NCBI GenBank assembly: GCA_965203445.1
Contig: OZ241883.1
Location: 1,312,001 to 1,376,000 of the forward strand
Origin: Candidatus Oxydemutator sp.
GTDB taxonomy: Bacteria > Pseudomonadota > Gammaproteobacteria > Poriferisulfidales > Oxydemutatoraceae
DNA: 64,000 nt
Direction: 5' to 3'
A program made the translations under genes and the position numbers. Under the pieces are notes generated by a model. That model was given only the letters and a program-made list of their open reading frames with translations. It was not told the origin of the DNA and made no database searches. Shown piece after piece: positions 1-64,000 of this stretch (the stretch's first letter is position 1; the number at the start of each line of letters is the position of its first letter).

Positions 1-1
1 T

Positions 2-982
2 TTCCATCGTGCGCGCCATCTGCCCTCGGGCCGGCCCGACGGCGGCGACGGCGGCGGCGGCGGCGACGTCTGGCTGGTCGGCGACGGTGGCCTCAACACG
101 CTGGCGGATTTTCGCAATCGCCGTGTGTTTCGCGCCGCCGACGGCGGGCGCGGGAGTGGCGGCAACCGTACCGGTGCCGATGGCGCCGACCTGCTGATTC
201 GCGTGCCGGCGGGCACCGTGGTCTATAACAAAGAGACTTCCGAGCTGATAGGCGACGTTACGCGTCTCGGCCAGCGTCTGCTGGTCGCCGAGGGCGGCAG
301 GCGCGGGCTTGGCAACGCGCGCTTCAAGTCTTCGACGAACCGCGCGCCGCGCCGCGCGACGCCCGGCGGCAAGGGCGAGTGCCGCACGTTGGCGCTGGAG
401 CTCAAGCTGCTCGCCGACGTCGGCCTCGTCGGCCTGCCCAACGTCGGCAAATCCACGCTCGTGTCCTCGGTGAGCGCGGCGCATCCGAAGATCGCCGATT
501 ATCCGTTCACGACGCTGCATCCGGTGCTCGGCGTCGTCGAGGCGGACGGCTATCGAAGTTTCGTCGTCGCCGACGTGCCCGGCCTGATAGAGGGCGCCGC
601 CGACGGCGTCGGCCTGGGCACGCGCTTCCTGAAGCACCTGCAAAGGACGCGCCTGCTGCTGCACCTGGTGGACGTCGGCACCGACGCGCCGGCGGCCGAG
701 CGCCGGCGCTCGGTGCGTGCGTTGGAGCGGGAGATGCGGCGCTTCGATACGGCGCTCGCCGCCAAGACGCGCTGGCTGGTGTGCACCAAGACCGACGCGC
801 TGGACGCGGCCGAGGCCGAGCGCCGTTGCCGGCGCTTGCTGGAAGATCTGGAGTGGCGCGGGCCGTGGTTCAAGATCTCGGCATTTGCGCGCGAGGGGTT
901 GGCCGAGCTGACCGACGCCGTCGTGCGCTATCTTGGTAGCGAGGGCGTACAATCCGCCGTCGGCGAGGCGCCCGCGGCATGA
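2..982 (+). CDS. obgE: Obg family GTPase (5' end truncated by window edge)
   Basis: Frame open from position 2 (PDGGDGGGGGDVW, LNTLADF). G1 GLPNVGKST, G2 YPFTT, G3 DVPGLIEGA, G4 TKTD. Confidence 0.97.
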   Translation, partial: FHRARHLPSGRPDGGDGGGGGDVWLVGDGGLNTLADFRNRRVFRAADGGRGSGGNRTGADGADLLIRVPAGTVVYNKETSELIGDVTRLGQRLLVAEGGRRGLGNARFKSSTNRAPRRATPGGKGECRTLALELKLLADVGLVGLPNVGKSTLVSSVSAAHPKIADYPFTTLHPVLGVVEADGYRSFVVADVPGLIEGAADGVGLGTRFLKHLQRTRLLLHLVDVGTDAPAAERRRSVRALEREMRRFDTALAAKTRWLVCTKTDALDAAEAERRCRRLLEDLEWRGPWFKISAFAREGLAELTDAVVRYLGSEGVQSAVGEAPAA

Positions 983-1338
983 GCATGGATACGATCATCC
1001 TGCGCGGTCTCGAAGTCAAGGCCACGGTCGGCGTGTTCGAGTGGGAGCGGCGCATTGAGCAGACCTTGAAAGTTGACCTGGAGATGGCCGCCGACGCCGG
1101 CACCGCCGAGGCCTCGGACCGCCTGGAGGATACGCTCGATTACAAAGCCGTCGCTCGCCGCGCCCGCGAGTTCATCGCCGCCGCCGACTGTGCGCTGGTC
1201 GAGACGCTCGCGCACCGGCTGGCCGAGGCCCTGATGAGCGAGTTCGGCATAAGCTGGCTGCGCCTGAGCCTGCAAAAGCCCGGCGCGGTGCGCGGCGCAA
1301 AGAGCGTCGGCATCGTCATCGAACGCGGCCAACGCTGA
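979..1338 (+). CDS. folB: Dihydroneopterin aldolase
   Basis: GVFEWER, DYK, LVETLA, KPGAV motifs; coupled to folK. Confidence 0.95.
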   Translation: MSMDTIILRGLEVKATVGVFEWERRIEQTLKVDLEMAADAGTAEASDRLEDTLDYKAVARRAREFIAAADCALVETLAHRLAEALMSEFGISWLRLSLQKPGAVRGAKSVGIVIERGQR

Positions 1339-1826
1339 TGTCGCGGGTTTTCGTCAGCATCGGCAGCAACGTCGAGCGCGAGAAGAACGTCGTCTCGTGC
1401 GTCGCCGCGCTGCGCCGGGAGTTCGGTGCGCTTGCGCTGTCGCCGGTGTACCGCTCGAGGGCCTACGGTTTCGACGGCGACGATTTCTACAATCTGGCGG
1501 CGTCGTTTACGACCGAGATGGCGCCGGCGGCGGTGGACCAAATCCTGCGCCGCATCGAGCACGACCATGGGCGCGTGCGCGCCGGCGAGCGTTTTGCGCC
1601 GCGCACGCTCGATCTCGACCAGGTTCTGCACGGCGTCGTCGTCGTCAACTACAACGGATTGCGGCTGCCGCGCAAGGAGATTACCGAACACGCCTTCGTG
1701 CTGCGCCCGCTAGCCGAGATCGGCGGCGAAGTGGTGCATCCGGTGCTGCACAAAACCTGCGCCGAGTTGTGGGCCGGCTTCGACAAAACGGCGTGTCCGC
1801 TCAAGCGCGTCGCGCTCGATTTGTAG
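1338..1826 (+). CDS. folK: 6-hydroxymethyl-7,8-dihydropterin pyrophosphokinase
   Basis: SIGSN, FYN, PRTLDLD, FVLRPLAEI motifs. Confidence 0.95.
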   Translation: MSRVFVSIGSNVEREKNVVSCVAALRREFGALALSPVYRSRAYGFDGDDFYNLAASFTTEMAPAAVDQILRRIEHDHGRVRAGERFAPRTLDLDQVLHGVVVVNYNGLRLPRKEITEHAFVLRPLAEIGGEVVHPVLHKTCAELWAGFDKTACPLKRVALDL

Positions 1827-1853
1827 CGCTTGGGCGGCGCCGTCCGGCGGGCT

Positions 1854-2570
1854 TCAGACCGCCGTTTGCGTATAAGCCCCCTGGTTTTTCTGGTAGAGCA
1901 GGTTGTAGATCGGCCGGCGTAGCGCGCGCGCGCGGCGTTCGTAACGCGACCGCGGACGCCACGAGGGCGCCTCGCCGTCGCCGTCGCGTTCCCGGAAACA
2001 GCCGGTGGCGGCGATTGCGTCGCGCATCGTCCGCGCGCACGACGGCCAGTCGGTGGCGAGGTGTAGCAGGCCGCCGTCGCGTAGCGCGCGGGCCAACGCC
2101 GCGGCGAACGCGGGTTGCACCAGGCGGCGTTTGTGATGGCGTTTCTTCGGCCACGGGTCGGGAAACAGAATCAGCACCTTGTCGAGGCTGGCGGCGGCGA
2201 TACGAGGCACGACCTCGGCCGCGTCTTCGCGGATGACGCGGACGTTCGACAGATCTTTTGCGGCGGCTTCGCGCAGCAGCGCACCGAGCCCCGGGCGCCA
2301 GACTTCGATGCCGAAAAAGCCGGTGTCCGGACGCTCCTCGGCCATCGCCGCCAGCACCTCGCCGTTGCCGAAACCGATCTCCAGGACGATCTCATGGGCG
2401 CGTGCGAACACCACTCGCGGATCGAACGCACCGCCGCGCGTCGCTATTCCGTAGCGCGGCCAGTGCCGTTGCAGCGCCTCGCGTTGGGCCGGCGTGCAGC
2501 GTCCTTCGCGCAGCACGTAACTTCGCACCGGGCGCGGCGCGGCGCGGACCTCGGCGTGCGCCGCGGTCAC
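1854..2570 (-). CDS. trmB: tRNA (guanine-N7)-methyltransferase
   Basis: [31 protein letters not shown] start at 2570 overlaps the thiG stop (GTGA). Confidence 0.95.
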
Positions 2571-3367
2571 CACGGGTAGCCGTCCATCGGCGACGACGCC
2601 GACGCAAAACGTCTCCTCGCCATGCGCCCGGCGAGCCACGCGTTGCGCCCCGCTTCAACCGCCTGCTTCATCGCCGTCGCCATCAGCGGCGGGTTCGCGG
2701 CCTCGGCGATCGCGGTGTTCATCAGCACTCCGTCGCAGCCGAGTTCCATCGCAATCGCGGCGTCGGACGCGGTGCCGACGCCGGCGTCCACGATGATCGG
2801 CACCGTCGCGTTTTCGACGATGGTCAGGACGTTGTGGGGATTGCGGATGCCGAGGCCGGAGCCTATCGGCGCCGCCAGCGGCATGACCGCAACGCAGCCG
2901 AGTTCCTCGAAGGCGCGCGCCGCCACCGGGTCGTCGTTGGTATAGACCATCACGTCGAAACCCTCGGCCACCAGTTTCTCGGCGGCTTGCAGCGTCTGGC
3001 GCACGTCCGGGAACAGGGTTTTTTCATCGCCCAACACCTCGAGCTTGACCAGACGCGCGCCGCCTAGCAGTTCGCGCCCGAGACGGCACAACTTGAGCGC
3101 GTCGCGGGCGTTATAGCAGCCGGCGGTGTTCGGCAGTATCGTGTAGCGTTCGGGCGGCAGCACCTCGAGCAGGTTGGGTTCGCCCGCGCGTTGGCCGAGG
3201 TTGGTGCGGCGCAGCGCGACGGTTACGATCTCGCAACCGGAGTTTTCGACGGCCGCGCGCATCTGCCCGAAATCGCGGTATTTGCCGGTACCCAACAACA
3301 GGCGCGAACGCCAGGTTTTGCCGGCGATGGTCAGCGGCTTGTCGCGCCGCGCACGGGGTGTCTCCAT
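2567..3367 (-). CDS. thiG: Thiazole synthase
   Basis: [41 protein letters not shown]. Confidence 0.97.
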
Positions 3368-3376
3368 CGCGCGCGG

Positions 3377-3577
3377 TCAACCGCCGCCTATGGCCTCGAT
3401 GATCTCCACGCGGTCGTCCGCCGACAGCCGGAAGCGGGCGTGTTCGGCGGCGGGGACTATCGCCTCGTTGACCTCGACGGCGATCTTGCGCGGCGCGGGC
3501 GCCAGCGTTTTTATCAGTTCGCCCAGGGTCGCGTCGTCGCGCAGCGCATAAGGCTTTCCGTTGACCAGAACGTCCAC
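3377..3577 (-). CDS. thiS: Sulfur carrier protein ThiS
   Basis: 66 aa from GTG 3577; VNG...AVEVN...IGGG C-terminus; directly upstream of thiG. Confidence 0.93.
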   Translation of the reverse strand: MDVLVNGKPYALRDDATLGELIKTLAPAPRKIAVEVNEAIVPAAEHARFRLSADDRVEIIEAIGGG

Positions 3578-3668
3578 GCTGGCATTATAGCCCGGCGCCA
3601 CGAATGACGAAGACGGCGGGAATTATATGGGGATTATCTACATGGTTACACGGAGACATGACAGTAGT

Positions 3669-3755
3669 CCGGCCTCTCCCTCTGGGAGAGGCCGGGGGTG
3701 AGGGCCGTTCCGTTCTTATACACCAGTAAGGGAACGCCCCCACGGCGTTCCCGAC
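3669..3755. repeat. Composite REP-like palindromic element (copy 1)
   Basis: Perfect hairpin CCGGCCTCTCCC-TCT-GGGAGAGGCCGG (3669-3695), then a second hairpin GGGAACGCC-CCCAC-GGCGTTCCC. 3699-3755 matches 50392-50448 at 54/57 nt. Confidence 0.85.
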
Positions 3756-3777
3756 CAGACTCTTGTCCTCTGCGGCG

Positions 3778-4474
3778 TCAAGCGGCGGAGTCCGACGGCG
3801 GTGGTTCGTGTAGCCATTGCGGACGCCATACATCGGGCGCTTGCGGTTGTGCGCACAAACGCGTGCAGCGCTCGAGAAAGGCGGCGCGTGCCATCGGTCT
3901 GGCGCCGAGACTGCACAGGTGGGCCGATTCCACCTGGCAGTCTATCAACGGCAATCCGTGTCTTTGCATGTGCGCGCACAGGTAAAACAGCGCCGCCTTC
4001 GACGCGTCGACGCTCTTTGCGAACATGGATTCGCCGAACACCATGCGCCCGATGTGGACGCCGTAGAGGCCGCCCGCAAGCTCCCCATGGCGGTCGTAGA
4101 CCTCGACCGAATAAGCAAAGCCGGCCTGGTGCAGTTCGACGTAGGCGCGTTCCATGGCCACGGTGATCCAGGTCTTGGCGGCGTATTTTCGCGGTTGCGC
4201 GCAGGCGCGTATGACTTGCGCGAAAGCGCGGTTCAAGCCGATGCGTCCGAACTTCGAGCGCAGCGATTTGCGCAGGCTGCGGCTTACGCGCAACTCGCAC
4301 GGCGCAAGCACCGTGCGCGGGTCGGGGCACCACCACAGCAACGGTTGCCCCTCCTCGTACCACGGAAAGACGCCGCGCCGGTAGGCGTCTAGCAGCGTCT
4401 TCGGTTCGAGGTTGCCGCCCACCGCGAGCAGCCCGTCCGGGCGCGCCGTCGCCGCTTCGGGGAATATCGGGCGC

Positions 4475-4500
<26 letters not shown>
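3778..4500 (-). CDS. aat: Leucyl/phenylalanyl-tRNA--protein transferase
   Basis: GLLAVGG, AYRRGVFPW, WWCPDPR, TWI, GGLYGV, FGESMF, DASK, IDCQ. Confidence 0.97.
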
Positions 4501-6686
<2,186 letters not shown>

Positions 6687-6700
6687 TTATACTTTCAGGT

Positions 6701-7609
6701 CTATTGCTTCGAGAAGTTGTCCAAGCTTAGATTGGTGGAATAACCGACGGCGTGTTTTTTCATCAGTTCTATCAATTCCATTCCGTTTATCAAAGTTATC
6801 GAGTGTTCTTTTGCTAATTTCTGTGCTTCGGTATTGAAGTCGGTCGTTGTGATGAATACCGATTTTTCAGCGCCGAATCTTTGTATTGATCCCAGAAAAT
6901 CGGTCATCTGTTTTCCGGTTATTTTGCCGTCCTTATACCTTTTCGCCTGCATGACTACTTTGAATCTTATAAATCCAACTTCTATATAGCCCACGCCGTC
7001 AATTCCCCCGTCAGACGTTCGTTGTGTTACTTCCATTTCCTGCCCTCCCATCTTTCTCAACAGTCCCACGCACAATCTTTCAAACGCGAAAGGATCCATG
7101 GATTTCACTTGTCCCAAGTCTTGCTCCATTGCCGCTATCTCGGCATCGGGTTCATCTTTGCCCTCTACATCGGGATCAACGTATGAAGGATCATCCTCTG
7201 AGAGTGCACTTGGCTTCTTTTTTTTTCGATATTCTTCATACGAGGCGTTAATTTTCTTTCTCAAATTTCTGGCTGCCTCAACTTTGTCCTTGGCCTTTAA
7301 TAGAGCAGCAACCTCTTCTTCTCCTTTTTTCGACAAATGCCAAAATCCTTTTTGGCGGACGTCATATTCCGTGTAGTTTGTGTGGTGCAACACCGACATC
7401 GCCCATATAATGTTTGTGTTCAACACTAAGGTTCCATTGGAAGCCCTCCTCTCTAAAAGGTCGTCGCTTGCGTTCAGGATCTTTTTGGTTTCTGACATTA
7501 CTTCCACACGGTGCTCAGAAACGCCAAGATTGTGGAGGGCGGTCAGCAAATAAGGATATATATCCCTGGTATTTATTGCTTTCCCCCAATTTTTATTTTC
7601 GTACAACAT
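6701..7609 (-). CDS. mrr: Mrr-family (type IV, modification-dependent) restriction endonuclease
   Basis: N-terminal wHTH-like region (IWA...KGFWHLS); catalytic FERLC, SDGGIDG, QAKRY, FITTTDF, LINGMEL; markedly AT-richer than flanks. Confidence 0.88.
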   Translation of the reverse strand: MLYENKNWGKAINTRDIYPYLLTALHNLGVSEHRVEVMSETKKILNASDDLLERRASNGTLVLNTNIIWAMSVLHHTNYTEYDVRQKGFWHLSKKGEEEVAALLKAKDKVEAARNLRKKINASYEEYRKKKKPSALSEDDPSYVDPDVEGKDEPDAEIAAMEQDLGQVKSMDPFAFERLCVGLLRKMGGQEMEVTQRTSDGGIDGVGYIEVGFIRFKVVMQAKRYKDGKITGKQMTDFLGSIQRFGAEKSVFITTTDFNTEAQKLAKEHSITLINGMELIELMKKHAVGYSTNLSLDNFSKQ

Positions 7610-7760
7610 AATAGGTCCAGTTTATCATTACTGGCCTGCCATGGCGTCCGCAACGCTGGTTGCCGAGGAACGCACGGCTGCTTGACGCTCTCCTCATTTT
7701 ATCTGACTATGCTTCGTCGGCGGGAACGCAGGTGTTTCCGCGACTATACAGGAGGCCCGT

Positions 7761-10073
7761 TTGGCGCGTAAATCGTCCGGTGCATCGGCGCGACCGGGGG
7801 TAGGGGAGATCGGAGCAGGCCTGCGCAAGCGCGTGCGCGAGGCGTGCGCGTTGCTGCTGGCCGGCGTCGGGTTGTATCTGTTGCTGACGCTGTTCGGCTA
7901 CGATGCCGACGATCCGTCGTGGGCGAACAACGTGCCCGCTGAGGAGGCGCGCAACCCGGGGGGCGTCATCGGCGCCTGGTTCGCCTATACGCTGTATTTT
8001 CTGTTCGGCGGCCCGGCCGCCGTGCTGTTTCCGCTGGCGGTGTTCGGCGGCGCCTGGGTCTTGTTCAGAAAAGAAAACGCCCCGCGCCGCTTCATGGGTG
8101 AGCAGTTGGTCATCGGCTTGGCCTTCGCGCTGACGGTGCTCTCCTGCTGCGGCCTGGCCACGTTGCACTTCGTCGCCGCCTCGCTGCCGGCGACGGCCGG
8201 CGGCGTGCTCGGCAAAATTGTTGCCGTCGGTTTCCACGACGTATTCGGCATGATTGGCGCGACGTTGCTGTTGACCAGCCTTGCCATCGCCGGGTTTACG
8301 CTGACGACCGGTTTTCCGTGGCTGCGCGCGATGGACGCAATCGGCGCGCTGCCGTTCTCGGTGCCGCGCTGGTATGCTTTTGCCGTGCGCTGGCTGAGCG
8401 AGCGCCACCGCACCAGGGAGATGGCGAGCGAGCGGCAACGCAGCGTTGTCGATAGAAAACGAAAACTGCGGCGCACCGAGCCGCCGAAGATCGAGCCTTC
8501 GGTGGAGAATCTGAAGCCGGGCAGGCGCGTCGAGAAGGAGCGCCAGATCAGCCTGCCGGTGGGCGCCGCCGGCGGCGAGTTGCCGCCGCTGCAACTGCTG
8601 GACAAACCCGAAAAGCAGCACGGCGTCTATTCCAAGGAAGACCTCGAGACGCTGGCGCGCCAACTGGAGATCAAACTACAGGATTTCGGCATCGAGGGCG
8701 AGGTGGTCGAGGCGCAGCCGGGGCCGGTGATCACCCGTTTCGAGGTGATGCCCGCGCCCGGCACCAAGGCCAGCGCCATCAGCAGCCTGGAGAAAGACTT
8801 GGCGCGCTCGTTGTCGGTGCCGAGTCTGCGCGTGGTCGAGGTCATTCCGGGCAAGTCGGTCGTCGGCATCGAGATTCCGAACCGAGACCGCAACCCGGTG
8901 CTGCTGGGCGAGATCCTGCGTTCGACCGAATACGAAGACGCGAAATTGCCGCTGACGCTGGCGCTCGGAAAAGACATATCCGGCGGCGCGATGTTTGCCG
9001 ACCTCGAGAAAATGCCGCACCTGCTGGTCGCCGGAACCACCGGTTCCGGCAAGTCGGTCGGCGTGCACGCGATGCTGATGAGCCTGTTGTTCAAGAATCC
9101 GCCGTCGCGGGTGCGCCTGATTCTGATAGATCCGAAGATGCTGGAATTGAAGGCCTACGACGAGGTGCCGCATCTGCTGACGCCGGTGATTACCGACATG
9201 AAGGAGGCGGCGAACGCGCTGCATTGGGCGGTGCTCGAAATGGAGCGCCGTTACCGCCTGATGGCGGCCGTCGGCGTGCGCAACGTCGCGTCGTTTAACC
9301 GGCGCGTGGCCGCCGCCGAAAAAAGCGGCAAGCCGTTGGCCGACCCTTTGTGGGAGGGCGTTGTCGGGGATGAGGGCCGGGACGGGCGCGAGGCGCCGGT
9401 GCTTGCGGCGATGCCGCTGATCGTCGTCGTCATAGATGAGTTTGCGGATCTGATGATGGTCGTCGGCAGGAAGATCGAGGATCTGATCGTGCGTCTGTCG
9501 CAGAAGGCGCGCGCCGCCGGCGTCCACCTGGTGCTGGCGACGCAGCGCCCGTCGGTGGACATCGTGACCGGTCTGGTCAAGGCCAACGTGCCGGCGCGCA
9601 TCGCCTTTCAGGTGTCGTCGAAGGTGGACTCGCGCACGATACTCGACCAGAACGGTGCCGAGCAGTTGTTGGGGCGCGGTGACATGCTGTTTCTGCCGCC
9701 GGGGCAGTCGTTGCCGCAGCGCGTGCACGGCGCGTACGTCAGCGACGAGGAAGTGCGCGCGGTCGCCGAGTTTTTGCGCGCGCGCAGCAAGGCCGACTAT
9801 GTCGACGGTCTGGTGGAAGCACCCGTCGCCGGTGCCGTCGCGCCCGGTTTCGAGGAGCTCGCGGGCGAGGGCGCCGACGCGCTCTACGACGAGGCCGTCG
9901 CCATCGTCACGCAGACGCGCAAGGCCTCGATCTCCTATTTGCAGCGCCGCCTGAAGGTCGGCTACAACCGCGCGGCGCGGATGATCGAGGACATGGAGGC
10001 CGCCGGCGTCGTCAGCCCGGTGCAGCCGAACGGCGGGCGCGAGGTGCTGGCCGCGCCGCCGCCCGAGGCGTGA
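7761..10073 (+). CDS. ftsK: DNA translocase FtsK
   Basis: N-terminal TM helices, GTTGSGKS, IDPKMLE, DEFADL, LATQRP, gamma domain QRRLKVGYNRAAR. Confidence 0.98.
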   Translation: MARKSSGASARPGVGEIGAGLRKRVREACALLLAGVGLYLLLTLFGYDADDPSWANNVPAEEARNPGGVIGAWFAYTLYFLFGGPAAVLFPLAVFGGAWVLFRKENAPRRFMGEQLVIGLAFALTVLSCCGLATLHFVAASLPATAGGVLGKIVAVGFHDVFGMIGATLLLTSLAIAGFTLTTGFPWLRAMDAIGALPFSVPRWYAFAVRWLSERHRTREMASERQRSVVDRKRKLRRTEPPKIEPSVENLKPGRRVEKERQISLPVGAAGGELPPLQLLDKPEKQHGVYSKEDLETLARQLEIKLQDFGIEGEVVEAQPGPVITRFEVMPAPGTKASAISSLEKDLARSLSVPSLRVVEVIPGKSVVGIEIPNRDRNPVLLGEILRSTEYEDAKLPLTLALGKDISGGAMFADLEKMPHLLVAGTTGSGKSVGVHAMLMSLLFKNPPSRVRLILIDPKMLELKAYDEVPHLLTPVITDMKEAANALHWAVLEMERRYRLMAAVGVRNVASFNRRVAAAEKSGKPLADPLWEGVVGDEGRDGREAPVLAAMPLIVVVIDEFADLMMVVGRKIEDLIVRLSQKARAAGVHLVLATQRPSVDIVTGLVKANVPARIAFQVSSKVDSRTILDQNGAEQLLGRGDMLFLPPGQSLPQRVHGAYVSDEEVRAVAEFLRARSKADYVDGLVEAPVAGAVAPGFEELAGEGADALYDEAVAIVTQTRKASISYLQRRLKVGYNRAARMIEDMEAAGVVSPVQPNGGREVLAAPPPEA

Positions 10074-10732
10074 ACGGCGCGCGCTTATCGCCGGTGTCGT
10101 CGGTGGCGGCGGGCGCGTGGGCGCTGGTGTCGGCGCTGGTGCTGACGCTGGCGTCGCCACCCGCCGCTGCCGACGCGCTCGAAAGGCTCGACGAGTTTTT
10201 CAAGGTCGAGACTTTCCGCGCCAATTTTGTCCAGCGGGTTTATGACGGCGAAGGTGAGGCCGAAGCCGTATCGGAAGGCGTGGTGCTGTTCCATCGCCCG
10301 GGCCGTTTTCGTTGGGAATACGTGTCGCCCGACCCGTACCTGATCTTGACCGACGGCCTCCATCTGCTGATCTATGACGCGGCTTTGCAGCAGGCGTACG
10401 TGCAGCCGACGATGACCGCGCTCGGTTCGGCGCCGCTGATGTTGCTGCTCGACCGGCGCGGCGTGTTCGAGGACTTTCGCGTGGACTACGTGGACCACGG
10501 CGATGATCTCGATTGGGCCAGACTCGAACCGCGCACCGACGACACCCAGTTTGTGCGCTTCGACGTCGGTTTTGACCGCGATGCGATCGTGCACGTCATC
10601 TTCTATGACCGTTTCGAGCAGCGCACGGTCGTGCGTTTTCACGATGCCGAGACCGGGATCTCGATTCCGCAAGAAACGTTTCGCGCCGACCTGCCCGAAG
10701 ACGTCGACGTGATCGGGGATCACTTGCGGTAG
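10070..10732 (+). CDS. lolA: Outer-membrane lipoprotein chaperone LolA
   Basis: Signal peptide, ANFVQ, RPGRFRWEY; conserved position after ftsK. Confidence 0.9.
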   Translation: MNGARLSPVSSVAAGAWALVSALVLTLASPPAAADALERLDEFFKVETFRANFVQRVYDGEGEAEAVSEGVVLFHRPGRFRWEYVSPDPYLILTDGLHLLIYDAALQQAYVQPTMTALGSAPLMLLLDRRGVFEDFRVDYVDHGDDLDWARLEPRTDDTQFVRFDVGFDRDAIVHVIFYDRFEQRTVVRFHDAETGISIPQETFRADLPEDVDVIGDHLR

Positions 10733-10853
10733 CGGCGCGCATCGTAACCGGCGCCGTGACCACCGCGGTCATCGGCAAGGCGGCCCGACGCAGTGGAATT
10801 TTTCTCGCTGGCCGTGGCCCCGACGTAGGGGCAGGGTCGCGGTCTTGGCGCCG

Positions 10854-11333
10854 TCAATGAAAACCTCTGCTCAACGCCCTGCGCTTTTCGCGCTCCCATT
10901 CTTTGCGCCGTTCGGCGGCGCGTTTGTCGTGGATTTGTTTGCCCTTGCCGAGTCCGAGTTCGAGCTTGGCGCGGTTTTTTTTCCAGTACATCTTGAGCGG
11001 CACCAGCGTGTAGCCCTTGCGCTCGAGCAGGCCGGCCAGGCGCGCGATCTCGCGCCGCGTCAGCAACAGTTTGCGCGTGCGCGCGGGCGCCGCCTCGGCG
11101 TGGCTCGAACAGCTGGGCAGCGGGCTGATGTGCGCGCCGAGCAACCATGCCTCGCCGTTTTTGATCAGCGCGTAGCTTTCCTTCAGATGAGCGCGTTTCT
11201 GGCGCAGGCTTTTGACTTCCCATCCTTCGAGCACCAGCCCCGCCGTGAAACGCTCCTCGATAGTGTAGTCGTAGGACGCGCGCGGATTTTTGACGATCAG
11301 CGCCGGCGCGCCGGCCGCTTTTGCCGCTTTCAT
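10854..11333 (-). CDS. smpB: SsrA-binding protein
   Basis: AGLVLEGWEVKSLR, RTRKLLL, GYTLVPL, GKGKQIHDKR; start ATG 11333. Confidence 0.97.
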   Translation of the reverse strand: MKAAKAAGAPALIVKNPRASYDYTIEERFTAGLVLEGWEVKSLRQKRAHLKESYALIKNGEAWLLGAHISPLPSCSSHAEAAPARTRKLLLTRREIARLAGLLERKGYTLVPLKMYWKKNRAKLELGLGKGKQIHDKRAAERRKEWEREKRRALSRGFH

Positions 11334-11421
11334 CGCACTCGTCATCCAGTATAATGGCCGCCCGTCGGAACGGACCCTATTATAAGGTGCCCGTCCTGCA
11401 TATCGGCTGAAACACTTATTC

Positions 11422-12783
11422 ATGGTTCCAGGAAGCAGAGCGGCGGCGCGTGGTCAGTGGTCGTCGCGCCTCGCGTTTATTTTTGCCGCCACCGGTTCCG
11501 CGGTCGGGCTTGGCAACATCTGGAAGTTTCCGTACATGGCCGGCGAGCACGGCGGCGGCCCGTTTATTCTTATCTACCTGGCGTGTGTGGCGTTTATCGC
11601 GCTGCCGATCCTAAGCGCCGAACTGCTGATCGGGCGGCACGGAAAGCGCAATCCTGTCGGCGTGTTTCATCGCTTCCGGCGGGACTACGGGACGCATCCG
11701 GCCTGGAGCGGCATAGGCTGGCTCGGTGTGACCGCCGGTTTTCTGATCCTGTCGTATTACAGCGTCATCGCCGGCTGGGTTATCGCCTACGTGTTCAAGG
11801 CCGGCAGCGGCGCTTTTCACCAGATGACCGCCGACGGCGTGTCCAACATTTTCGGTGCCCTGGTGAGCGACCCGGAGCGGCTGACGCTGTGGCACACGTT
11901 GTTCATGGTGTTGACCGTCGCGGTGCTCGTGAGCGGCGTGCAAAAGGGCATCGAGCGGGTCGTCACCTATTTTATGCCGTTGCTGTTGCTGCTGGTGCTG
12001 GGCCTGATTCTTTACAATTTCGTCGTCGGCGACGTGGCGCGCGGCCTGCGCTTCATGTTCGCCTTCGATTTCGACAAGGTCACCGGGGGGACTTTTTTGG
12101 CCGCTCTCGGACAGGCGTTTTTCTCGCTCAGCCTCGGCATGGGGGCGATGATGGTCTACGGTTCCTATCTGTCCGCGGACGCGCCGCTGTTCCGCACCGC
12201 GGCCGTCGTCGCCTTCGCCGACACGCTGATCGCGATACTCGCCGGTCTGATGATCTTTCCGTTGTTGTTCGCGTTCGACATGGAACCGGCGCAGGGCGTC
12301 GGCCTGGTCTTCAAGACGCTGCCGCTTGCGTTCTCCGAGATGCCGGGCGGCACTTTGTTTGCGACGTTGTTCTTCGCGTTGCTGCTGATCGCGGCCTGGA
12401 CTTCGGCGTTGTCGCTGCTGGAGCCGGTCATCTCGTGGGCCGTCGAGCACCTTGCGTGGAGCCGCGCGCGCGCGGCCGTCATCGCCGGCGTCGTCGCGTG
12501 GTTGCTCGGTCTCGTCACCGTGTTCTCGTTCAACCTGTGGCAGGACTTCCAGTTGTGGGACAAGACGCCGTTCGATCTGCTGGACTACCTGGCGTCCAAC
12601 GTCATGCTGCCGCTCGGCGGCCTGCTGATCGTGCTGTTCGTCGGCTGGATATTGCCGGGGCCCGCGGTCAAGACCGAGACCGGCTTCACCGACCGGCACT
12701 GCTACCGCCTGTGGCGCCTGTTGATTCGCTGGGTCGCGCCGCTCGCGCTGTTGCTGATTCTGTTTCACCTGCTGAGCGCATGA
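11422..12783 (+). CDS. NSS (neurotransmitter:sodium symporter) family amino-acid transporter
   Basis: GSAVGLGNIWKFPY, YYSVIAGW, GQAFFSLSLG; multiple TM helices. Confidence 0.95.
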   Translation: MVPGSRAAARGQWSSRLAFIFAATGSAVGLGNIWKFPYMAGEHGGGPFILIYLACVAFIALPILSAELLIGRHGKRNPVGVFHRFRRDYGTHPAWSGIGWLGVTAGFLILSYYSVIAGWVIAYVFKAGSGAFHQMTADGVSNIFGALVSDPERLTLWHTLFMVLTVAVLVSGVQKGIERVVTYFMPLLLLLVLGLILYNFVVGDVARGLRFMFAFDFDKVTGGTFLAALGQAFFSLSLGMGAMMVYGSYLSADAPLFRTAAVVAFADTLIAILAGLMIFPLLFAFDMEPAQGVGLVFKTLPLAFSEMPGGTLFATLFFALLLIAAWTSALSLLEPVISWAVEHLAWSRARAAVIAGVVAWLLGLVTVFSFNLWQDFQLWDKTPFDLLDYLASNVMLPLGGLLIVLFVGWILPGPAVKTETGFTDRHCYRLWRLLIRWVAPLALLLILFHLLSA

Positions 12784-13223
12784 GCCGCGTGGCGAGGGAG
12801 GCCATCGTGCCCTACACCTGCGCCCAGATGTACGAGTTGGTCACCGACGTCGATGCCTATCACCGGTTTGTGCCGTGGTGTCGTGCGACCTCGGCCGAGA
12901 CGCTCGCCGATGGCCGCGTGCGCGCGCGCCTCGAGATGCGCCACGCCGGCGTGGATTTGTCGTTCACGACCGTCAACCGCAACACGCCGGCGCACAGCGT
13001 CGAGATGGAAGGGGCCGAGGGGCCTTTCCGCCGGCTGCGCGGGCGTTGGGACTTCACGCCGCTGGGCGAAGACGGTTGCAAGGTCGCGCTGGCGGTGGAC
13101 TTCGAGTTCGCCGCGGCGCTGCACAAGATCCTGGTGCACCGGTTTTTCGGGCGCATCGTCGCGTCGCTGATGGACGCTTTCCTGGCACGCGCGGCGGCGC
13201 TTTACGGGCGTGGTCGGGCGTGA
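12780..13223 (+). CDS. ratA: RatA/PasT (SRPBCC/Coq10-like) protein
   Basis: ATG 12780 (ATGA overlap); MYELVTDVDAYHRFVPWC, GPFRRLRGRWDF. Confidence 0.92.
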   Translation: MSRVAREAIVPYTCAQMYELVTDVDAYHRFVPWCRATSAETLADGRVRARLEMRHAGVDLSFTTVNRNTPAHSVEMEGAEGPFRRLRGRWDFTPLGEDGCKVALAVDFEFAAALHKILVHRFFGRIVASLMDAFLARAAALYGRGRA

Positions 13224-13498
13224 TCGCGGTCGAGGTGGCCTATGCCGCGAGCGACCGGCGGCACGTCGTGCGCCTGTCGGTCGCGCCGGGTTGCAGCGTC
13301 GGCGACGCGATACGCATGTCCGGGCTGCTCGAGGAGTGCGCCGAAATTGACCTCGCCCGCAACGCGGTCGGCTTGTTTGGTCGCCGCGTTTCCTTGGAGC
13401 GCGTGCTCGCCGAAGGCGACCGCGTCGAGATCTACCGCCCGCTCAAGCGCGACCCGATGGCGGCGCGCCGCCACCGCGCACGGCGCTCGGGCACGTGA
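13220..13498 (+). CDS. ratB: RnfH-family ubiquitin-like protein RatB/PasI
   Basis: GTG 13220; VEVAYA, GDRVEIYRPL, DPMAARR. Confidence 0.92.
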   Translation: MIAVEVAYAASDRRHVVRLSVAPGCSVGDAIRMSGLLEECAEIDLARNAVGLFGRRVSLERVLAEGDRVEIYRPLKRDPMAARRHRARRSGT

Positions 13499-13499
13499 C

Positions 13500-13633
13500 A
13501 CGGGGCGACGGTTCCCGGCGTAGGGCCCGTAGTGTGCCGTGGTCAACCGCAAGTGCAGTGATTCACCCGCAACCTGCATTAGACATCTGGTGAACGGGTT
13601 GCTTGGATAGCATTGCATATAAGCCTGTTTCTT
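13500..13633 (-). pseudogene. Decayed C-terminal domain of DarG
   Basis: In frame after the macro-domain stop: MQCYPSNPFT..LMQVAGESLHLRLTTAHYGPYAGN, resembling the DarG C-domain signature (YFMQEAGEPLRL...YGPYAEN). Confidence 0.65.
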
Positions 13634-14104
13634 TTAATCGGGCGTCGGCCCGCCGCCCGGTTCGAATACGACGACCTGGACACCGTCCAGCTCCTGCAGG
13701 GCCGCTTGTATGCGGTCGCGCACCGCCGGCCAGTCCAGCCCGCCAAGGCCGCTGCCGAGCGCGGGGATGGCGACCGAGCGAATGTTGCGCACCCGGATTT
13801 CTTCGACAAGCGCCTGCAAACCGGACTCTATGTCCGCAATGCGGCTTTTGTCTCGCCAGTGTCGTTTGGTCGGAAAGTTGATGACGTAGCGGGGTGAGGC
13901 AAGTCCGTTCGTCTCAAAGACAAACACGCGCCCCGGCCGCATTTCACCGTGCTTACAACGGGCGGCGTAGGCCGCAAAGTTTTCGGGAAAGGCGCGCTTG
14001 AACTGGAGCGCAATTCCGCGCCCCATAACGCCGACACAGTTGACGGCGTTGACCAGGGCCTCGGCTTCTTGCGCGAGGACGTCCCCGGTTTTGTATTCGA
14101 TCAC
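13634..14104 (-). CDS. darG: Macro-domain ADP-ribosylhydrolase (DarG N-terminal domain only)
   Basis: ALVNAVNCVGVMGRGIALQFK, INFPTKRHW, AIPALGSGLGGLDW. Confidence 0.9.
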   Translation of the reverse strand: MIEYKTGDVLAQEAEALVNAVNCVGVMGRGIALQFKRAFPENFAAYAARCKHGEMRPGRVFVFETNGLASPRYVINFPTKRHWRDKSRIADIESGLQALVEEIRVRNIRSVAIPALGSGLGGLDWPAVRDRIQAALQELDGVQVVVFEPGGGPTPD

Positions 14105-14123
14105 GACGGTCTCCCCGCCGCCG

Positions 14124-14255
14124 CTAATGATACCGCCCGTGCTTGACTTCGACAGGTGGCTTGGGCGTGGTGGCTTGTAGCGCTTCCTCGATAATCGAGG
14201 GCAGGCGGTCGGTGTGGACGACGTGGTAAATCTTCGGGTCGGCGGGTTCGGGCAT
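14124..14255 (-). pseudogene. darT: Internally deleted DarT (DUF4433) toxin remnant, 43 aa
   Basis: MPEPADPKIYHVVHTDRLPSII (DarT-like N-terminus) fused in frame to EEALQATTPKPPVEVKHGRYH* (resembles the C-terminal P.VE....WYY*); directly upstream of darG. Confidence 0.8.
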
Positions 14256-14257
14256 CG

Positions 14258-15445
14258 TCAAGCGGCTGCTTGTCGGTGGTACGCGAGGACGTCGGTCATC
14301 AGGCTTGGGATGCCCGGCACATAGGCGCCCATTCCTTTTTCGGTTTTTACTCCTCTGGGTGCCCAGATGTATCCCCGGTCTACAAGGCGTTCGCGCACTT
14401 CCTCGATGCGCTGTTCCGCCGTCGCCCGTTGTTCTTCCGACAGCGAAGCCGCTATTGCCTTGTTGATTTCATCCTCGGTCAGCGCTTCCGTGTTTGCGTA
14501 CGCGCTTGCCACCGCCGCCGCCGCCGTCGCGATCTTCAGTTTTCTTAGTTCCTCGCGTCGCCCTTGGTAGAACCTTTCTTTTTTCTGGTCGAAAGCCTGT
14601 TTCGCGCGCTTTGCCTCAGCATTTGTGATCGCGCTCGTCTTGCCGTTGCTCTTCGCTTCTTCCCAGAGGTTTTTCCCCCACAACTGAAGGAAGTACGGAT
14701 AGCCCTGGGTTTCCCTGACTATTTTCTCCAGCACCTCGTCGTCCACCTCGTAGCCTTCTTTTTCGAGCGGCACCTGGATTGCTTCTTTGGTGGCCTTTTC
14801 CCCCAGTGGTTGCAACGGCAGGATTTCCGAGCGTTCGATGAACGTCGCCTCCATCGCCCTCAGATGATTCATCAGGCCGGGAGTGCCCGCCAACACCAGC
14901 AGCAACGGGTTCTGGCCTCGTCTCGTCACCTGAGCCGCGTTAAACAGGAGCAGTCCTACCTTTGCATTCAGGATATGTGCTTCGTCAATCAGAATGACCA
15001 GCGGCCTCTTTTTTGTCCTCTGCGCCAGCACCTGTTTCAGCGACGTTTCTCCGTCTTGTCGCTTCATGTCCGCTCCCGCCGAGACGCCCGCCACGCTGAT
15101 CCTGGCGTTACGCAGCATGGAGAGGATTCCTCTCGGTGTCAGCTCTATGACGAGTTGGCCGACGGATTCAATCTCCGCGGCGCTGGTGTCGAGGATCTCG
15201 AATTTGCGCCGTTGCGCCTCGGTCGCGATCCACGTCAGCAGGCAGGTCTTTCCGTTGCCTCGGGGACCGTAGAGGATGAGATTCGCCGGCGGCGGTTCGC
15301 CGATCTCCATTACGTCCAATATTTGCGATACCGCGCTTTTTTCTTCTTCGCGGCCCGCGAGATGCGGCGGCGTGCTGCCCTCGCCGGGGCGGAAAGGATT
15401 GACCTGTTTCAGTTTGGCCATGACGGCTTTGTATTGTACAACCAT
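14258..15445 (-). CDS. AAA/STAND-like P-loop ATPase (AAA_16-type) with C-terminal helical/wHTH region
   Basis: NPFRPG...PPHLAGRE, Walker A GPRGNGKT, Walker B ILIDEAH, LAGTP, TQGYPYFLQLWG; start may be ATG 15421. Confidence 0.85.
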   Translation of the reverse strand: MVVQYKAVMAKLKQVNPFRPGEGSTPPHLAGREEEKSAVSQILDVMEIGEPPPANLILYGPRGNGKTCLLTWIATEAQRRKFEILDTSAAEIESVGQLVIELTPRGILSMLRNARISVAGVSAGADMKRQDGETSLKQVLAQRTKKRPLVILIDEAHILNAKVGLLLFNAAQVTRRGQNPLLLVLAGTPGLMNHLRAMEATFIERSEILPLQPLGEKATKEAIQVPLEKEGYEVDDEVLEKIVRETQGYPYFLQLWGKNLWEEAKSNGKTSAITNAEAKRAKQAFDQKKERFYQGRREELRKLKIATAAAAVASAYANTEALTEDEINKAIAASLSEEQRATAEQRIEEVRERLVDRGYIWAPRGVKTEKGMGAYVPGIPSLMTDVLAYHRQAAA

Positions 15446-15457
15446 TATTTGTTTCTC

Positions 15458-16327
15458 CTAATCGGGCGCCGGCGCGCCCGCCGGTCGCGGTTCGTCTTTG
15501 CGCACGCGCCAGAACACCGGGAAGCGCGGCAATCCGCTTGTGGTGCGGCCGTGGTGTCTGAACGTTATGCTGCTGCCTATCGGCGGCGGCTCGCGGCGTT
15601 GGGCGTCGCTGAAGCCGCCGCCGATTTTGAAGCGCGTGCCGTCGTCGGCCTCCACCGTGATGCTGCCCATGACGCCGGCGAACTTGCCCTTGCCGGGGTT
15701 GTGCGCGACGACGCGCGCCTCGGCGTCGTCGAATTTCTTGAGTTTCAGCAGGTCGCCGGAACGCCCGCCGCGGTAGCGCGAGCGGTTGCGCCGCAGCATC
15801 AGTCCCTCGCCGCCGGCGGCGGTGACGGCGTCGAGTTTTGCGATAAGCGCCGCGTTGTCGCGGACTTTGTACTGGCGCACGAGCGCAAGATACGGGCTTG
15901 CGGCGGCGGCCACGACCGCGCGCAGTTCGCGCAGGCGTCGCTCGAACACCCGCGCCGACGGCAGGTCGAAGACCTGGTAGCGAACTTTGCGCCACCCTTC
16001 GTGCGGTGCTGCGCGGGTTACTATCGAGACGGTCTCGGCGAAGCGCCCGCGCCCGACCCACAGTTCGCCGTCGAGCGGCGTCGGGGGGAAACCGTCGGTG
16101 AACCAGGGCGGTGCGGCGAACGTGTTGCCGCCGCGCGAGATCAGCCGCGTTCCGTCCCAGCGCGCGCGCACGCCGTCGAGCTTCTCGCTGACCCAGTAGT
16201 CGTCAAGGTCGAGGCCGCCGGCGTATTTCGAGGCCAGGGCGAAGTCCGCGGCCTGGGCCTGGAAGGCGCCCGCGAGCAGCGCGCATGCCGCGATACCGCC
16301 GCTGATTTTTCGCAGTGTTCGAACCAT
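15458..16327 (-). CDS. Minimal ATP-dependent DNA ligase with signal peptide (Lig E type)
   Basis: Signal peptide ending AQA-A; motif I SEKLDGVR, LDGELW, VFDLP, EGLMLR, LLKLK; OB domain with PRFPVF. Confidence 0.92.
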   Translation of the reverse strand: MVRTLRKISGGIAACALLAGAFQAQAADFALASKYAGGLDLDDYWVSEKLDGVRARWDGTRLISRGGNTFAAPPWFTDGFPPTPLDGELWVGRGRFAETVSIVTRAAPHEGWRKVRYQVFDLPSARVFERRLRELRAVVAAAASPYLALVRQYKVRDNAALIAKLDAVTAAGGEGLMLRRNRSRYRGGRSGDLLKLKKFDDAEARVVAHNPGKGKFAGVMGSITVEADDGTRFKIGGGFSDAQRREPPPIGSSITFRHHGRTTSGLPRFPVFWRVRKDEPRPAGAPAPD

Positions 16328-16444
16328 GATGCACGAGGCCCGGGCCCGTCGCCCGCGCCGCGCGAGTATCGTCGAACCGATTGCCGTTTGCGGCGTCGGC
16401 GGATGAACGGTATCAAATGGCCGACGAAGAAGCGCCCGGGTGTC

Positions 16445-16870
16445 TCAGGTCTGCGACCGCCGGGGACGCAGTTTGCGCACGCGCGTTACGCGGTCGCCGT
16501 CGAAGAACAACGTCAGCTTGAAGTACTTCTGCTTTTCTTTTTGCAGAGAGTCGAGGTAGTAGATGTAATCCCAGCGCTCGTCGTGAAACATGCTGGGCAG
16601 CACCGGTTGGCCGAGCAGATAGACGACCTGCTCCCTGGTCAGCCCCGGTTTGACGCGCGCTATGGTGTCGCCGTCGAGCAGGTTTCCCTGCGAGATGTCC
16701 ATCCGGTAAAAACGGTAGAACTCGCTGGAGAACATTTTGCTGAAATAGTCGCCGGCTTCCCGCCCGGCGCCGCCGGAACAGCCGCCGACGAGCAAAAACA
16801 GCGCGATCAGCGCCGATTTTCGCAAGCGCTTCGGTGATTTCTTTCCGTCGAGGGGTTCGGGTGGTACCAT
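16445..16870 (-). CDS. bamE: Outer-membrane assembly lipoprotein BamE
   Basis: Lipobox VGGC; YRMDISQGN, GLTREQVVYLLGQP, RWDYIY; divergent from fur. Confidence 0.93.
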   Translation of the reverse strand: MVPPEPLDGKKSPKRLRKSALIALFLLVGGCSGGAGREAGDYFSKMFSSEFYRFYRMDISQGNLLDGDTIARVKPGLTREQVVYLLGQPVLPSMFHDERWDYIYYLDSLQKEKQKYFKLTLFFDGDRVTRVRKLRPRRSQT

Positions 16871-16917
16871 GCCTTATTATAAACCGCATCGGCGCCGATT
16901 ATCCGCCGGAGAAGAGT

Positions 16918-17358
16918 ATGCAAAAACAGGATCTGAAAAAAGCCGGTCTCAAGGTAACCATACCGCGTATGAGGATACTGGAGATCATGGAGCACTCCGA
17001 GGAGCGTCACATGACGGCCGAGGACATCTATCGCAAACTCCTCGATGAGCGGGAGGAAATCGGCCTGGCAACGGTGTACCGGGTGTTGACCCAGTTCGAG
17101 GCCGCCGGCATCGTCTTACGCCACCATTTTTCCGAGAAGGGTTCGGCTTGCTACGAGATCGATCACGGCGGTCACCATGACCACATGGTGTGCACGCAGT
17201 GCGGCGAGATCACCGAGTTCATGGACAAAACCATCGAGCAGCGCCAATGCGAGATCGCCAAACGGCACGGCTACTCGATCCACGACCACTCGCTGGTGAT
17301 GTACGTGGATTGCCTGGACGAGGACTGCAAAAACCGCAAGTCCCCGCGCGACGGATAA
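16918..17358 (+). CDS. fur: Ferric uptake regulator
   Basis: LKKAGLKVTIPR, IGLATVYRVLTQFE, HHDHMVC. Confidence 0.97.
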   Translation: MQKQDLKKAGLKVTIPRMRILEIMEHSEERHMTAEDIYRKLLDEREEIGLATVYRVLTQFEAAGIVLRHHFSEKGSACYEIDHGGHHDHMVCTQCGEITEFMDKTIEQRQCEIAKRHGYSIHDHSLVMYVDCLDEDCKNRKSPRDG

Positions 17359-17433
17359 AGCGCGGGCGACGCGCCCCGAAAACAGCCCCGCGTTCGCCGC
17401 GGGTGCGGCGGCGCCGCGGCCAGCCGCGCGGCT

Positions 17434-19113
<1,680 letters not shown>

Positions 19114-19152
19114 CGTCGCTTGCGGTTCAAGGTGCTGGTCGCGTCTCCCCGG

Positions 19153-20040
19153 TCATAGTTTCTCGCTCCACTTGAGCTTGGTTCTGAGGGTCTCGAAGTA
19201 ATTGTGCGCAAGCGGCTGGATCAGTTTCAGTTTGTGCGCGAGCGGCCTGGTCACGACCTGATCGCCGGCCTCCATGTCGCGGCGTATCTGCCCGTCTATC
19301 GCCAGCACCGCCTTGTCGGTCTCGGACGGCGACACCGTCACCTCGATGGTTTCCTTCGAGCTTACGACCAGCGGCCGGTGGCTCAGCGTGTGCGGGCAGA
19401 TCGGTACCAGCAGCGTCGCCTCTATCGTCGGTTCGAGCAGCGGCCCGCCGCTCGACAGCGCGTAGGCGGTGGAACCGGTCGGGGTCGCGACGATGATGCC
19501 GTCCGACCAGATCGTGTTCAGAAACACCCCGTCTATGCGGGTTTCCATCTCGATCATGCGCGCCGGGTTTTTGTTGCGCACCGTCACGTCGTTGCAGGCG
19601 GCGAACCGTTCCAGGCGTTTCCCGTCGCGTACGTGCGTGGCGGCGAGCATCGCGCGTTCCTCGAGACGATACTCGCCCGCCAATATCGCGTCGAACCGTT
19701 CACGAAATCCGTGCGGCGGAATTTCGACGAGAAAGCCGAGCCGCCCCAGATTAACGCCGATGATCGGCACGCCGTGCGCGGCGCAGACGTGGCCCGCCTG
19801 GAGCAGCGTGCCGTCGCCGCCGACGGCGATCATCAGTTCGCAACGTCGCGCCAGCTCGGCGCGCGGCGCGAACGCGACCGCCGCGCGTGCCGAGACGTAG
19901 CCGCGGTCCTCGTCGCACACGGTCAGCGAGTCAAAGCGTTCGAGCAGGTAGGCGCACAGGCGGTCGCCGATCTCGCGCACTTCGTCGCCGCCGTGCTTCA
20001 GCATCAGGCCGACGCTTCTGACTTTGCGGATATCTTCCAT
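19153..20040 (-). CDS. nadK: NAD kinase
   Basis: GGDGT, GVNLGRLGFL, ND, TPTGSTAYALSSGGP; start ATG 20040. Confidence 0.96.
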   Translation of the reverse strand: MEDIRKVRSVGLMLKHGGDEVREIGDRLCAYLLERFDSLTVCDEDRGYVSARAAVAFAPRAELARRCELMIAVGGDGTLLQAGHVCAAHGVPIIGVNLGRLGFLVEIPPHGFRERFDAILAGEYRLEERAMLAATHVRDGKRLERFAACNDVTVRNKNPARMIEMETRIDGVFLNTIWSDGIIVATPTGSTAYALSSGGPLLEPTIEATLLVPICPHTLSHRPLVVSSKETIEVTVSPSETDKAVLAIDGQIRRDMEAGDQVVTRPLAHKLKLIQPLAHNYFETLRTKLKWSEKL

Positions 20041-20383
20041 CGGGTTGCCTCGTTTTGTGGCACCCCATTTTATAGGAAAGTCGGCGGGCGCCCCATGAGC
20101 GCGGGAGACATTTTGCCGTTCCGATCGCGCGGTTTCAGTCCGACTATTCCCGCGTCGGCGGGACGAGCCCGCGTATCCTCCCGTGAGATTCGGTGCAGCG
20201 CCGGTGATCAGACCAAAGCGGAAAAGTCCTATTGGCAAGCCATTCCATTGTGTCCGCGTGGACTGGCGCGGCCTGCACGAAAGTCCGCGCCCGGCCCTCC
20301 CGGAGAGAGCGCCAATAAGTGTTTTCTAAGGCGTTGATTACTCTGCGGAATATGCGCGTCGCACCGGGTTTCGCCGGGTTTCC

Positions 20384-20412
20384 CTTGAAACCCCTCGTGT
20401 TGCTCTCCATAT
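20384..20412 (+). promoter_or_regulatory. Sigma-32 (RpoH) promoter for grpE
   Basis: CTTGAAA-N14-CTCCATAT vs consensus CTTGAA-N13-17-CCCCATAT, ending 42 nt before grpE. Confidence 0.75.
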
Positions 20413-20454
20413 ATTCCTTACAGGGCCGCCTTTGCTCGGCCGTCGCTGGAAACC

Positions 20455-21123
20455 ATGAATGACGTAAGGGACCAGAAGGGAACGTCGTCGGCGGATGCTC
20501 CGGTAGAGGGGCCGACTGCCGTCGGCGAACCTGCACCCGACGAGGAGGACGTCGCGTCGGACGATCTGGCGGCGCGGTTGCAGGAAGCCGAGCGCCAGGT
20601 CGCGGAGAACCGCGACCAGTGGTTGCGGGCGCAGGCCGAGATGGAAAACCTGCGCAAGCGCACCGAGCGGCAGCTGGAACAGGCGAGAAAATACGCCATC
20701 GAGGGCTTCGCCTTCGAGATGCTGACCGTCAAGGACAACCTGGAGTTGGCTTTGCGCGAAGGCGAGGGCGGGTCGGGCGATGCGTCCGGCGAGAACAATC
20801 GGCGCGAGGGCGTCGAGTTGACGCTGAAAGTGCTGACACAGGCGTTCGACAAGTTCGGAATCGAGGAGATCAATCCGCGCGAAGAGTCATTCGATCCCGA
20901 ACGTCACCAGGCGATGTTGACGCAACCGAGCGACGAACATCCGCAAGGCACGGTGTTGAGCGTGATGCAGAAGGGCTATTCGGTGTGCGGACGCCTGCTG
21001 CGCCCGGCGTTGGTCGCGGTCGCCGGCGCCACACCGGACGGCGACGACGACGGCAACGGCAACAGCGGCGACGACGGTGGCGACGCCGAAAATCTCAAAC
21101 CGCCGAAGGAAAAGGGTTTATAA
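20455..21123 (+). CDS. grpE: Nucleotide exchange factor GrpE
   Basis: LRAQAEMENLRKR, DNLELAL, FDPERHQAM, QKGY..GRLLRPALV. Confidence 0.97.
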   Translation: MNDVRDQKGTSSADAPVEGPTAVGEPAPDEEDVASDDLAARLQEAERQVAENRDQWLRAQAEMENLRKRTERQLEQARKYAIEGFAFEMLTVKDNLELALREGEGGSGDASGENNRREGVELTLKVLTQAFDKFGIEEINPREESFDPERHQAMLTQPSDEHPQGTVLSVMQKGYSVCGRLLRPALVAVAGATPDGDDDGNGNSGDDGGDAENLKPPKEKGL

Positions 21124-21145
21124 ACCCCTGCAAACGCAGCGAAAG

Positions 21146-21173
21146 CCTTAGAAAGTGGGATTTTCCCCCATAA
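21146..21173 (+). promoter_or_regulatory. Possible sigma-32 promoter for dnaK
   Basis: CCCCATAA -10 box at 21166-21173 with a degenerate CCTTAGAAA -35. Confidence 0.4.
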
Positions 21174-21214
21174 CAATACTGAAATAGCAAAAATAAGCGA
21201 AAAGGAGACAGGCA

Positions 21215-23143
<1,929 letters not shown>

Positions 23144-23284
23144 TTGGAACCTCGTGGCGCGGCGTCAAGCGGCGCGGCGCCAAGCCTCGCGGGGCGGCGT
23201 TGCGACGCCCCGTTGTCGTCCTTTGTCGCCTGTAAGAACAGCCGAGGCGCGGGCGTAACCGGCGGGAGACAAGCGGTGTAGAGC

Positions 23285-24457
23285 ATGGCCAAGCGCGATT
23301 ACTACGAAGTCCTGGGCGTGTCGCGCCAGGCCGGCGACGAGCAGATACGCAACGCGTATCGCAAGCTCGCGATGAAGCATCACCCCGACCGCAATCAGGG
23401 GGACGAGAAAGCCGCGGCGAGTTTCAAGCAGGCCAAGGAAGCCTACGAGGTATTGTCCGACGCGCGCAAGCGCGCCGCCTACGACCAGTTCGGGCACGCC
23501 GGCGTGGATGCGTCGGCGGCGGCAGGCTTCGGCGGCGGCGGCGGCTTCGGTGGCGGCGGCGGCTTTCACGACGTCTTCGGCGACATCTTCGACGACTTTT
23601 TCGGCGCCGTGCGCGGGCACGGCGGCCGCGGCGCGCGCACGGGCCAGCGCACCGCCTATCGTGGCCGCGATCTCGAATACGAGTTGCGTCTGACCCTCGT
23701 GGAGGCGGCCTTCGGCGTCGAGAAGAACATCCGCGTCACGTCCATGCAGTCGTGCAACCGCTGCGACGGCAAGGGTGCCGAACCGGGCAGCGGCCTGCGC
23801 GACTGCCCGACCTGCCACGGCGACGGCCGGGTGCGGATGCAGCAGGGCTTCTTCTCGATCCAGCAGACTTGCCCGCATTGCCGCGGCCGGGGGCGCATCA
23901 TCGAGAAGCCGTGCGGCGATTGCGGCGGCGCCGGGCGCATGCGCGGCACGAAGACGCTGTCGGTGAAAATCCCCGCCGGCGTGAACCGCGAGGATCGCGT
24001 GCGTCTGTCCGGCGAAGGCGAGGCCGGCGCCGGCGGCGGCCCGCCCGGCGACCTTTACATAGTCGTGGACGTCGAACCGCATGAGGTGTTCGAGCGCGAC
24101 CACGCCGACCTGCTGATAGAGGTGCCGATCTCGTTTGCGACCGCGGCCTTGGGCGGCGAGGTCGAGGTGCCGACGCTGGCCGGGCGCGTCAAGCTGAAAG
24201 TTCCGGCGGGAACCCAGAGCGACAAATTGCTGAGGATACGCGGCAAGGGCATCCAGTCGGTGCGCGAACGAACCGTAGGCGACCTGATTTGCCGCGCGCG
24301 CGTCGAGACCCCGGTGAACCTGACCGCCCGCCAGAAGGAACTGCTGCGCGAACTCGACGATACGCTGAGCGCTACCTCGCACAAGCACATGCCTAAGGCC
24401 GGGCGTTGGATGGAAGGCATCAGGAACTTCTTTGAAAACCTGGATCTGAAGCTGTAG
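23285..24457 (+). CDS. dnaJ: Chaperone DnaJ
   Basis: J-domain HPD, G/F-rich region, four CxxCxGxG repeats. Confidence 0.99.
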
Positions 24458-24487
24458 GCCGAGCGGCCGGTTTGATGACCTGCGGCG

Positions 24488-24509
24488 GGCGCCGCCTTGG
24501 CGCCTTTTT
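24488..24509 (+). terminator. Probable intrinsic terminator after dnaJ
   Basis: GGCGCC-GCCTT-GGCGCC followed by TTTTT. Confidence 0.55.
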
Positions 24510-24676
24510 GGTGCTGCTGGTGGCGCTGAAAGCCAAGCGGCAGCCTTGTTCCCGCTCCTCCTCCATTCTCGTACAACCCCCGTGAAAGCGGGAACCCGAA
24601 TCCGGTAAGAAACCAGGCGCCGTCGCCACGAATGTATATAATCCCCGTTTTCATTCATCAGGTTTTTCTTTGAGCG

Positions 24677-25507
24677 ATGCAGACCTCCGACAAAACTTCC
24701 CCACGTGCCGTTCGCGTCGCAATACACGGCGCCGAGGGGCGCATGGGCTGCGCCCTGGTTGCAGCCACAACGTCTTTTGCGGGACTGGCGCTGGCGCGCG
24801 CTTTTACGTACCCCGATTCTCCGCGCACTGGCGACGACGCCGGCATGGTCGCCGGCTGCGGTGAGACGGGCGTGGCGCTCGAATCGTCGGCCGCGGTCGC
24901 CGCCGCCGACTTCGACGTGTTGATTGACTTCTCGATACCGCAAGCCACTTTGCAGGTGTTGTCCGCGTGTGTTGCGGCGCGCCGCGCGATGGTCGTCGGC
25001 ACCACCGGTTTTGCGCCCGCGCAGGCGGACGCGCTCGAAGCCGCGGCCGGGACGATACCGTTGGTGGTCGCGCCCAACATGAGCATCGGCGTCAACCTGT
25101 GCCTTACGCTGCTGCGACAAGCCGCGACCGCGCTCGGCGCCGATGCCGACGTCGAGATCATCGAGGCGCACCACCGCCACAAAATAGACGCGCCGTCCGG
25201 CACCGCGCTGAAGATGGGCGAAGTCGTGGCCGCCGCCACCGGCCGCGACCTTAAGCAATGCGCCGTGTACGAACGCCACGGGCAGACCGGCGAACGCCCC
25301 GAAGGCGCAATCGGCTTCCAGAGCATCCGCGCCGGCGACGTCGTGGGCGACCACACCGTGATCTTCGCGCTCGCGGGCGAACGCGTGGAAATCTCGCACA
25401 AAGCCGCCAGCCGCCTGGCTTTCGTACGCGGCGCCCTGCACGCCGCCAAGTGGATCGCGAACCGCCCCCCGGGACTATACGACGTGAGGGACGTGCTGGG
25501 TTTGTGA
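24677..25507 (+). CDS. dapB: 4-hydroxy-tetrahydrodipicolinate reductase
   Basis: GAEGRMG, IDFS, GTTG, EAHHRHKIDAPSGTA, RAGDVVGDH. Confidence 0.97.
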   Translation: MQTSDKTSPRAVRVAIHGAEGRMGCALVAATTSFAGLALARAFTYPDSPRTGDDAGMVAGCGETGVALESSAAVAAADFDVLIDFSIPQATLQVLSACVAARRAMVVGTTGFAPAQADALEAAAGTIPLVVAPNMSIGVNLCLTLLRQAATALGADADVEIIEAHHRHKIDAPSGTALKMGEVVAAATGRDLKQCAVYERHGQTGERPEGAIGFQSIRAGDVVGDHTVIFALAGERVEISHKAASRLAFVRGALHAAKWIANRPPGLYDVRDVLGL

Positions 25508-25528
25508 TTTGTCCATGAGAAATAAGAT

Positions 25529-26155
25529 ATGGACAATGAGAAACGTAACCGCTGGCCCAATGAACGTCTGGGAAGCATGGATAATGACAGATTCCACCGC
25601 CTTATCAGAGAATATAGAGAGGGGATAGAAGGCTCCCGTCTCTCCAGAAAGTCCATCATTCTATGGACGTTTGTTTCCATTCTCTATATCCGCGGTGGCC
25701 TGTCCCTGAAAACCGCTGGGACAGGCACGGTTTTAGGCGTATCAATCGAGGGGATTACGGAGGAGAAGCTTCTTTGGCTGCTGCTTATCCTGATAATGTA
25801 TTACGCAATCAAGTATGTTTTTGCTTTGCTGAAAATTCATCGCAGACTGGAAGTGTGTGAACAATTAAGTTTATTCAAGCTATGTTGCTGGTTTCTATTT
25901 GCCGTTTCGGATGAGCAAATGAAAAGGGCGGTGTCTGATCTAAGGATGGCACCGTATCCGGAACATACACAGAAGAATATAGGCGGGGATATGATAGTGA
26001 AAGATCTGGATGGAGAAGAGAGAAACACACTTCTATTCTGGCGGCACTCGCGCCTTTTTGGTGGGCTGGAATATGTTTTGATGCCGATAATCTTTCCGAC
26101 GACGCTGTTTCTTTGGGCACTGATCGAAATTGTGTGGCGTCTGTTCTCTATATGA
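25529..26155 (+). CDS. Hypothetical membrane protein (about 3-4 TM segments); first gene of the accessory island
   Basis: 208-aa AT-rich ORF with hydrophobic stretches (IILWTFVSILYI; LLWLLLILIMYYAIKYVFALL; YVLMPIIFPTTLFLWALIEIVW). Confidence 0.65.
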   Translation: MDNEKRNRWPNERLGSMDNDRFHRLIREYREGIEGSRLSRKSIILWTFVSILYIRGGLSLKTAGTGTVLGVSIEGITEEKLLWLLLILIMYYAIKYVFALLKIHRRLEVCEQLSLFKLCCWFLFAVSDEQMKRAVSDLRMAPYPEHTQKNIGGDMIVKDLDGEERNTLLFWRHSRLFGGLEYVLMPIIFPTTLFLWALIEIVWRLFSI

Positions 26156-26337
26156 AATCAATCCGGATCTTGCTTGGGTCGCCGGGACGTCCTGAACGTT
26201 TTGTCGTCGCTAGGGGAATCAGGCCGAATGCGCGGCATGCTGGGTTTGTGGTCTGCCCCACGACGCTCCCTGCCTCCCCGTTTCTATTTCAGCTTCCACG
26301 TGTTACTATCTTTACCGTCAACCAAGGAGGCTGAATG

Positions 26338-26556
26338 ATGAAAAAGAAACAATCCAGTCAGGGAGAACCCCCTCGCAGCGGGCGCGCGCAAAATTGTAAT
26401 GCCATACTGGAGAAGGCGTTGTCACGACCGGGAGTACGTGAGGTTATGGAGGTATATGGCCAGTGGCAGAAGCGGGACAAAGGACTTGACTCGTATCGGG
26501 CGGCGACGAAAGAAGCTTATCAAATTATCACTACGGATCACGCAAACGTCTCGTAG
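26338..26556 (+). CDS. Small hypothetical protein (72-73 aa)
   Basis: Strong RBS AAGGAGG 26324-26330 and extended -10 TGtTACTAT 26301-26309 upstream; ends 23 nt before the protease gene. Confidence 0.7.
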   Translation: MKKKQSSQGEPPRSGRAQNCNAILEKALSRPGVREVMEVYGQWQKRDKGLDSYRAATKEAYQIITTDHANVS

Positions 26557-26579
26557 CCGCTTAACTGGCGGACTATTCC

Positions 26580-27545
26580 ATGCCCGTTTGGAGTGAAATA
26601 CTTGCTGAGCTTCAAAGGAGCAAGGGCACAAACAATGGTGCGCCCGATTTTGACGGTGTTCGTCGGAGCTACCTCTCAAAACTTTACGAACACTCTGACC
26701 GCAATATTATTTTGTACGCTTCCGGCTGGTTGCAGAAACAAGGAATATCGGAAGCTGCCATTTCCATTCATGACGAAGATATTCATGCCCTGATGGAAGT
26801 TAGTCAGGGTCTGAAAGGTTCTGATCTTGACTTGATCCTGCATAGTCCGGGAGGTTCCCCTGAAGCGGCCGAAGCGATTGTGTCTTATCTGCGATCGCGG
26901 TTTTCTCATATCCGAGTAATCGTTCCGCAGCTCGCCATGTCTGCTGCAACCATGATCGCTTGTGCGGCGAATGAAATCGTGCTTGGCAAACATTCTTTTC
27001 TTGGACCGACCGACCCGCAACTTTTGTTGGCGACTCAGCTTGGCGTGCGCTTGGTTCCTGCTCAGGCCGTTTTAGATCAATTCGACAGGGCGCAACGTGA
27101 ATGCGCCGATCCGAAGAAGATTTCCGCTTGGCTGTCAATGCTGAGTCAGTACGGCCCTGACCTGTTGGAGCGGTGCGAACAAGCTTTGGATATGTCAAAA
27201 GACCTTGTGCGGGTATGGTTGGAGACGCATATGTTCGAGGAAGACTCGAAACGGGCAGACAAAGCAACACGGATTTCCGAATGGCTTGCTGATCATAAAC
27301 ATTTTAAGAGTCATAGCCGTCATATATCGAGGGATAAGCTTGAAGATCAGCAACTGAAAATATTGTCACTGGAAAGCGATGAGACTTTGCAAGATCTGAG
27401 TCTTTCGGTATTTCACGCCACTACCCACACGTTCGCCAGCACTCCGGTGGTAAAAATCGTAGAAAGCCACACTGGTCGCGCCTTTATTAAGAGCAGCATA
27501 CAGGCCGTTCCTTTCCCCAATAATCCGGCTCCCCCCATTGTGTAA
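26580..27545 (+). CDS. SDH_sah family ClpP/crotonase-like serine protease
   Basis: LDLILHSPGGSPEAAE, AMSAATMIA (nucleophile Ser), LGPTDPQ, SHSRHI. Confidence 0.88.
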   Translation: MPVWSEILAELQRSKGTNNGAPDFDGVRRSYLSKLYEHSDRNIILYASGWLQKQGISEAAISIHDEDIHALMEVSQGLKGSDLDLILHSPGGSPEAAEAIVSYLRSRFSHIRVIVPQLAMSAATMIACAANEIVLGKHSFLGPTDPQLLLATQLGVRLVPAQAVLDQFDRAQRECADPKKISAWLSMLSQYGPDLLERCEQALDMSKDLVRVWLETHMFEEDSKRADKATRISEWLADHKHFKSHSRHISRDKLEDQQLKILSLESDETLQDLSLSVFHATTHTFASTPVVKIVESHTGRAFIKSSIQAVPFPNNPAPPIV

Positions 27546-27587
27546 GAGGCTTTCCTACCGTTGTTGTGGGATAGCATACTAAATCTC

Positions 27588-28245
27588 ATGGGAAAACTCG
27601 ACCGCCTGAAAGCGTTGTTGCGCGAGATGTTCCAGCTCGAGCGCGGCGATCTGGACTTCGGCCTGTATCGGATCATGGGCATGAAGTCGGCCGAGGTCGC
27701 GGCGTTTCTCGACAAGGATCTGCTGCCGCAGGTACAGGACAGGCTGAAACTCACCGGCGACAGGGGGCGTGCCGATCTGGAGAAAGAGATTCGGGACGCC
27801 GTCCAAGGGGCCGAAAAGCTGGGAGTTGCGCCCGAAGATACGCCTCATGTCAAGAAATTGCGGGTGCGCCTGGCCGGGATGAGGAAAGACGCGGACGCCG
27901 AGGCCGACGTCTATAACCATCTCGCCAACTTCTTTGCCCGTTATTGCACCGAAGGCGACTTCATGTCGCAGCGTCGCTATTCCGGCGGCGGGCGCTCGTC
28001 CTATCTGATCCCCTACGACGGCGAGGAAGTAAAACTGCACTGGGCCAACGCCGACCAGTATTACATCAAGACGACCGAGAACTACGCCTCCTACGTGTTC
28101 ACGGTCGACGCGGGCGGTGGGCTGCGGCGCGTGCGCTTTGAGATTGCGGCGGCGGACAACGAGAAGGACAACGTCAAGGAAACCGCCGACAAGCAGCGCC
28201 GCTTTGTGCTCGCCAGAGGCAAGGGCGCCGTCGCCGTCCTCGACG
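27588..28245 (+). pseudogene. Truncated second copy of the type III-like mod 5' end
   Basis: 27593-28245 aligns without gaps to 30896-31548 (offset 3303); lacks all MTase motifs; runs into an unrelated pseudogene. Confidence 0.9.
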
Positions 28246-28950
28246 TAGCGACCGCCGCCATCGGCGGTGTACTGGGCGACGCCGCTGATGGCGGCCGTAT
28301 TGTGGCACCGGATGACGCTCGTGTCGTCGGCGTCTATGTCGCGGTCGCGGTCGGTGTCGCCCGCGTAGCGCCACGGCGCGACGGTGTACGGCTGGCGCGT
28401 CGGCAGCAGATTTCTATAGGTGGTCTTCATGGCGCCGCGCGCACGCTCGTACGCGCCTTGCAGAAATACGCGGGCAGCCACGCTTATCGCCGCCGCCGCG
28501 CTTGGTTCGGGAGCGGGGGCAATCGGCGGCTGCCCACCCCCGTTCCCTGTTTCTCTTTGGGTGGCCGGATCTAAGCCGCCGTATTGCAGTACCGGGTATT
28601 CGGACGACGTGCCGAAGTTCCATGGATCGTCGCCGCTGCCGTCTCGATCAATATCCACGTTCCAGGCGGCGTAGATGCCGCCGCCATAATTCACTGGCGA
28701 CTGCAATTCGCTCGCAGTCTTGCCGCTGCCGCCATCGCTATTGCTTCCGCCTGTGCCCGTGTCTCAATAGGCGTTGTCTATGCGAGCCGTACTGTGCCCC
28801 CTCCCCACCAAGCCGCCAACCTCGGTGTCGCCCGAGACCGTGTTTCTGGCGTAGCTGGCGTGTATCTCCGTCGTGTTGCCGAGGCGCCCCACCAATCCAC
28901 CGATGTCACGGCTCGTATTTCCCTGGCCGGTGACGGATCCCGTCGTGTGT
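28246..28950 (-). pseudogene. Fragment of a large secreted GLUG-repeat surface protein
   Basis: IGGLVG and VGGLVG GLUG motifs, a frameshift, AY*D (probably W to stop), GIYAAWNVDIDRDGSGDDPWNFGTSSEYPVL, RVFLQGAY..QPY..PW, dockerin-like GDTDRDRDIDADD. Confidence 0.75.
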
Positions 28951-29091
28951 CAAGCCAAAGCAGAAATGTCCTATTTGCCGGCGACGCTTATGGCGACCCG
29001 CCGTAGCGCCTGACGTGGTGATGCAGGCTGAGGAAATTATCGGCAGCGACAATCCGGAGCAGTTGAAACGGGCTGCTTTTTACATCGTTTT

Positions 29092-30171
29092 CTATTCATG
29101 AGCAGTCCACAATCGGCCCTGCAACCAGAGGCTGCCTTCTATATCTTGAGCGACGCTCGGCGGTTCGCTGCCAGACCACGCGCGTCTGGTAATAAATACG
29201 TCCAAGTCGGCATCTTCATCATCGAACCGCATGACCGTAACGCGCACTTGCCATCCTGATTGACCAAGCCAATCATTTGAAAACGGTTCCACCTCGCGTA
29301 TCGTACCCCGAAAATAGTAGTCATCCCGATCCTCTTCGGGCAGAGGCAACAATATTGCCGCACCTCCCATTTGAAACGTATTCGAACTTCGGGGGGCCGG
29401 CACCTGTGGATTTTCATCGGCTATTGCCTGCTGCCAATGGACACTATCGGAATGTTGCTTCACCAATAATTCGGCGGGTTCGGCGGGCTCGGCCCCGTAG
29501 GCAATGCCGGCCAGGAGAAATTGGCATGATGTACCGGCTTTGTACCAAGCGCGGTTATTCAGAAAATTGGTGTCGAAGAACGTAACGATTGCAGGCCCCC
29601 AAGCCCCCTCGATTTGCGCTTCGACTCCATTGCGCCAGACGAATACCCGCCGAATCTCCATGCTGGCCTCACTGCCGGTACAGATATATGGGTACATGCT
29701 GGCTATCTGATTTTGGCCTTCTTTGCGCAGGATCGTTACCACCAGGCCGCAATAAGGTATCGGCCAGTATAAATGCTCACCTTCCATCCAATCCCCCGGT
29801 GTCTCGCGAGGCGCGGGATATGTATCGCCAAACGCTGGAACCGTGAATGCCTGAGACAGTATCTCTTCCAGGTTCCTGATCACGTCATTGGGATCCTCAT
29901 AAAACGGTCTCCAATGAGAACCATGATAGTGTGGTTGATCCTCCGACTCGCATATAAACGTGCAATCCGGCCATGTGGGTTGAGAAGTTGGCGGTTCATC
30001 AGACGTAACACCAGCCTCAAGCTGGGAAACCAGACGTTCCCTCTTCACAAGCCCTTGCTCGCCACTCGCTAACTGAATGCCGATATAATCGTCACCGACA
30101 AAAGTTATCGTGCAAGGGCCATGCTTGGGATGGTTGATTTCGGTGCCGACCTCGAACTTTTTCATGCTCAC
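29092..30171 (-). CDS. Hypothetical protein (359 aa)
   Basis: Long ORF of intermediate GC; N-terminal SH3-like segment (HPKHGPCTITFV), C-terminal OB-like segment (DDYYFRGTI...GSLWLQG); family not recognised. Confidence 0.7.
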   Translation of the reverse strand: MSMKKFEVGTEINHPKHGPCTITFVGDDYIGIQLASGEQGLVKRERLVSQLEAGVTSDEPPTSQPTWPDCTFICESEDQPHYHGSHWRPFYEDPNDVIRNLEEILSQAFTVPAFGDTYPAPRETPGDWMEGEHLYWPIPYCGLVVTILRKEGQNQIASMYPYICTGSEASMEIRRVFVWRNGVEAQIEGAWGPAIVTFFDTNFLNNRAWYKAGTSCQFLLAGIAYGAEPAEPAELLVKQHSDSVHWQQAIADENPQVPAPRSSNTFQMGGAAILLPLPEEDRDDYYFRGTIREVEPFSNDWLGQSGWQVRVTVMRFDDEDADLDVFITRRAWSGSEPPSVAQDIEGSLWLQGRLWTAHE

Positions 30172-30397
30172 GGTTCTATTTCCATTAAGCCGATTTCGTC
30201 AATAGACGACGCGTAATGCGCGAGCTGTAAGGTGGGATGGGGTATTCGCTGCGCCCGTATCCGTTGCCGGCGTCGCCGCAACGGATAACAATATTTTTAT
30301 CGCCATCTCGATGAATTGAACCTGTCAGGAAGCATTGATGTTATCAATGTATCGGCGGCAAGGCAAGATTTCGCTGAAAACCGTCAAATGCATTACC

Positions 30398-30430
30398 CCC
30401 TCTCCCTCTGGGAGAGGGCCGGGGTGAGAG
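30398..30430. repeat. REP-like palindrome (partial copy)
   Basis: CCCTCTCCC-TCT-GGGAGAGGG-CCGGGGTGAGAG; same family as 3669-3704. Confidence 0.8.
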
Positions 30431-30462
30431 CTTCTTCCGTTGCCCCGATCTATTCTCCATAA

Positions 30463-30711
30463 TTAAGGCATGCGCTGCCCATTGTGCCATAGTTCATATT
30501 CGCTGATGTCTATGTCGTTGCTCCACGTTATCGCGTATCCACCTTGCTCCACTTCGACGGAGCGGAATAAAACGGGATTTTTCAAAGGGGCGAACATTTT
30601 CCGTGTCAGCAATGGGGCAACGTCATACTTTCTTTCCTGGCCATTATCAAATCGAACCAGGAGAGTATGGTCGTTCATGGTTTGTACAGATCGAATTTTG
30701 GGGTATGACAT
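30463..30711 (-). CDS. DUF2442 family protein (putative antitoxin)
   Basis: LLVRFDNG, F.PLKNP.LF..V, GGYAITW, DIDI...EL. Confidence 0.88.
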   Translation of the reverse strand: MSYPKIRSVQTMNDHTLLVRFDNGQERKYDVAPLLTRKMFAPLKNPVLFRSVEVEQGGYAITWSNDIDISEYELWHNGQRMP

Positions 30712-30713
30712 GA

Positions 30714-30788
30714 CTACTCCAGCGGAGGCAAATGGTCTCCAAAGAATAATTTTATGATCATTCCGTATAAGCTTGTAACTTCAGTGGC
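30714..30788 (-). pseudogene. Internally deleted DUF4160 gene remnant
   Basis: EVTSLYGMIIKLFFGDH (DUF4160-like N-terminus) joined directly to LPPLE* (typical C-terminus); start codon lost; directly upstream of its usual partner DUF2442. Confidence 0.75.
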
Positions 30789-30857
30789 TGGCGCTGGCAA
30801 GCCAGATACGCAATCTCCTATTATAATTTGCCCGTGACCAACTCCATTTCCGTCGCG

Positions 30858-33800
30858 ATGTCCAACGATTCCCGACCGGCCCCGGGTTCCGGAGAAAAAC
30901 TCGACCGCCTGAAAGCGTTGTTGCGCGAGATGTTCCAGCTCGAGCGCGGCGATCTGGACTTCGGCCTGTATCGGATCATGGGCATGAAGTCGGCCGAGGT
31001 CGCGGCGTTTCTCGACAAGGATCTGCTGCCGCAGATAAAGGACAGGCTGAAACTCACCGGCGACAGCGAGCGTGCCGATCTGGAGAAAGAGATTCGGGAC
31101 GCCGAGAAAGATGCCATAAAACTGGAGTTCAAACCCGAAGATGCGCCTCGTGTCCAGAAATTGCGGACGCGCCTGGCCGCGATGAGGAAAGACGCGGACG
31201 CCGAGGCCGACGTCTATAACCATCTCGCCAACTTCTTTGCCCGTTATTACACCGAGGGCGACTTCATGTCGCAGCGTCGCTATTCCGGCGGCGGGCGCTC
31301 GTCCTATCTGATCCCCTACGACGGCGAGGAAGTGAAACTGCACTGGGCCAACGCCGACCAGTATTACATCAAGACGACCGAGAACTACGCCTCCTACGTG
31401 TTCACGGTCGGCGCGGGCGGTGGGCTGCGGCGCGTGCGCTTTGAGATTGCGGCGGCGGACAACGAGAAGGACAACGTCAAGGAAGCCGCCGGCAAGCAGC
31501 GCCGCTTTGTGCTCGCCAGAGGCGGGGGCGCCGTCGCCGTCCTCGACGACGATCTGGTCGTGCGCTTCGAGCATCGCCCGCTGACGGAAGGCGAAAAGAA
31601 GATATGGCCGGGCAACGGCAGCAGGCAACAGAACCGTATCAACGAGGAGGCGGTCGAGCGCATCCTGAACGCGGACGCGGCGACGGACTGGCAAGCCCTG
31701 CTGAGCGCGCCGGCACCGACCGAGGCCGACAATGAACGCACGCTGCTGGCCAAACACGTCGAGCGCTACACGGCCAAGAACAGTTTCGATTATTTCATCC
31801 ACAAAGACCTGGGCGGTTTTCTGCGCCGCGAGTTGGACTTGTATCTGAACACCGAGGTGCTGAACCTGGACGACCTGGAGCAAGGCGACGCCGCGCGCCT
31901 GGATCGGGCGCTGGCGCGGGTGCGCGCGGTTCGTCACGTCGGCTGCAAGATCATAGATTTTCTGGCCCAGCTGGAGGATTTTCAGAAGAAGTTGTGGCTG
32001 AAGAAGAAGTTTGTGCTGGAGACGAACTGGTGCGCGACCCTCGACCGCGTGCCGGAGGCACTGTACTCGGAGATCGCCGCCAACGCGGCGCAGTGCGAGG
32101 AGTGGGTCGCGTTGTTCGCCGTTGATGAGATAGCGGGCGATTCGGAAGGCGACGGCGCGGCCTGGAACAATCCGCCGAGCGTTGCTTTTCTGAAGGCCAA
32201 CCCGTACCTGGTGCTCGACACGCGACATTTCGAGCGTGGCTTCGTGGACAAGTTGCTGGCGGCGTTATCCGACGCCGGCCCGCTGGACGAGCAGCTGGAC
32301 GGCCTGCTGGTACACGGCGAGAACTTCCAGGCACTGAACCTGTTGCAGGCGCGGTATCGGGAGCAGGTGCGGTGTGTGTACATTGATCCTCCTTTCAATA
32401 CGGGCGACGGGGATTTCGCATATAAGGATGGCTATCGCTCTTCGAGTTGGATTTCAGCGATGTCCGAAAAAATATCATTGTCGCGTCGCCTGATGTCTTG
32501 CGACGGACAATTTTGCGTTCATATTGATGAAAACGAAAGTGAAAACCTGCACAGATTGATGAGCGGTATTTTTGGTTCCGATAATTATCTGGGGGCGATG
32601 ATATGGAACAAGCGCAACCCCAAGGGAGACGCGAAAGGTTTGGCAGTCCAGCATGAATCCATATTGTGGGCGGTGAAAGATGCCGATGAATTGTCTTCTG
32701 ATGAAAATGATCTGCGCCGCCCGAAAAGGAACGCAAAAAAGATATTGGATATGGCAAGAAGATGTATCAGGAAATCGGACACTTTGGACGGAGCGCGCAA
32801 GAAATTTTCTGACTGGTTGAACGTTCAAAGCTTTTCCGGAGGGGAGTTGGCGTATAAGTTTTTGGACGATAAAGGACAGGTTTTCCAGATGGTTTCAATG
32901 GCATGGCCAAATAAAGACAAGGCCCCAGCCGAATATTATGAACCGTTGATCCATCCTGATACTGGCATGGCTTGTCCCGTCCCCAGGAGGGGTTGGAGAA
33001 ATACCCCGAAGAAGATGAAGGAGCTATTAGAAAATGATCTGATTGTATTCGGGGAGGACGAGACAACACAGCCTCGAAGAAAGTATTTGTTGGCGGAGAA
33101 TATGTTTGAGAATGTGGCATCTGTATTTGACTTCGGCGGCAGTTCGGACATCGAATCAGCCTCTATGGGTATATTCTTTGAGACGATGAAGCCTCTGATA
33201 CTCGCCAAGTACATATGCAACTTTGGGGGCGCGGGAACCATACTCGACTACTTCGCCGGTTCCGGCACCACTGCCCATGCCGCTATCAGCCTGAACCGCG
33301 AGGATGGGAGGCAACGAAAATATCTTTTGGTCGAGATGGCCGGCTATTTCGATACGGTTTTATCGCCACGCCTCAAAAAGATCATTTATTCGCAGGACTG
33401 GAAGAACGGCAAACCGGTTTCGCGCAAAGGCGGAACACAGTTTTTCAAAACCATCCGCCTTGAATCCTATGAGGACACTTTGGACAGCCTCACACGGACG
33501 CCGCCTGCCGGCGATCTGTTGGCGGAAAACAACCAGTTGGCCGAGGACTACCAGTTGCGCTACGCGCTTGGCGTAGAAACATCCGGCAGCGCCTGCTTGT
33601 TGGGCCGAGACTTCACCAATCCGTTCGCCTACACCCTCTCCGTTGTGCGCGACGGCGTGCGCCGTGAAATCCCGGTGGATCTGCCCGAAACTTTCAACTA
33701 CCTGATCGGCCTGCGCGTAGAATCCTGCCGACAAATTGACGGCGTGCTCACCATCACCGGCATAGACGCCGAAGGCCGCATATGCCTGATCCTCTGGCGC

Positions 33801-34001
33801 AACCTTGACGAGATGGATTCTTCCGCTTTGGACACTTGGTTCGCCCGCAACCGCAAGCAATTTACCGAATCTCCGAATATCATATATACCAACGGCGACC
33901 ACACACTGAACGCCATGAAACAACCCAAAGAAACCTGGACCGCCGAAACCATCGAATCGGTTTTTCGGGAACTGATGTTTGAGGAATCTGACAATGAATG
34001 A
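30858..34001 (+). CDS. mod: Type III-like R-M modification subunit (beta-class amino-MTase) with long N-terminal extension
   Basis: DLDFGLYRI N-terminus, HGENFQAL, motif IV YIDPPF, motif I LDYFAGSGTT, LESYEDTL; cognate res downstream. Confidence 0.9.
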   Translation: MSNDSRPAPGSGEKLDRLKALLREMFQLERGDLDFGLYRIMGMKSAEVAAFLDKDLLPQIKDRLKLTGDSERADLEKEIRDAEKDAIKLEFKPEDAPRVQKLRTRLAAMRKDADAEADVYNHLANFFARYYTEGDFMSQRRYSGGGRSSYLIPYDGEEVKLHWANADQYYIKTTENYASYVFTVGAGGGLRRVRFEIAAADNEKDNVKEAAGKQRRFVLARGGGAVAVLDDDLVVRFEHRPLTEGEKKIWPGNGSRQQNRINEEAVERILNADAATDWQALLSAPAPTEADNERTLLAKHVERYTAKNSFDYFIHKDLGGFLRRELDLYLNTEVLNLDDLEQGDAARLDRALARVRAVRHVGCKIIDFLAQLEDFQKKLWLKKKFVLETNWCATLDRVPEALYSEIAANAAQCEEWVALFAVDEIAGDSEGDGAAWNNPPSVAFLKANPYLVLDTRHFERGFVDKLLAALSDAGPLDEQLDGLLVHGENFQALNLLQARYREQVRCVYIDPPFNTGDGDFAYKDGYRSSSWISAMSEKISLSRRLMSCDGQFCVHIDENESENLHRLMSGIFGSDNYLGAMIWNKRNPKGDAKGLAVQHESILWAVKDADELSSDENDLRRPKRNAKKILDMARRCIRKSDTLDGARKKFSDWLNVQSFSGGELAYKFLDDKGQVFQMVSMAWPNKDKAPAEYYEPLIHPDTGMACPVPRRGWRNTPKKMKELLENDLIVFGEDETTQPRRKYLLAENMFENVASVFDFGGSSDIESASMGIFFETMKPLILAKYICNFGGAGTILDYFAGSGTTAHAAISLNREDGRQRKYLLVEMAGYFDTVLSPRLKKIIYSQDWKNGKPVSRKGGTQFFKTIRLESYEDTLDSLTRTPPAGDLLAENNQLAEDYQLRYALGVETSGSACLLGRDFTNPFAYTLSVVRDGVRREIPVDLPETFNYLIGLRVESCRQIDGVLTITGIDAEGRICLILWRNLDEMDSSALDTWFARNRKQFTESPNIIYTNGDHTLNAMKQPKETWTAETIESVFRELMFEESDNE

Positions 34002-34896
34002 TAATCGGGATCAATCTACTGAATCCCTCACTTTCTCGCAACGCTACGGGTATGAACCTCTGCCAGAACCGATGAAACTGGAAGAGCTATCAGGTGACCT
34101 GAGACGAAAGATATGGAATGAGGTGCGAGAGTTCCTTTTGTCACTGTCATCAGACCCCGATTCGGATGATAATAGTTTCAAAAGCGAAGGCAAAAGGTTT
34201 ATCGAGCGTGTTCTCGGAAAATTCCTAAAGAAAAGTGAAGACGAAATTATAGCCAGAGACCTTCATCCATATGATGCTTTCAGGCATATCCTCGATTCTT
34301 TCAAGCAATCAATATTACAAGACACATTTAATCGTATCCTCGATCTCGTCGAACTTATTGTAAATGACAGATCTGTAGAAAGTAGGTTCGCAGACAAAAT
34401 TGCTTGTCTCTTTGAAGCACATGCTGCTGCCTATTGGTTGGACACGTCATGCTCTCCATCTCAATTTATTCCACGCGTCACCAGGGAACAAGGCGAGGCT
34501 ACGAGAGCAGCCATCGAGACGATTCACAAAAACGATATGGAAGGGGCCAGCACACACTTGCGCGATGCGTCGGCCCATATCAACACAGGTCAATTCGCAG
34601 ACTCGATTGCGGATAGTATCCATGCCGTCGAGTCCGTCGCGTGCATAATCTGTCCAAAAGAGAAAACACTTGGGAAAGCATTGGATGCCTTGCAGAAAAA
34701 GGGTTTGTTGAAGCATCCGGCACTCAAAGAGGCTTTCTCGAACTTATACGGTTACACAAGCGATGAACAGGGAATCCGACACGCCCTACTCGATAAAGAC
34801 TCGCCGGATGTCGACATAGACGAGGCCATGTTCATGTTCGGTGCTTGCGCGTCCTTTGCCGCCTATCTCGCCAGCAAGCATCAGCAGACGAAGTAG
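33994..34896 (+). CDS. AbiJ-NTD4-like protein with C-terminal HEPN/Abi-like helical domain
   Basis: N-terminal FSQRYGY...LRRKIWN; C-terminal SIHAVESV, TLGKAL, LYGYTSDEQGIRHA; ATGAATGA overlap with the mod stop. Confidence 0.72.
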   Translation: MNDNRDQSTESLTFSQRYGYEPLPEPMKLEELSGDLRRKIWNEVREFLLSLSSDPDSDDNSFKSEGKRFIERVLGKFLKKSEDEIIARDLHPYDAFRHILDSFKQSILQDTFNRILDLVELIVNDRSVESRFADKIACLFEAHAAAYWLDTSCSPSQFIPRVTREQGEATRAAIETIHKNDMEGASTHLRDASAHINTGQFADSIADSIHAVESVACIICPKEKTLGKALDALQKKGLLKHPALKEAFSNLYGYTSDEQGIRHALLDKDSPDVDIDEAMFMFGACASFAAYLASKHQQTK

Positions 34897-34897
34897 C

Positions 34898-35659
34898 ATG
34901 AGCGACAAAACTGCTATCGAATGGACGGACGCAACCTGGAATCCGGTAACGGGTTGCACCAAGATCACGCGAGGTTGTGATAATTGTTACGCTGAGCGAT
35001 TCGCCGAGCGGTTTCGGGGTACGCCCGGACATCCGTTTGCAAACGGATTTGATCTTACGCTTCGTCCGGAAAGGCTCACTCAACCGTTGTCATGGAAACG
35101 GCCGCGCATGGTTTTTGTCAATTCGATGAGCGACCTGTTTCACAAAAAAATACCCGCCGAGTTTATTGATCAGGTTTTCGATACTATGGAGGCGGCTGAC
35201 TGGCATATTTTTCAGATACTGACAAAACGCAGTTCACTGATGCGCCATTATTTGCAGCGCCGATACGGGCGCGCTCTGACACCGCAACATATATGGTGTG
35301 GCGTGTCGGTCGAAGATCACACGGCAACCGCCAGGATTCAGCACCTTCGAAAGGCGCCGGTCGCGGTACGATTTCTCTCCATCGAACCTCTTTTGGGGTC
35401 CGTGGGGAGTATTGATCTTACCGGAATCAGCTGGGTTATCGTCGGTGGAGAAAGCGGCCCTAAGGCGCGACCTATGCGGCTGGAGTGGGTTCTTGAAATT
35501 CGTGATCGTTGCAGGAGAGAAAAAGTACCTTTTTTCTTTAAGCAATGGGGAGGCCAGACACCGAAAGCAGGTGGGCGCATTCTGGAAGGAACTGAACATA
35601 ATGGAATGCCAGCGTATCTCAAGACGAGGAAGGGCGATGGACTTCAGATGGCATCCTGA
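34898..35659 (+). CDS. DUF5131 (Gp37/Gp68) three-Cys-motif, radical-SAM-like protein
   Basis: IEWTDATWNPVTGCTKITRGCDNCYA (Cx6Cx2C), FVNSMSDLFH, QILTKR, FLSIEPLLG, WVIVGGESG, FFFKQWGG. Confidence 0.93.
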   Translation: MSDKTAIEWTDATWNPVTGCTKITRGCDNCYAERFAERFRGTPGHPFANGFDLTLRPERLTQPLSWKRPRMVFVNSMSDLFHKKIPAEFIDQVFDTMEAADWHIFQILTKRSSLMRHYLQRRYGRALTPQHIWCGVSVEDHTATARIQHLRKAPVAVRFLSIEPLLGSVGSIDLTGISWVIVGGESGPKARPMRLEWVLEIRDRCRREKVPFFFKQWGGQTPKAGGRILEGTEHNGMPAYLKTRKGDGLQMAS

Positions 35660-36893
35660 ACAACTTCCACCACCTATCGAGGGGCATAGCAAGGCGAAGC
35701 TTACGGTATTGCGCAGCTATCTCCGCGCTTATTTTGATAGATTGGGCGGCAACTTTGCTCGTGATGAGTTCAAACTCGATTTTGTCGACGGTTTTGCCGG
35801 GGGCGGCACTTTTCAAGACGGTGACGACATAATTTCCGGAACACCGCTGATCATGCTGGAAGAATCCGCGGTTGCGAAAGAAAGGTTGGTGCGAGGGCGC
35901 ACCAAACCCATGCGCTTTGATTTCAAATACTACTTTGTTGATAAGGAAACCGCCCACACGGATCATCTGCGCAAGGTTTTGCAAGAGCGCGGCTATCAAG
36001 CGAATGGTGGAGAGATAGTTATTCTTAATCGTCGTTTTGAAGAGGTGGTGGATAACATCATTGCTGAGGTCAGCCGCCGTCAGCCGAGAGCTGGTCGTTC
36101 TATTTTTCTGCTTGACCAGACTGGATATTCTCAAGTGGAATTATCGCTTGTTGCCAGGATTCTTCGTGAGTTACGCGCCGCGGAAGTCATTCTGACGTTC
36201 GCGGCGGATATTCTTTTTAACTTTCTTAATAAGAGTCCTGAATTTGTTCGGGCGGTTTCCTCATTTGGGCTAACATCGGAGGATGTGCGCCACTTAATAC
36301 AACTCAAGGGCGGTGCAGGTGGATTAGCACTTGCTCAAAGAACACTCCGCGAGCATATCCGATTTGTGACGGGCGCGAACTTCGACACACCCTTTTTTAT
36401 TCAACCTAGGTCATCGCGTCGTGCGTTGTGGTTTTTGCATTTGTCAAGACATCCCACGGCGCGTGACGTGATGATGCAGTGTCATTGGAATCTATCGAAC
36501 ACATTCAAGCATTATGGTTCTGGCGATTTCGAGATGCTGGGATGGGATGACTTGGCACCAGGAGGAGAAACTTTGCCGCTGTTTGATTTTAGGGAACATG
36601 ACAAGCGGGCGATGAAGAAGGGGCTGCTTGATACACTGCCTGAAAAATTATTCAGCTTGGCGTCCGAAGAACCTGTCACCATAGATGCGATGCGATATAT
36701 GTTTGCCAATCAAACAGCTGCTCGTTTTTCTGATTATGATTCAATTTTGCTCGAACTTTTTCGAGGGAAAGAATTGAACATTCTAAATCCTGATGGCAAA
36801 GTACGTGCGCGCACCCTGAAACGCATTAGATCCACGGATCGAATCGCGTTTCCGAAACAGTTGTTGCTTCCAGGAATTTTACGTCGTCGTTAG
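35637..36893 (+). CDS. tcmP: Three-Cys-motif partner protein (TcmP family, MTase-like fold)
   Basis: HSKAKL..L..YL..Y, FVDGFAGGG (SAM-binding-like), GTPLI, FLLDQTGY; overlaps DUF5131 by 23 nt. Confidence 0.85.
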   Translation: MDFRWHPEQLPPPIEGHSKAKLTVLRSYLRAYFDRLGGNFARDEFKLDFVDGFAGGGTFQDGDDIISGTPLIMLEESAVAKERLVRGRTKPMRFDFKYYFVDKETAHTDHLRKVLQERGYQANGGEIVILNRRFEEVVDNIIAEVSRRQPRAGRSIFLLDQTGYSQVELSLVARILRELRAAEVILTFAADILFNFLNKSPEFVRAVSSFGLTSEDVRHLIQLKGGAGGLALAQRTLREHIRFVTGANFDTPFFIQPRSSRRALWFLHLSRHPTARDVMMQCHWNLSNTFKHYGSGDFEMLGWDDLAPGGETLPLFDFREHDKRAMKKGLLDTLPEKLFSLASEEPVTIDAMRYMFANQTAARFSDYDSILLELFRGKELNILNPDGKVRARTLKRIRSTDRIAFPKQLLLPGILRRR

Positions 36894-36911
36894 TTTTTGA
36901 AAAGTTTTCCG

Positions 36912-39900
36912 ATGCCCCAACGCCGCTCAACGAGGAACCCGTCCCTCCAAAACCGTCTCGCGCTGCACCGCTTCATCTGCCGCGAGTTCGGTTACGAGGG
37001 CCTGGATGTCATGCTCGAACGATTGGGCGACGCCGCGCCCGACCCTGCTTCCGGCGGCGACGGCGCATATGCCGAAGCCCTGTATCTCCCCGACCGCGCC
37101 GCAATCACCCCCGACCAACTCGCCCGCTACGACGCCAACATCGCCGCCCATAGCCGTCGTCTGCGTATCACCGCCGATCATGGGCGCACCTGGAAACCGC
37201 ACCAGTATCTCGCCCTGCTGTTCACCGAACATTATCTGCGCCGTTATTTCGACGATCCCGAAGCGTTGCGCGCCGACCTGAACGACGCGAAGAGCAAGCA
37301 CCCCGCGACCGCGCCCCTGCCGGACTACGAGGCGGACGATCTGCGCACCCTCGCGTTTCAGAGCGCGACCGGGTCGGGCAAGACGCTGTTGATGCACGCG
37401 CACATTCTGCAATACCGGCATTATCTGAGGGACGCCGGCGGGCGCCTGAACAACATCGTGCTGGTGACGCCGAACGAGCAGATGTCGGTGCAGCACGAGC
37501 GCGAGCTGGGCGAAAGCCGCCTGCCGGCGCGGTTGTTTTCCGGCGATGCCGGTTCGGAATTGTTCGCGCCGGTCGAGATCATAGACCTGAACAAGCTGGC
37601 CGAAAAGAAGGGCGTCAAGCGCGTCGCCGTGGCCGACTTCGGCGACGACAACCTGGTGCTGGTGGACGAGGGGCATCTGGGCGCGTCGGGGAAAGTCTGG
37701 CGCGAGCATCGCAAGGAGCTGTCGCGCGGCGGCTTTGCGTTCGAGTATTCGGCCACGTTCAACCAGATAACGAGCAAGCCGGGCAACGCCGATCTGCTAG
37801 ACGCCTACGGCAAGTGCCTGTTGTTCGATTATTCCTACCGCCGCTTTCACGAGGACGGCTACGGCAAGGACTACGCCATCCTGAATCTGCCGGACGGCTT
37901 CCAGGACGACAACAGCAAGATGTATCTGCTCGGCTGCCTGCTGACTTTCTATTCGCAATGCCGCATCTGGCGCGCCAAAGGAGCGGGATGGCAGGCGTTC
38001 AACGTAGCGAAGCCGCTGTGGGTGTTTCTCGGCAAGACGGTCAAGGGTTCGAGCAGGGCCGATCAGGAAACCCGTTCCGACGTCGTGCTCATCCTGCATT
38101 TTCTCGGCTGGGTGTTGGCACACGGCGATGAGGTGCGGGCGATGATCGCGCGCCTGCTGGCCGGCAAATCGGGGTTGCGCGACGAGGCCGGCAACGATTA
38201 CTTCGCCGACCGCTTTCCCCACCTGCCGCGCGCCGGCGAGGATCTCTACGCCGATCTGTGCGCGACCCTGTTTCACGGGGGCGGGAAGCTGCACGTCGTT
38301 TATCTGACCGCCGGCGAAGGCGAACTGCATCTGCGCACCGCCGACAACGCCCCTTTCGGCGTGGTCAACGTCGGCGATTCGGCGGCGCTCTACAAACTAC
38401 TCGCCGAGACGCCGAACCCGGATTGGAAGGTCGAGCGCGAGATGGGCTTTGCGGCGCGTCTCTTCGCCGACGTTGATCGCCCGGACTCGACGGTGAACGT
38501 CGTCATCGGCGCGCGCCGCTTCATCGCCGGCTGGAATTCCTGGCGCGTGAGCACGATGGGGCTGATGCACGTGGGCGTCGGCGAAGGGCCGGAAATCATC
38601 CAGATGTTCGGGCGCGGCGTGCGCCTGAAAGGCTGGAACATGAGCCTGAAGCGGCACCGGGAAAGCGGTGCCGAACCGCCCGCGGACGGCACCGAACTGG
38701 CCGAATTGGAGAGGCTGTACATCTTCGGCCTGCGCGCCAATTACATGCAGACCTTCCGCAATCTGCTACAGGCGGAAGGAATGCAGACCGAACGGGAGAC
38801 GTTCCCGTTGCCGGTAACGTGGAACTTTGCGAAGGAGAAGAATCTGAAACTGATCCGGCTGAAGGAAGACAGCCGATACGATCTTTGTGCCGAGCGCCCG
38901 GTATTGCCGGAACCGACCGGCGCCCGCCTTCCTATCGTGACACTCGACTTGCACTCGCGGCTGCAATCGGTTGCGTCGAACGATACTGCGACCGGCGGAG
39001 GGAGAGACGAGACCACGTCCAGCCTGAAACCCTATGCCGCCTTTTTCGATACGACGCGCGTGTACAACGGGCTGCTGCGGCGCAAGCGGCAGAGAAACTG
39101 GTGCAATCTGATCATCGAGCGTGCGACGGTGGAGAAACTGTTGGCCTGCGATGACTGGTATGAACTCTCTCTGCCACCGGAGCGACGCGAACCCAAGGGA
39201 TTTGCCCAAGTGCGCCGGCTGGAAGACGTGGCCCTCGACCTGATCACGGAATACGCCGACCAATTCTGGCGCAAGCGGCGTCGCCAGTGGGAGCACAAAA
39301 AGATCGAGGTCATACCGCTGGAGAAAAACGATCCGAACGTTGTGAACTATGAATTGCTCGTGGATACGACCGAACAAAAGCTGGCGGACGAGGCCCGCAA
39401 ACTGGCGAACTGTATACGGGAAGAGCGGCCGGATTACTTGCGGTCTTGGTACGACGGCCTGAAAATCGGCGTCGTTCGGGAGCAAAGCCGCCACGCCTAC
39501 CAACCGCTGCTCTACGCCAAAAAAGAGCGCGTGGTCACGGTGCAACCGATCCCGCTGGATGAGAACGAGAGGAAAGTCGTCGAGGAGCTGGCGGAGCTTG
39601 CCGACGCCGGCGACGACTGCCTGCAAGGCCGGGAACTGTTCCTGATTCGCAATCTGACACGCGGCCGCGGCGTGTCGTTTTTCGACGACTACGGATATTA
39701 CCCGGACTTCATCGTCTGGCTGAGGGACGGCGACTTCCAGCACGTTTTGTTTCTCGACCCGAAGGGGCTGGGCCGGTACGGGAGAAGGGAGCGCCAGAAA
39801 GTGCGGCTGCATAAAGCGATCAAAGAAACCGAAAGGCAGGTGCGCAAGGACGACCCGACCCTGCGCCTGTGCGCCTACGTGCTATCCGTAACACCCGTCT

Positions 39901-40025
39901 CCGAAATAGACGGCGGCGAACGCCCCGCAAGCGATTGGAAACAAGACGGCGTGTATTTCCTGAACGAGGAAAACTGCCTGAAACAAGTCATCAAACACGC
40001 GCTGGGGCAGACGGCCACCGCTTGA
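36912..40025 (+). CDS. res: Type III-like R-M restriction subunit (SF2 helicase + PD-(D/E)xK nuclease)
   Basis: SATGSGKT, DEGH, EYSATF, QMFGRGVRL, C-terminal YPDFIVW...FLDPKG. Confidence 0.9.
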   Translation: MPQRRSTRNPSLQNRLALHRFICREFGYEGLDVMLERLGDAAPDPASGGDGAYAEALYLPDRAAITPDQLARYDANIAAHSRRLRITADHGRTWKPHQYLALLFTEHYLRRYFDDPEALRADLNDAKSKHPATAPLPDYEADDLRTLAFQSATGSGKTLLMHAHILQYRHYLRDAGGRLNNIVLVTPNEQMSVQHERELGESRLPARLFSGDAGSELFAPVEIIDLNKLAEKKGVKRVAVADFGDDNLVLVDEGHLGASGKVWREHRKELSRGGFAFEYSATFNQITSKPGNADLLDAYGKCLLFDYSYRRFHEDGYGKDYAILNLPDGFQDDNSKMYLLGCLLTFYSQCRIWRAKGAGWQAFNVAKPLWVFLGKTVKGSSRADQETRSDVVLILHFLGWVLAHGDEVRAMIARLLAGKSGLRDEAGNDYFADRFPHLPRAGEDLYADLCATLFHGGGKLHVVYLTAGEGELHLRTADNAPFGVVNVGDSAALYKLLAETPNPDWKVEREMGFAARLFADVDRPDSTVNVVIGARRFIAGWNSWRVSTMGLMHVGVGEGPEIIQMFGRGVRLKGWNMSLKRHRESGAEPPADGTELAELERLYIFGLRANYMQTFRNLLQAEGMQTERETFPLPVTWNFAKEKNLKLIRLKEDSRYDLCAERPVLPEPTGARLPIVTLDLHSRLQSVASNDTATGGGRDETTSSLKPYAAFFDTTRVYNGLLRRKRQRNWCNLIIERATVEKLLACDDWYELSLPPERREPKGFAQVRRLEDVALDLITEYADQFWRKRRRQWEHKKIEVIPLEKNDPNVVNYELLVDTTEQKLADEARKLANCIREERPDYLRSWYDGLKIGVVREQSRHAYQPLLYAKKERVVTVQPIPLDENERKVVEELAELADAGDDCLQGRELFLIRNLTRGRGVSFFDDYGYYPDFIVWLRDGDFQHVLFLDPKGLGRYGRRERQKVRLHKAIKETERQVRKDDPTLRLCAYVLSVTPVSEIDGGERPASDWKQDGVYFLNEENCLKQVIKHALGQTATA

Positions 40026-40105
40026 TACAATGGGGTTTCTCTCGACGGCCATGCCTCTGATTCAGAGGGAAGGGCAAAGGTCATGACAGGCGAGGAAGTC
40101 ACACT

Positions 40106-41455
40106 ATGAATATCAGAAAATTGATCATTGAGGATGTCCGTTGTTTTGCGGGCAGGCAGGAATTCGAGATACGCCCCATTACTTTTTTGGTGGGTGAAAA
40201 CAGTACCGGAAAATCTACCGCCCTTGCCTGTTTGCAAACGTTGTATGATTTTCTTAGATCTTCAAGCTCTGGCTTGGACTTCAATGCGAAGCCATACAAT
40301 TTGGGTGCTTTCGCCGATATTGTCAGAATCTCAAGGCCTAAAAAGAAACGTTTTCGATTAGGCATTGAGCTTGAGACGCAGCACTCGAAGGCAGTTCAGT
40401 TTTGTTTGACTATAACGGAGAGAGAGGCAGGTTCTGAGCCCGTTGCTCAGAAGCTGAGTATGCTTTTTGTTGATGGCAACAAAATACTTGTTAAGCGAAG
40501 CAGCCAACAGGAGAGCCAAAGTGAAAGTCCTCCGCAAGTTGAAATACGAGAGAAACCGGACGGGAAAAAGCAATTTGTTATTGCGTTGCCTTTCTTGAAC
40601 CTGGGAAGTTTTAATCTATGGTCGTTTACACTGTTTTTCGACAAAGGGCCAGAAGCGTCTGAACTGAAACGATTTTCGGAAATGCACAAAGAATTCTTCT
40701 CTGAATTCTTCTCTCCAAGAAATTTTCCTAATGTGTACAGTTTTGCACCGATTCGGTCCAGGCCACAACGCACGTACAACCCACTGAGAGAAGATAGCAG
40801 TCCTGAAGGCAGCGATATACCCATGATGTTGATGAATATGGTCAGGGTGAGTGAGGAGCAATGGGAGCAATGGGAGCAATGGGACAAATTGAAAGACAGA
40901 TTGGCCAAGTTCGGAAAATCTTCGGGTTTGTTCAAGGATGTCAACGTCAGAAAACTTGGAGGGTCTACGAGCGATCCGTTTCAGTTGCAAGTTAATGTGA
41001 GAGGTCCGAAAATCAACCTTATGGACGTAGGCTACGGCGTCAATCAAATCCTTCCTATTTTAGTGCGTATCTTTGACGCCGTAGCAACAGAGGAAACTTT
41101 TTTAATGCCGCAACTGAGGACAACTTTTTTAATGCAGCAGCCGGAAGTACATTTGCATCCCAAGGCCCAGGCAGAATTGTCTTCTCTGTTGATCGAGATT
41201 GCTCGACAAAGGAAACAGAATTTTGTTATCGAAACACACAGCGACTACATGATTGACCGCGCAAGTGTTGATATCCGGAAAGGAAGAATATCGCATGAGG
41301 ATGTTTCGCTGATTTACTTGGAACCACGTCGCAGAGATGTTCAGGTGCACAATATAAAGTTTGACGAGCAGGGAAATTTGTTGAACGCCCCGAGTGGCTA
41401 CCGACAGTTTTTCCTTGAGGAGTCAAACAGATTTCTCGGGTTTGATGAGGATTGA
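40106..41455 (+). CDS. ABC-type (AAA_21/AbiEii-like, DUF3696-like tail) ATPase
   Basis: Walker A VGENSTGKST, signature DVGYGVNQILP, QQPEVHLHP, IETHSDY, C-terminal DEQG..P..FF. Confidence 0.88.
   Translation: MNIRKLIIEDVRCFAGRQEFEIRPITFLVGENSTGKSTALACLQTLYDFLRSSSSGLDFNAKPYNLGAFADIVRISRPKKKRFRLGIELETQHSKAVQFCLTITEREAGSEPVAQKLSMLFVDGNKILVKRSSQQESQSESPPQVEIREKPDGKKQFVIALPFLNLGSFNLWSFTLFFDKGPEASELKRFSEMHKEFFSEFFSPRNFPNVYSFAPIRSRPQRTYNPLREDSSPEGSDIPMMLMNMVRVSEEQWEQWEQWDKLKDRLAKFGKSSGLFKDVNVRKLGGSTSDPFQLQVNVRGPKINLMDVGYGVNQILPILVRIFDAVATEETFLMPQLRTTFLMQQPEVHLHPKAQAELSSLLIEIARQRKQNFVIETHSDYMIDRASVDIRKGRISHEDVSLIYLEPRRRDVQVHNIKFDEQGNLLNAPSGYRQFFLEESNRFLGFDED
40855..40884 (+). repeat. In-frame 9-bp tandem repeat (GGAGCAATG)x3 encoding EQW x3
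   Basis: ggagcaatg ggagcaatg ggagcaatg gga. Confidence 0.9.
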
Positions 41456-41458
41456 TTC

Positions 41459-41896
41459 ATGTGCATCATCATAGATACCAACCTGTACGGTGAGTTTGGC
41501 AAAGAGTATATGAAACCACTGAGAGAATGGATAGAAAACAAAAAAAGAAAGGGCAAAATTGTCTATTCTTTGGCGGGAGATCTCGGGCAAGAATTGAATG
41601 CCCATGGAAGAATGAAGAAGAAGCTTGAACTATATAAGGAAATGGGGGTAGCCAAACTGATTTCCAAAAAGGCAGTGGAAAGAGAAAAGGAAGTAGTAGC
41701 AGGATTAAACCTGCGCTCGAATGATCCGTATATCATTGCATTAGCTCGAGTCTCCCGCACCCGATTGTTGACTTCAGAGGATGTCGCATTGTGCAAGGAT
41801 TTCAAAAACAGAAAAATCATTAGAGGCGGGAAAATCTATAAAGCGCGGGAACATGACGAACACGCACATCTGCTTAGCCGGAATAAATGCCCATAA
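41459..41896 (+). CDS. PIN-like domain protein
   Basis: MCIIIDTN, E in helix 2 region, SNDPYIIALA, LLTSEDVAL..DF (PIN acidic-residue pattern); 3 nt after the ATPase. Confidence 0.65.
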   Translation: MCIIIDTNLYGEFGKEYMKPLREWIENKKRKGKIVYSLAGDLGQELNAHGRMKKKLELYKEMGVAKLISKKAVEREKEVVAGLNLRSNDPYIIALARVSRTRLLTSEDVALCKDFKNRKIIRGGKIYKAREHDEHAHLLSRNKCP

Positions 41897-41924
41897 GTTC
41901 CGCTATTTGATATTCTGCGCCACT

Positions 41925-42353
41925 GTGCCGTCTCCCACCCCCAAATTCCCCGCCATCGTTCGCCCCGTCCTTGCGGCGTATCCGGACGTTCAGGCCGTTT
42001 ATCTGTGCGGCACCTGGGGGACGGCGGATCAGCGGCCCGACAGTGATCTGGACGTCGGCGTGTTGTTGCCGCCCGCGACGGCGCGCGCGGTCGAGCCTTC
42101 GGCGTGGCATGGTCTTGCGGCCGAAGTGGCGCTGGCTGCAAAGGTGGAGCACGCCGATCTGGTCAACGTGCTTACCGCCCCGGTGATTTTGCGCAAGGAA
42201 GTGGTCGCCGCCGACCGGCGCATATATTGCGCCGACGAAAACGCCGCCGCCGAGTTTGAAATGCTGACGTTGTCCATGTACCAGAAGTTCAACGACGAGC
42301 GCCGGGAAATCGTCGAAAGCGGTCTGAGCGGCGGAAGGTTTTATGACGTCTGA
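41925..42353 (+). CDS. Minimal nucleotidyltransferase (MNT/MntA) antitoxin
   Basis: VYLCGTWG...PDSDLDVGV, DLV; GTG start 41925; overlaps the HEPN gene. Confidence 0.85.
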   Translation: MPSPTPKFPAIVRPVLAAYPDVQAVYLCGTWGTADQRPDSDLDVGVLLPPATARAVEPSAWHGLAAEVALAAKVEHADLVNVLTAPVILRKEVVAADRRIYCADENAAAEFEMLTLSMYQKFNDERREIVESGLSGGRFYDV

Positions 42354-42759
42354 CGTGTTGTTGCAGAAGAAGGCCGGCCTCGAGCGGTGCATACGGCAGG
42401 CGCGGGCGTATTACGCGACGCCGTCGGAAAATCCCTTCGCCAATGATTTTTACAAGCAGGACGCGGTCGTCATGAATCTACAGCGCGCCTGCGAACAGTG
42501 CATTGATATGGCCAATCACGTGGTTCGGCTGAAGAAACTGGGGCTGCCGTCCACCAGCGCCGAGAGTTTTGTCATGCTGCGCAAGGCGGGCCTCATAGAC
42601 GCCGCTATGGAAAAGCAGTTGATCGGCATGGTGGGATTCAGAAACGTCATTACCCATCGGTATCAGGACCTTGATTATCGGCGGGTAGAGGAAGTGATAA
42701 GGCGGCATGCCGACGACTTGATCGCCTTTGCCGACGTTATGGTGGCTTTACCAAAGTAG
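42343..42759 (+). CDS. HEPN (HepT/DUF86) RNase toxin
   Basis: NLQRACEQCIDMANH; MVGFRNVITHRY (Rx4HxY). Confidence 0.92.
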   Translation: MTSDVLLQKKAGLERCIRQARAYYATPSENPFANDFYKQDAVVMNLQRACEQCIDMANHVVRLKKLGLPSTSAESFVMLRKAGLIDAAMEKQLIGMVGFRNVITHRYQDLDYRRVEEVIRRHADDLIAFADVMVALPK

Positions 42760-42870
42760 CGTTTTCCGATGGCGCGGGCAGGCGGCGTTACCGACCCCGA
42801 AAACAAAGGGAATTGTGTAGCAAAATCCGCTGCGTTACGTCCGACTGTTTTGTGGCTGCCGTCAATATCC

Positions 42871-42900
42871 GATAAACTATTGTTATATAATTGTTTTATC
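42871..42900. promoter_or_regulatory. AT-rich imperfect palindrome upstream of mtoX (candidate operator)
   Basis: GATAAACTATTGTTATATAATTGTTTTATC; contains TATAAT. Confidence 0.45.
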
Positions 42901-43084
42901 CTCAAAACGCGGTCTTCGGACACGATTTCCCGAAATATATGCGATCGCCGTGTATGCCCGTGCCCCAGGCCCGTTTTCGGCTATTGCGGTCTTCGTGTTA
43001 TACTGAATCACATATGCCGGCAGGCCCGCGGGCGCACCGGCGTTGCCAATTCCAAAGATCAAAATGAAAGAGGAGGTTCCAACG

Positions 43085-44455
43085 ATGGCAATATTTTCGC
43101 GCTCCGTCCTGACGGTAGCCTTGTCCATGGTAGTGGGTATGGCGTCCACGGCGCACGCCGATGAGACCTGTATGTCTCCCTACATGGCCAAGATTGTCGG
43201 TCAGGAGGATTACGTCTATGTTTGGACGCTCGGCATGGAAGGGCTGGGCGACGAGCAGGACAAACTGGTGACGATAGACGTCAAACCTGGTTCCGGCACC
43301 TACGGCAAAATAGTTCATACACTGTCGGTCGGCGGGCGCAACGAAGCGCACCACTCGGGCTTGACCGACGACCGCCGTTATTTGTGGGCCGGTGGCCTCG
43401 ACACCAACAAAATCTTTATCTTCGACGTTCACAGCACTCCGCGCCAGCCGCGGCTGCACAAGGTCGTCACCGACTTTCCCGCCAAGACCGGCGGCATGAC
43501 CGGCCCGCACACGTTCTACGCGCTGCCCGGCCGTATCATGATCTCGGCCTTGTCGAACAACAAGGACAACGGTGGTCGCACGGGTCTGGCCGAATACACC
43601 AATGAGGGCGAGTTCGTCGCGGCGCACTGGATGCCGACCGACGACAACCTGCGTGGCGCCGTCAAGAGCGGCAAGCTGGCCGACGGTTACGGCTACGACG
43701 TGCGCGTGCTGCCGCGCCGCAACGTCATGCTGACGTCGTCGTTCACCGGCTGGTCGAATTACATGATGCCGCTGGGGCAGATGATGCAGGACGCCGAGGC
43801 GATGAAGCGTTTCGGCAACACCATGGTGCTGTGGGATCTGCACACGCGCAAGCCGAAGAAAGTGTTTGACGTGCCGGGCGCGCCGCTCGAGATTCGTTGC
43901 GCGTGGGGCTCGCAGCACGACTACTGCTTCACGACCACGGCGCTGACTTCCGAGTTGTGGGTCATCTACGAGGATGAGCACGGTGAGTGGCACGCCAAGA
44001 AGAGCGCCGACATCGCCAGAGGCGAGGGCGAGCCGGACATCCCGTTGCCGGTGGACATCTCGATCACCGCCGACGACAAGGGCATGTGGATACAGACGTG
44101 GTTCGACGGCAAATCCCGCTACTTCGACATCAGCGACCCGTTCAACGCCAAGCAGGTGTACGAGCACAAAATTGGCGAGCAGGTCAACATGATCTCGCAG
44201 AGCTGGGACGGTAAGCGTTTGTATTACTCGTCGTCGTTGCTGGCGAATTGGGACCGCCAGGAAGGCCAGCATGACCTTCAGTACGTGAAGCTCTATCACT
44301 GGGACGGCAAGCAGGCCTCGCTTCAGTTCGAGATTGACTTTCTTGAAGAGAAGCTCGGGCTTCCGCACCAGATGCGTTTTGGCGCCTACTCGCTGTACAG
44401 CGGTATCGCCGACGACGCGGAGACCAAACTGACCGAAGCTGAAGTCATTCAGTAA
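43085..44455 (+). CDS. mtoX: Methanethiol oxidase (SBP56/SELENBP1 family), periplasmic
   Basis: Signal peptide AHA-DETC; VWTLG..G.GDE.DKLVT, SVGGRNEAHH, TDDRRYLWAG, GPHTFYALPGR, SSFTGW and ANWD (candidate TTQ Trp pair), HQMRFG; RBS GAGGAGG. Confidence 0.88.
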   Translation: MAIFSRSVLTVALSMVVGMASTAHADETCMSPYMAKIVGQEDYVYVWTLGMEGLGDEQDKLVTIDVKPGSGTYGKIVHTLSVGGRNEAHHSGLTDDRRYLWAGGLDTNKIFIFDVHSTPRQPRLHKVVTDFPAKTGGMTGPHTFYALPGRIMISALSNNKDNGGRTGLAEYTNEGEFVAAHWMPTDDNLRGAVKSGKLADGYGYDVRVLPRRNVMLTSSFTGWSNYMMPLGQMMQDAEAMKRFGNTMVLWDLHTRKPKKVFDVPGAPLEIRCAWGSQHDYCFTTTALTSELWVIYEDEHGEWHAKKSADIARGEGEPDIPLPVDISITADDKGMWIQTWFDGKSRYFDISDPFNAKQVYEHKIGEQVNMISQSWDGKRLYYSSSLLANWDRQEGQHDLQYVKLYHWDGKQASLQFEIDFLEEKLGLPHQMRFGAYSLYSGIADDAETKLTEAEVIQ

Positions 44456-44510
44456 ATCCTCAGTCCGTTCCGGGGCAAGGCGGGGGCGCGTCGCGCTCCC
44501 GCCGCCCCTA

Positions 44511-44897
44511 TTGTGGGAGGCTTACCGAAGGGTAGTTTTCCGCTTGCAGGAGCCGCTCGACCCGGGTGGCACTTTCTCCATTCTGACCGCCGACAACCCG
44601 CGTGGCGAAATCAGCGACGCGCTTGTCAACCGTCGCGCCGAACGCGCGCTTTTTCGAGAACTTCTTCTTTGGTGCAAGCCGTCGCGCCTGCAAGGATGCG
44701 CGCCCGACGGCGGCCATTGCGAGAACAGTTTCGCGGCTTCCATCACGCGGCGCCTGGCGCAGACGCTCGCCGGGCGCTACCGCCAGAACGCGCTGTACTG
44801 CGTTGAAAAAGGCGTGCTCTATCTGGTGCCGTGCCGGATGGACGGCCGCCGCCGGGAGCGCCTCGGTTTGTTTGCCGAGCGCGTCTTCCGCTGGTGA
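44511..44897 (+). CDS. DUF3293 family protein
   Basis: LWEAY, ILTADNP.G, N..A...L, E.SFA, YRQNA. Confidence 0.75.
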   Translation: MWEAYRRVVFRLQEPLDPGGTFSILTADNPRGEISDALVNRRAERALFRELLLWCKPSRLQGCAPDGGHCENSFAASITRRLAQTLAGRYRQNALYCVEKGVLYLVPCRMDGRRRERLGLFAERVFRW

Positions 44898-44901
44898 TGC
44901 G

Positions 44902-45114
44902 ATGTACGTCTGCGTTTGCAACGCCATTACCGAGGAGCAGGTTCGCCGCGCCATCGCCGCCGGCGCGAACAGCCCCGACGACCTGTGCGCGGTGCTCGGC
45001 CTCGGCGATCAGTGCGGAAAGTGTCTTGAATACGCGCGCCGCTACTTTTGTGGGGAGACGTCGGATGCGCCGCCATACGAGTCCCGCCACGCGAGTCCGA
45101 ACGGCGGGTTATGA
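44902..45114 (+). CDS. bfd: Bacterioferritin-associated ferredoxin
   Basis: MYVCVCNAITE...CGKC; upstream of bfr. Confidence 0.93.
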   Translation: MYVCVCNAITEEQVRRAIAAGANSPDDLCAVLGLGDQCGKCLEYARRYFCGETSDAPPYESRHASPNGGL

Positions 45115-45234
45115 GCAAATTACGAATAACTATCAGCGTGCGATTTATTCGCGTTTGCAGGCGGCGTTCGGCGACGTTTTCCCGGTTATACTCGACCGGA
45201 CAAACCGGGCTACGACCCACGGAGGTGACGTTCG

Positions 45235-45699
45235 ATGAAAGGTGACGGCAAGGTGATAGAGCACTTGAACAAGGTGCTGCGCAACGAGTTGACCGCGATC
45301 AACCAGTACTTTCTGCACGCGCGGATGTACAAAAACTGGGGATTGCACAAACTGAACGAACACGAGTACAACGAATCCGTTGACGAGATGAAGCACGCCG
45401 ACGCGCTGATCGAGCGCATCCTGTTTCTGGAGGGCCTACCCAACATGCAGGACATCGGCAAACTGCTGATCGGTCAGCAGCCGCGCGAGATGCTCCAGTG
45501 CGACCTCGATCTGGAGCGCGCGGCGGTGCCCGACTTGAAGGCCGCGATAGCGCACTGCGAGCAATGCGGCGACTACGTCTCGCGCGAGCTGTTCGAGAGC
45601 ATTCTCGACGGCGAAGAGGAGCACATAGACTGGCTGGAGACGCAGTTCGACCGCATCTCACGGGTCGGCATAGAAAACTATCTCCAGTCCATGATGTGA
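45235..45699 (+). CDS. bfr: Bacterioferritin
   Basis: [36 protein letters not shown]. Confidence 0.98.
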
Positions 45700-45908
45700 G
45701 GAGCGGGCCGACGGGCAACGCGCCGAGCGCCCAGAGGTCGCGCTTCCCGGCTGTGATTTCATCATGGCGAGCGATGGACGCATAGCTTCGGTGAAGGGGT
45801 TTTTCGACCCCGCCGGGCCGATGGCCCGACCGAACTTCGCAACGCCGTAGATCGCGGCGCCGGATGGCGCCCCTCTCCGTCGAGAGAGGGGCAAAGACGA
45901 GGGAAATC

Positions 45909-46262
45909 TGGTGGAGGCGGCGGGAATCGAACCCGCGTCCGCCTATTCTCCGCCTTCGGCACTACATGCTTAGTTCGTCTCTATACCGCGGTCGTTTTTG
46001 ACGAACAAAAAACCCGACCGGGTTGTTCGCGTTGAAGTTTTAACCAGGCGGCCGCGAACGAGTCTCCTGGCGAGCTTGTGATTCGTCTCCCGCTCCGGCG
46101 CCACAAGCACCGCCGGGCGGAAGGCATAGCCGGTTGTTTAGGCCGCTAGTGCGTAGTTGTCTTCGTTGGCAACTATTGTTTTGCAGCAAGTTTAACGAGT
46201 TTCGCTGCACGCTCGGCATGCGCCTCTGGTTTCGCAATACGCGTCGAAGCCAAGTCGCCCCC
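45909..46262 (-). ncRNA. ssrA: tmRNA
   Basis: 5' GGGGGCGACTTGGCTTCGAC, 3' GGTTCGATTCCCGCCGCCTCCACCA; tag ANEDNYALAA* at 46170-46138; extended -10 TGCTATACT at 46281-46273. Confidence 0.97.
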
Positions 46263-46385
46263 AGAGGATGGAAGTATAGCACGCCGGCGCAACCTCCGGC
46301 GCGGGCGCACCGGGCGTCCATGGGTGTCTATGGGTGTCTATAATGGGGGGGCGGCGGCCTTGCCGACGGCCCCGCCCGCGCCCCG

Positions 46386-49300
46386 ATGGACGACATGCAG
46401 ACCCTTTACGGCCCCGCGCCTTTGTCCGATTTCCGGCGCCGGCAGTTGCGCGAGCGCCTGCACGCCGTCTGTCCCTCGTTGTGCGACTTGCAGATCGCCG
46501 CGGTCTATTTTGTCGACGTGCGCGGTGCTCTCGGCGATGACGAGCGCGCACGCTTGTCGTCGCTGCTCGGGCCTGCCGCCGGTGGCGACGCTCCCGTTGA
46601 TGCGCCCGCGCCGGGCGCCTTGGTCTACGTGATTCCGAGAACCGGCACGGTGTCGCCGTGGTCGAGCAAAGCCACCGATATATTCCACGTGTGCGGCCTT
46701 AAGCGCGTGCGCCGCGTCGAGCGCGGCTTTTGCTACCGGATCGGGACGCGCCGCGAACCGTCCGCGGCCGAGCGCACCGCGTGCGCGCGCCTGCTGCACG
46801 ACCGCATGACCGAGCAGACGTGCTGCTCGCCGCCGCCCGCGCACCGGTTGTTTGTCGCCGGCGACGCAAGACCGTTGCGCGAGATCGAACTGGATGGCGA
46901 CGCGCGCGCCAAACTGCAAGCGGTCAACCGCGACTGGGGACTCGCGTTGTCGGACGACGAGATCGAATACCTGCTCGGGCATTACGCGCAGCAGCGGCGC
47001 GCGCCGACCGACGCCGAACTGATGACGTTTGCGCAGGCCAATTCCGAGCACTGCCGCCACAAGCTGTTCAACGCCGAGTGGACGCTCGACGGGCGCCGCT
47101 GCCCGCGCACGCCGTTCGAGATGATCCGGCACACGCACGCCTGCTCGCCGCGCGGCGTGCTGTCGGCGTACGCGGACAACGCCGCGGTCGTCGCCGGCGC
47201 GCGCGCGCGGCGCCTGATCGTGGACGCGGACACGCGAAGTTACCGTTGCTCGGAAGAGCGGCAGCCTTTCCTGATCAAGGTCGAGACGCACAACCATCCG
47301 ACCGCGATCTCGCCGTCTGCCGGGGCCGCGACCGGCGCCGGCGGCGAGATCCGCGACGAGGCCGCGACCGGCCGCGGCGGGCGTCCCGCGGCCGGGCTTA
47401 GCGGTTTCAGCACGTCGAATCTACGCATCCCCGGTTTCACGCAGCCGTGGGAGGGCGCCGAAAGACGTCCGTCGCGGATCGCCTCGCCTTTGCAAATCAT
47501 GATCGAGGGGCCGGTCGGCGGCGCGCGTTTCAACAACGAGTTTGGGCGCCCGAACCTGTGCGGTTATTTCAGGACTTTCGAACGCGAGGAACGCGGGCGG
47601 TCGTGGGGGTACCACAAACCGATCATGGTCGCGGGCGGTCTCGGCAGCCTGCGCGGGAGCCACGTCGCCAAGCGGGTGTTTGCCGACGGCACGCCGTTGG
47701 TCACGTTCGGCGGACCGGCGATGTTGATCGGCCTGGGCGGCGGTTCGGCCTCGTCGGTCGGCGGCGGCGCGCGCGCCGAGGAACTCGACTTCGCGTCGGT
47801 GCAGCGCGACAACGCCGAGATACAGCGGCGCTGCCAGGAGGTCATCGAGCGGTGTGCGGCGCTTGGCGACGACAATCCGATTCTGGCAATCCACGACGTC
47901 GGCGCTGGCGGTCTTGCCAACGCGCTGCCGGAGTTGGTTCACGGCGCCGGCCTGGGCGGGTGCTTCGAGTTGCGCGAAGTGCCGTGCGCCGACGCCGGCC
48001 TGTCGCCGATGGAGATCTGGTGCAACGAGGCGCAGGAACGCTACGTCGCCGCGGTCGCCGCCGACAAGCTCGACGAGTTCATCGGGTTTTGTCGGCGCGA
48101 GCGCTGCCCGGTCGCGCTCCTCGGGCGCGCCACCGCGGCGCGTCGGCTCGTCGTTACGGATCGCCTGCTCGGGCGCGACGCGGTGTGCATGCCGATGTCG
48201 GTGTTGTTCGGCGATGCGCCGCGTTCGTCGCGCTCGGTGGCGACGCCGTCCGTCGTCGCGACGGACGCGCGCGCCGCGACGACGGATGACGTTCGATTGG
48301 ACGACGCCGTCGAGCGCGTGTTGAAGATGCCGGCGGTCGCGTCCAAGTCGTTTTTGATAACGATAGGCGACCGCAGCGTCACCGGCCTGGTCGCGCGCGA
48401 CCAGATGGTCGGCCCGTGGCAGGTGCCGGTCGCCGACGCCGCGGTCACGCTGGCGGATTATTCGGGCTACGCCGGCTACGCCATGGCGCTCGGCGAACGC
48501 GCGCCGGTCGCGCTCGCCGACGCGCCCGCGTCGGGGCGTCTCGCCGTGACCGAGGCGCTGCTGAACGTCCTGTCCGCCGGCGTGGGTGCGCCGGGCGACG
48601 TCCGGCTGTCGGCCAACTGGATGGCCGCCGCCGGCGATGACGCGCAGGCGACGGCGTTGTTCGAGACCGTGCGCGCGGTGGCCGAGGAATTGTGCCCGGC
48701 GTTGGGCATTGCGATACCGGTCGGCAAGGACTCGCTGTCCATGCAGATGGCGTGGCGCGACGATGGCCGCGAGGAGCGCGTCGTCTCGCCGTTGTCCCTG
48801 GTGGTCTCGGCTTTCGCCGCGGTCGCCGACGTGCGCAACGCGCTGACGCCGCAACCCGACGCGCAAACGCCCGGCGCAAGGCTGTGGCTGCTCGATTTGT
48901 CCGGCGGCAAGAATCGCCTCGGCGGGTCGTGTCTGATGCAGGCGTACGGGCGCGCCGGAGGCGCGCCTCCGGATCTCGACGACCCTCAAAAAATCATCGG
49001 CCTGTTCGGTTTGTTGCGCGAGTTGCGCGCGCGCGGGTGGTTGCTAGCGTACCACGACCGCAGCGACGGCGGCCTGTTCGCGTGCCTGGCCGAGATGGCC
49101 TTCGCCGGACGTTGCGGCGTGCGTTGCGCATACGAAGGCGCGCATGAGGAACTGCCGGCGTTTTTGTTCTCGGAAGAGCCGGGGGTCGTTGTTCAGACGC
49201 CGCCTGCGGCGACGCCGGCGCTGCCTGCGCTCGCGCGCCGCCATGGGTTGGACGGCGGCTGCCGCGACCTCGGCTGCTGCACGCTCGAGCAACAGTTTGT

Positions 49301-50291
49301 CATTGACGGGCGCGGGTGGTCTCAGTCGTGGCCGGTGATGCGCCTCAAGCGGTGGTGGTGGGAGACCAGTTATCGCATCCAGGCGTTGCGCGACCATCCC
49401 CTGTGCGCGGCCCAGGAGCGCGACAAGGTCTGCGATCAGAACGATCCCGGGCTGGGCGCGTCGCTGACCTTCGACCTCGCCGGCGCCACCGCACCGCCGG
49501 CGCACGCGCATGCCGGCAAGCCGCCGAAAGTGGCGATTCTGCGTGAACAGGGCGTCAACGGCCACGTCGAGATGGCGGCGGCTTTCCTGCGCGCCGGCTT
49601 CGACGCCTGCGACGTGCACATGAGCGACCTGATCGAGGGGCGCGAGGATTTGCGAACCTTCCACGGGCTTGCCGCCGCCGGCGGTTTTTCGTACGGCGAC
49701 GTATTGGGCGCCGGCGCCGGTTGGGCGCAGTCCATCCTGCTGCATCGGCGCGTGCGCGACGTGTTCGCCGCCTTTCTCGCGCGCGAGAACACGTTCACGC
49801 TGGGTGTGTGCAACGGTTGCCAGACGTTGTCGCGCATAGCCGGGATGATTCCGGGGGCCGCGCATTGGCCGCGCTTCGAGGGCAACGCTTCCGAACAATT
49901 CGAGGCGCGCCTGGTCATGGTGCGGGTGCTGCCGTCGGCTTCGATCCTGCTGGACGGCATGGAAGGTTCGGTATTGCCGGTCGTCGTCGCGCACGGCGAG
50001 GGGCGCGCCGCGTTTGCAGGCGAGGACGCACTGCAACGGGCCAAACCGTACGCCTGCCTGCAATACGTGGACGGCGACGGTCGCGCCACCGAACGCTATC
50101 CGGAAAATCCGAACGCGAGCAGCCACGGCTATACCGGCTTTTGCAGCGAAGACGGTCGCGTCACAATCATGATGCCTCATCCCGAACGGGTGTTTCTTAG
50201 CCGCCAGCATTCCTGGCATCCGCCCGAGTGGGGCGAGGCCGGCCCGTGGTCGCGGTTGTTCGAGAACGCGCGGCGTTGGCTTGCGACGTAA
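46386..50291 (+). CDS. purL: Phosphoribosylformylglycinamidine synthase (large type)
   Basis: SPWSSKAT, NSEHCRHK, KVETHNHPT, HDVGAGG, glutaminase GVCNGCQ, MMPHPER. Confidence 0.98.
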   Translation: MDDMQTLYGPAPLSDFRRRQLRERLHAVCPSLCDLQIAAVYFVDVRGALGDDERARLSSLLGPAAGGDAPVDAPAPGALVYVIPRTGTVSPWSSKATDIFHVCGLKRVRRVERGFCYRIGTRREPSAAERTACARLLHDRMTEQTCCSPPPAHRLFVAGDARPLREIELDGDARAKLQAVNRDWGLALSDDEIEYLLGHYAQQRRAPTDAELMTFAQANSEHCRHKLFNAEWTLDGRRCPRTPFEMIRHTHACSPRGVLSAYADNAAVVAGARARRLIVDADTRSYRCSEERQPFLIKVETHNHPTAISPSAGAATGAGGEIRDEAATGRGGRPAAGLSGFSTSNLRIPGFTQPWEGAERRPSRIASPLQIMIEGPVGGARFNNEFGRPNLCGYFRTFEREERGRSWGYHKPIMVAGGLGSLRGSHVAKRVFADGTPLVTFGGPAMLIGLGGGSASSVGGGARAEELDFASVQRDNAEIQRRCQEVIERCAALGDDNPILAIHDVGAGGLANALPELVHGAGLGGCFELREVPCADAGLSPMEIWCNEAQERYVAAVAADKLDEFIGFCRRERCPVALLGRATAARRLVVTDRLLGRDAVCMPMSVLFGDAPRSSRSVATPSVVATDARAATTDDVRLDDAVERVLKMPAVASKSFLITIGDRSVTGLVARDQMVGPWQVPVADAAVTLADYSGYAGYAMALGERAPVALADAPASGRLAVTEALLNVLSAGVGAPGDVRLSANWMAAAGDDAQATALFETVRAVAEELCPALGIAIPVGKDSLSMQMAWRDDGREERVVSPLSLVVSAFAAVADVRNALTPQPDAQTPGARLWLLDLSGGKNRLGGSCLMQAYGRAGGAPPDLDDPQKIIGLFGLLRELRARGWLLAYHDRSDGGLFACLAEMAFAGRCGVRCAYEGAHEELPAFLFSEEPGVVVQTPPAATPALPALARRHGLDGGCRDLGCCTLEQQFVIDGRGWSQSWPVMRLKRWWWETSYRIQALRDHPLCAAQERDKVCDQNDPGLGASLTFDLAGATAPPAHAHAGKPPKVAILREQGVNGHVEMAAAFLRAGFDACDVHMSDLIEGREDLRTFHGLAAAGGFSYGDVLGAGAGWAQSILLHRRVRDVFAAFLARENTFTLGVCNGCQTLSRIAGMIPGAAHWPRFEGNASEQFEARLVMVRVLPSASILLDGMEGSVLPVVVAHGEGRAAFAGEDALQRAKPYACLQYVDGDGRATERYPENPNASSHGYTGFCSEDGRVTIMMPHPERVFLSRQHSWHPPEWGEAGPWSRLFENARRWLAT

Positions 50292-50312
50292 CGATAAACC
50301 CCCCCTATTGTG

Positions 50313-50448
50313 CTCCCTCTCCCTCTGGGAGAAGTTGTCCGCAGGCCCATAATGTAACCCTCTCCTCCTAGGAGAGGGTGGGCGGCTTCCATGAGGGCCG
50401 TTCCGCCCTTGTACACCAGTAAGGGAACGCCCCCACGGCGTTCCCGAC
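50313..50448. repeat. Composite REP-like palindromic element (copy 2)
   Basis: CTCCCTCTCCCTCTGGGAGA; ACCCTCTCCT-CCT-AGGAGAGGGT; 57-nt block 50392-50448 matching 3699-3755. Confidence 0.85.
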
Positions 50449-50504
50449 TGAGATACTATGTATAATCCTTCGATACAACCTTCGCCATAGCCAGAGGTGG
50501 TCGT

Positions 50505-51449
50505 ATGTTGATACAAATCCGCAACCGTGTGCGGCCGAAGCCGTCGGAAATCACGCCGCACGCGTTGTACCTGAGGCGCCGCGAGTTCATCAAGGCGGGC
50601 GGCGGCGCGTTGGCGGCCGGGTTGTTGCCGGGGCTGGCCGCGGCGGCCTTGGGGCCCGACTTCGGCGATCTTCCCGACAGCCGCTACAACACCGACGAGA
50701 AGCTCACGTCGTACGAGAACGTTACGACGTACAACAACTTCTACGAGCTTGGCAGCGGCAAGGACGACCCGCACCGAAACGCCGACGCGTTGATCACCGA
50801 GCCGTGGAGCATCCGCGTGTCGGGCGAATGCAACAAGCCCGGCGTCTATTCGGTCGAGGACTTCGTCAAGCCGTATCAGCTCGAGGACAGGATATACCGG
50901 CTGCGCTGCGTCGAGGCGTGGTCCATGGTGATTCCGTGGGTCGGTTTCGAGGTCGCCCGCGTGTTACAGCGCTGCGAACCGAACTCCGCTGCGAAGTACG
51001 TCGCCTTCACGTCGGTGCTCGATCCCGAGAATCTGCCGGGGCAAGCGCGCCGCGTGCTGGACTGGCCGTACACCGAGGGTTTGCGGCTGGACGAGGCGAT
51101 GAACCCGCTGGCGATTTTTGCGGTCGGCCTCTACGGCAAGGTGCTGCCGAACCAGAACGGCGCGCCGCTGCGCTTGGTCGTGCCGTGGAAGTACGGCTTC
51201 AAGAGCATCAAGTCCATCGTCTCTATCGAGCTGACGCGCACCGAGCCGCCGACGGCGTGGGGACGGTCGGCGCCGCGTGAATACGGCTTTTACTCGAACG
51301 TCAATCCCGGCGTCAGCCACCCGCGCTGGTCGCAGAAGCGCGAACGGCGCATCGGCGAGTTTTTCAAGCGCGATACGCTGATGTTCAACGGCTACGCCGA
51401 CGAGGTCGCCCACCTCTACGCGGGCATGGATTTGAAAAAATACTATTGA
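50505..51449 (+). CDS. msrP: Protein-methionine-sulfoxide reductase catalytic subunit
   Basis: SEITP, Tat motif [39 protein letters not shown]. Confidence 0.97.
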
Positions 51450-51450
51450 T

Positions 51451-52095
51451 TTGAGCAAGGCCACGGTTCCCGGCGCGCTGCCCTCGGCGAACGACCGGCG
51501 GGGCGCCCTGACAACGCGGGTTTTCGTTCACGCCGCCTGCCTGACGCCGCTGGCGTGGCTTGCGTGGCAGGGGCTGCACGCCGGCCTCGGCGCCAACCCC
51601 ATCGAGTACATCACGCGCTTCAGCGGCGACTGGACGCTGCGCCTGCTGCTGATCACGCTGTCGTTTCGTCCCGCGGTCCGCCTGCTGCGCGCGCCGCGCC
51701 TGCTGCGCTACCGCCGCGCGGTCGGTCTCTACGTTTTTTTCTACGCGCTGTGTCATTTCACCACCTACGTGTGGTTCGACCAGTTTTTCGATTGGCCGTC
51801 CATCGTCGAGGACGTCGCCAAGCGTCCGTTCATCCTCGCCGGCTTCACCGCGTTCACGTTGCTGATCCCGCTGGCCGCGACCTCGAACGACCGCGCGGTG
51901 CGCTGGTTGCAACACCGCTGGAACGTGCTGCACCGCCTGGTCTACGTGATCGCCGCAGTCGGCCTGTTGCACTACTGGTGGCTGGTGCGCGCCGATTTTC
52001 TGAAGGCCTGGGTCTATCTCGTGATCCTGGCGGCGTTGCTGGGATGGCGGCTTGCGCGGTTCGTCGGAGCGCGCTACTCAGCCATTGCGAAATAA
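51451..52095 (+). CDS. msrQ: MsrPQ heme-binding membrane subunit
   Basis: LGANP, G.W.L, RRAVGL, H, TSN, W..LHRLVY, H. Confidence 0.95.
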   Translation: MSKATVPGALPSANDRRGALTTRVFVHAACLTPLAWLAWQGLHAGLGANPIEYITRFSGDWTLRLLLITLSFRPAVRLLRAPRLLRYRRAVGLYVFFYALCHFTTYVWFDQFFDWPSIVEDVAKRPFILAGFTAFTLLIPLAATSNDRAVRWLQHRWNVLHRLVYVIAAVGLLHYWWLVRADFLKAWVYLVILAALLGWRLARFVGARYSAIAK

Positions 52096-52188
52096 CGGAA
52101 CGTTTGTCCAGGACGTGGTGGCCCCGTACAATGCGTTGACAGCGCCCGGTAACGCGGCTACGATGGGTGCTGGCGTTAGCGCGGGGCA

Positions 52189-52509
52189 ATGTTCGGACTA
52201 TTCAAGAAAAAACCCCAGGACTTCAAGGCGACCGTCGCCAACACTGGCGAGACCTTCGACGTTACTGGCGGCATCAACCTGTTGCAGGCGGCGCTGAACG
52301 CCGGCCTCAAGTGGCCGCACGACTGTCGCGTCGGCAGCTGCGGCAGCTGCCGCTGCCTGCTGAAGGAGGGCAAGGTCAAGCCTTTGAACGACTTTTCCTA
52401 CGTGCTCGACAAGGAGATGCTCGATCGTGGCATGATTCTGGCCTGCCAGGCGCGGTTGCAGAGCGACGTGACCGTCGAGGTGGACTTCGAGCAGGGCGCG
52501 CTGCGCTGA
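52189..52509 (+). CDS. Plant-type [2Fe-2S] ferredoxin
   Basis: CRVGSCGSC...LACQ. Confidence 0.9.
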   Translation: MFGLFKKKPQDFKATVANTGETFDVTGGINLLQAALNAGLKWPHDCRVGSCGSCRCLLKEGKVKPLNDFSYVLDKEMLDRGMILACQARLQSDVTVEVDFEQGALR

Positions 52510-52573
52510 CGCTGCTGCTCTCCTGATTGGCGCCGCGCGTCTTTTGCGCGAGTAGCCCGCTCCATCAAACCAA

Positions 52574-53602
52574 TTGATCGCGGCCCCTCGCCACAAGCGT
52601 GTTTTCCTTCTGTGCCTCGGCCTGCTGCTGCCGGTCGTCGCATTGGCGGTGCTGCGCGTCGGCACCGTGTCCCTTGGCTGGGATGAGTTCTTCGCGGCGC
52701 TGACCGCGGGCGACGCCGCTTCGCCGCACCGTATCATCCTGCTCGAAATCCGGCTGCCGCGCGTGGTGTCGGCGATGATCATCGGCGCGTCGCTGGCGCT
52801 TGCCGGCGCGGTCATGCAGGGGCTTTTCAGAAACCCGCTGGCGGATCCGGCGTTGCTGGGTATCTCGGCGGGCGGCGCGTTGGCGTCGGCGCTGGCGATT
52901 TTGTTCGGCTGGACCTCGCTGCTGCATCCGTCGCTGCGGTCTTTCGCGCTGCCGCTGGCGGCTTTCGGCGGCGGTCTGCTCGCGGTCTTCGTTATTTACC
53001 GCATGGCGTGCAGGCCGGCGTTGATCGACACGTCGGTGCTGCTGCTCGCCGGTATCGCGATCAACGCGCTCGCCGCCGCCGGCATCGGTTTTCTGACGGT
53101 GGTCGCAAGTGACGCCGAGTTGCGCGGCTTTTTGTTCTGGATGCTCGGCAGTTTCAGCGGCATGACCTGGGGACACGCGCTGCCGACGGCGGTGCTCGTG
53201 CTGCCGTCGCTGGCCGCGTTGCTGGCTCTGTCGCGCGCGCTCAATGCGTTCGCGCTGAGCGACGACGATGCCGGCTATCTCGGGTTTCACGTGCGGCGCG
53301 TCAAGCAGGGCAGTATCGTCTGCGTCGCTCTGTGCGTCAGCGCGTCGGTGTCCGTGGCCGGTATCATCGGCTTCGTCGGACTGCTGGCGCCGCATCTGCT
53401 GCGCCTGGTCATCGGCCCTGATCATCGTTATCTGCTGCCCGGTTCGGCGTTGGCCGGCGCGCTGCTGCTGGCGGCCGCCGACACCGTCGCGCGTTCCGCG
53501 TTCCAGCCGGTCGAGTTGCCGATCGGCGTACTGACCGCGGCCTTGGGGATACCTTTCTTCGCGTTGTTGATCATAGGCAATCGCCACCGGAGTCTGCGGT
53601 GA
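52574..53602 (+). CDS. FecCD/HmuU-family iron-complex ABC permease
   Basis: IRLPR, QGLFRNPLADP, FWMLGS, GIIGFVGL.APH, ELPIG. Confidence 0.93.
   Translation: MIAAPRHKRVFLLCLGLLLPVVALAVLRVGTVSLGWDEFFAALTAGDAASPHRIILLEIRLPRVVSAMIIGASLALAGAVMQGLFRNPLADPALLGISAGGALASALAILFGWTSLLHPSLRSFALPLAAFGGGLLAVFVIYRMACRPALIDTSVLLLAGIAINALAAAGIGFLTVVASDAELRGFLFWMLGSFSGMTWGHALPTAVLVLPSLAALLALSRALNAFALSDDDAGYLGFHVRRVKQGSIVCVALCVSASVSVAGIIGFVGLLAPHLLRLVIGPDHRYLLPGSALAGALLLAAADTVARSAFQPVELPIGVLTAALGIPFFALLIIGNRHRSLR

Positions 53603-64000: not shown

Follow-up and report, generated by a model that had tools for sequence, protein, structure and literature searches.

A type III-like mod-res operon of Candidatus Oxydemutator sp. 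that probably hosts two stacked candidate defence cassettes

Introduction

Do five tightly spaced genes form one dedicated machine, or does a restriction-modification (R-M) operon carry other genes as cargo? The question arises from contig OZ241883.1 of Candidatus Oxydemutator sp. In the stretch of 64,000 nucleotides that was analysed (the window), the modification and restriction genes (mod and res) of a type III-like system are separated by genes for an AbiJ-like protein, a DUF5131 protein and a TcmP protein. The nesting of one defence system inside another has been described under the term 'guilt-by-embedding' (Payne, Hughes, Fineran, Jackson 2024, bioRxiv 10.1101/2024.01.29.577857). Of the embedded genes, 96.7% were co-oriented with the host system, and PADLOC gained 145 PDC candidates found by embedding (Payne et al. 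2024). R-M operons that carry HEPN, RhuM or Fic genes inside them are described by Anantharaman et al. 2013 (PMC3710099). The analysis indicates that the locus is probably a resident type III-like R-M operon (mod...res) in which the mod-res junction is a cargo slot, filled with two independent, horizontally acquired, stacked cassettes.

Results

Organization of the operon

The genes and an upstream fragment are located as follows:

27593-28245, plus strand: remnant duplicate of the 5' end of mod, within ORF 27561-28574
30858-34001, plus strand: mod, with ATG at 30858 and the frame open back to a TTG at 30828
33994-34896, plus strand: AbiJ_NTD4-HEPN gene (proposed embedded cassette 1), ORF read from the sequence
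34898-35659, plus strand: DUF5131 gene (proposed embedded cassette 2, gene A), ORF read from the sequence
35637-36893, plus strand: TcmP gene (proposed embedded cassette 2, gene B), ORF read from the sequence
36912-40025, plus strand: res, with an alternative TTG start at 36897

All five genes are co-oriented with spacing of coupling grade, and the four junctions, read from the sequence, match the figures of the original prediction. The mod stop and the abiJ start overlap by 8 nt (ATGAATGA, 33994-34001), a gap of 1 nt separates abiJ from the DUF5131 gene (TAG-c-ATG, 34894-34900), the DUF5131 and TcmP genes overlap by 23 nt (35637-35659), and 18 nt lie between TcmP and res (36894-36911). Scans for consensus promoters and terminators gave 7 and 16 sites, respectively, against 8.4 and 15.9 in shuffled sequences, and none of the RNA runs searched holds the stretch. 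A contig assembled from a run of another study (X5) spans the TcmP/res junction with 23 letter differences and 3 gaps over ca. 690 bases; this contig was counted as population evidence for the embedded-cassette reading.

Profile matches of Pfam, the TIGRFAM-type model TIGR04474 and PADLOC uphold the proposed identities of all five proteins. Mod (1047 aa) matches PF01555 at residues 504-822 (E 1.4e-24) and the PADLOC model MTase_III PDLC03646 (E 6.6e-215). It consists of a conserved N-terminal extension of ca. 480 aa, an AT-rich middle that forms the catalytic/target-recognition part, and a C-terminal region. Res (1037 aa) is a type III-like restriction subunit that combines an SF2 helicase part with a nuclease-like part at the C-terminus; it matches REase_III PDLC03654 (E 2.8e-150) and, at residues 144-284, ResIII PF04851 (25.5 bits, cut-off 22.5). 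Mod homologues with 33-70% identity adjoin Res homologues in 26 of 27 other loci, in one of them (L127) by annotation only. The mod 5'-end remnant lies 3.3 kb upstream of mod as a direct repeat (D1), with 95% nucleotide identity to 30896-31548 and 90% amino-acid identity across 217 residues. It marks an earlier rearrangement at the locus.

The inner genes had been described as AT-richer than both mod and res. This stands in comparison with res and the N-terminal part of Mod (GC3 0.47-0.52 versus 0.80 and 0.82), with the correction that mod codons 481-800 are likewise AT-rich (GC 0.48, GC3 0.57). The inner genes have a GC content of 0.47-0.52, with a GC3 of 0.495 in the AbiJ-like gene, compared to 0.62 for res and 63.65% for the genome. 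GC3 in mod falls from 0.82 in the N-terminal 480 codons to 0.57 in the middle and is 0.67 in the C-terminal part; because its middle is also AT-rich, mod is itself a mosaic. The foreign composition of the three inner genes agrees with their being inserted cargo, as had been considered.

The AbiJ-like protein

The AbiJ-like protein (300 aa) matches AbiJ_NTD4 PF18863 (E 2.8e-13) and, over its full length, the PADLOC candidate PDC-S32 (E 4e-57). A curated Pfam scan of the C-terminus did not report an Abi_C/HEPN model, and precomputed annotation of the protein lists PF14355. The assignment as an AbiJ-type HEPN protein was borne out by structure alignment of the AF2 model (pLDDT 79.6), in which residues 178-300 align with the HEPN structures 1ufb (Z 12.6), 2hsb (Z 12.2) and 1wol (Z 11.5). 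Among 44 aligned sequences, R262-H263 and E213 are present in all 44, R190 in 40 and H195 in 37. An AbiJ_NTD4 N-terminal domain, a C-terminal HEPN fold and occasional residence in R-M operons are common to this protein and the AbiJ family as given in PMC3710099 (Table 1); it differs from that family in that its most conserved catalytic-looking residues are the adjacent R262-H263, in addition to the R190-x4-H195 string. The protein is a predicted RNase-type abortive-infection effector.

The DUF5131-TcmP pair

The DUF5131 protein (253 aa, phage Gp37/Gp68 family) matches PF07505 (E 1.8e-96) and the PADLOC models PDC-M30B (E 8e-103) and PDC-M41B (E 3.7e-102). The cysteines of the predicted Cx6Cx2C motif (C20, C27 and C30) are invariant in 29/29 aligned sequences, as is G183-G-E-S-G187, and radical-SAM subgroups include DUF5131 according to PMC9477430. 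From its sequence DUF5131 is a predicted three-Cys, radical-SAM-like Fe-S enzyme.

TcmP (418 aa) scores 186 bits against TIGR04474 (cut-off 53) and matches PDC-M30A (E 4.3e-18) and, under the cut-off, GMT-wHTH PF22560 (E 1.2e-4). The AF2 model, of moderate confidence (pLDDT 68), gave RlmJ as best Foldseek match (7p8q/4blu, E 3e-5 to 6e-5, TM 0.49-0.53 on target) and also Trm1. As modelled, TcmP has an RlmJ-like class I SAM-methyltransferase fold followed by a C-terminal winged-helix domain. The fold is common to RlmJ, the 23S rRNA m6A2030 methyltransferase, and Trm1 (Foldseek E 3e-5 to 1e-4), whereas sequence identity is 10-13% and, unlike these enzymes, TcmP has an obligate Fe-S partner and an additional winged-helix part at its C-terminus. 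When 50 TcmP sequences were combined into a profile, it found no match in the PDB at E 1.

DUF5131 and TcmP form the recurrent pair that had been proposed. TIGR04474 scores above cut-off in 27/401 phylum genomes, and DUF5131 adjoins TcmP in 28/28 genome loci, in 10/10 metagenome loci with upstream sequence and on 4/4 plasmids viewed; fused proteins also occur (P0079, P0097, P0108). A literature search found annotation mentions and no tested function for the pair. On the four plasmids its neighbours are integrases or a Tn7-like element. As at other loci (PF07505 and TIGR04474; PDC-M30/PDC-M41 in PADLOC), the window's cassette has the same families in the same order with overlapping genes, and is mobile and compositionally foreign; it differs in its position inside an R-M operon, downstream of another cargo gene, and so lacks a promoter region of its own.

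The mod-res junction in related loci

The 28 Mod/Res loci compared were 6 from 400 other phylum genomes, 8 from relatives, 6 taken from 27 matching plasmids, 7 from a class sample (Res match in 10/399 other genomes) and the window itself; these samples are of limited size, and their genomes are related to one another. In 13 of these loci cargo of about eight kinds lies between mod and res. AbiJ_NTD4 is found in four loci (the window, L097, L098 and L133), an ABC-ATPase with DUF4276 (AAA_21+DUF4276) in L083 and L129, Fic in L139 and L140, RhuM in L087, GmrSD_N in L135, a DUF4145-like protein in L101 (weak, E 4e-4) and two proteins that have no family match in L100 and L102. Mod and res are adjacent in the other 15, and Mod/Res therefore has no need of cargo.

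DUF5131-TcmP occupies the slot in 1/28 loci, the window. Conversely, single-sequence tblastn, whose reach is limited to relatives of the window's own Mod, Res and AbiJ, detected no homologue of the three within ca. 9.5 kb in 28 phylum-genome pair loci, and none in 14 metagenome pair loci, ten of which have TcmP at 56-65% identity. Two loci of the same order, L103 and L106, have the pair but not this Mod/Res. In total 0/48 other pair loci adjoin homologues of the window's Mod, Res or AbiJ, and in all 48 the pair is self-contained. For AbiJ, tblastn gave 0/44 pair loci, and none is annotated in the four plasmid loci viewed. Among 11 other AbiJ_NTD4 loci none has a homologue of this Mod/Res and none has DUF5131-TcmP. 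The reading of the five genes as one dedicated composite system is thus not supported: in these loci the pair does not accompany this Mod/Res, and AbiJ and the pair do not travel together. A search for further mod-DUF5131-TcmP-res neighbourhoods, as had been suggested, found none besides the window among the 28 Mod/Res and 48 other pair loci. Within this sample DUF5131-TcmP therefore does not co-occur with mod and res elsewhere, the outcome named beforehand as speaking against a joint system.

Discussion

Relation to described embedded systems

As in the embedded systems of Payne et al., uncharacterised cassettes lie in the same orientation inside a multi-gene system and are free-standing elsewhere. 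The PDC models of that study were derived from embedded cassettes, and the PADLOC and HMM scans proposed for this locus place all three inner genes among existing candidates (PDC-S32, PDC-M30/M41). The cargo kinds reported there, ABC ATPase with a small partner, GmrSD and HEPN, are also those of the present slot. Whereas the hosts in that study are Hma, BREX, DISARM and type I R-M systems, the host here is a type III-like mod-res pair and, unlike in those cases, a single junction contains a stack of two unrelated candidates.

Alternative explanations

Because AbiJ-HEPN recurs in the slot, a guard role like that of PrrC is still a candidate, in our view an unlikely one. The AbiJ_NTD4-HEPN protein would be inactive while Mod and Res are intact and be freed as an RNase once a phage anti-restriction factor disables R-M, with DUF5131-TcmP as a later, unrelated passenger. 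The precedent, discussed by Payne et al., is PrrC in the EcoprrI type I operon, where a HEPN-type RNase gene likewise lies inside an R-M operon as a possible second line of defence; for PrrC, masking by the R-M enzyme and triggering by an anti-restriction peptide are shown (cited in Payne et al. 2024), whereas for the window's AbiJ both would be predictions. The four slot-borne AbiJ_NTD4 genes, in different genera and families and with overlapping or tightly spaced junctions, are consistent with such a role, as are the HEPN fold with invariant R262-H263 and the position of AbiJ directly after type II R-M pairs in L123 (C5 MTase, HaeII-type REase, AbiJ) and L105 (N6_N4 MTase, 236-aa ORF, AbiJ). 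HEPN-R-M combinations are argued to give layered defence by Anantharaman et al. 2013 (PMC3710099), but R-M operons more often contain, according to the same paper, AbiJ forms that have no N-terminal domain, whereas the window's protein has one. Moreover, AbiJ_NTD4 is mostly solitary, 9/11 other loci having no R-M gene directly upstream, and the protein lacks the ABC-ATPase module of PrrC, having instead the AbiJ_NTD4 domain in a type III-like system. In a quick, poorly resolved tree it pairs with P0122 (SH-aLRT 96) and not with L097 or L098, and the slot-borne sequences do not appear to be each other's closest relatives. Recurrence in 4/28 loci from such non-closest relatives could reflect selection for a functional R-M link rather than neutral embedding.

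Two other explanations concern the pair. It is very improbable that DUF5131-TcmP complements Mod methylation with another nucleic-acid mark, such as an additional self-mark read by Res, and that the five genes are one machine. Translational coupling within the operon, the methyltransferase fold with winged helix and the proximity of phage DUF5131 genes to DNA methyltransferases would fit this, as would a pair directly beside and co-oriented with an MmeI-like gene in L051 (63-nt gap) and the order MTase, DEAD helicase, GIY-YIG, DUF5131, TcmP, TcmP, PIN with overlapping ends in L113. Against it stand the distribution given above (1/28 and 0/48), the 15 cargo-free loci, the foreign composition of the pair and its occurrence in housekeeping or prophage contexts (L033, L039, L042, L046, L047, L048, L050). 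In ca. 10/45 loci (L002, L044, L051, L054, L056, L058, L059/L060, L066, L103, L113) the pair has R-M genes of another type at a distance of less than 3 kb, and it may therefore have a looser functional tie to DNA methylation or restriction. It is also doubtful, to a lesser degree, that the pair is a module with which mobile elements respond to DNA damage, repair DNA or protect themselves rather than an anti-phage system, placed in the slot by chance with defence loci acting as a genomic sink. LexA-box-like motifs, for which we take GTTC-N7-GTTC and CTGT-N8-ACAG to be the consensus sequences, occur in the 200 nt that precede DUF5131 in 7/39 loci. Six are of the alpha type GTTC-N7-GTTC or its complement (control rate 0.014 per window; L062 and L063 are near-duplicates) and one, in L002, is of the gamma type CTGT-N8-ACAG; SOS control is also common among prophage-borne defence genes, and these motifs therefore do not separate the two readings. 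A Peptidase_S24 gene adjoins the pair in L037, several pair contexts are prophage or housekeeping, DUF5131 occurs in 181/50,697 phage records, mostly of temperate actinophages, near integrase or repressor genes and methyltransferases, and the nearest Atlas cluster, as a lead only, is 'putative DNA repair photolyase' (score 0.84). However, PADLOC carries the pair as a defence candidate, the pair lies in defence islands beside CBASS, GmrSD, SIR2 and R-M genes, and a search of the 50,697 phage records for TcmP found nothing at E 1e-5.

Proposed function

In the favoured reading, a resident operon with two embedded cassettes, all five genes would be transcribed from the mod promoter. AbiJ-HEPN may act as an RNase that halts translation or kills the infected cell after its N-terminal domain senses infection, and DUF5131 and TcmP may jointly modify or process nucleic acid, presumably not as specific partners of Mod or Res. 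On this reading the locus is a further case of the described nesting of defence within defence and not a new five-gene machine. Each cassette would act alone, giving a layered defence in which regulation and transfer would be common with the R-M genes.

Organization of the mod–res operon

The five-gene operon probably represents a resident type III-like restriction-modification (R-M) system of which the mod–res junction acts as a cargo slot, occupied here by two independent, imported and co-expressed cassettes, an AbiJ-like gene and a DUF5131–tcmP pair. The genes and their profile matches are:

30858–34001, +, mod; PF01555 (E 1.4e-24) and PADLOC MTase_III PDLC03646 (E 6.6e-215)
33994–34896, +, AbiJ-like gene; AbiJ_NTD4 (PF18863) and PADLOC candidate model PDC-S32 (E 4e-57)
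34898–35659, +, DUF5131 gene; PF07505 (E 1.8e-96), PDC-M30B and PDC-M41B
35637–36893, +, tcmP; TIGR04474 (186 bits, cut-off 53) and PDC-M30A
36912–40025, +, res; ResIII (PF04851) and REase_III PDLC03654 (E 2.8e-150)

The original prediction of five co-oriented reading frames with tight junctions was borne out exactly when coordinates, strand and spacing were read from the sequence: mod overlaps the AbiJ-like gene by 8 nt (ATGAATGA), a 1-nt gap leads to the DUF5131 gene, which overlaps tcmP by 23 nt, and 18 nt separate tcmP from res. The PADLOC and HMM scans that it had proposed as a check confirmed the families of all five genes. Three genes spanning 2.9 kb separate mod from res, and because they match PDC-S32, PDC-M30 and PDC-M41, all three are already phage-defence candidates in PADLOC. 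A promoter and terminator scan of the locus gave site numbers no higher than in shuffled sequences, and no RNA run containing the stretch was listed. Among the sequencing contigs matched to it, no joint cleanly skips the cargo; the joints listed have short sides and stem from related sequences.

In the accessible text of Payne et al. (2024, 10.1101/2024.01.29.577857), genes nested inside defence systems are co-oriented with the host system in 96.7% of cases, 145 embedding-derived PDC candidates are added to PADLOC, and co-transfer, co-regulation and, as exemplified by PrrC, backup are discussed as possible benefits. The hosts treated there are Hma, BREX, DISARM and type I systems, whereas the host described here is a type III-like Mod/Res system. 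The inner genes lie between mod and res in the same orientation, and homologues occur free-standing, at 48 DUF5131–TcmP loci and at 11 AbiJ_NTD4 loci outside window-type Mod/Res, as expected of embedded genes.

Class of the Mod and Res proteins

Cleavage by type III R-M enzymes is ATP-dependent and requires two unmethylated sites in inverse orientation, with hemimethylation by Mod. The Mod protein fits a type III N6/N4 DNA methyltransferase, the PDLC03646 match spanning residues 231–1019 of 1047, and Res fits an SF2 helicase-type Res ATPase (ResIII, 25.5 bits, cut-off 22.5; REase_III, E 2.8e-150). A PD…D-x-K-like string, read by eye near the C-terminus of Res, may indicate a putative PD-(D/E)xK endonuclease.

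SNF2, helicase or AAA genes that neighbour the system in plasmid relatives raised the question of whether Mod/Res belongs to Hma, a classification rejected on the PADLOC matches. Hma models are present in PADLOC according to the accessible text of Payne et al. (2024, 10.1101/2024.01.29.577857). The Hma component models gave no match for Res, for which only two families matched, both REase_III. For Mod, no Hma match was found among the best 25 of 29 PADLOC families, all of them MTase_II or MTase_III, and the other four were weaker than E 8.5e-4.

In plasmid Mod/Res loci (L127, L128, L129, L131 and L132) a third large gene often flanks the mod–res pair; in Priestia it encodes an ATP-dependent helicase, in Hymenobacter and Haloplanus an AAA ATPase, and in Escherichia, Aeromonas and Conchiformibius it is SNF2-related. 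Such flanking genes hint at a family variant with three components; the window has none of this kind. Two further homologues are interrupted: a ca. 1.3-kb insert with a 332-aa ORF, by eye a putative transposase, splits the res homologue of genome G422 (L099:6349–7670), and genes for an ISL3-type transposase and a reverse transcriptase disrupt the mod homologue of L135, where a DruA-like gene is found as well.

The mod–res junction across the family

The Mod/Res family was sampled at 28 loci: six from the phylum sample (a Res match in 6 of 400 other genomes), eight from relatives, six plasmid loci taken from 27 matching plasmids, seven evaluable loci from a class sample, and the window. The order expected of type III systems, with mod directly before res, is absent from the window; the two genes are adjacent in 15 of the 28 loci and separated by cargo in 13. 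An AbiJ_NTD4 gene occupies the slot at four loci (the window, L097, L098 and L133), AAA_21 with DUF4276 at two and Fic at two; RhuM, GmrSD_N and a weakly DUF4145-like protein were each found once, and cargo at two loci lacks a family match. The accessible text of Anantharaman et al. (2013, PMC3710099) mentions R-M operons with HEPN, RhuM and Fic genes in them.

The DUF5131–TcmP pair is in the slot in the window only. The loci L097 and L098, from other genera of the same family, have the order mod–abiJ–res without the pair and with similarly coupled junctions, which suggests stepwise addition of the slot cargo. A search for other mod–DUF5131–TcmP–res neighbourhoods, by which the first reading could be judged, returned none: window-type Mod/Res accompanies the pair at 0 of 48 other pair loci, and the pair fills 1 of 28 slots, that of the window.

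Base composition and the surrounding variable stretch

The source genome is a single contig of 2.38 Mb with 63.65% GC. GC3 values look native in res (0.80) and in the N-terminal 480 codons of mod (0.82), and are 0.495, 0.516 and 0.465 in the inner genes from the AbiJ-like gene to tcmP. The middle of mod (codons 481–800, 32298–33257) has a GC3 of 0.57, as compared to 0.82 at the N-terminus; this AT-richness suggests that the catalytic and target-recognition region may have been swapped in by recombination. The inner genes had been described as AT-richer than mod and res, which holds, with the correction that the middle of mod is AT-rich as well. The ATPase pair downstream of res is also AT-rich (GC3 0.48 and 0.47; GC 0.42–0.45). 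With native-like res and mod N-terminus beside AT-rich inner genes, mod middle and ATPase pair, the locus is therefore a mosaic in which recent imports sit in an old resident frame.

The operon sits in a variable stretch of ca. 17 kb, flanked by dapB and a dnaK–dnaJ cluster on one side and by a selenium-binding-protein gene, bfd, ferritin, a tmRNA gene and purL on the other. Features around the operon, of which the protease gene, the mod remnant and the MntA/HepT pair belong to this variable stretch, are:

26580–27545, ClpP-like SDH-type serine protease gene, at the island edge
27561–28574, ORF with an apparent mod 5′-end remnant (identity block 27593–28245), 3.3 kb upstream of mod
29092–30171, −, 359-aa ORF between the remnant and mod; no Pfam, PADLOC or NCBIfam match
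40106–41455, ABC-type ATPase (AAA_15/AAA_21) directly after res; PADLOC NsnB (E 3.6e-43), PDC-M55A (E 5e-43) and HEC-03B (E 7.7e-30)
41459–41896, 145-aa ATPase partner; faint PIN match (E 0.009)
41781–42759, overlapping toxin-antitoxin pair of an MntA-like nucleotidyltransferase (Polbeta, E 9e-9) and a HepT RNase (E 6e-30)
45909–46262, −, tmRNA gene; tag peptide ANEDNYALAA

The first ca. 230 codons of the ORF at 27561–28574 copy the mod N-terminus (90% identical, 95% at the nucleotide level); the sequence beyond them is unrelated. The ORF appears to be left over from an earlier mod allele or from a recombination event in which the system was replaced. Next to the Mod-Mod-Res locus of L108, homologues of the ATPase (42% identity) and its partner (41%) are encoded on the opposite strand. 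In the metagenome locus L064, the gene at 4533–5414, just upstream of DUF5131–TcmP, belongs to the Pfam family of the ClpP-like protease. The tmRNA gene prompted the idea of an ssrA-linked island, which was dropped because the selenium-binding-protein, bfd and ferritin genes intervene and no integrase was seen.

The AbiJ-like protein

AbiJ is listed among the HEPN families in the accessible text of Anantharaman et al. (2013, PMC3710099), where its N-terminal domains are of five kinds. The protein of the window carries N-terminal domain 4 (PF18863, 51 bits, cut-off 34), and the PDC-S32 profile is covered at positions 5–282 of 285. No HEPN model was reported for the C-terminus in the Pfam scan. 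In the AF2 model (pLDDT 79.6), the top eight VIA-align chains for residues 178–300 are HEPN or HEPN-like (Z 12.6–8.6 over 105–116 residues, rmsd 2.8–3.4, helical bundles having a high background Z). Foldseek against the PDB gave no match at E 0.001 and returned only 2hsb (probability 0.91, E 1.4). On the VIA-align result, the C-terminus is assigned a HEPN domain. Residues E213 and R262-H263 are invariant in 44 of 44 sequences, and an R190-x4-H195 string of the Rx4-6H type is largely retained (R in 40 and H in 37 of 44); this string and R262-H263 are both candidates for the catalytic site.

The R-M complex keeps a PrrC-type guard silent until anti-restriction factors trigger it. In PrrC itself, an ABC-ATPase and a HEPN anticodon nuclease form one protein, whereas the 300-aa AbiJ-like protein has no ATPase domain. 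That the AbiJ–HEPN gene has a PrrC-like guard role appears rather improbable; it is kept as a candidate because the AbiJ family recurs in the slot. None of the 11 other AbiJ_NTD4 loci has a DUF5131–TcmP pair or window-type Mod/Res, and at two of them (L123 and L105) the AbiJ gene directly follows a type II R-M pair.

The DUF5131–TcmP pair

TIGR04474 scored over its cut-off in 27 of 401 phylum genomes. At these 27 loci and L002, DUF5131 adjoins TcmP throughout (28/28), and tblastn (E 1e-5) found no homologue of the window Mod, Res or AbiJ within ca. 9.5 kb at any of the 28. None occurs either at 14 loci from a metagenome scan with the TcmP alignment A1, ten of them with TcmP at 56–65% identity, at two loci of the same order as the window genome (L103 and L106), or on four annotated plasmids with the pair; window-type Mod, Res or AbiJ thus stands beside the pair at 0 of 48 free-standing loci. 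An AbiJ homologue was found at 0 of 44 pair loci by tblastn and none is annotated at the four plasmid loci: the two cassettes are not linked to each other. A single-sequence TcmP search of genome contigs returned one locus only.

In DUF5131, C20, C27 and C30 (Cx6Cx2C) and GGESG 183–187, a putative SAM-binding motif of the GGE type, are invariant (29/29). The canonical radical-SAM motif CX3CX2C is absent, the Radical_SAM Pfam model gave no match, and TIGR04471 scored 80.8 bits, under its cut-off of 355. DUF5131 is listed among the subgroups of the radical SAM superfamily in the accessible text of PMC9477430. The TcmP model is of moderate confidence (pLDDT 68) and predicts a class I methyltransferase fold, nearest to RlmJ and Trm1; a winged-helix profile match is weak. 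Profiles of DUF5131 (A3) and TcmP (A1) gave no match at E 1 among PDB sequences, and the Protein Atlas hits of DUF5131 scored at most 0.84 and serve only as leads. Fused DUF5131–TcmP proteins exist, for example P0079, with 75% identity to the window DUF5131 over residues 1–244 and 67% to TcmP.

The pair is found in integrase-bearing islands, a Tn7-like element, prophages, defence islands and sometimes housekeeping neighbourhoods; at roughly 10 of 45 loci there are R-M genes of one type or another within 3 kb, and a LexA-box-like motif precedes DUF5131 at 7 of 39. TcmP had no match in 50,697 phage records at E 1e-5; DUF5131 alone occurs in 181 of these, near methyltransferases and lysogeny genes. 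The pair might be a damage-response or self-modification module instead of a defence system; a literature search gave annotation tables only and no published test of DUF5131 or TcmP function, including anti-phage activity.

A short TcmP variant (ca. 300 aa), convergent to DUF5131, occurs in housekeeping neighbourhoods (L033, L039, L042 and L046; ychF/corA, isocitrate dehydrogenase, tig–clpP–clpX and purF–radA), with the long form in mobile contexts. On the Acidovorax plasmid p1-T1 (L113), seven co-oriented genes with overlapping ends encode a DNA methyltransferase, a DEAD/DEAH helicase, a GIY-YIG nuclease, DUF5131, two successive TcmP proteins and a PIN protein; the pair is appended to this R-M-like operon, not embedded in it.

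Interpretation and significance

The original prediction had joined the five genes into one candidate composite defence or DNA-modification system. Such a five-gene machine is very unlikely, with the pair in 1 of 28 slots and no window-type Mod, Res or AbiJ at the 48 pair loci. A bolder proposal is that the slot is selected for docking instead of being a passive sink, that AbiJ_NTD4–HEPN genes were repeatedly recruited as guards which fire when restriction is disabled, and that the slot also captured DUF5131–TcmP here; we regard this as doubtful, somewhat more so than the guard role by itself. In the reading that we prefer, a resident operon with a cargo slot, the slot would hold two imported cassettes, each independent of the other and co-expressed with mod and res.

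The locus reveals no new kind of system and its value is modest. It is a clean natural case of two uncharacterised defence candidates presumably tied transcriptionally to a restriction system, and it carries the embedding pattern beyond Hma, BREX, DISARM and type I hosts into a type III-like family, in which 13 of 28 sampled loci, about half, have cargo. The slot offers a place to mine for new candidates. At 9 kb the operon is compact, a ready construct for the AbiJ–HEPN guard question and for the putative action of DUF5131–TcmP, a very widespread pair, on DNA or RNA. If the proposals hold, an AbiJ–HEPN guard would give type III systems a PrrC-like backup, and nucleic-acid modification by DUF5131–TcmP would be expressed strictly together with restriction.
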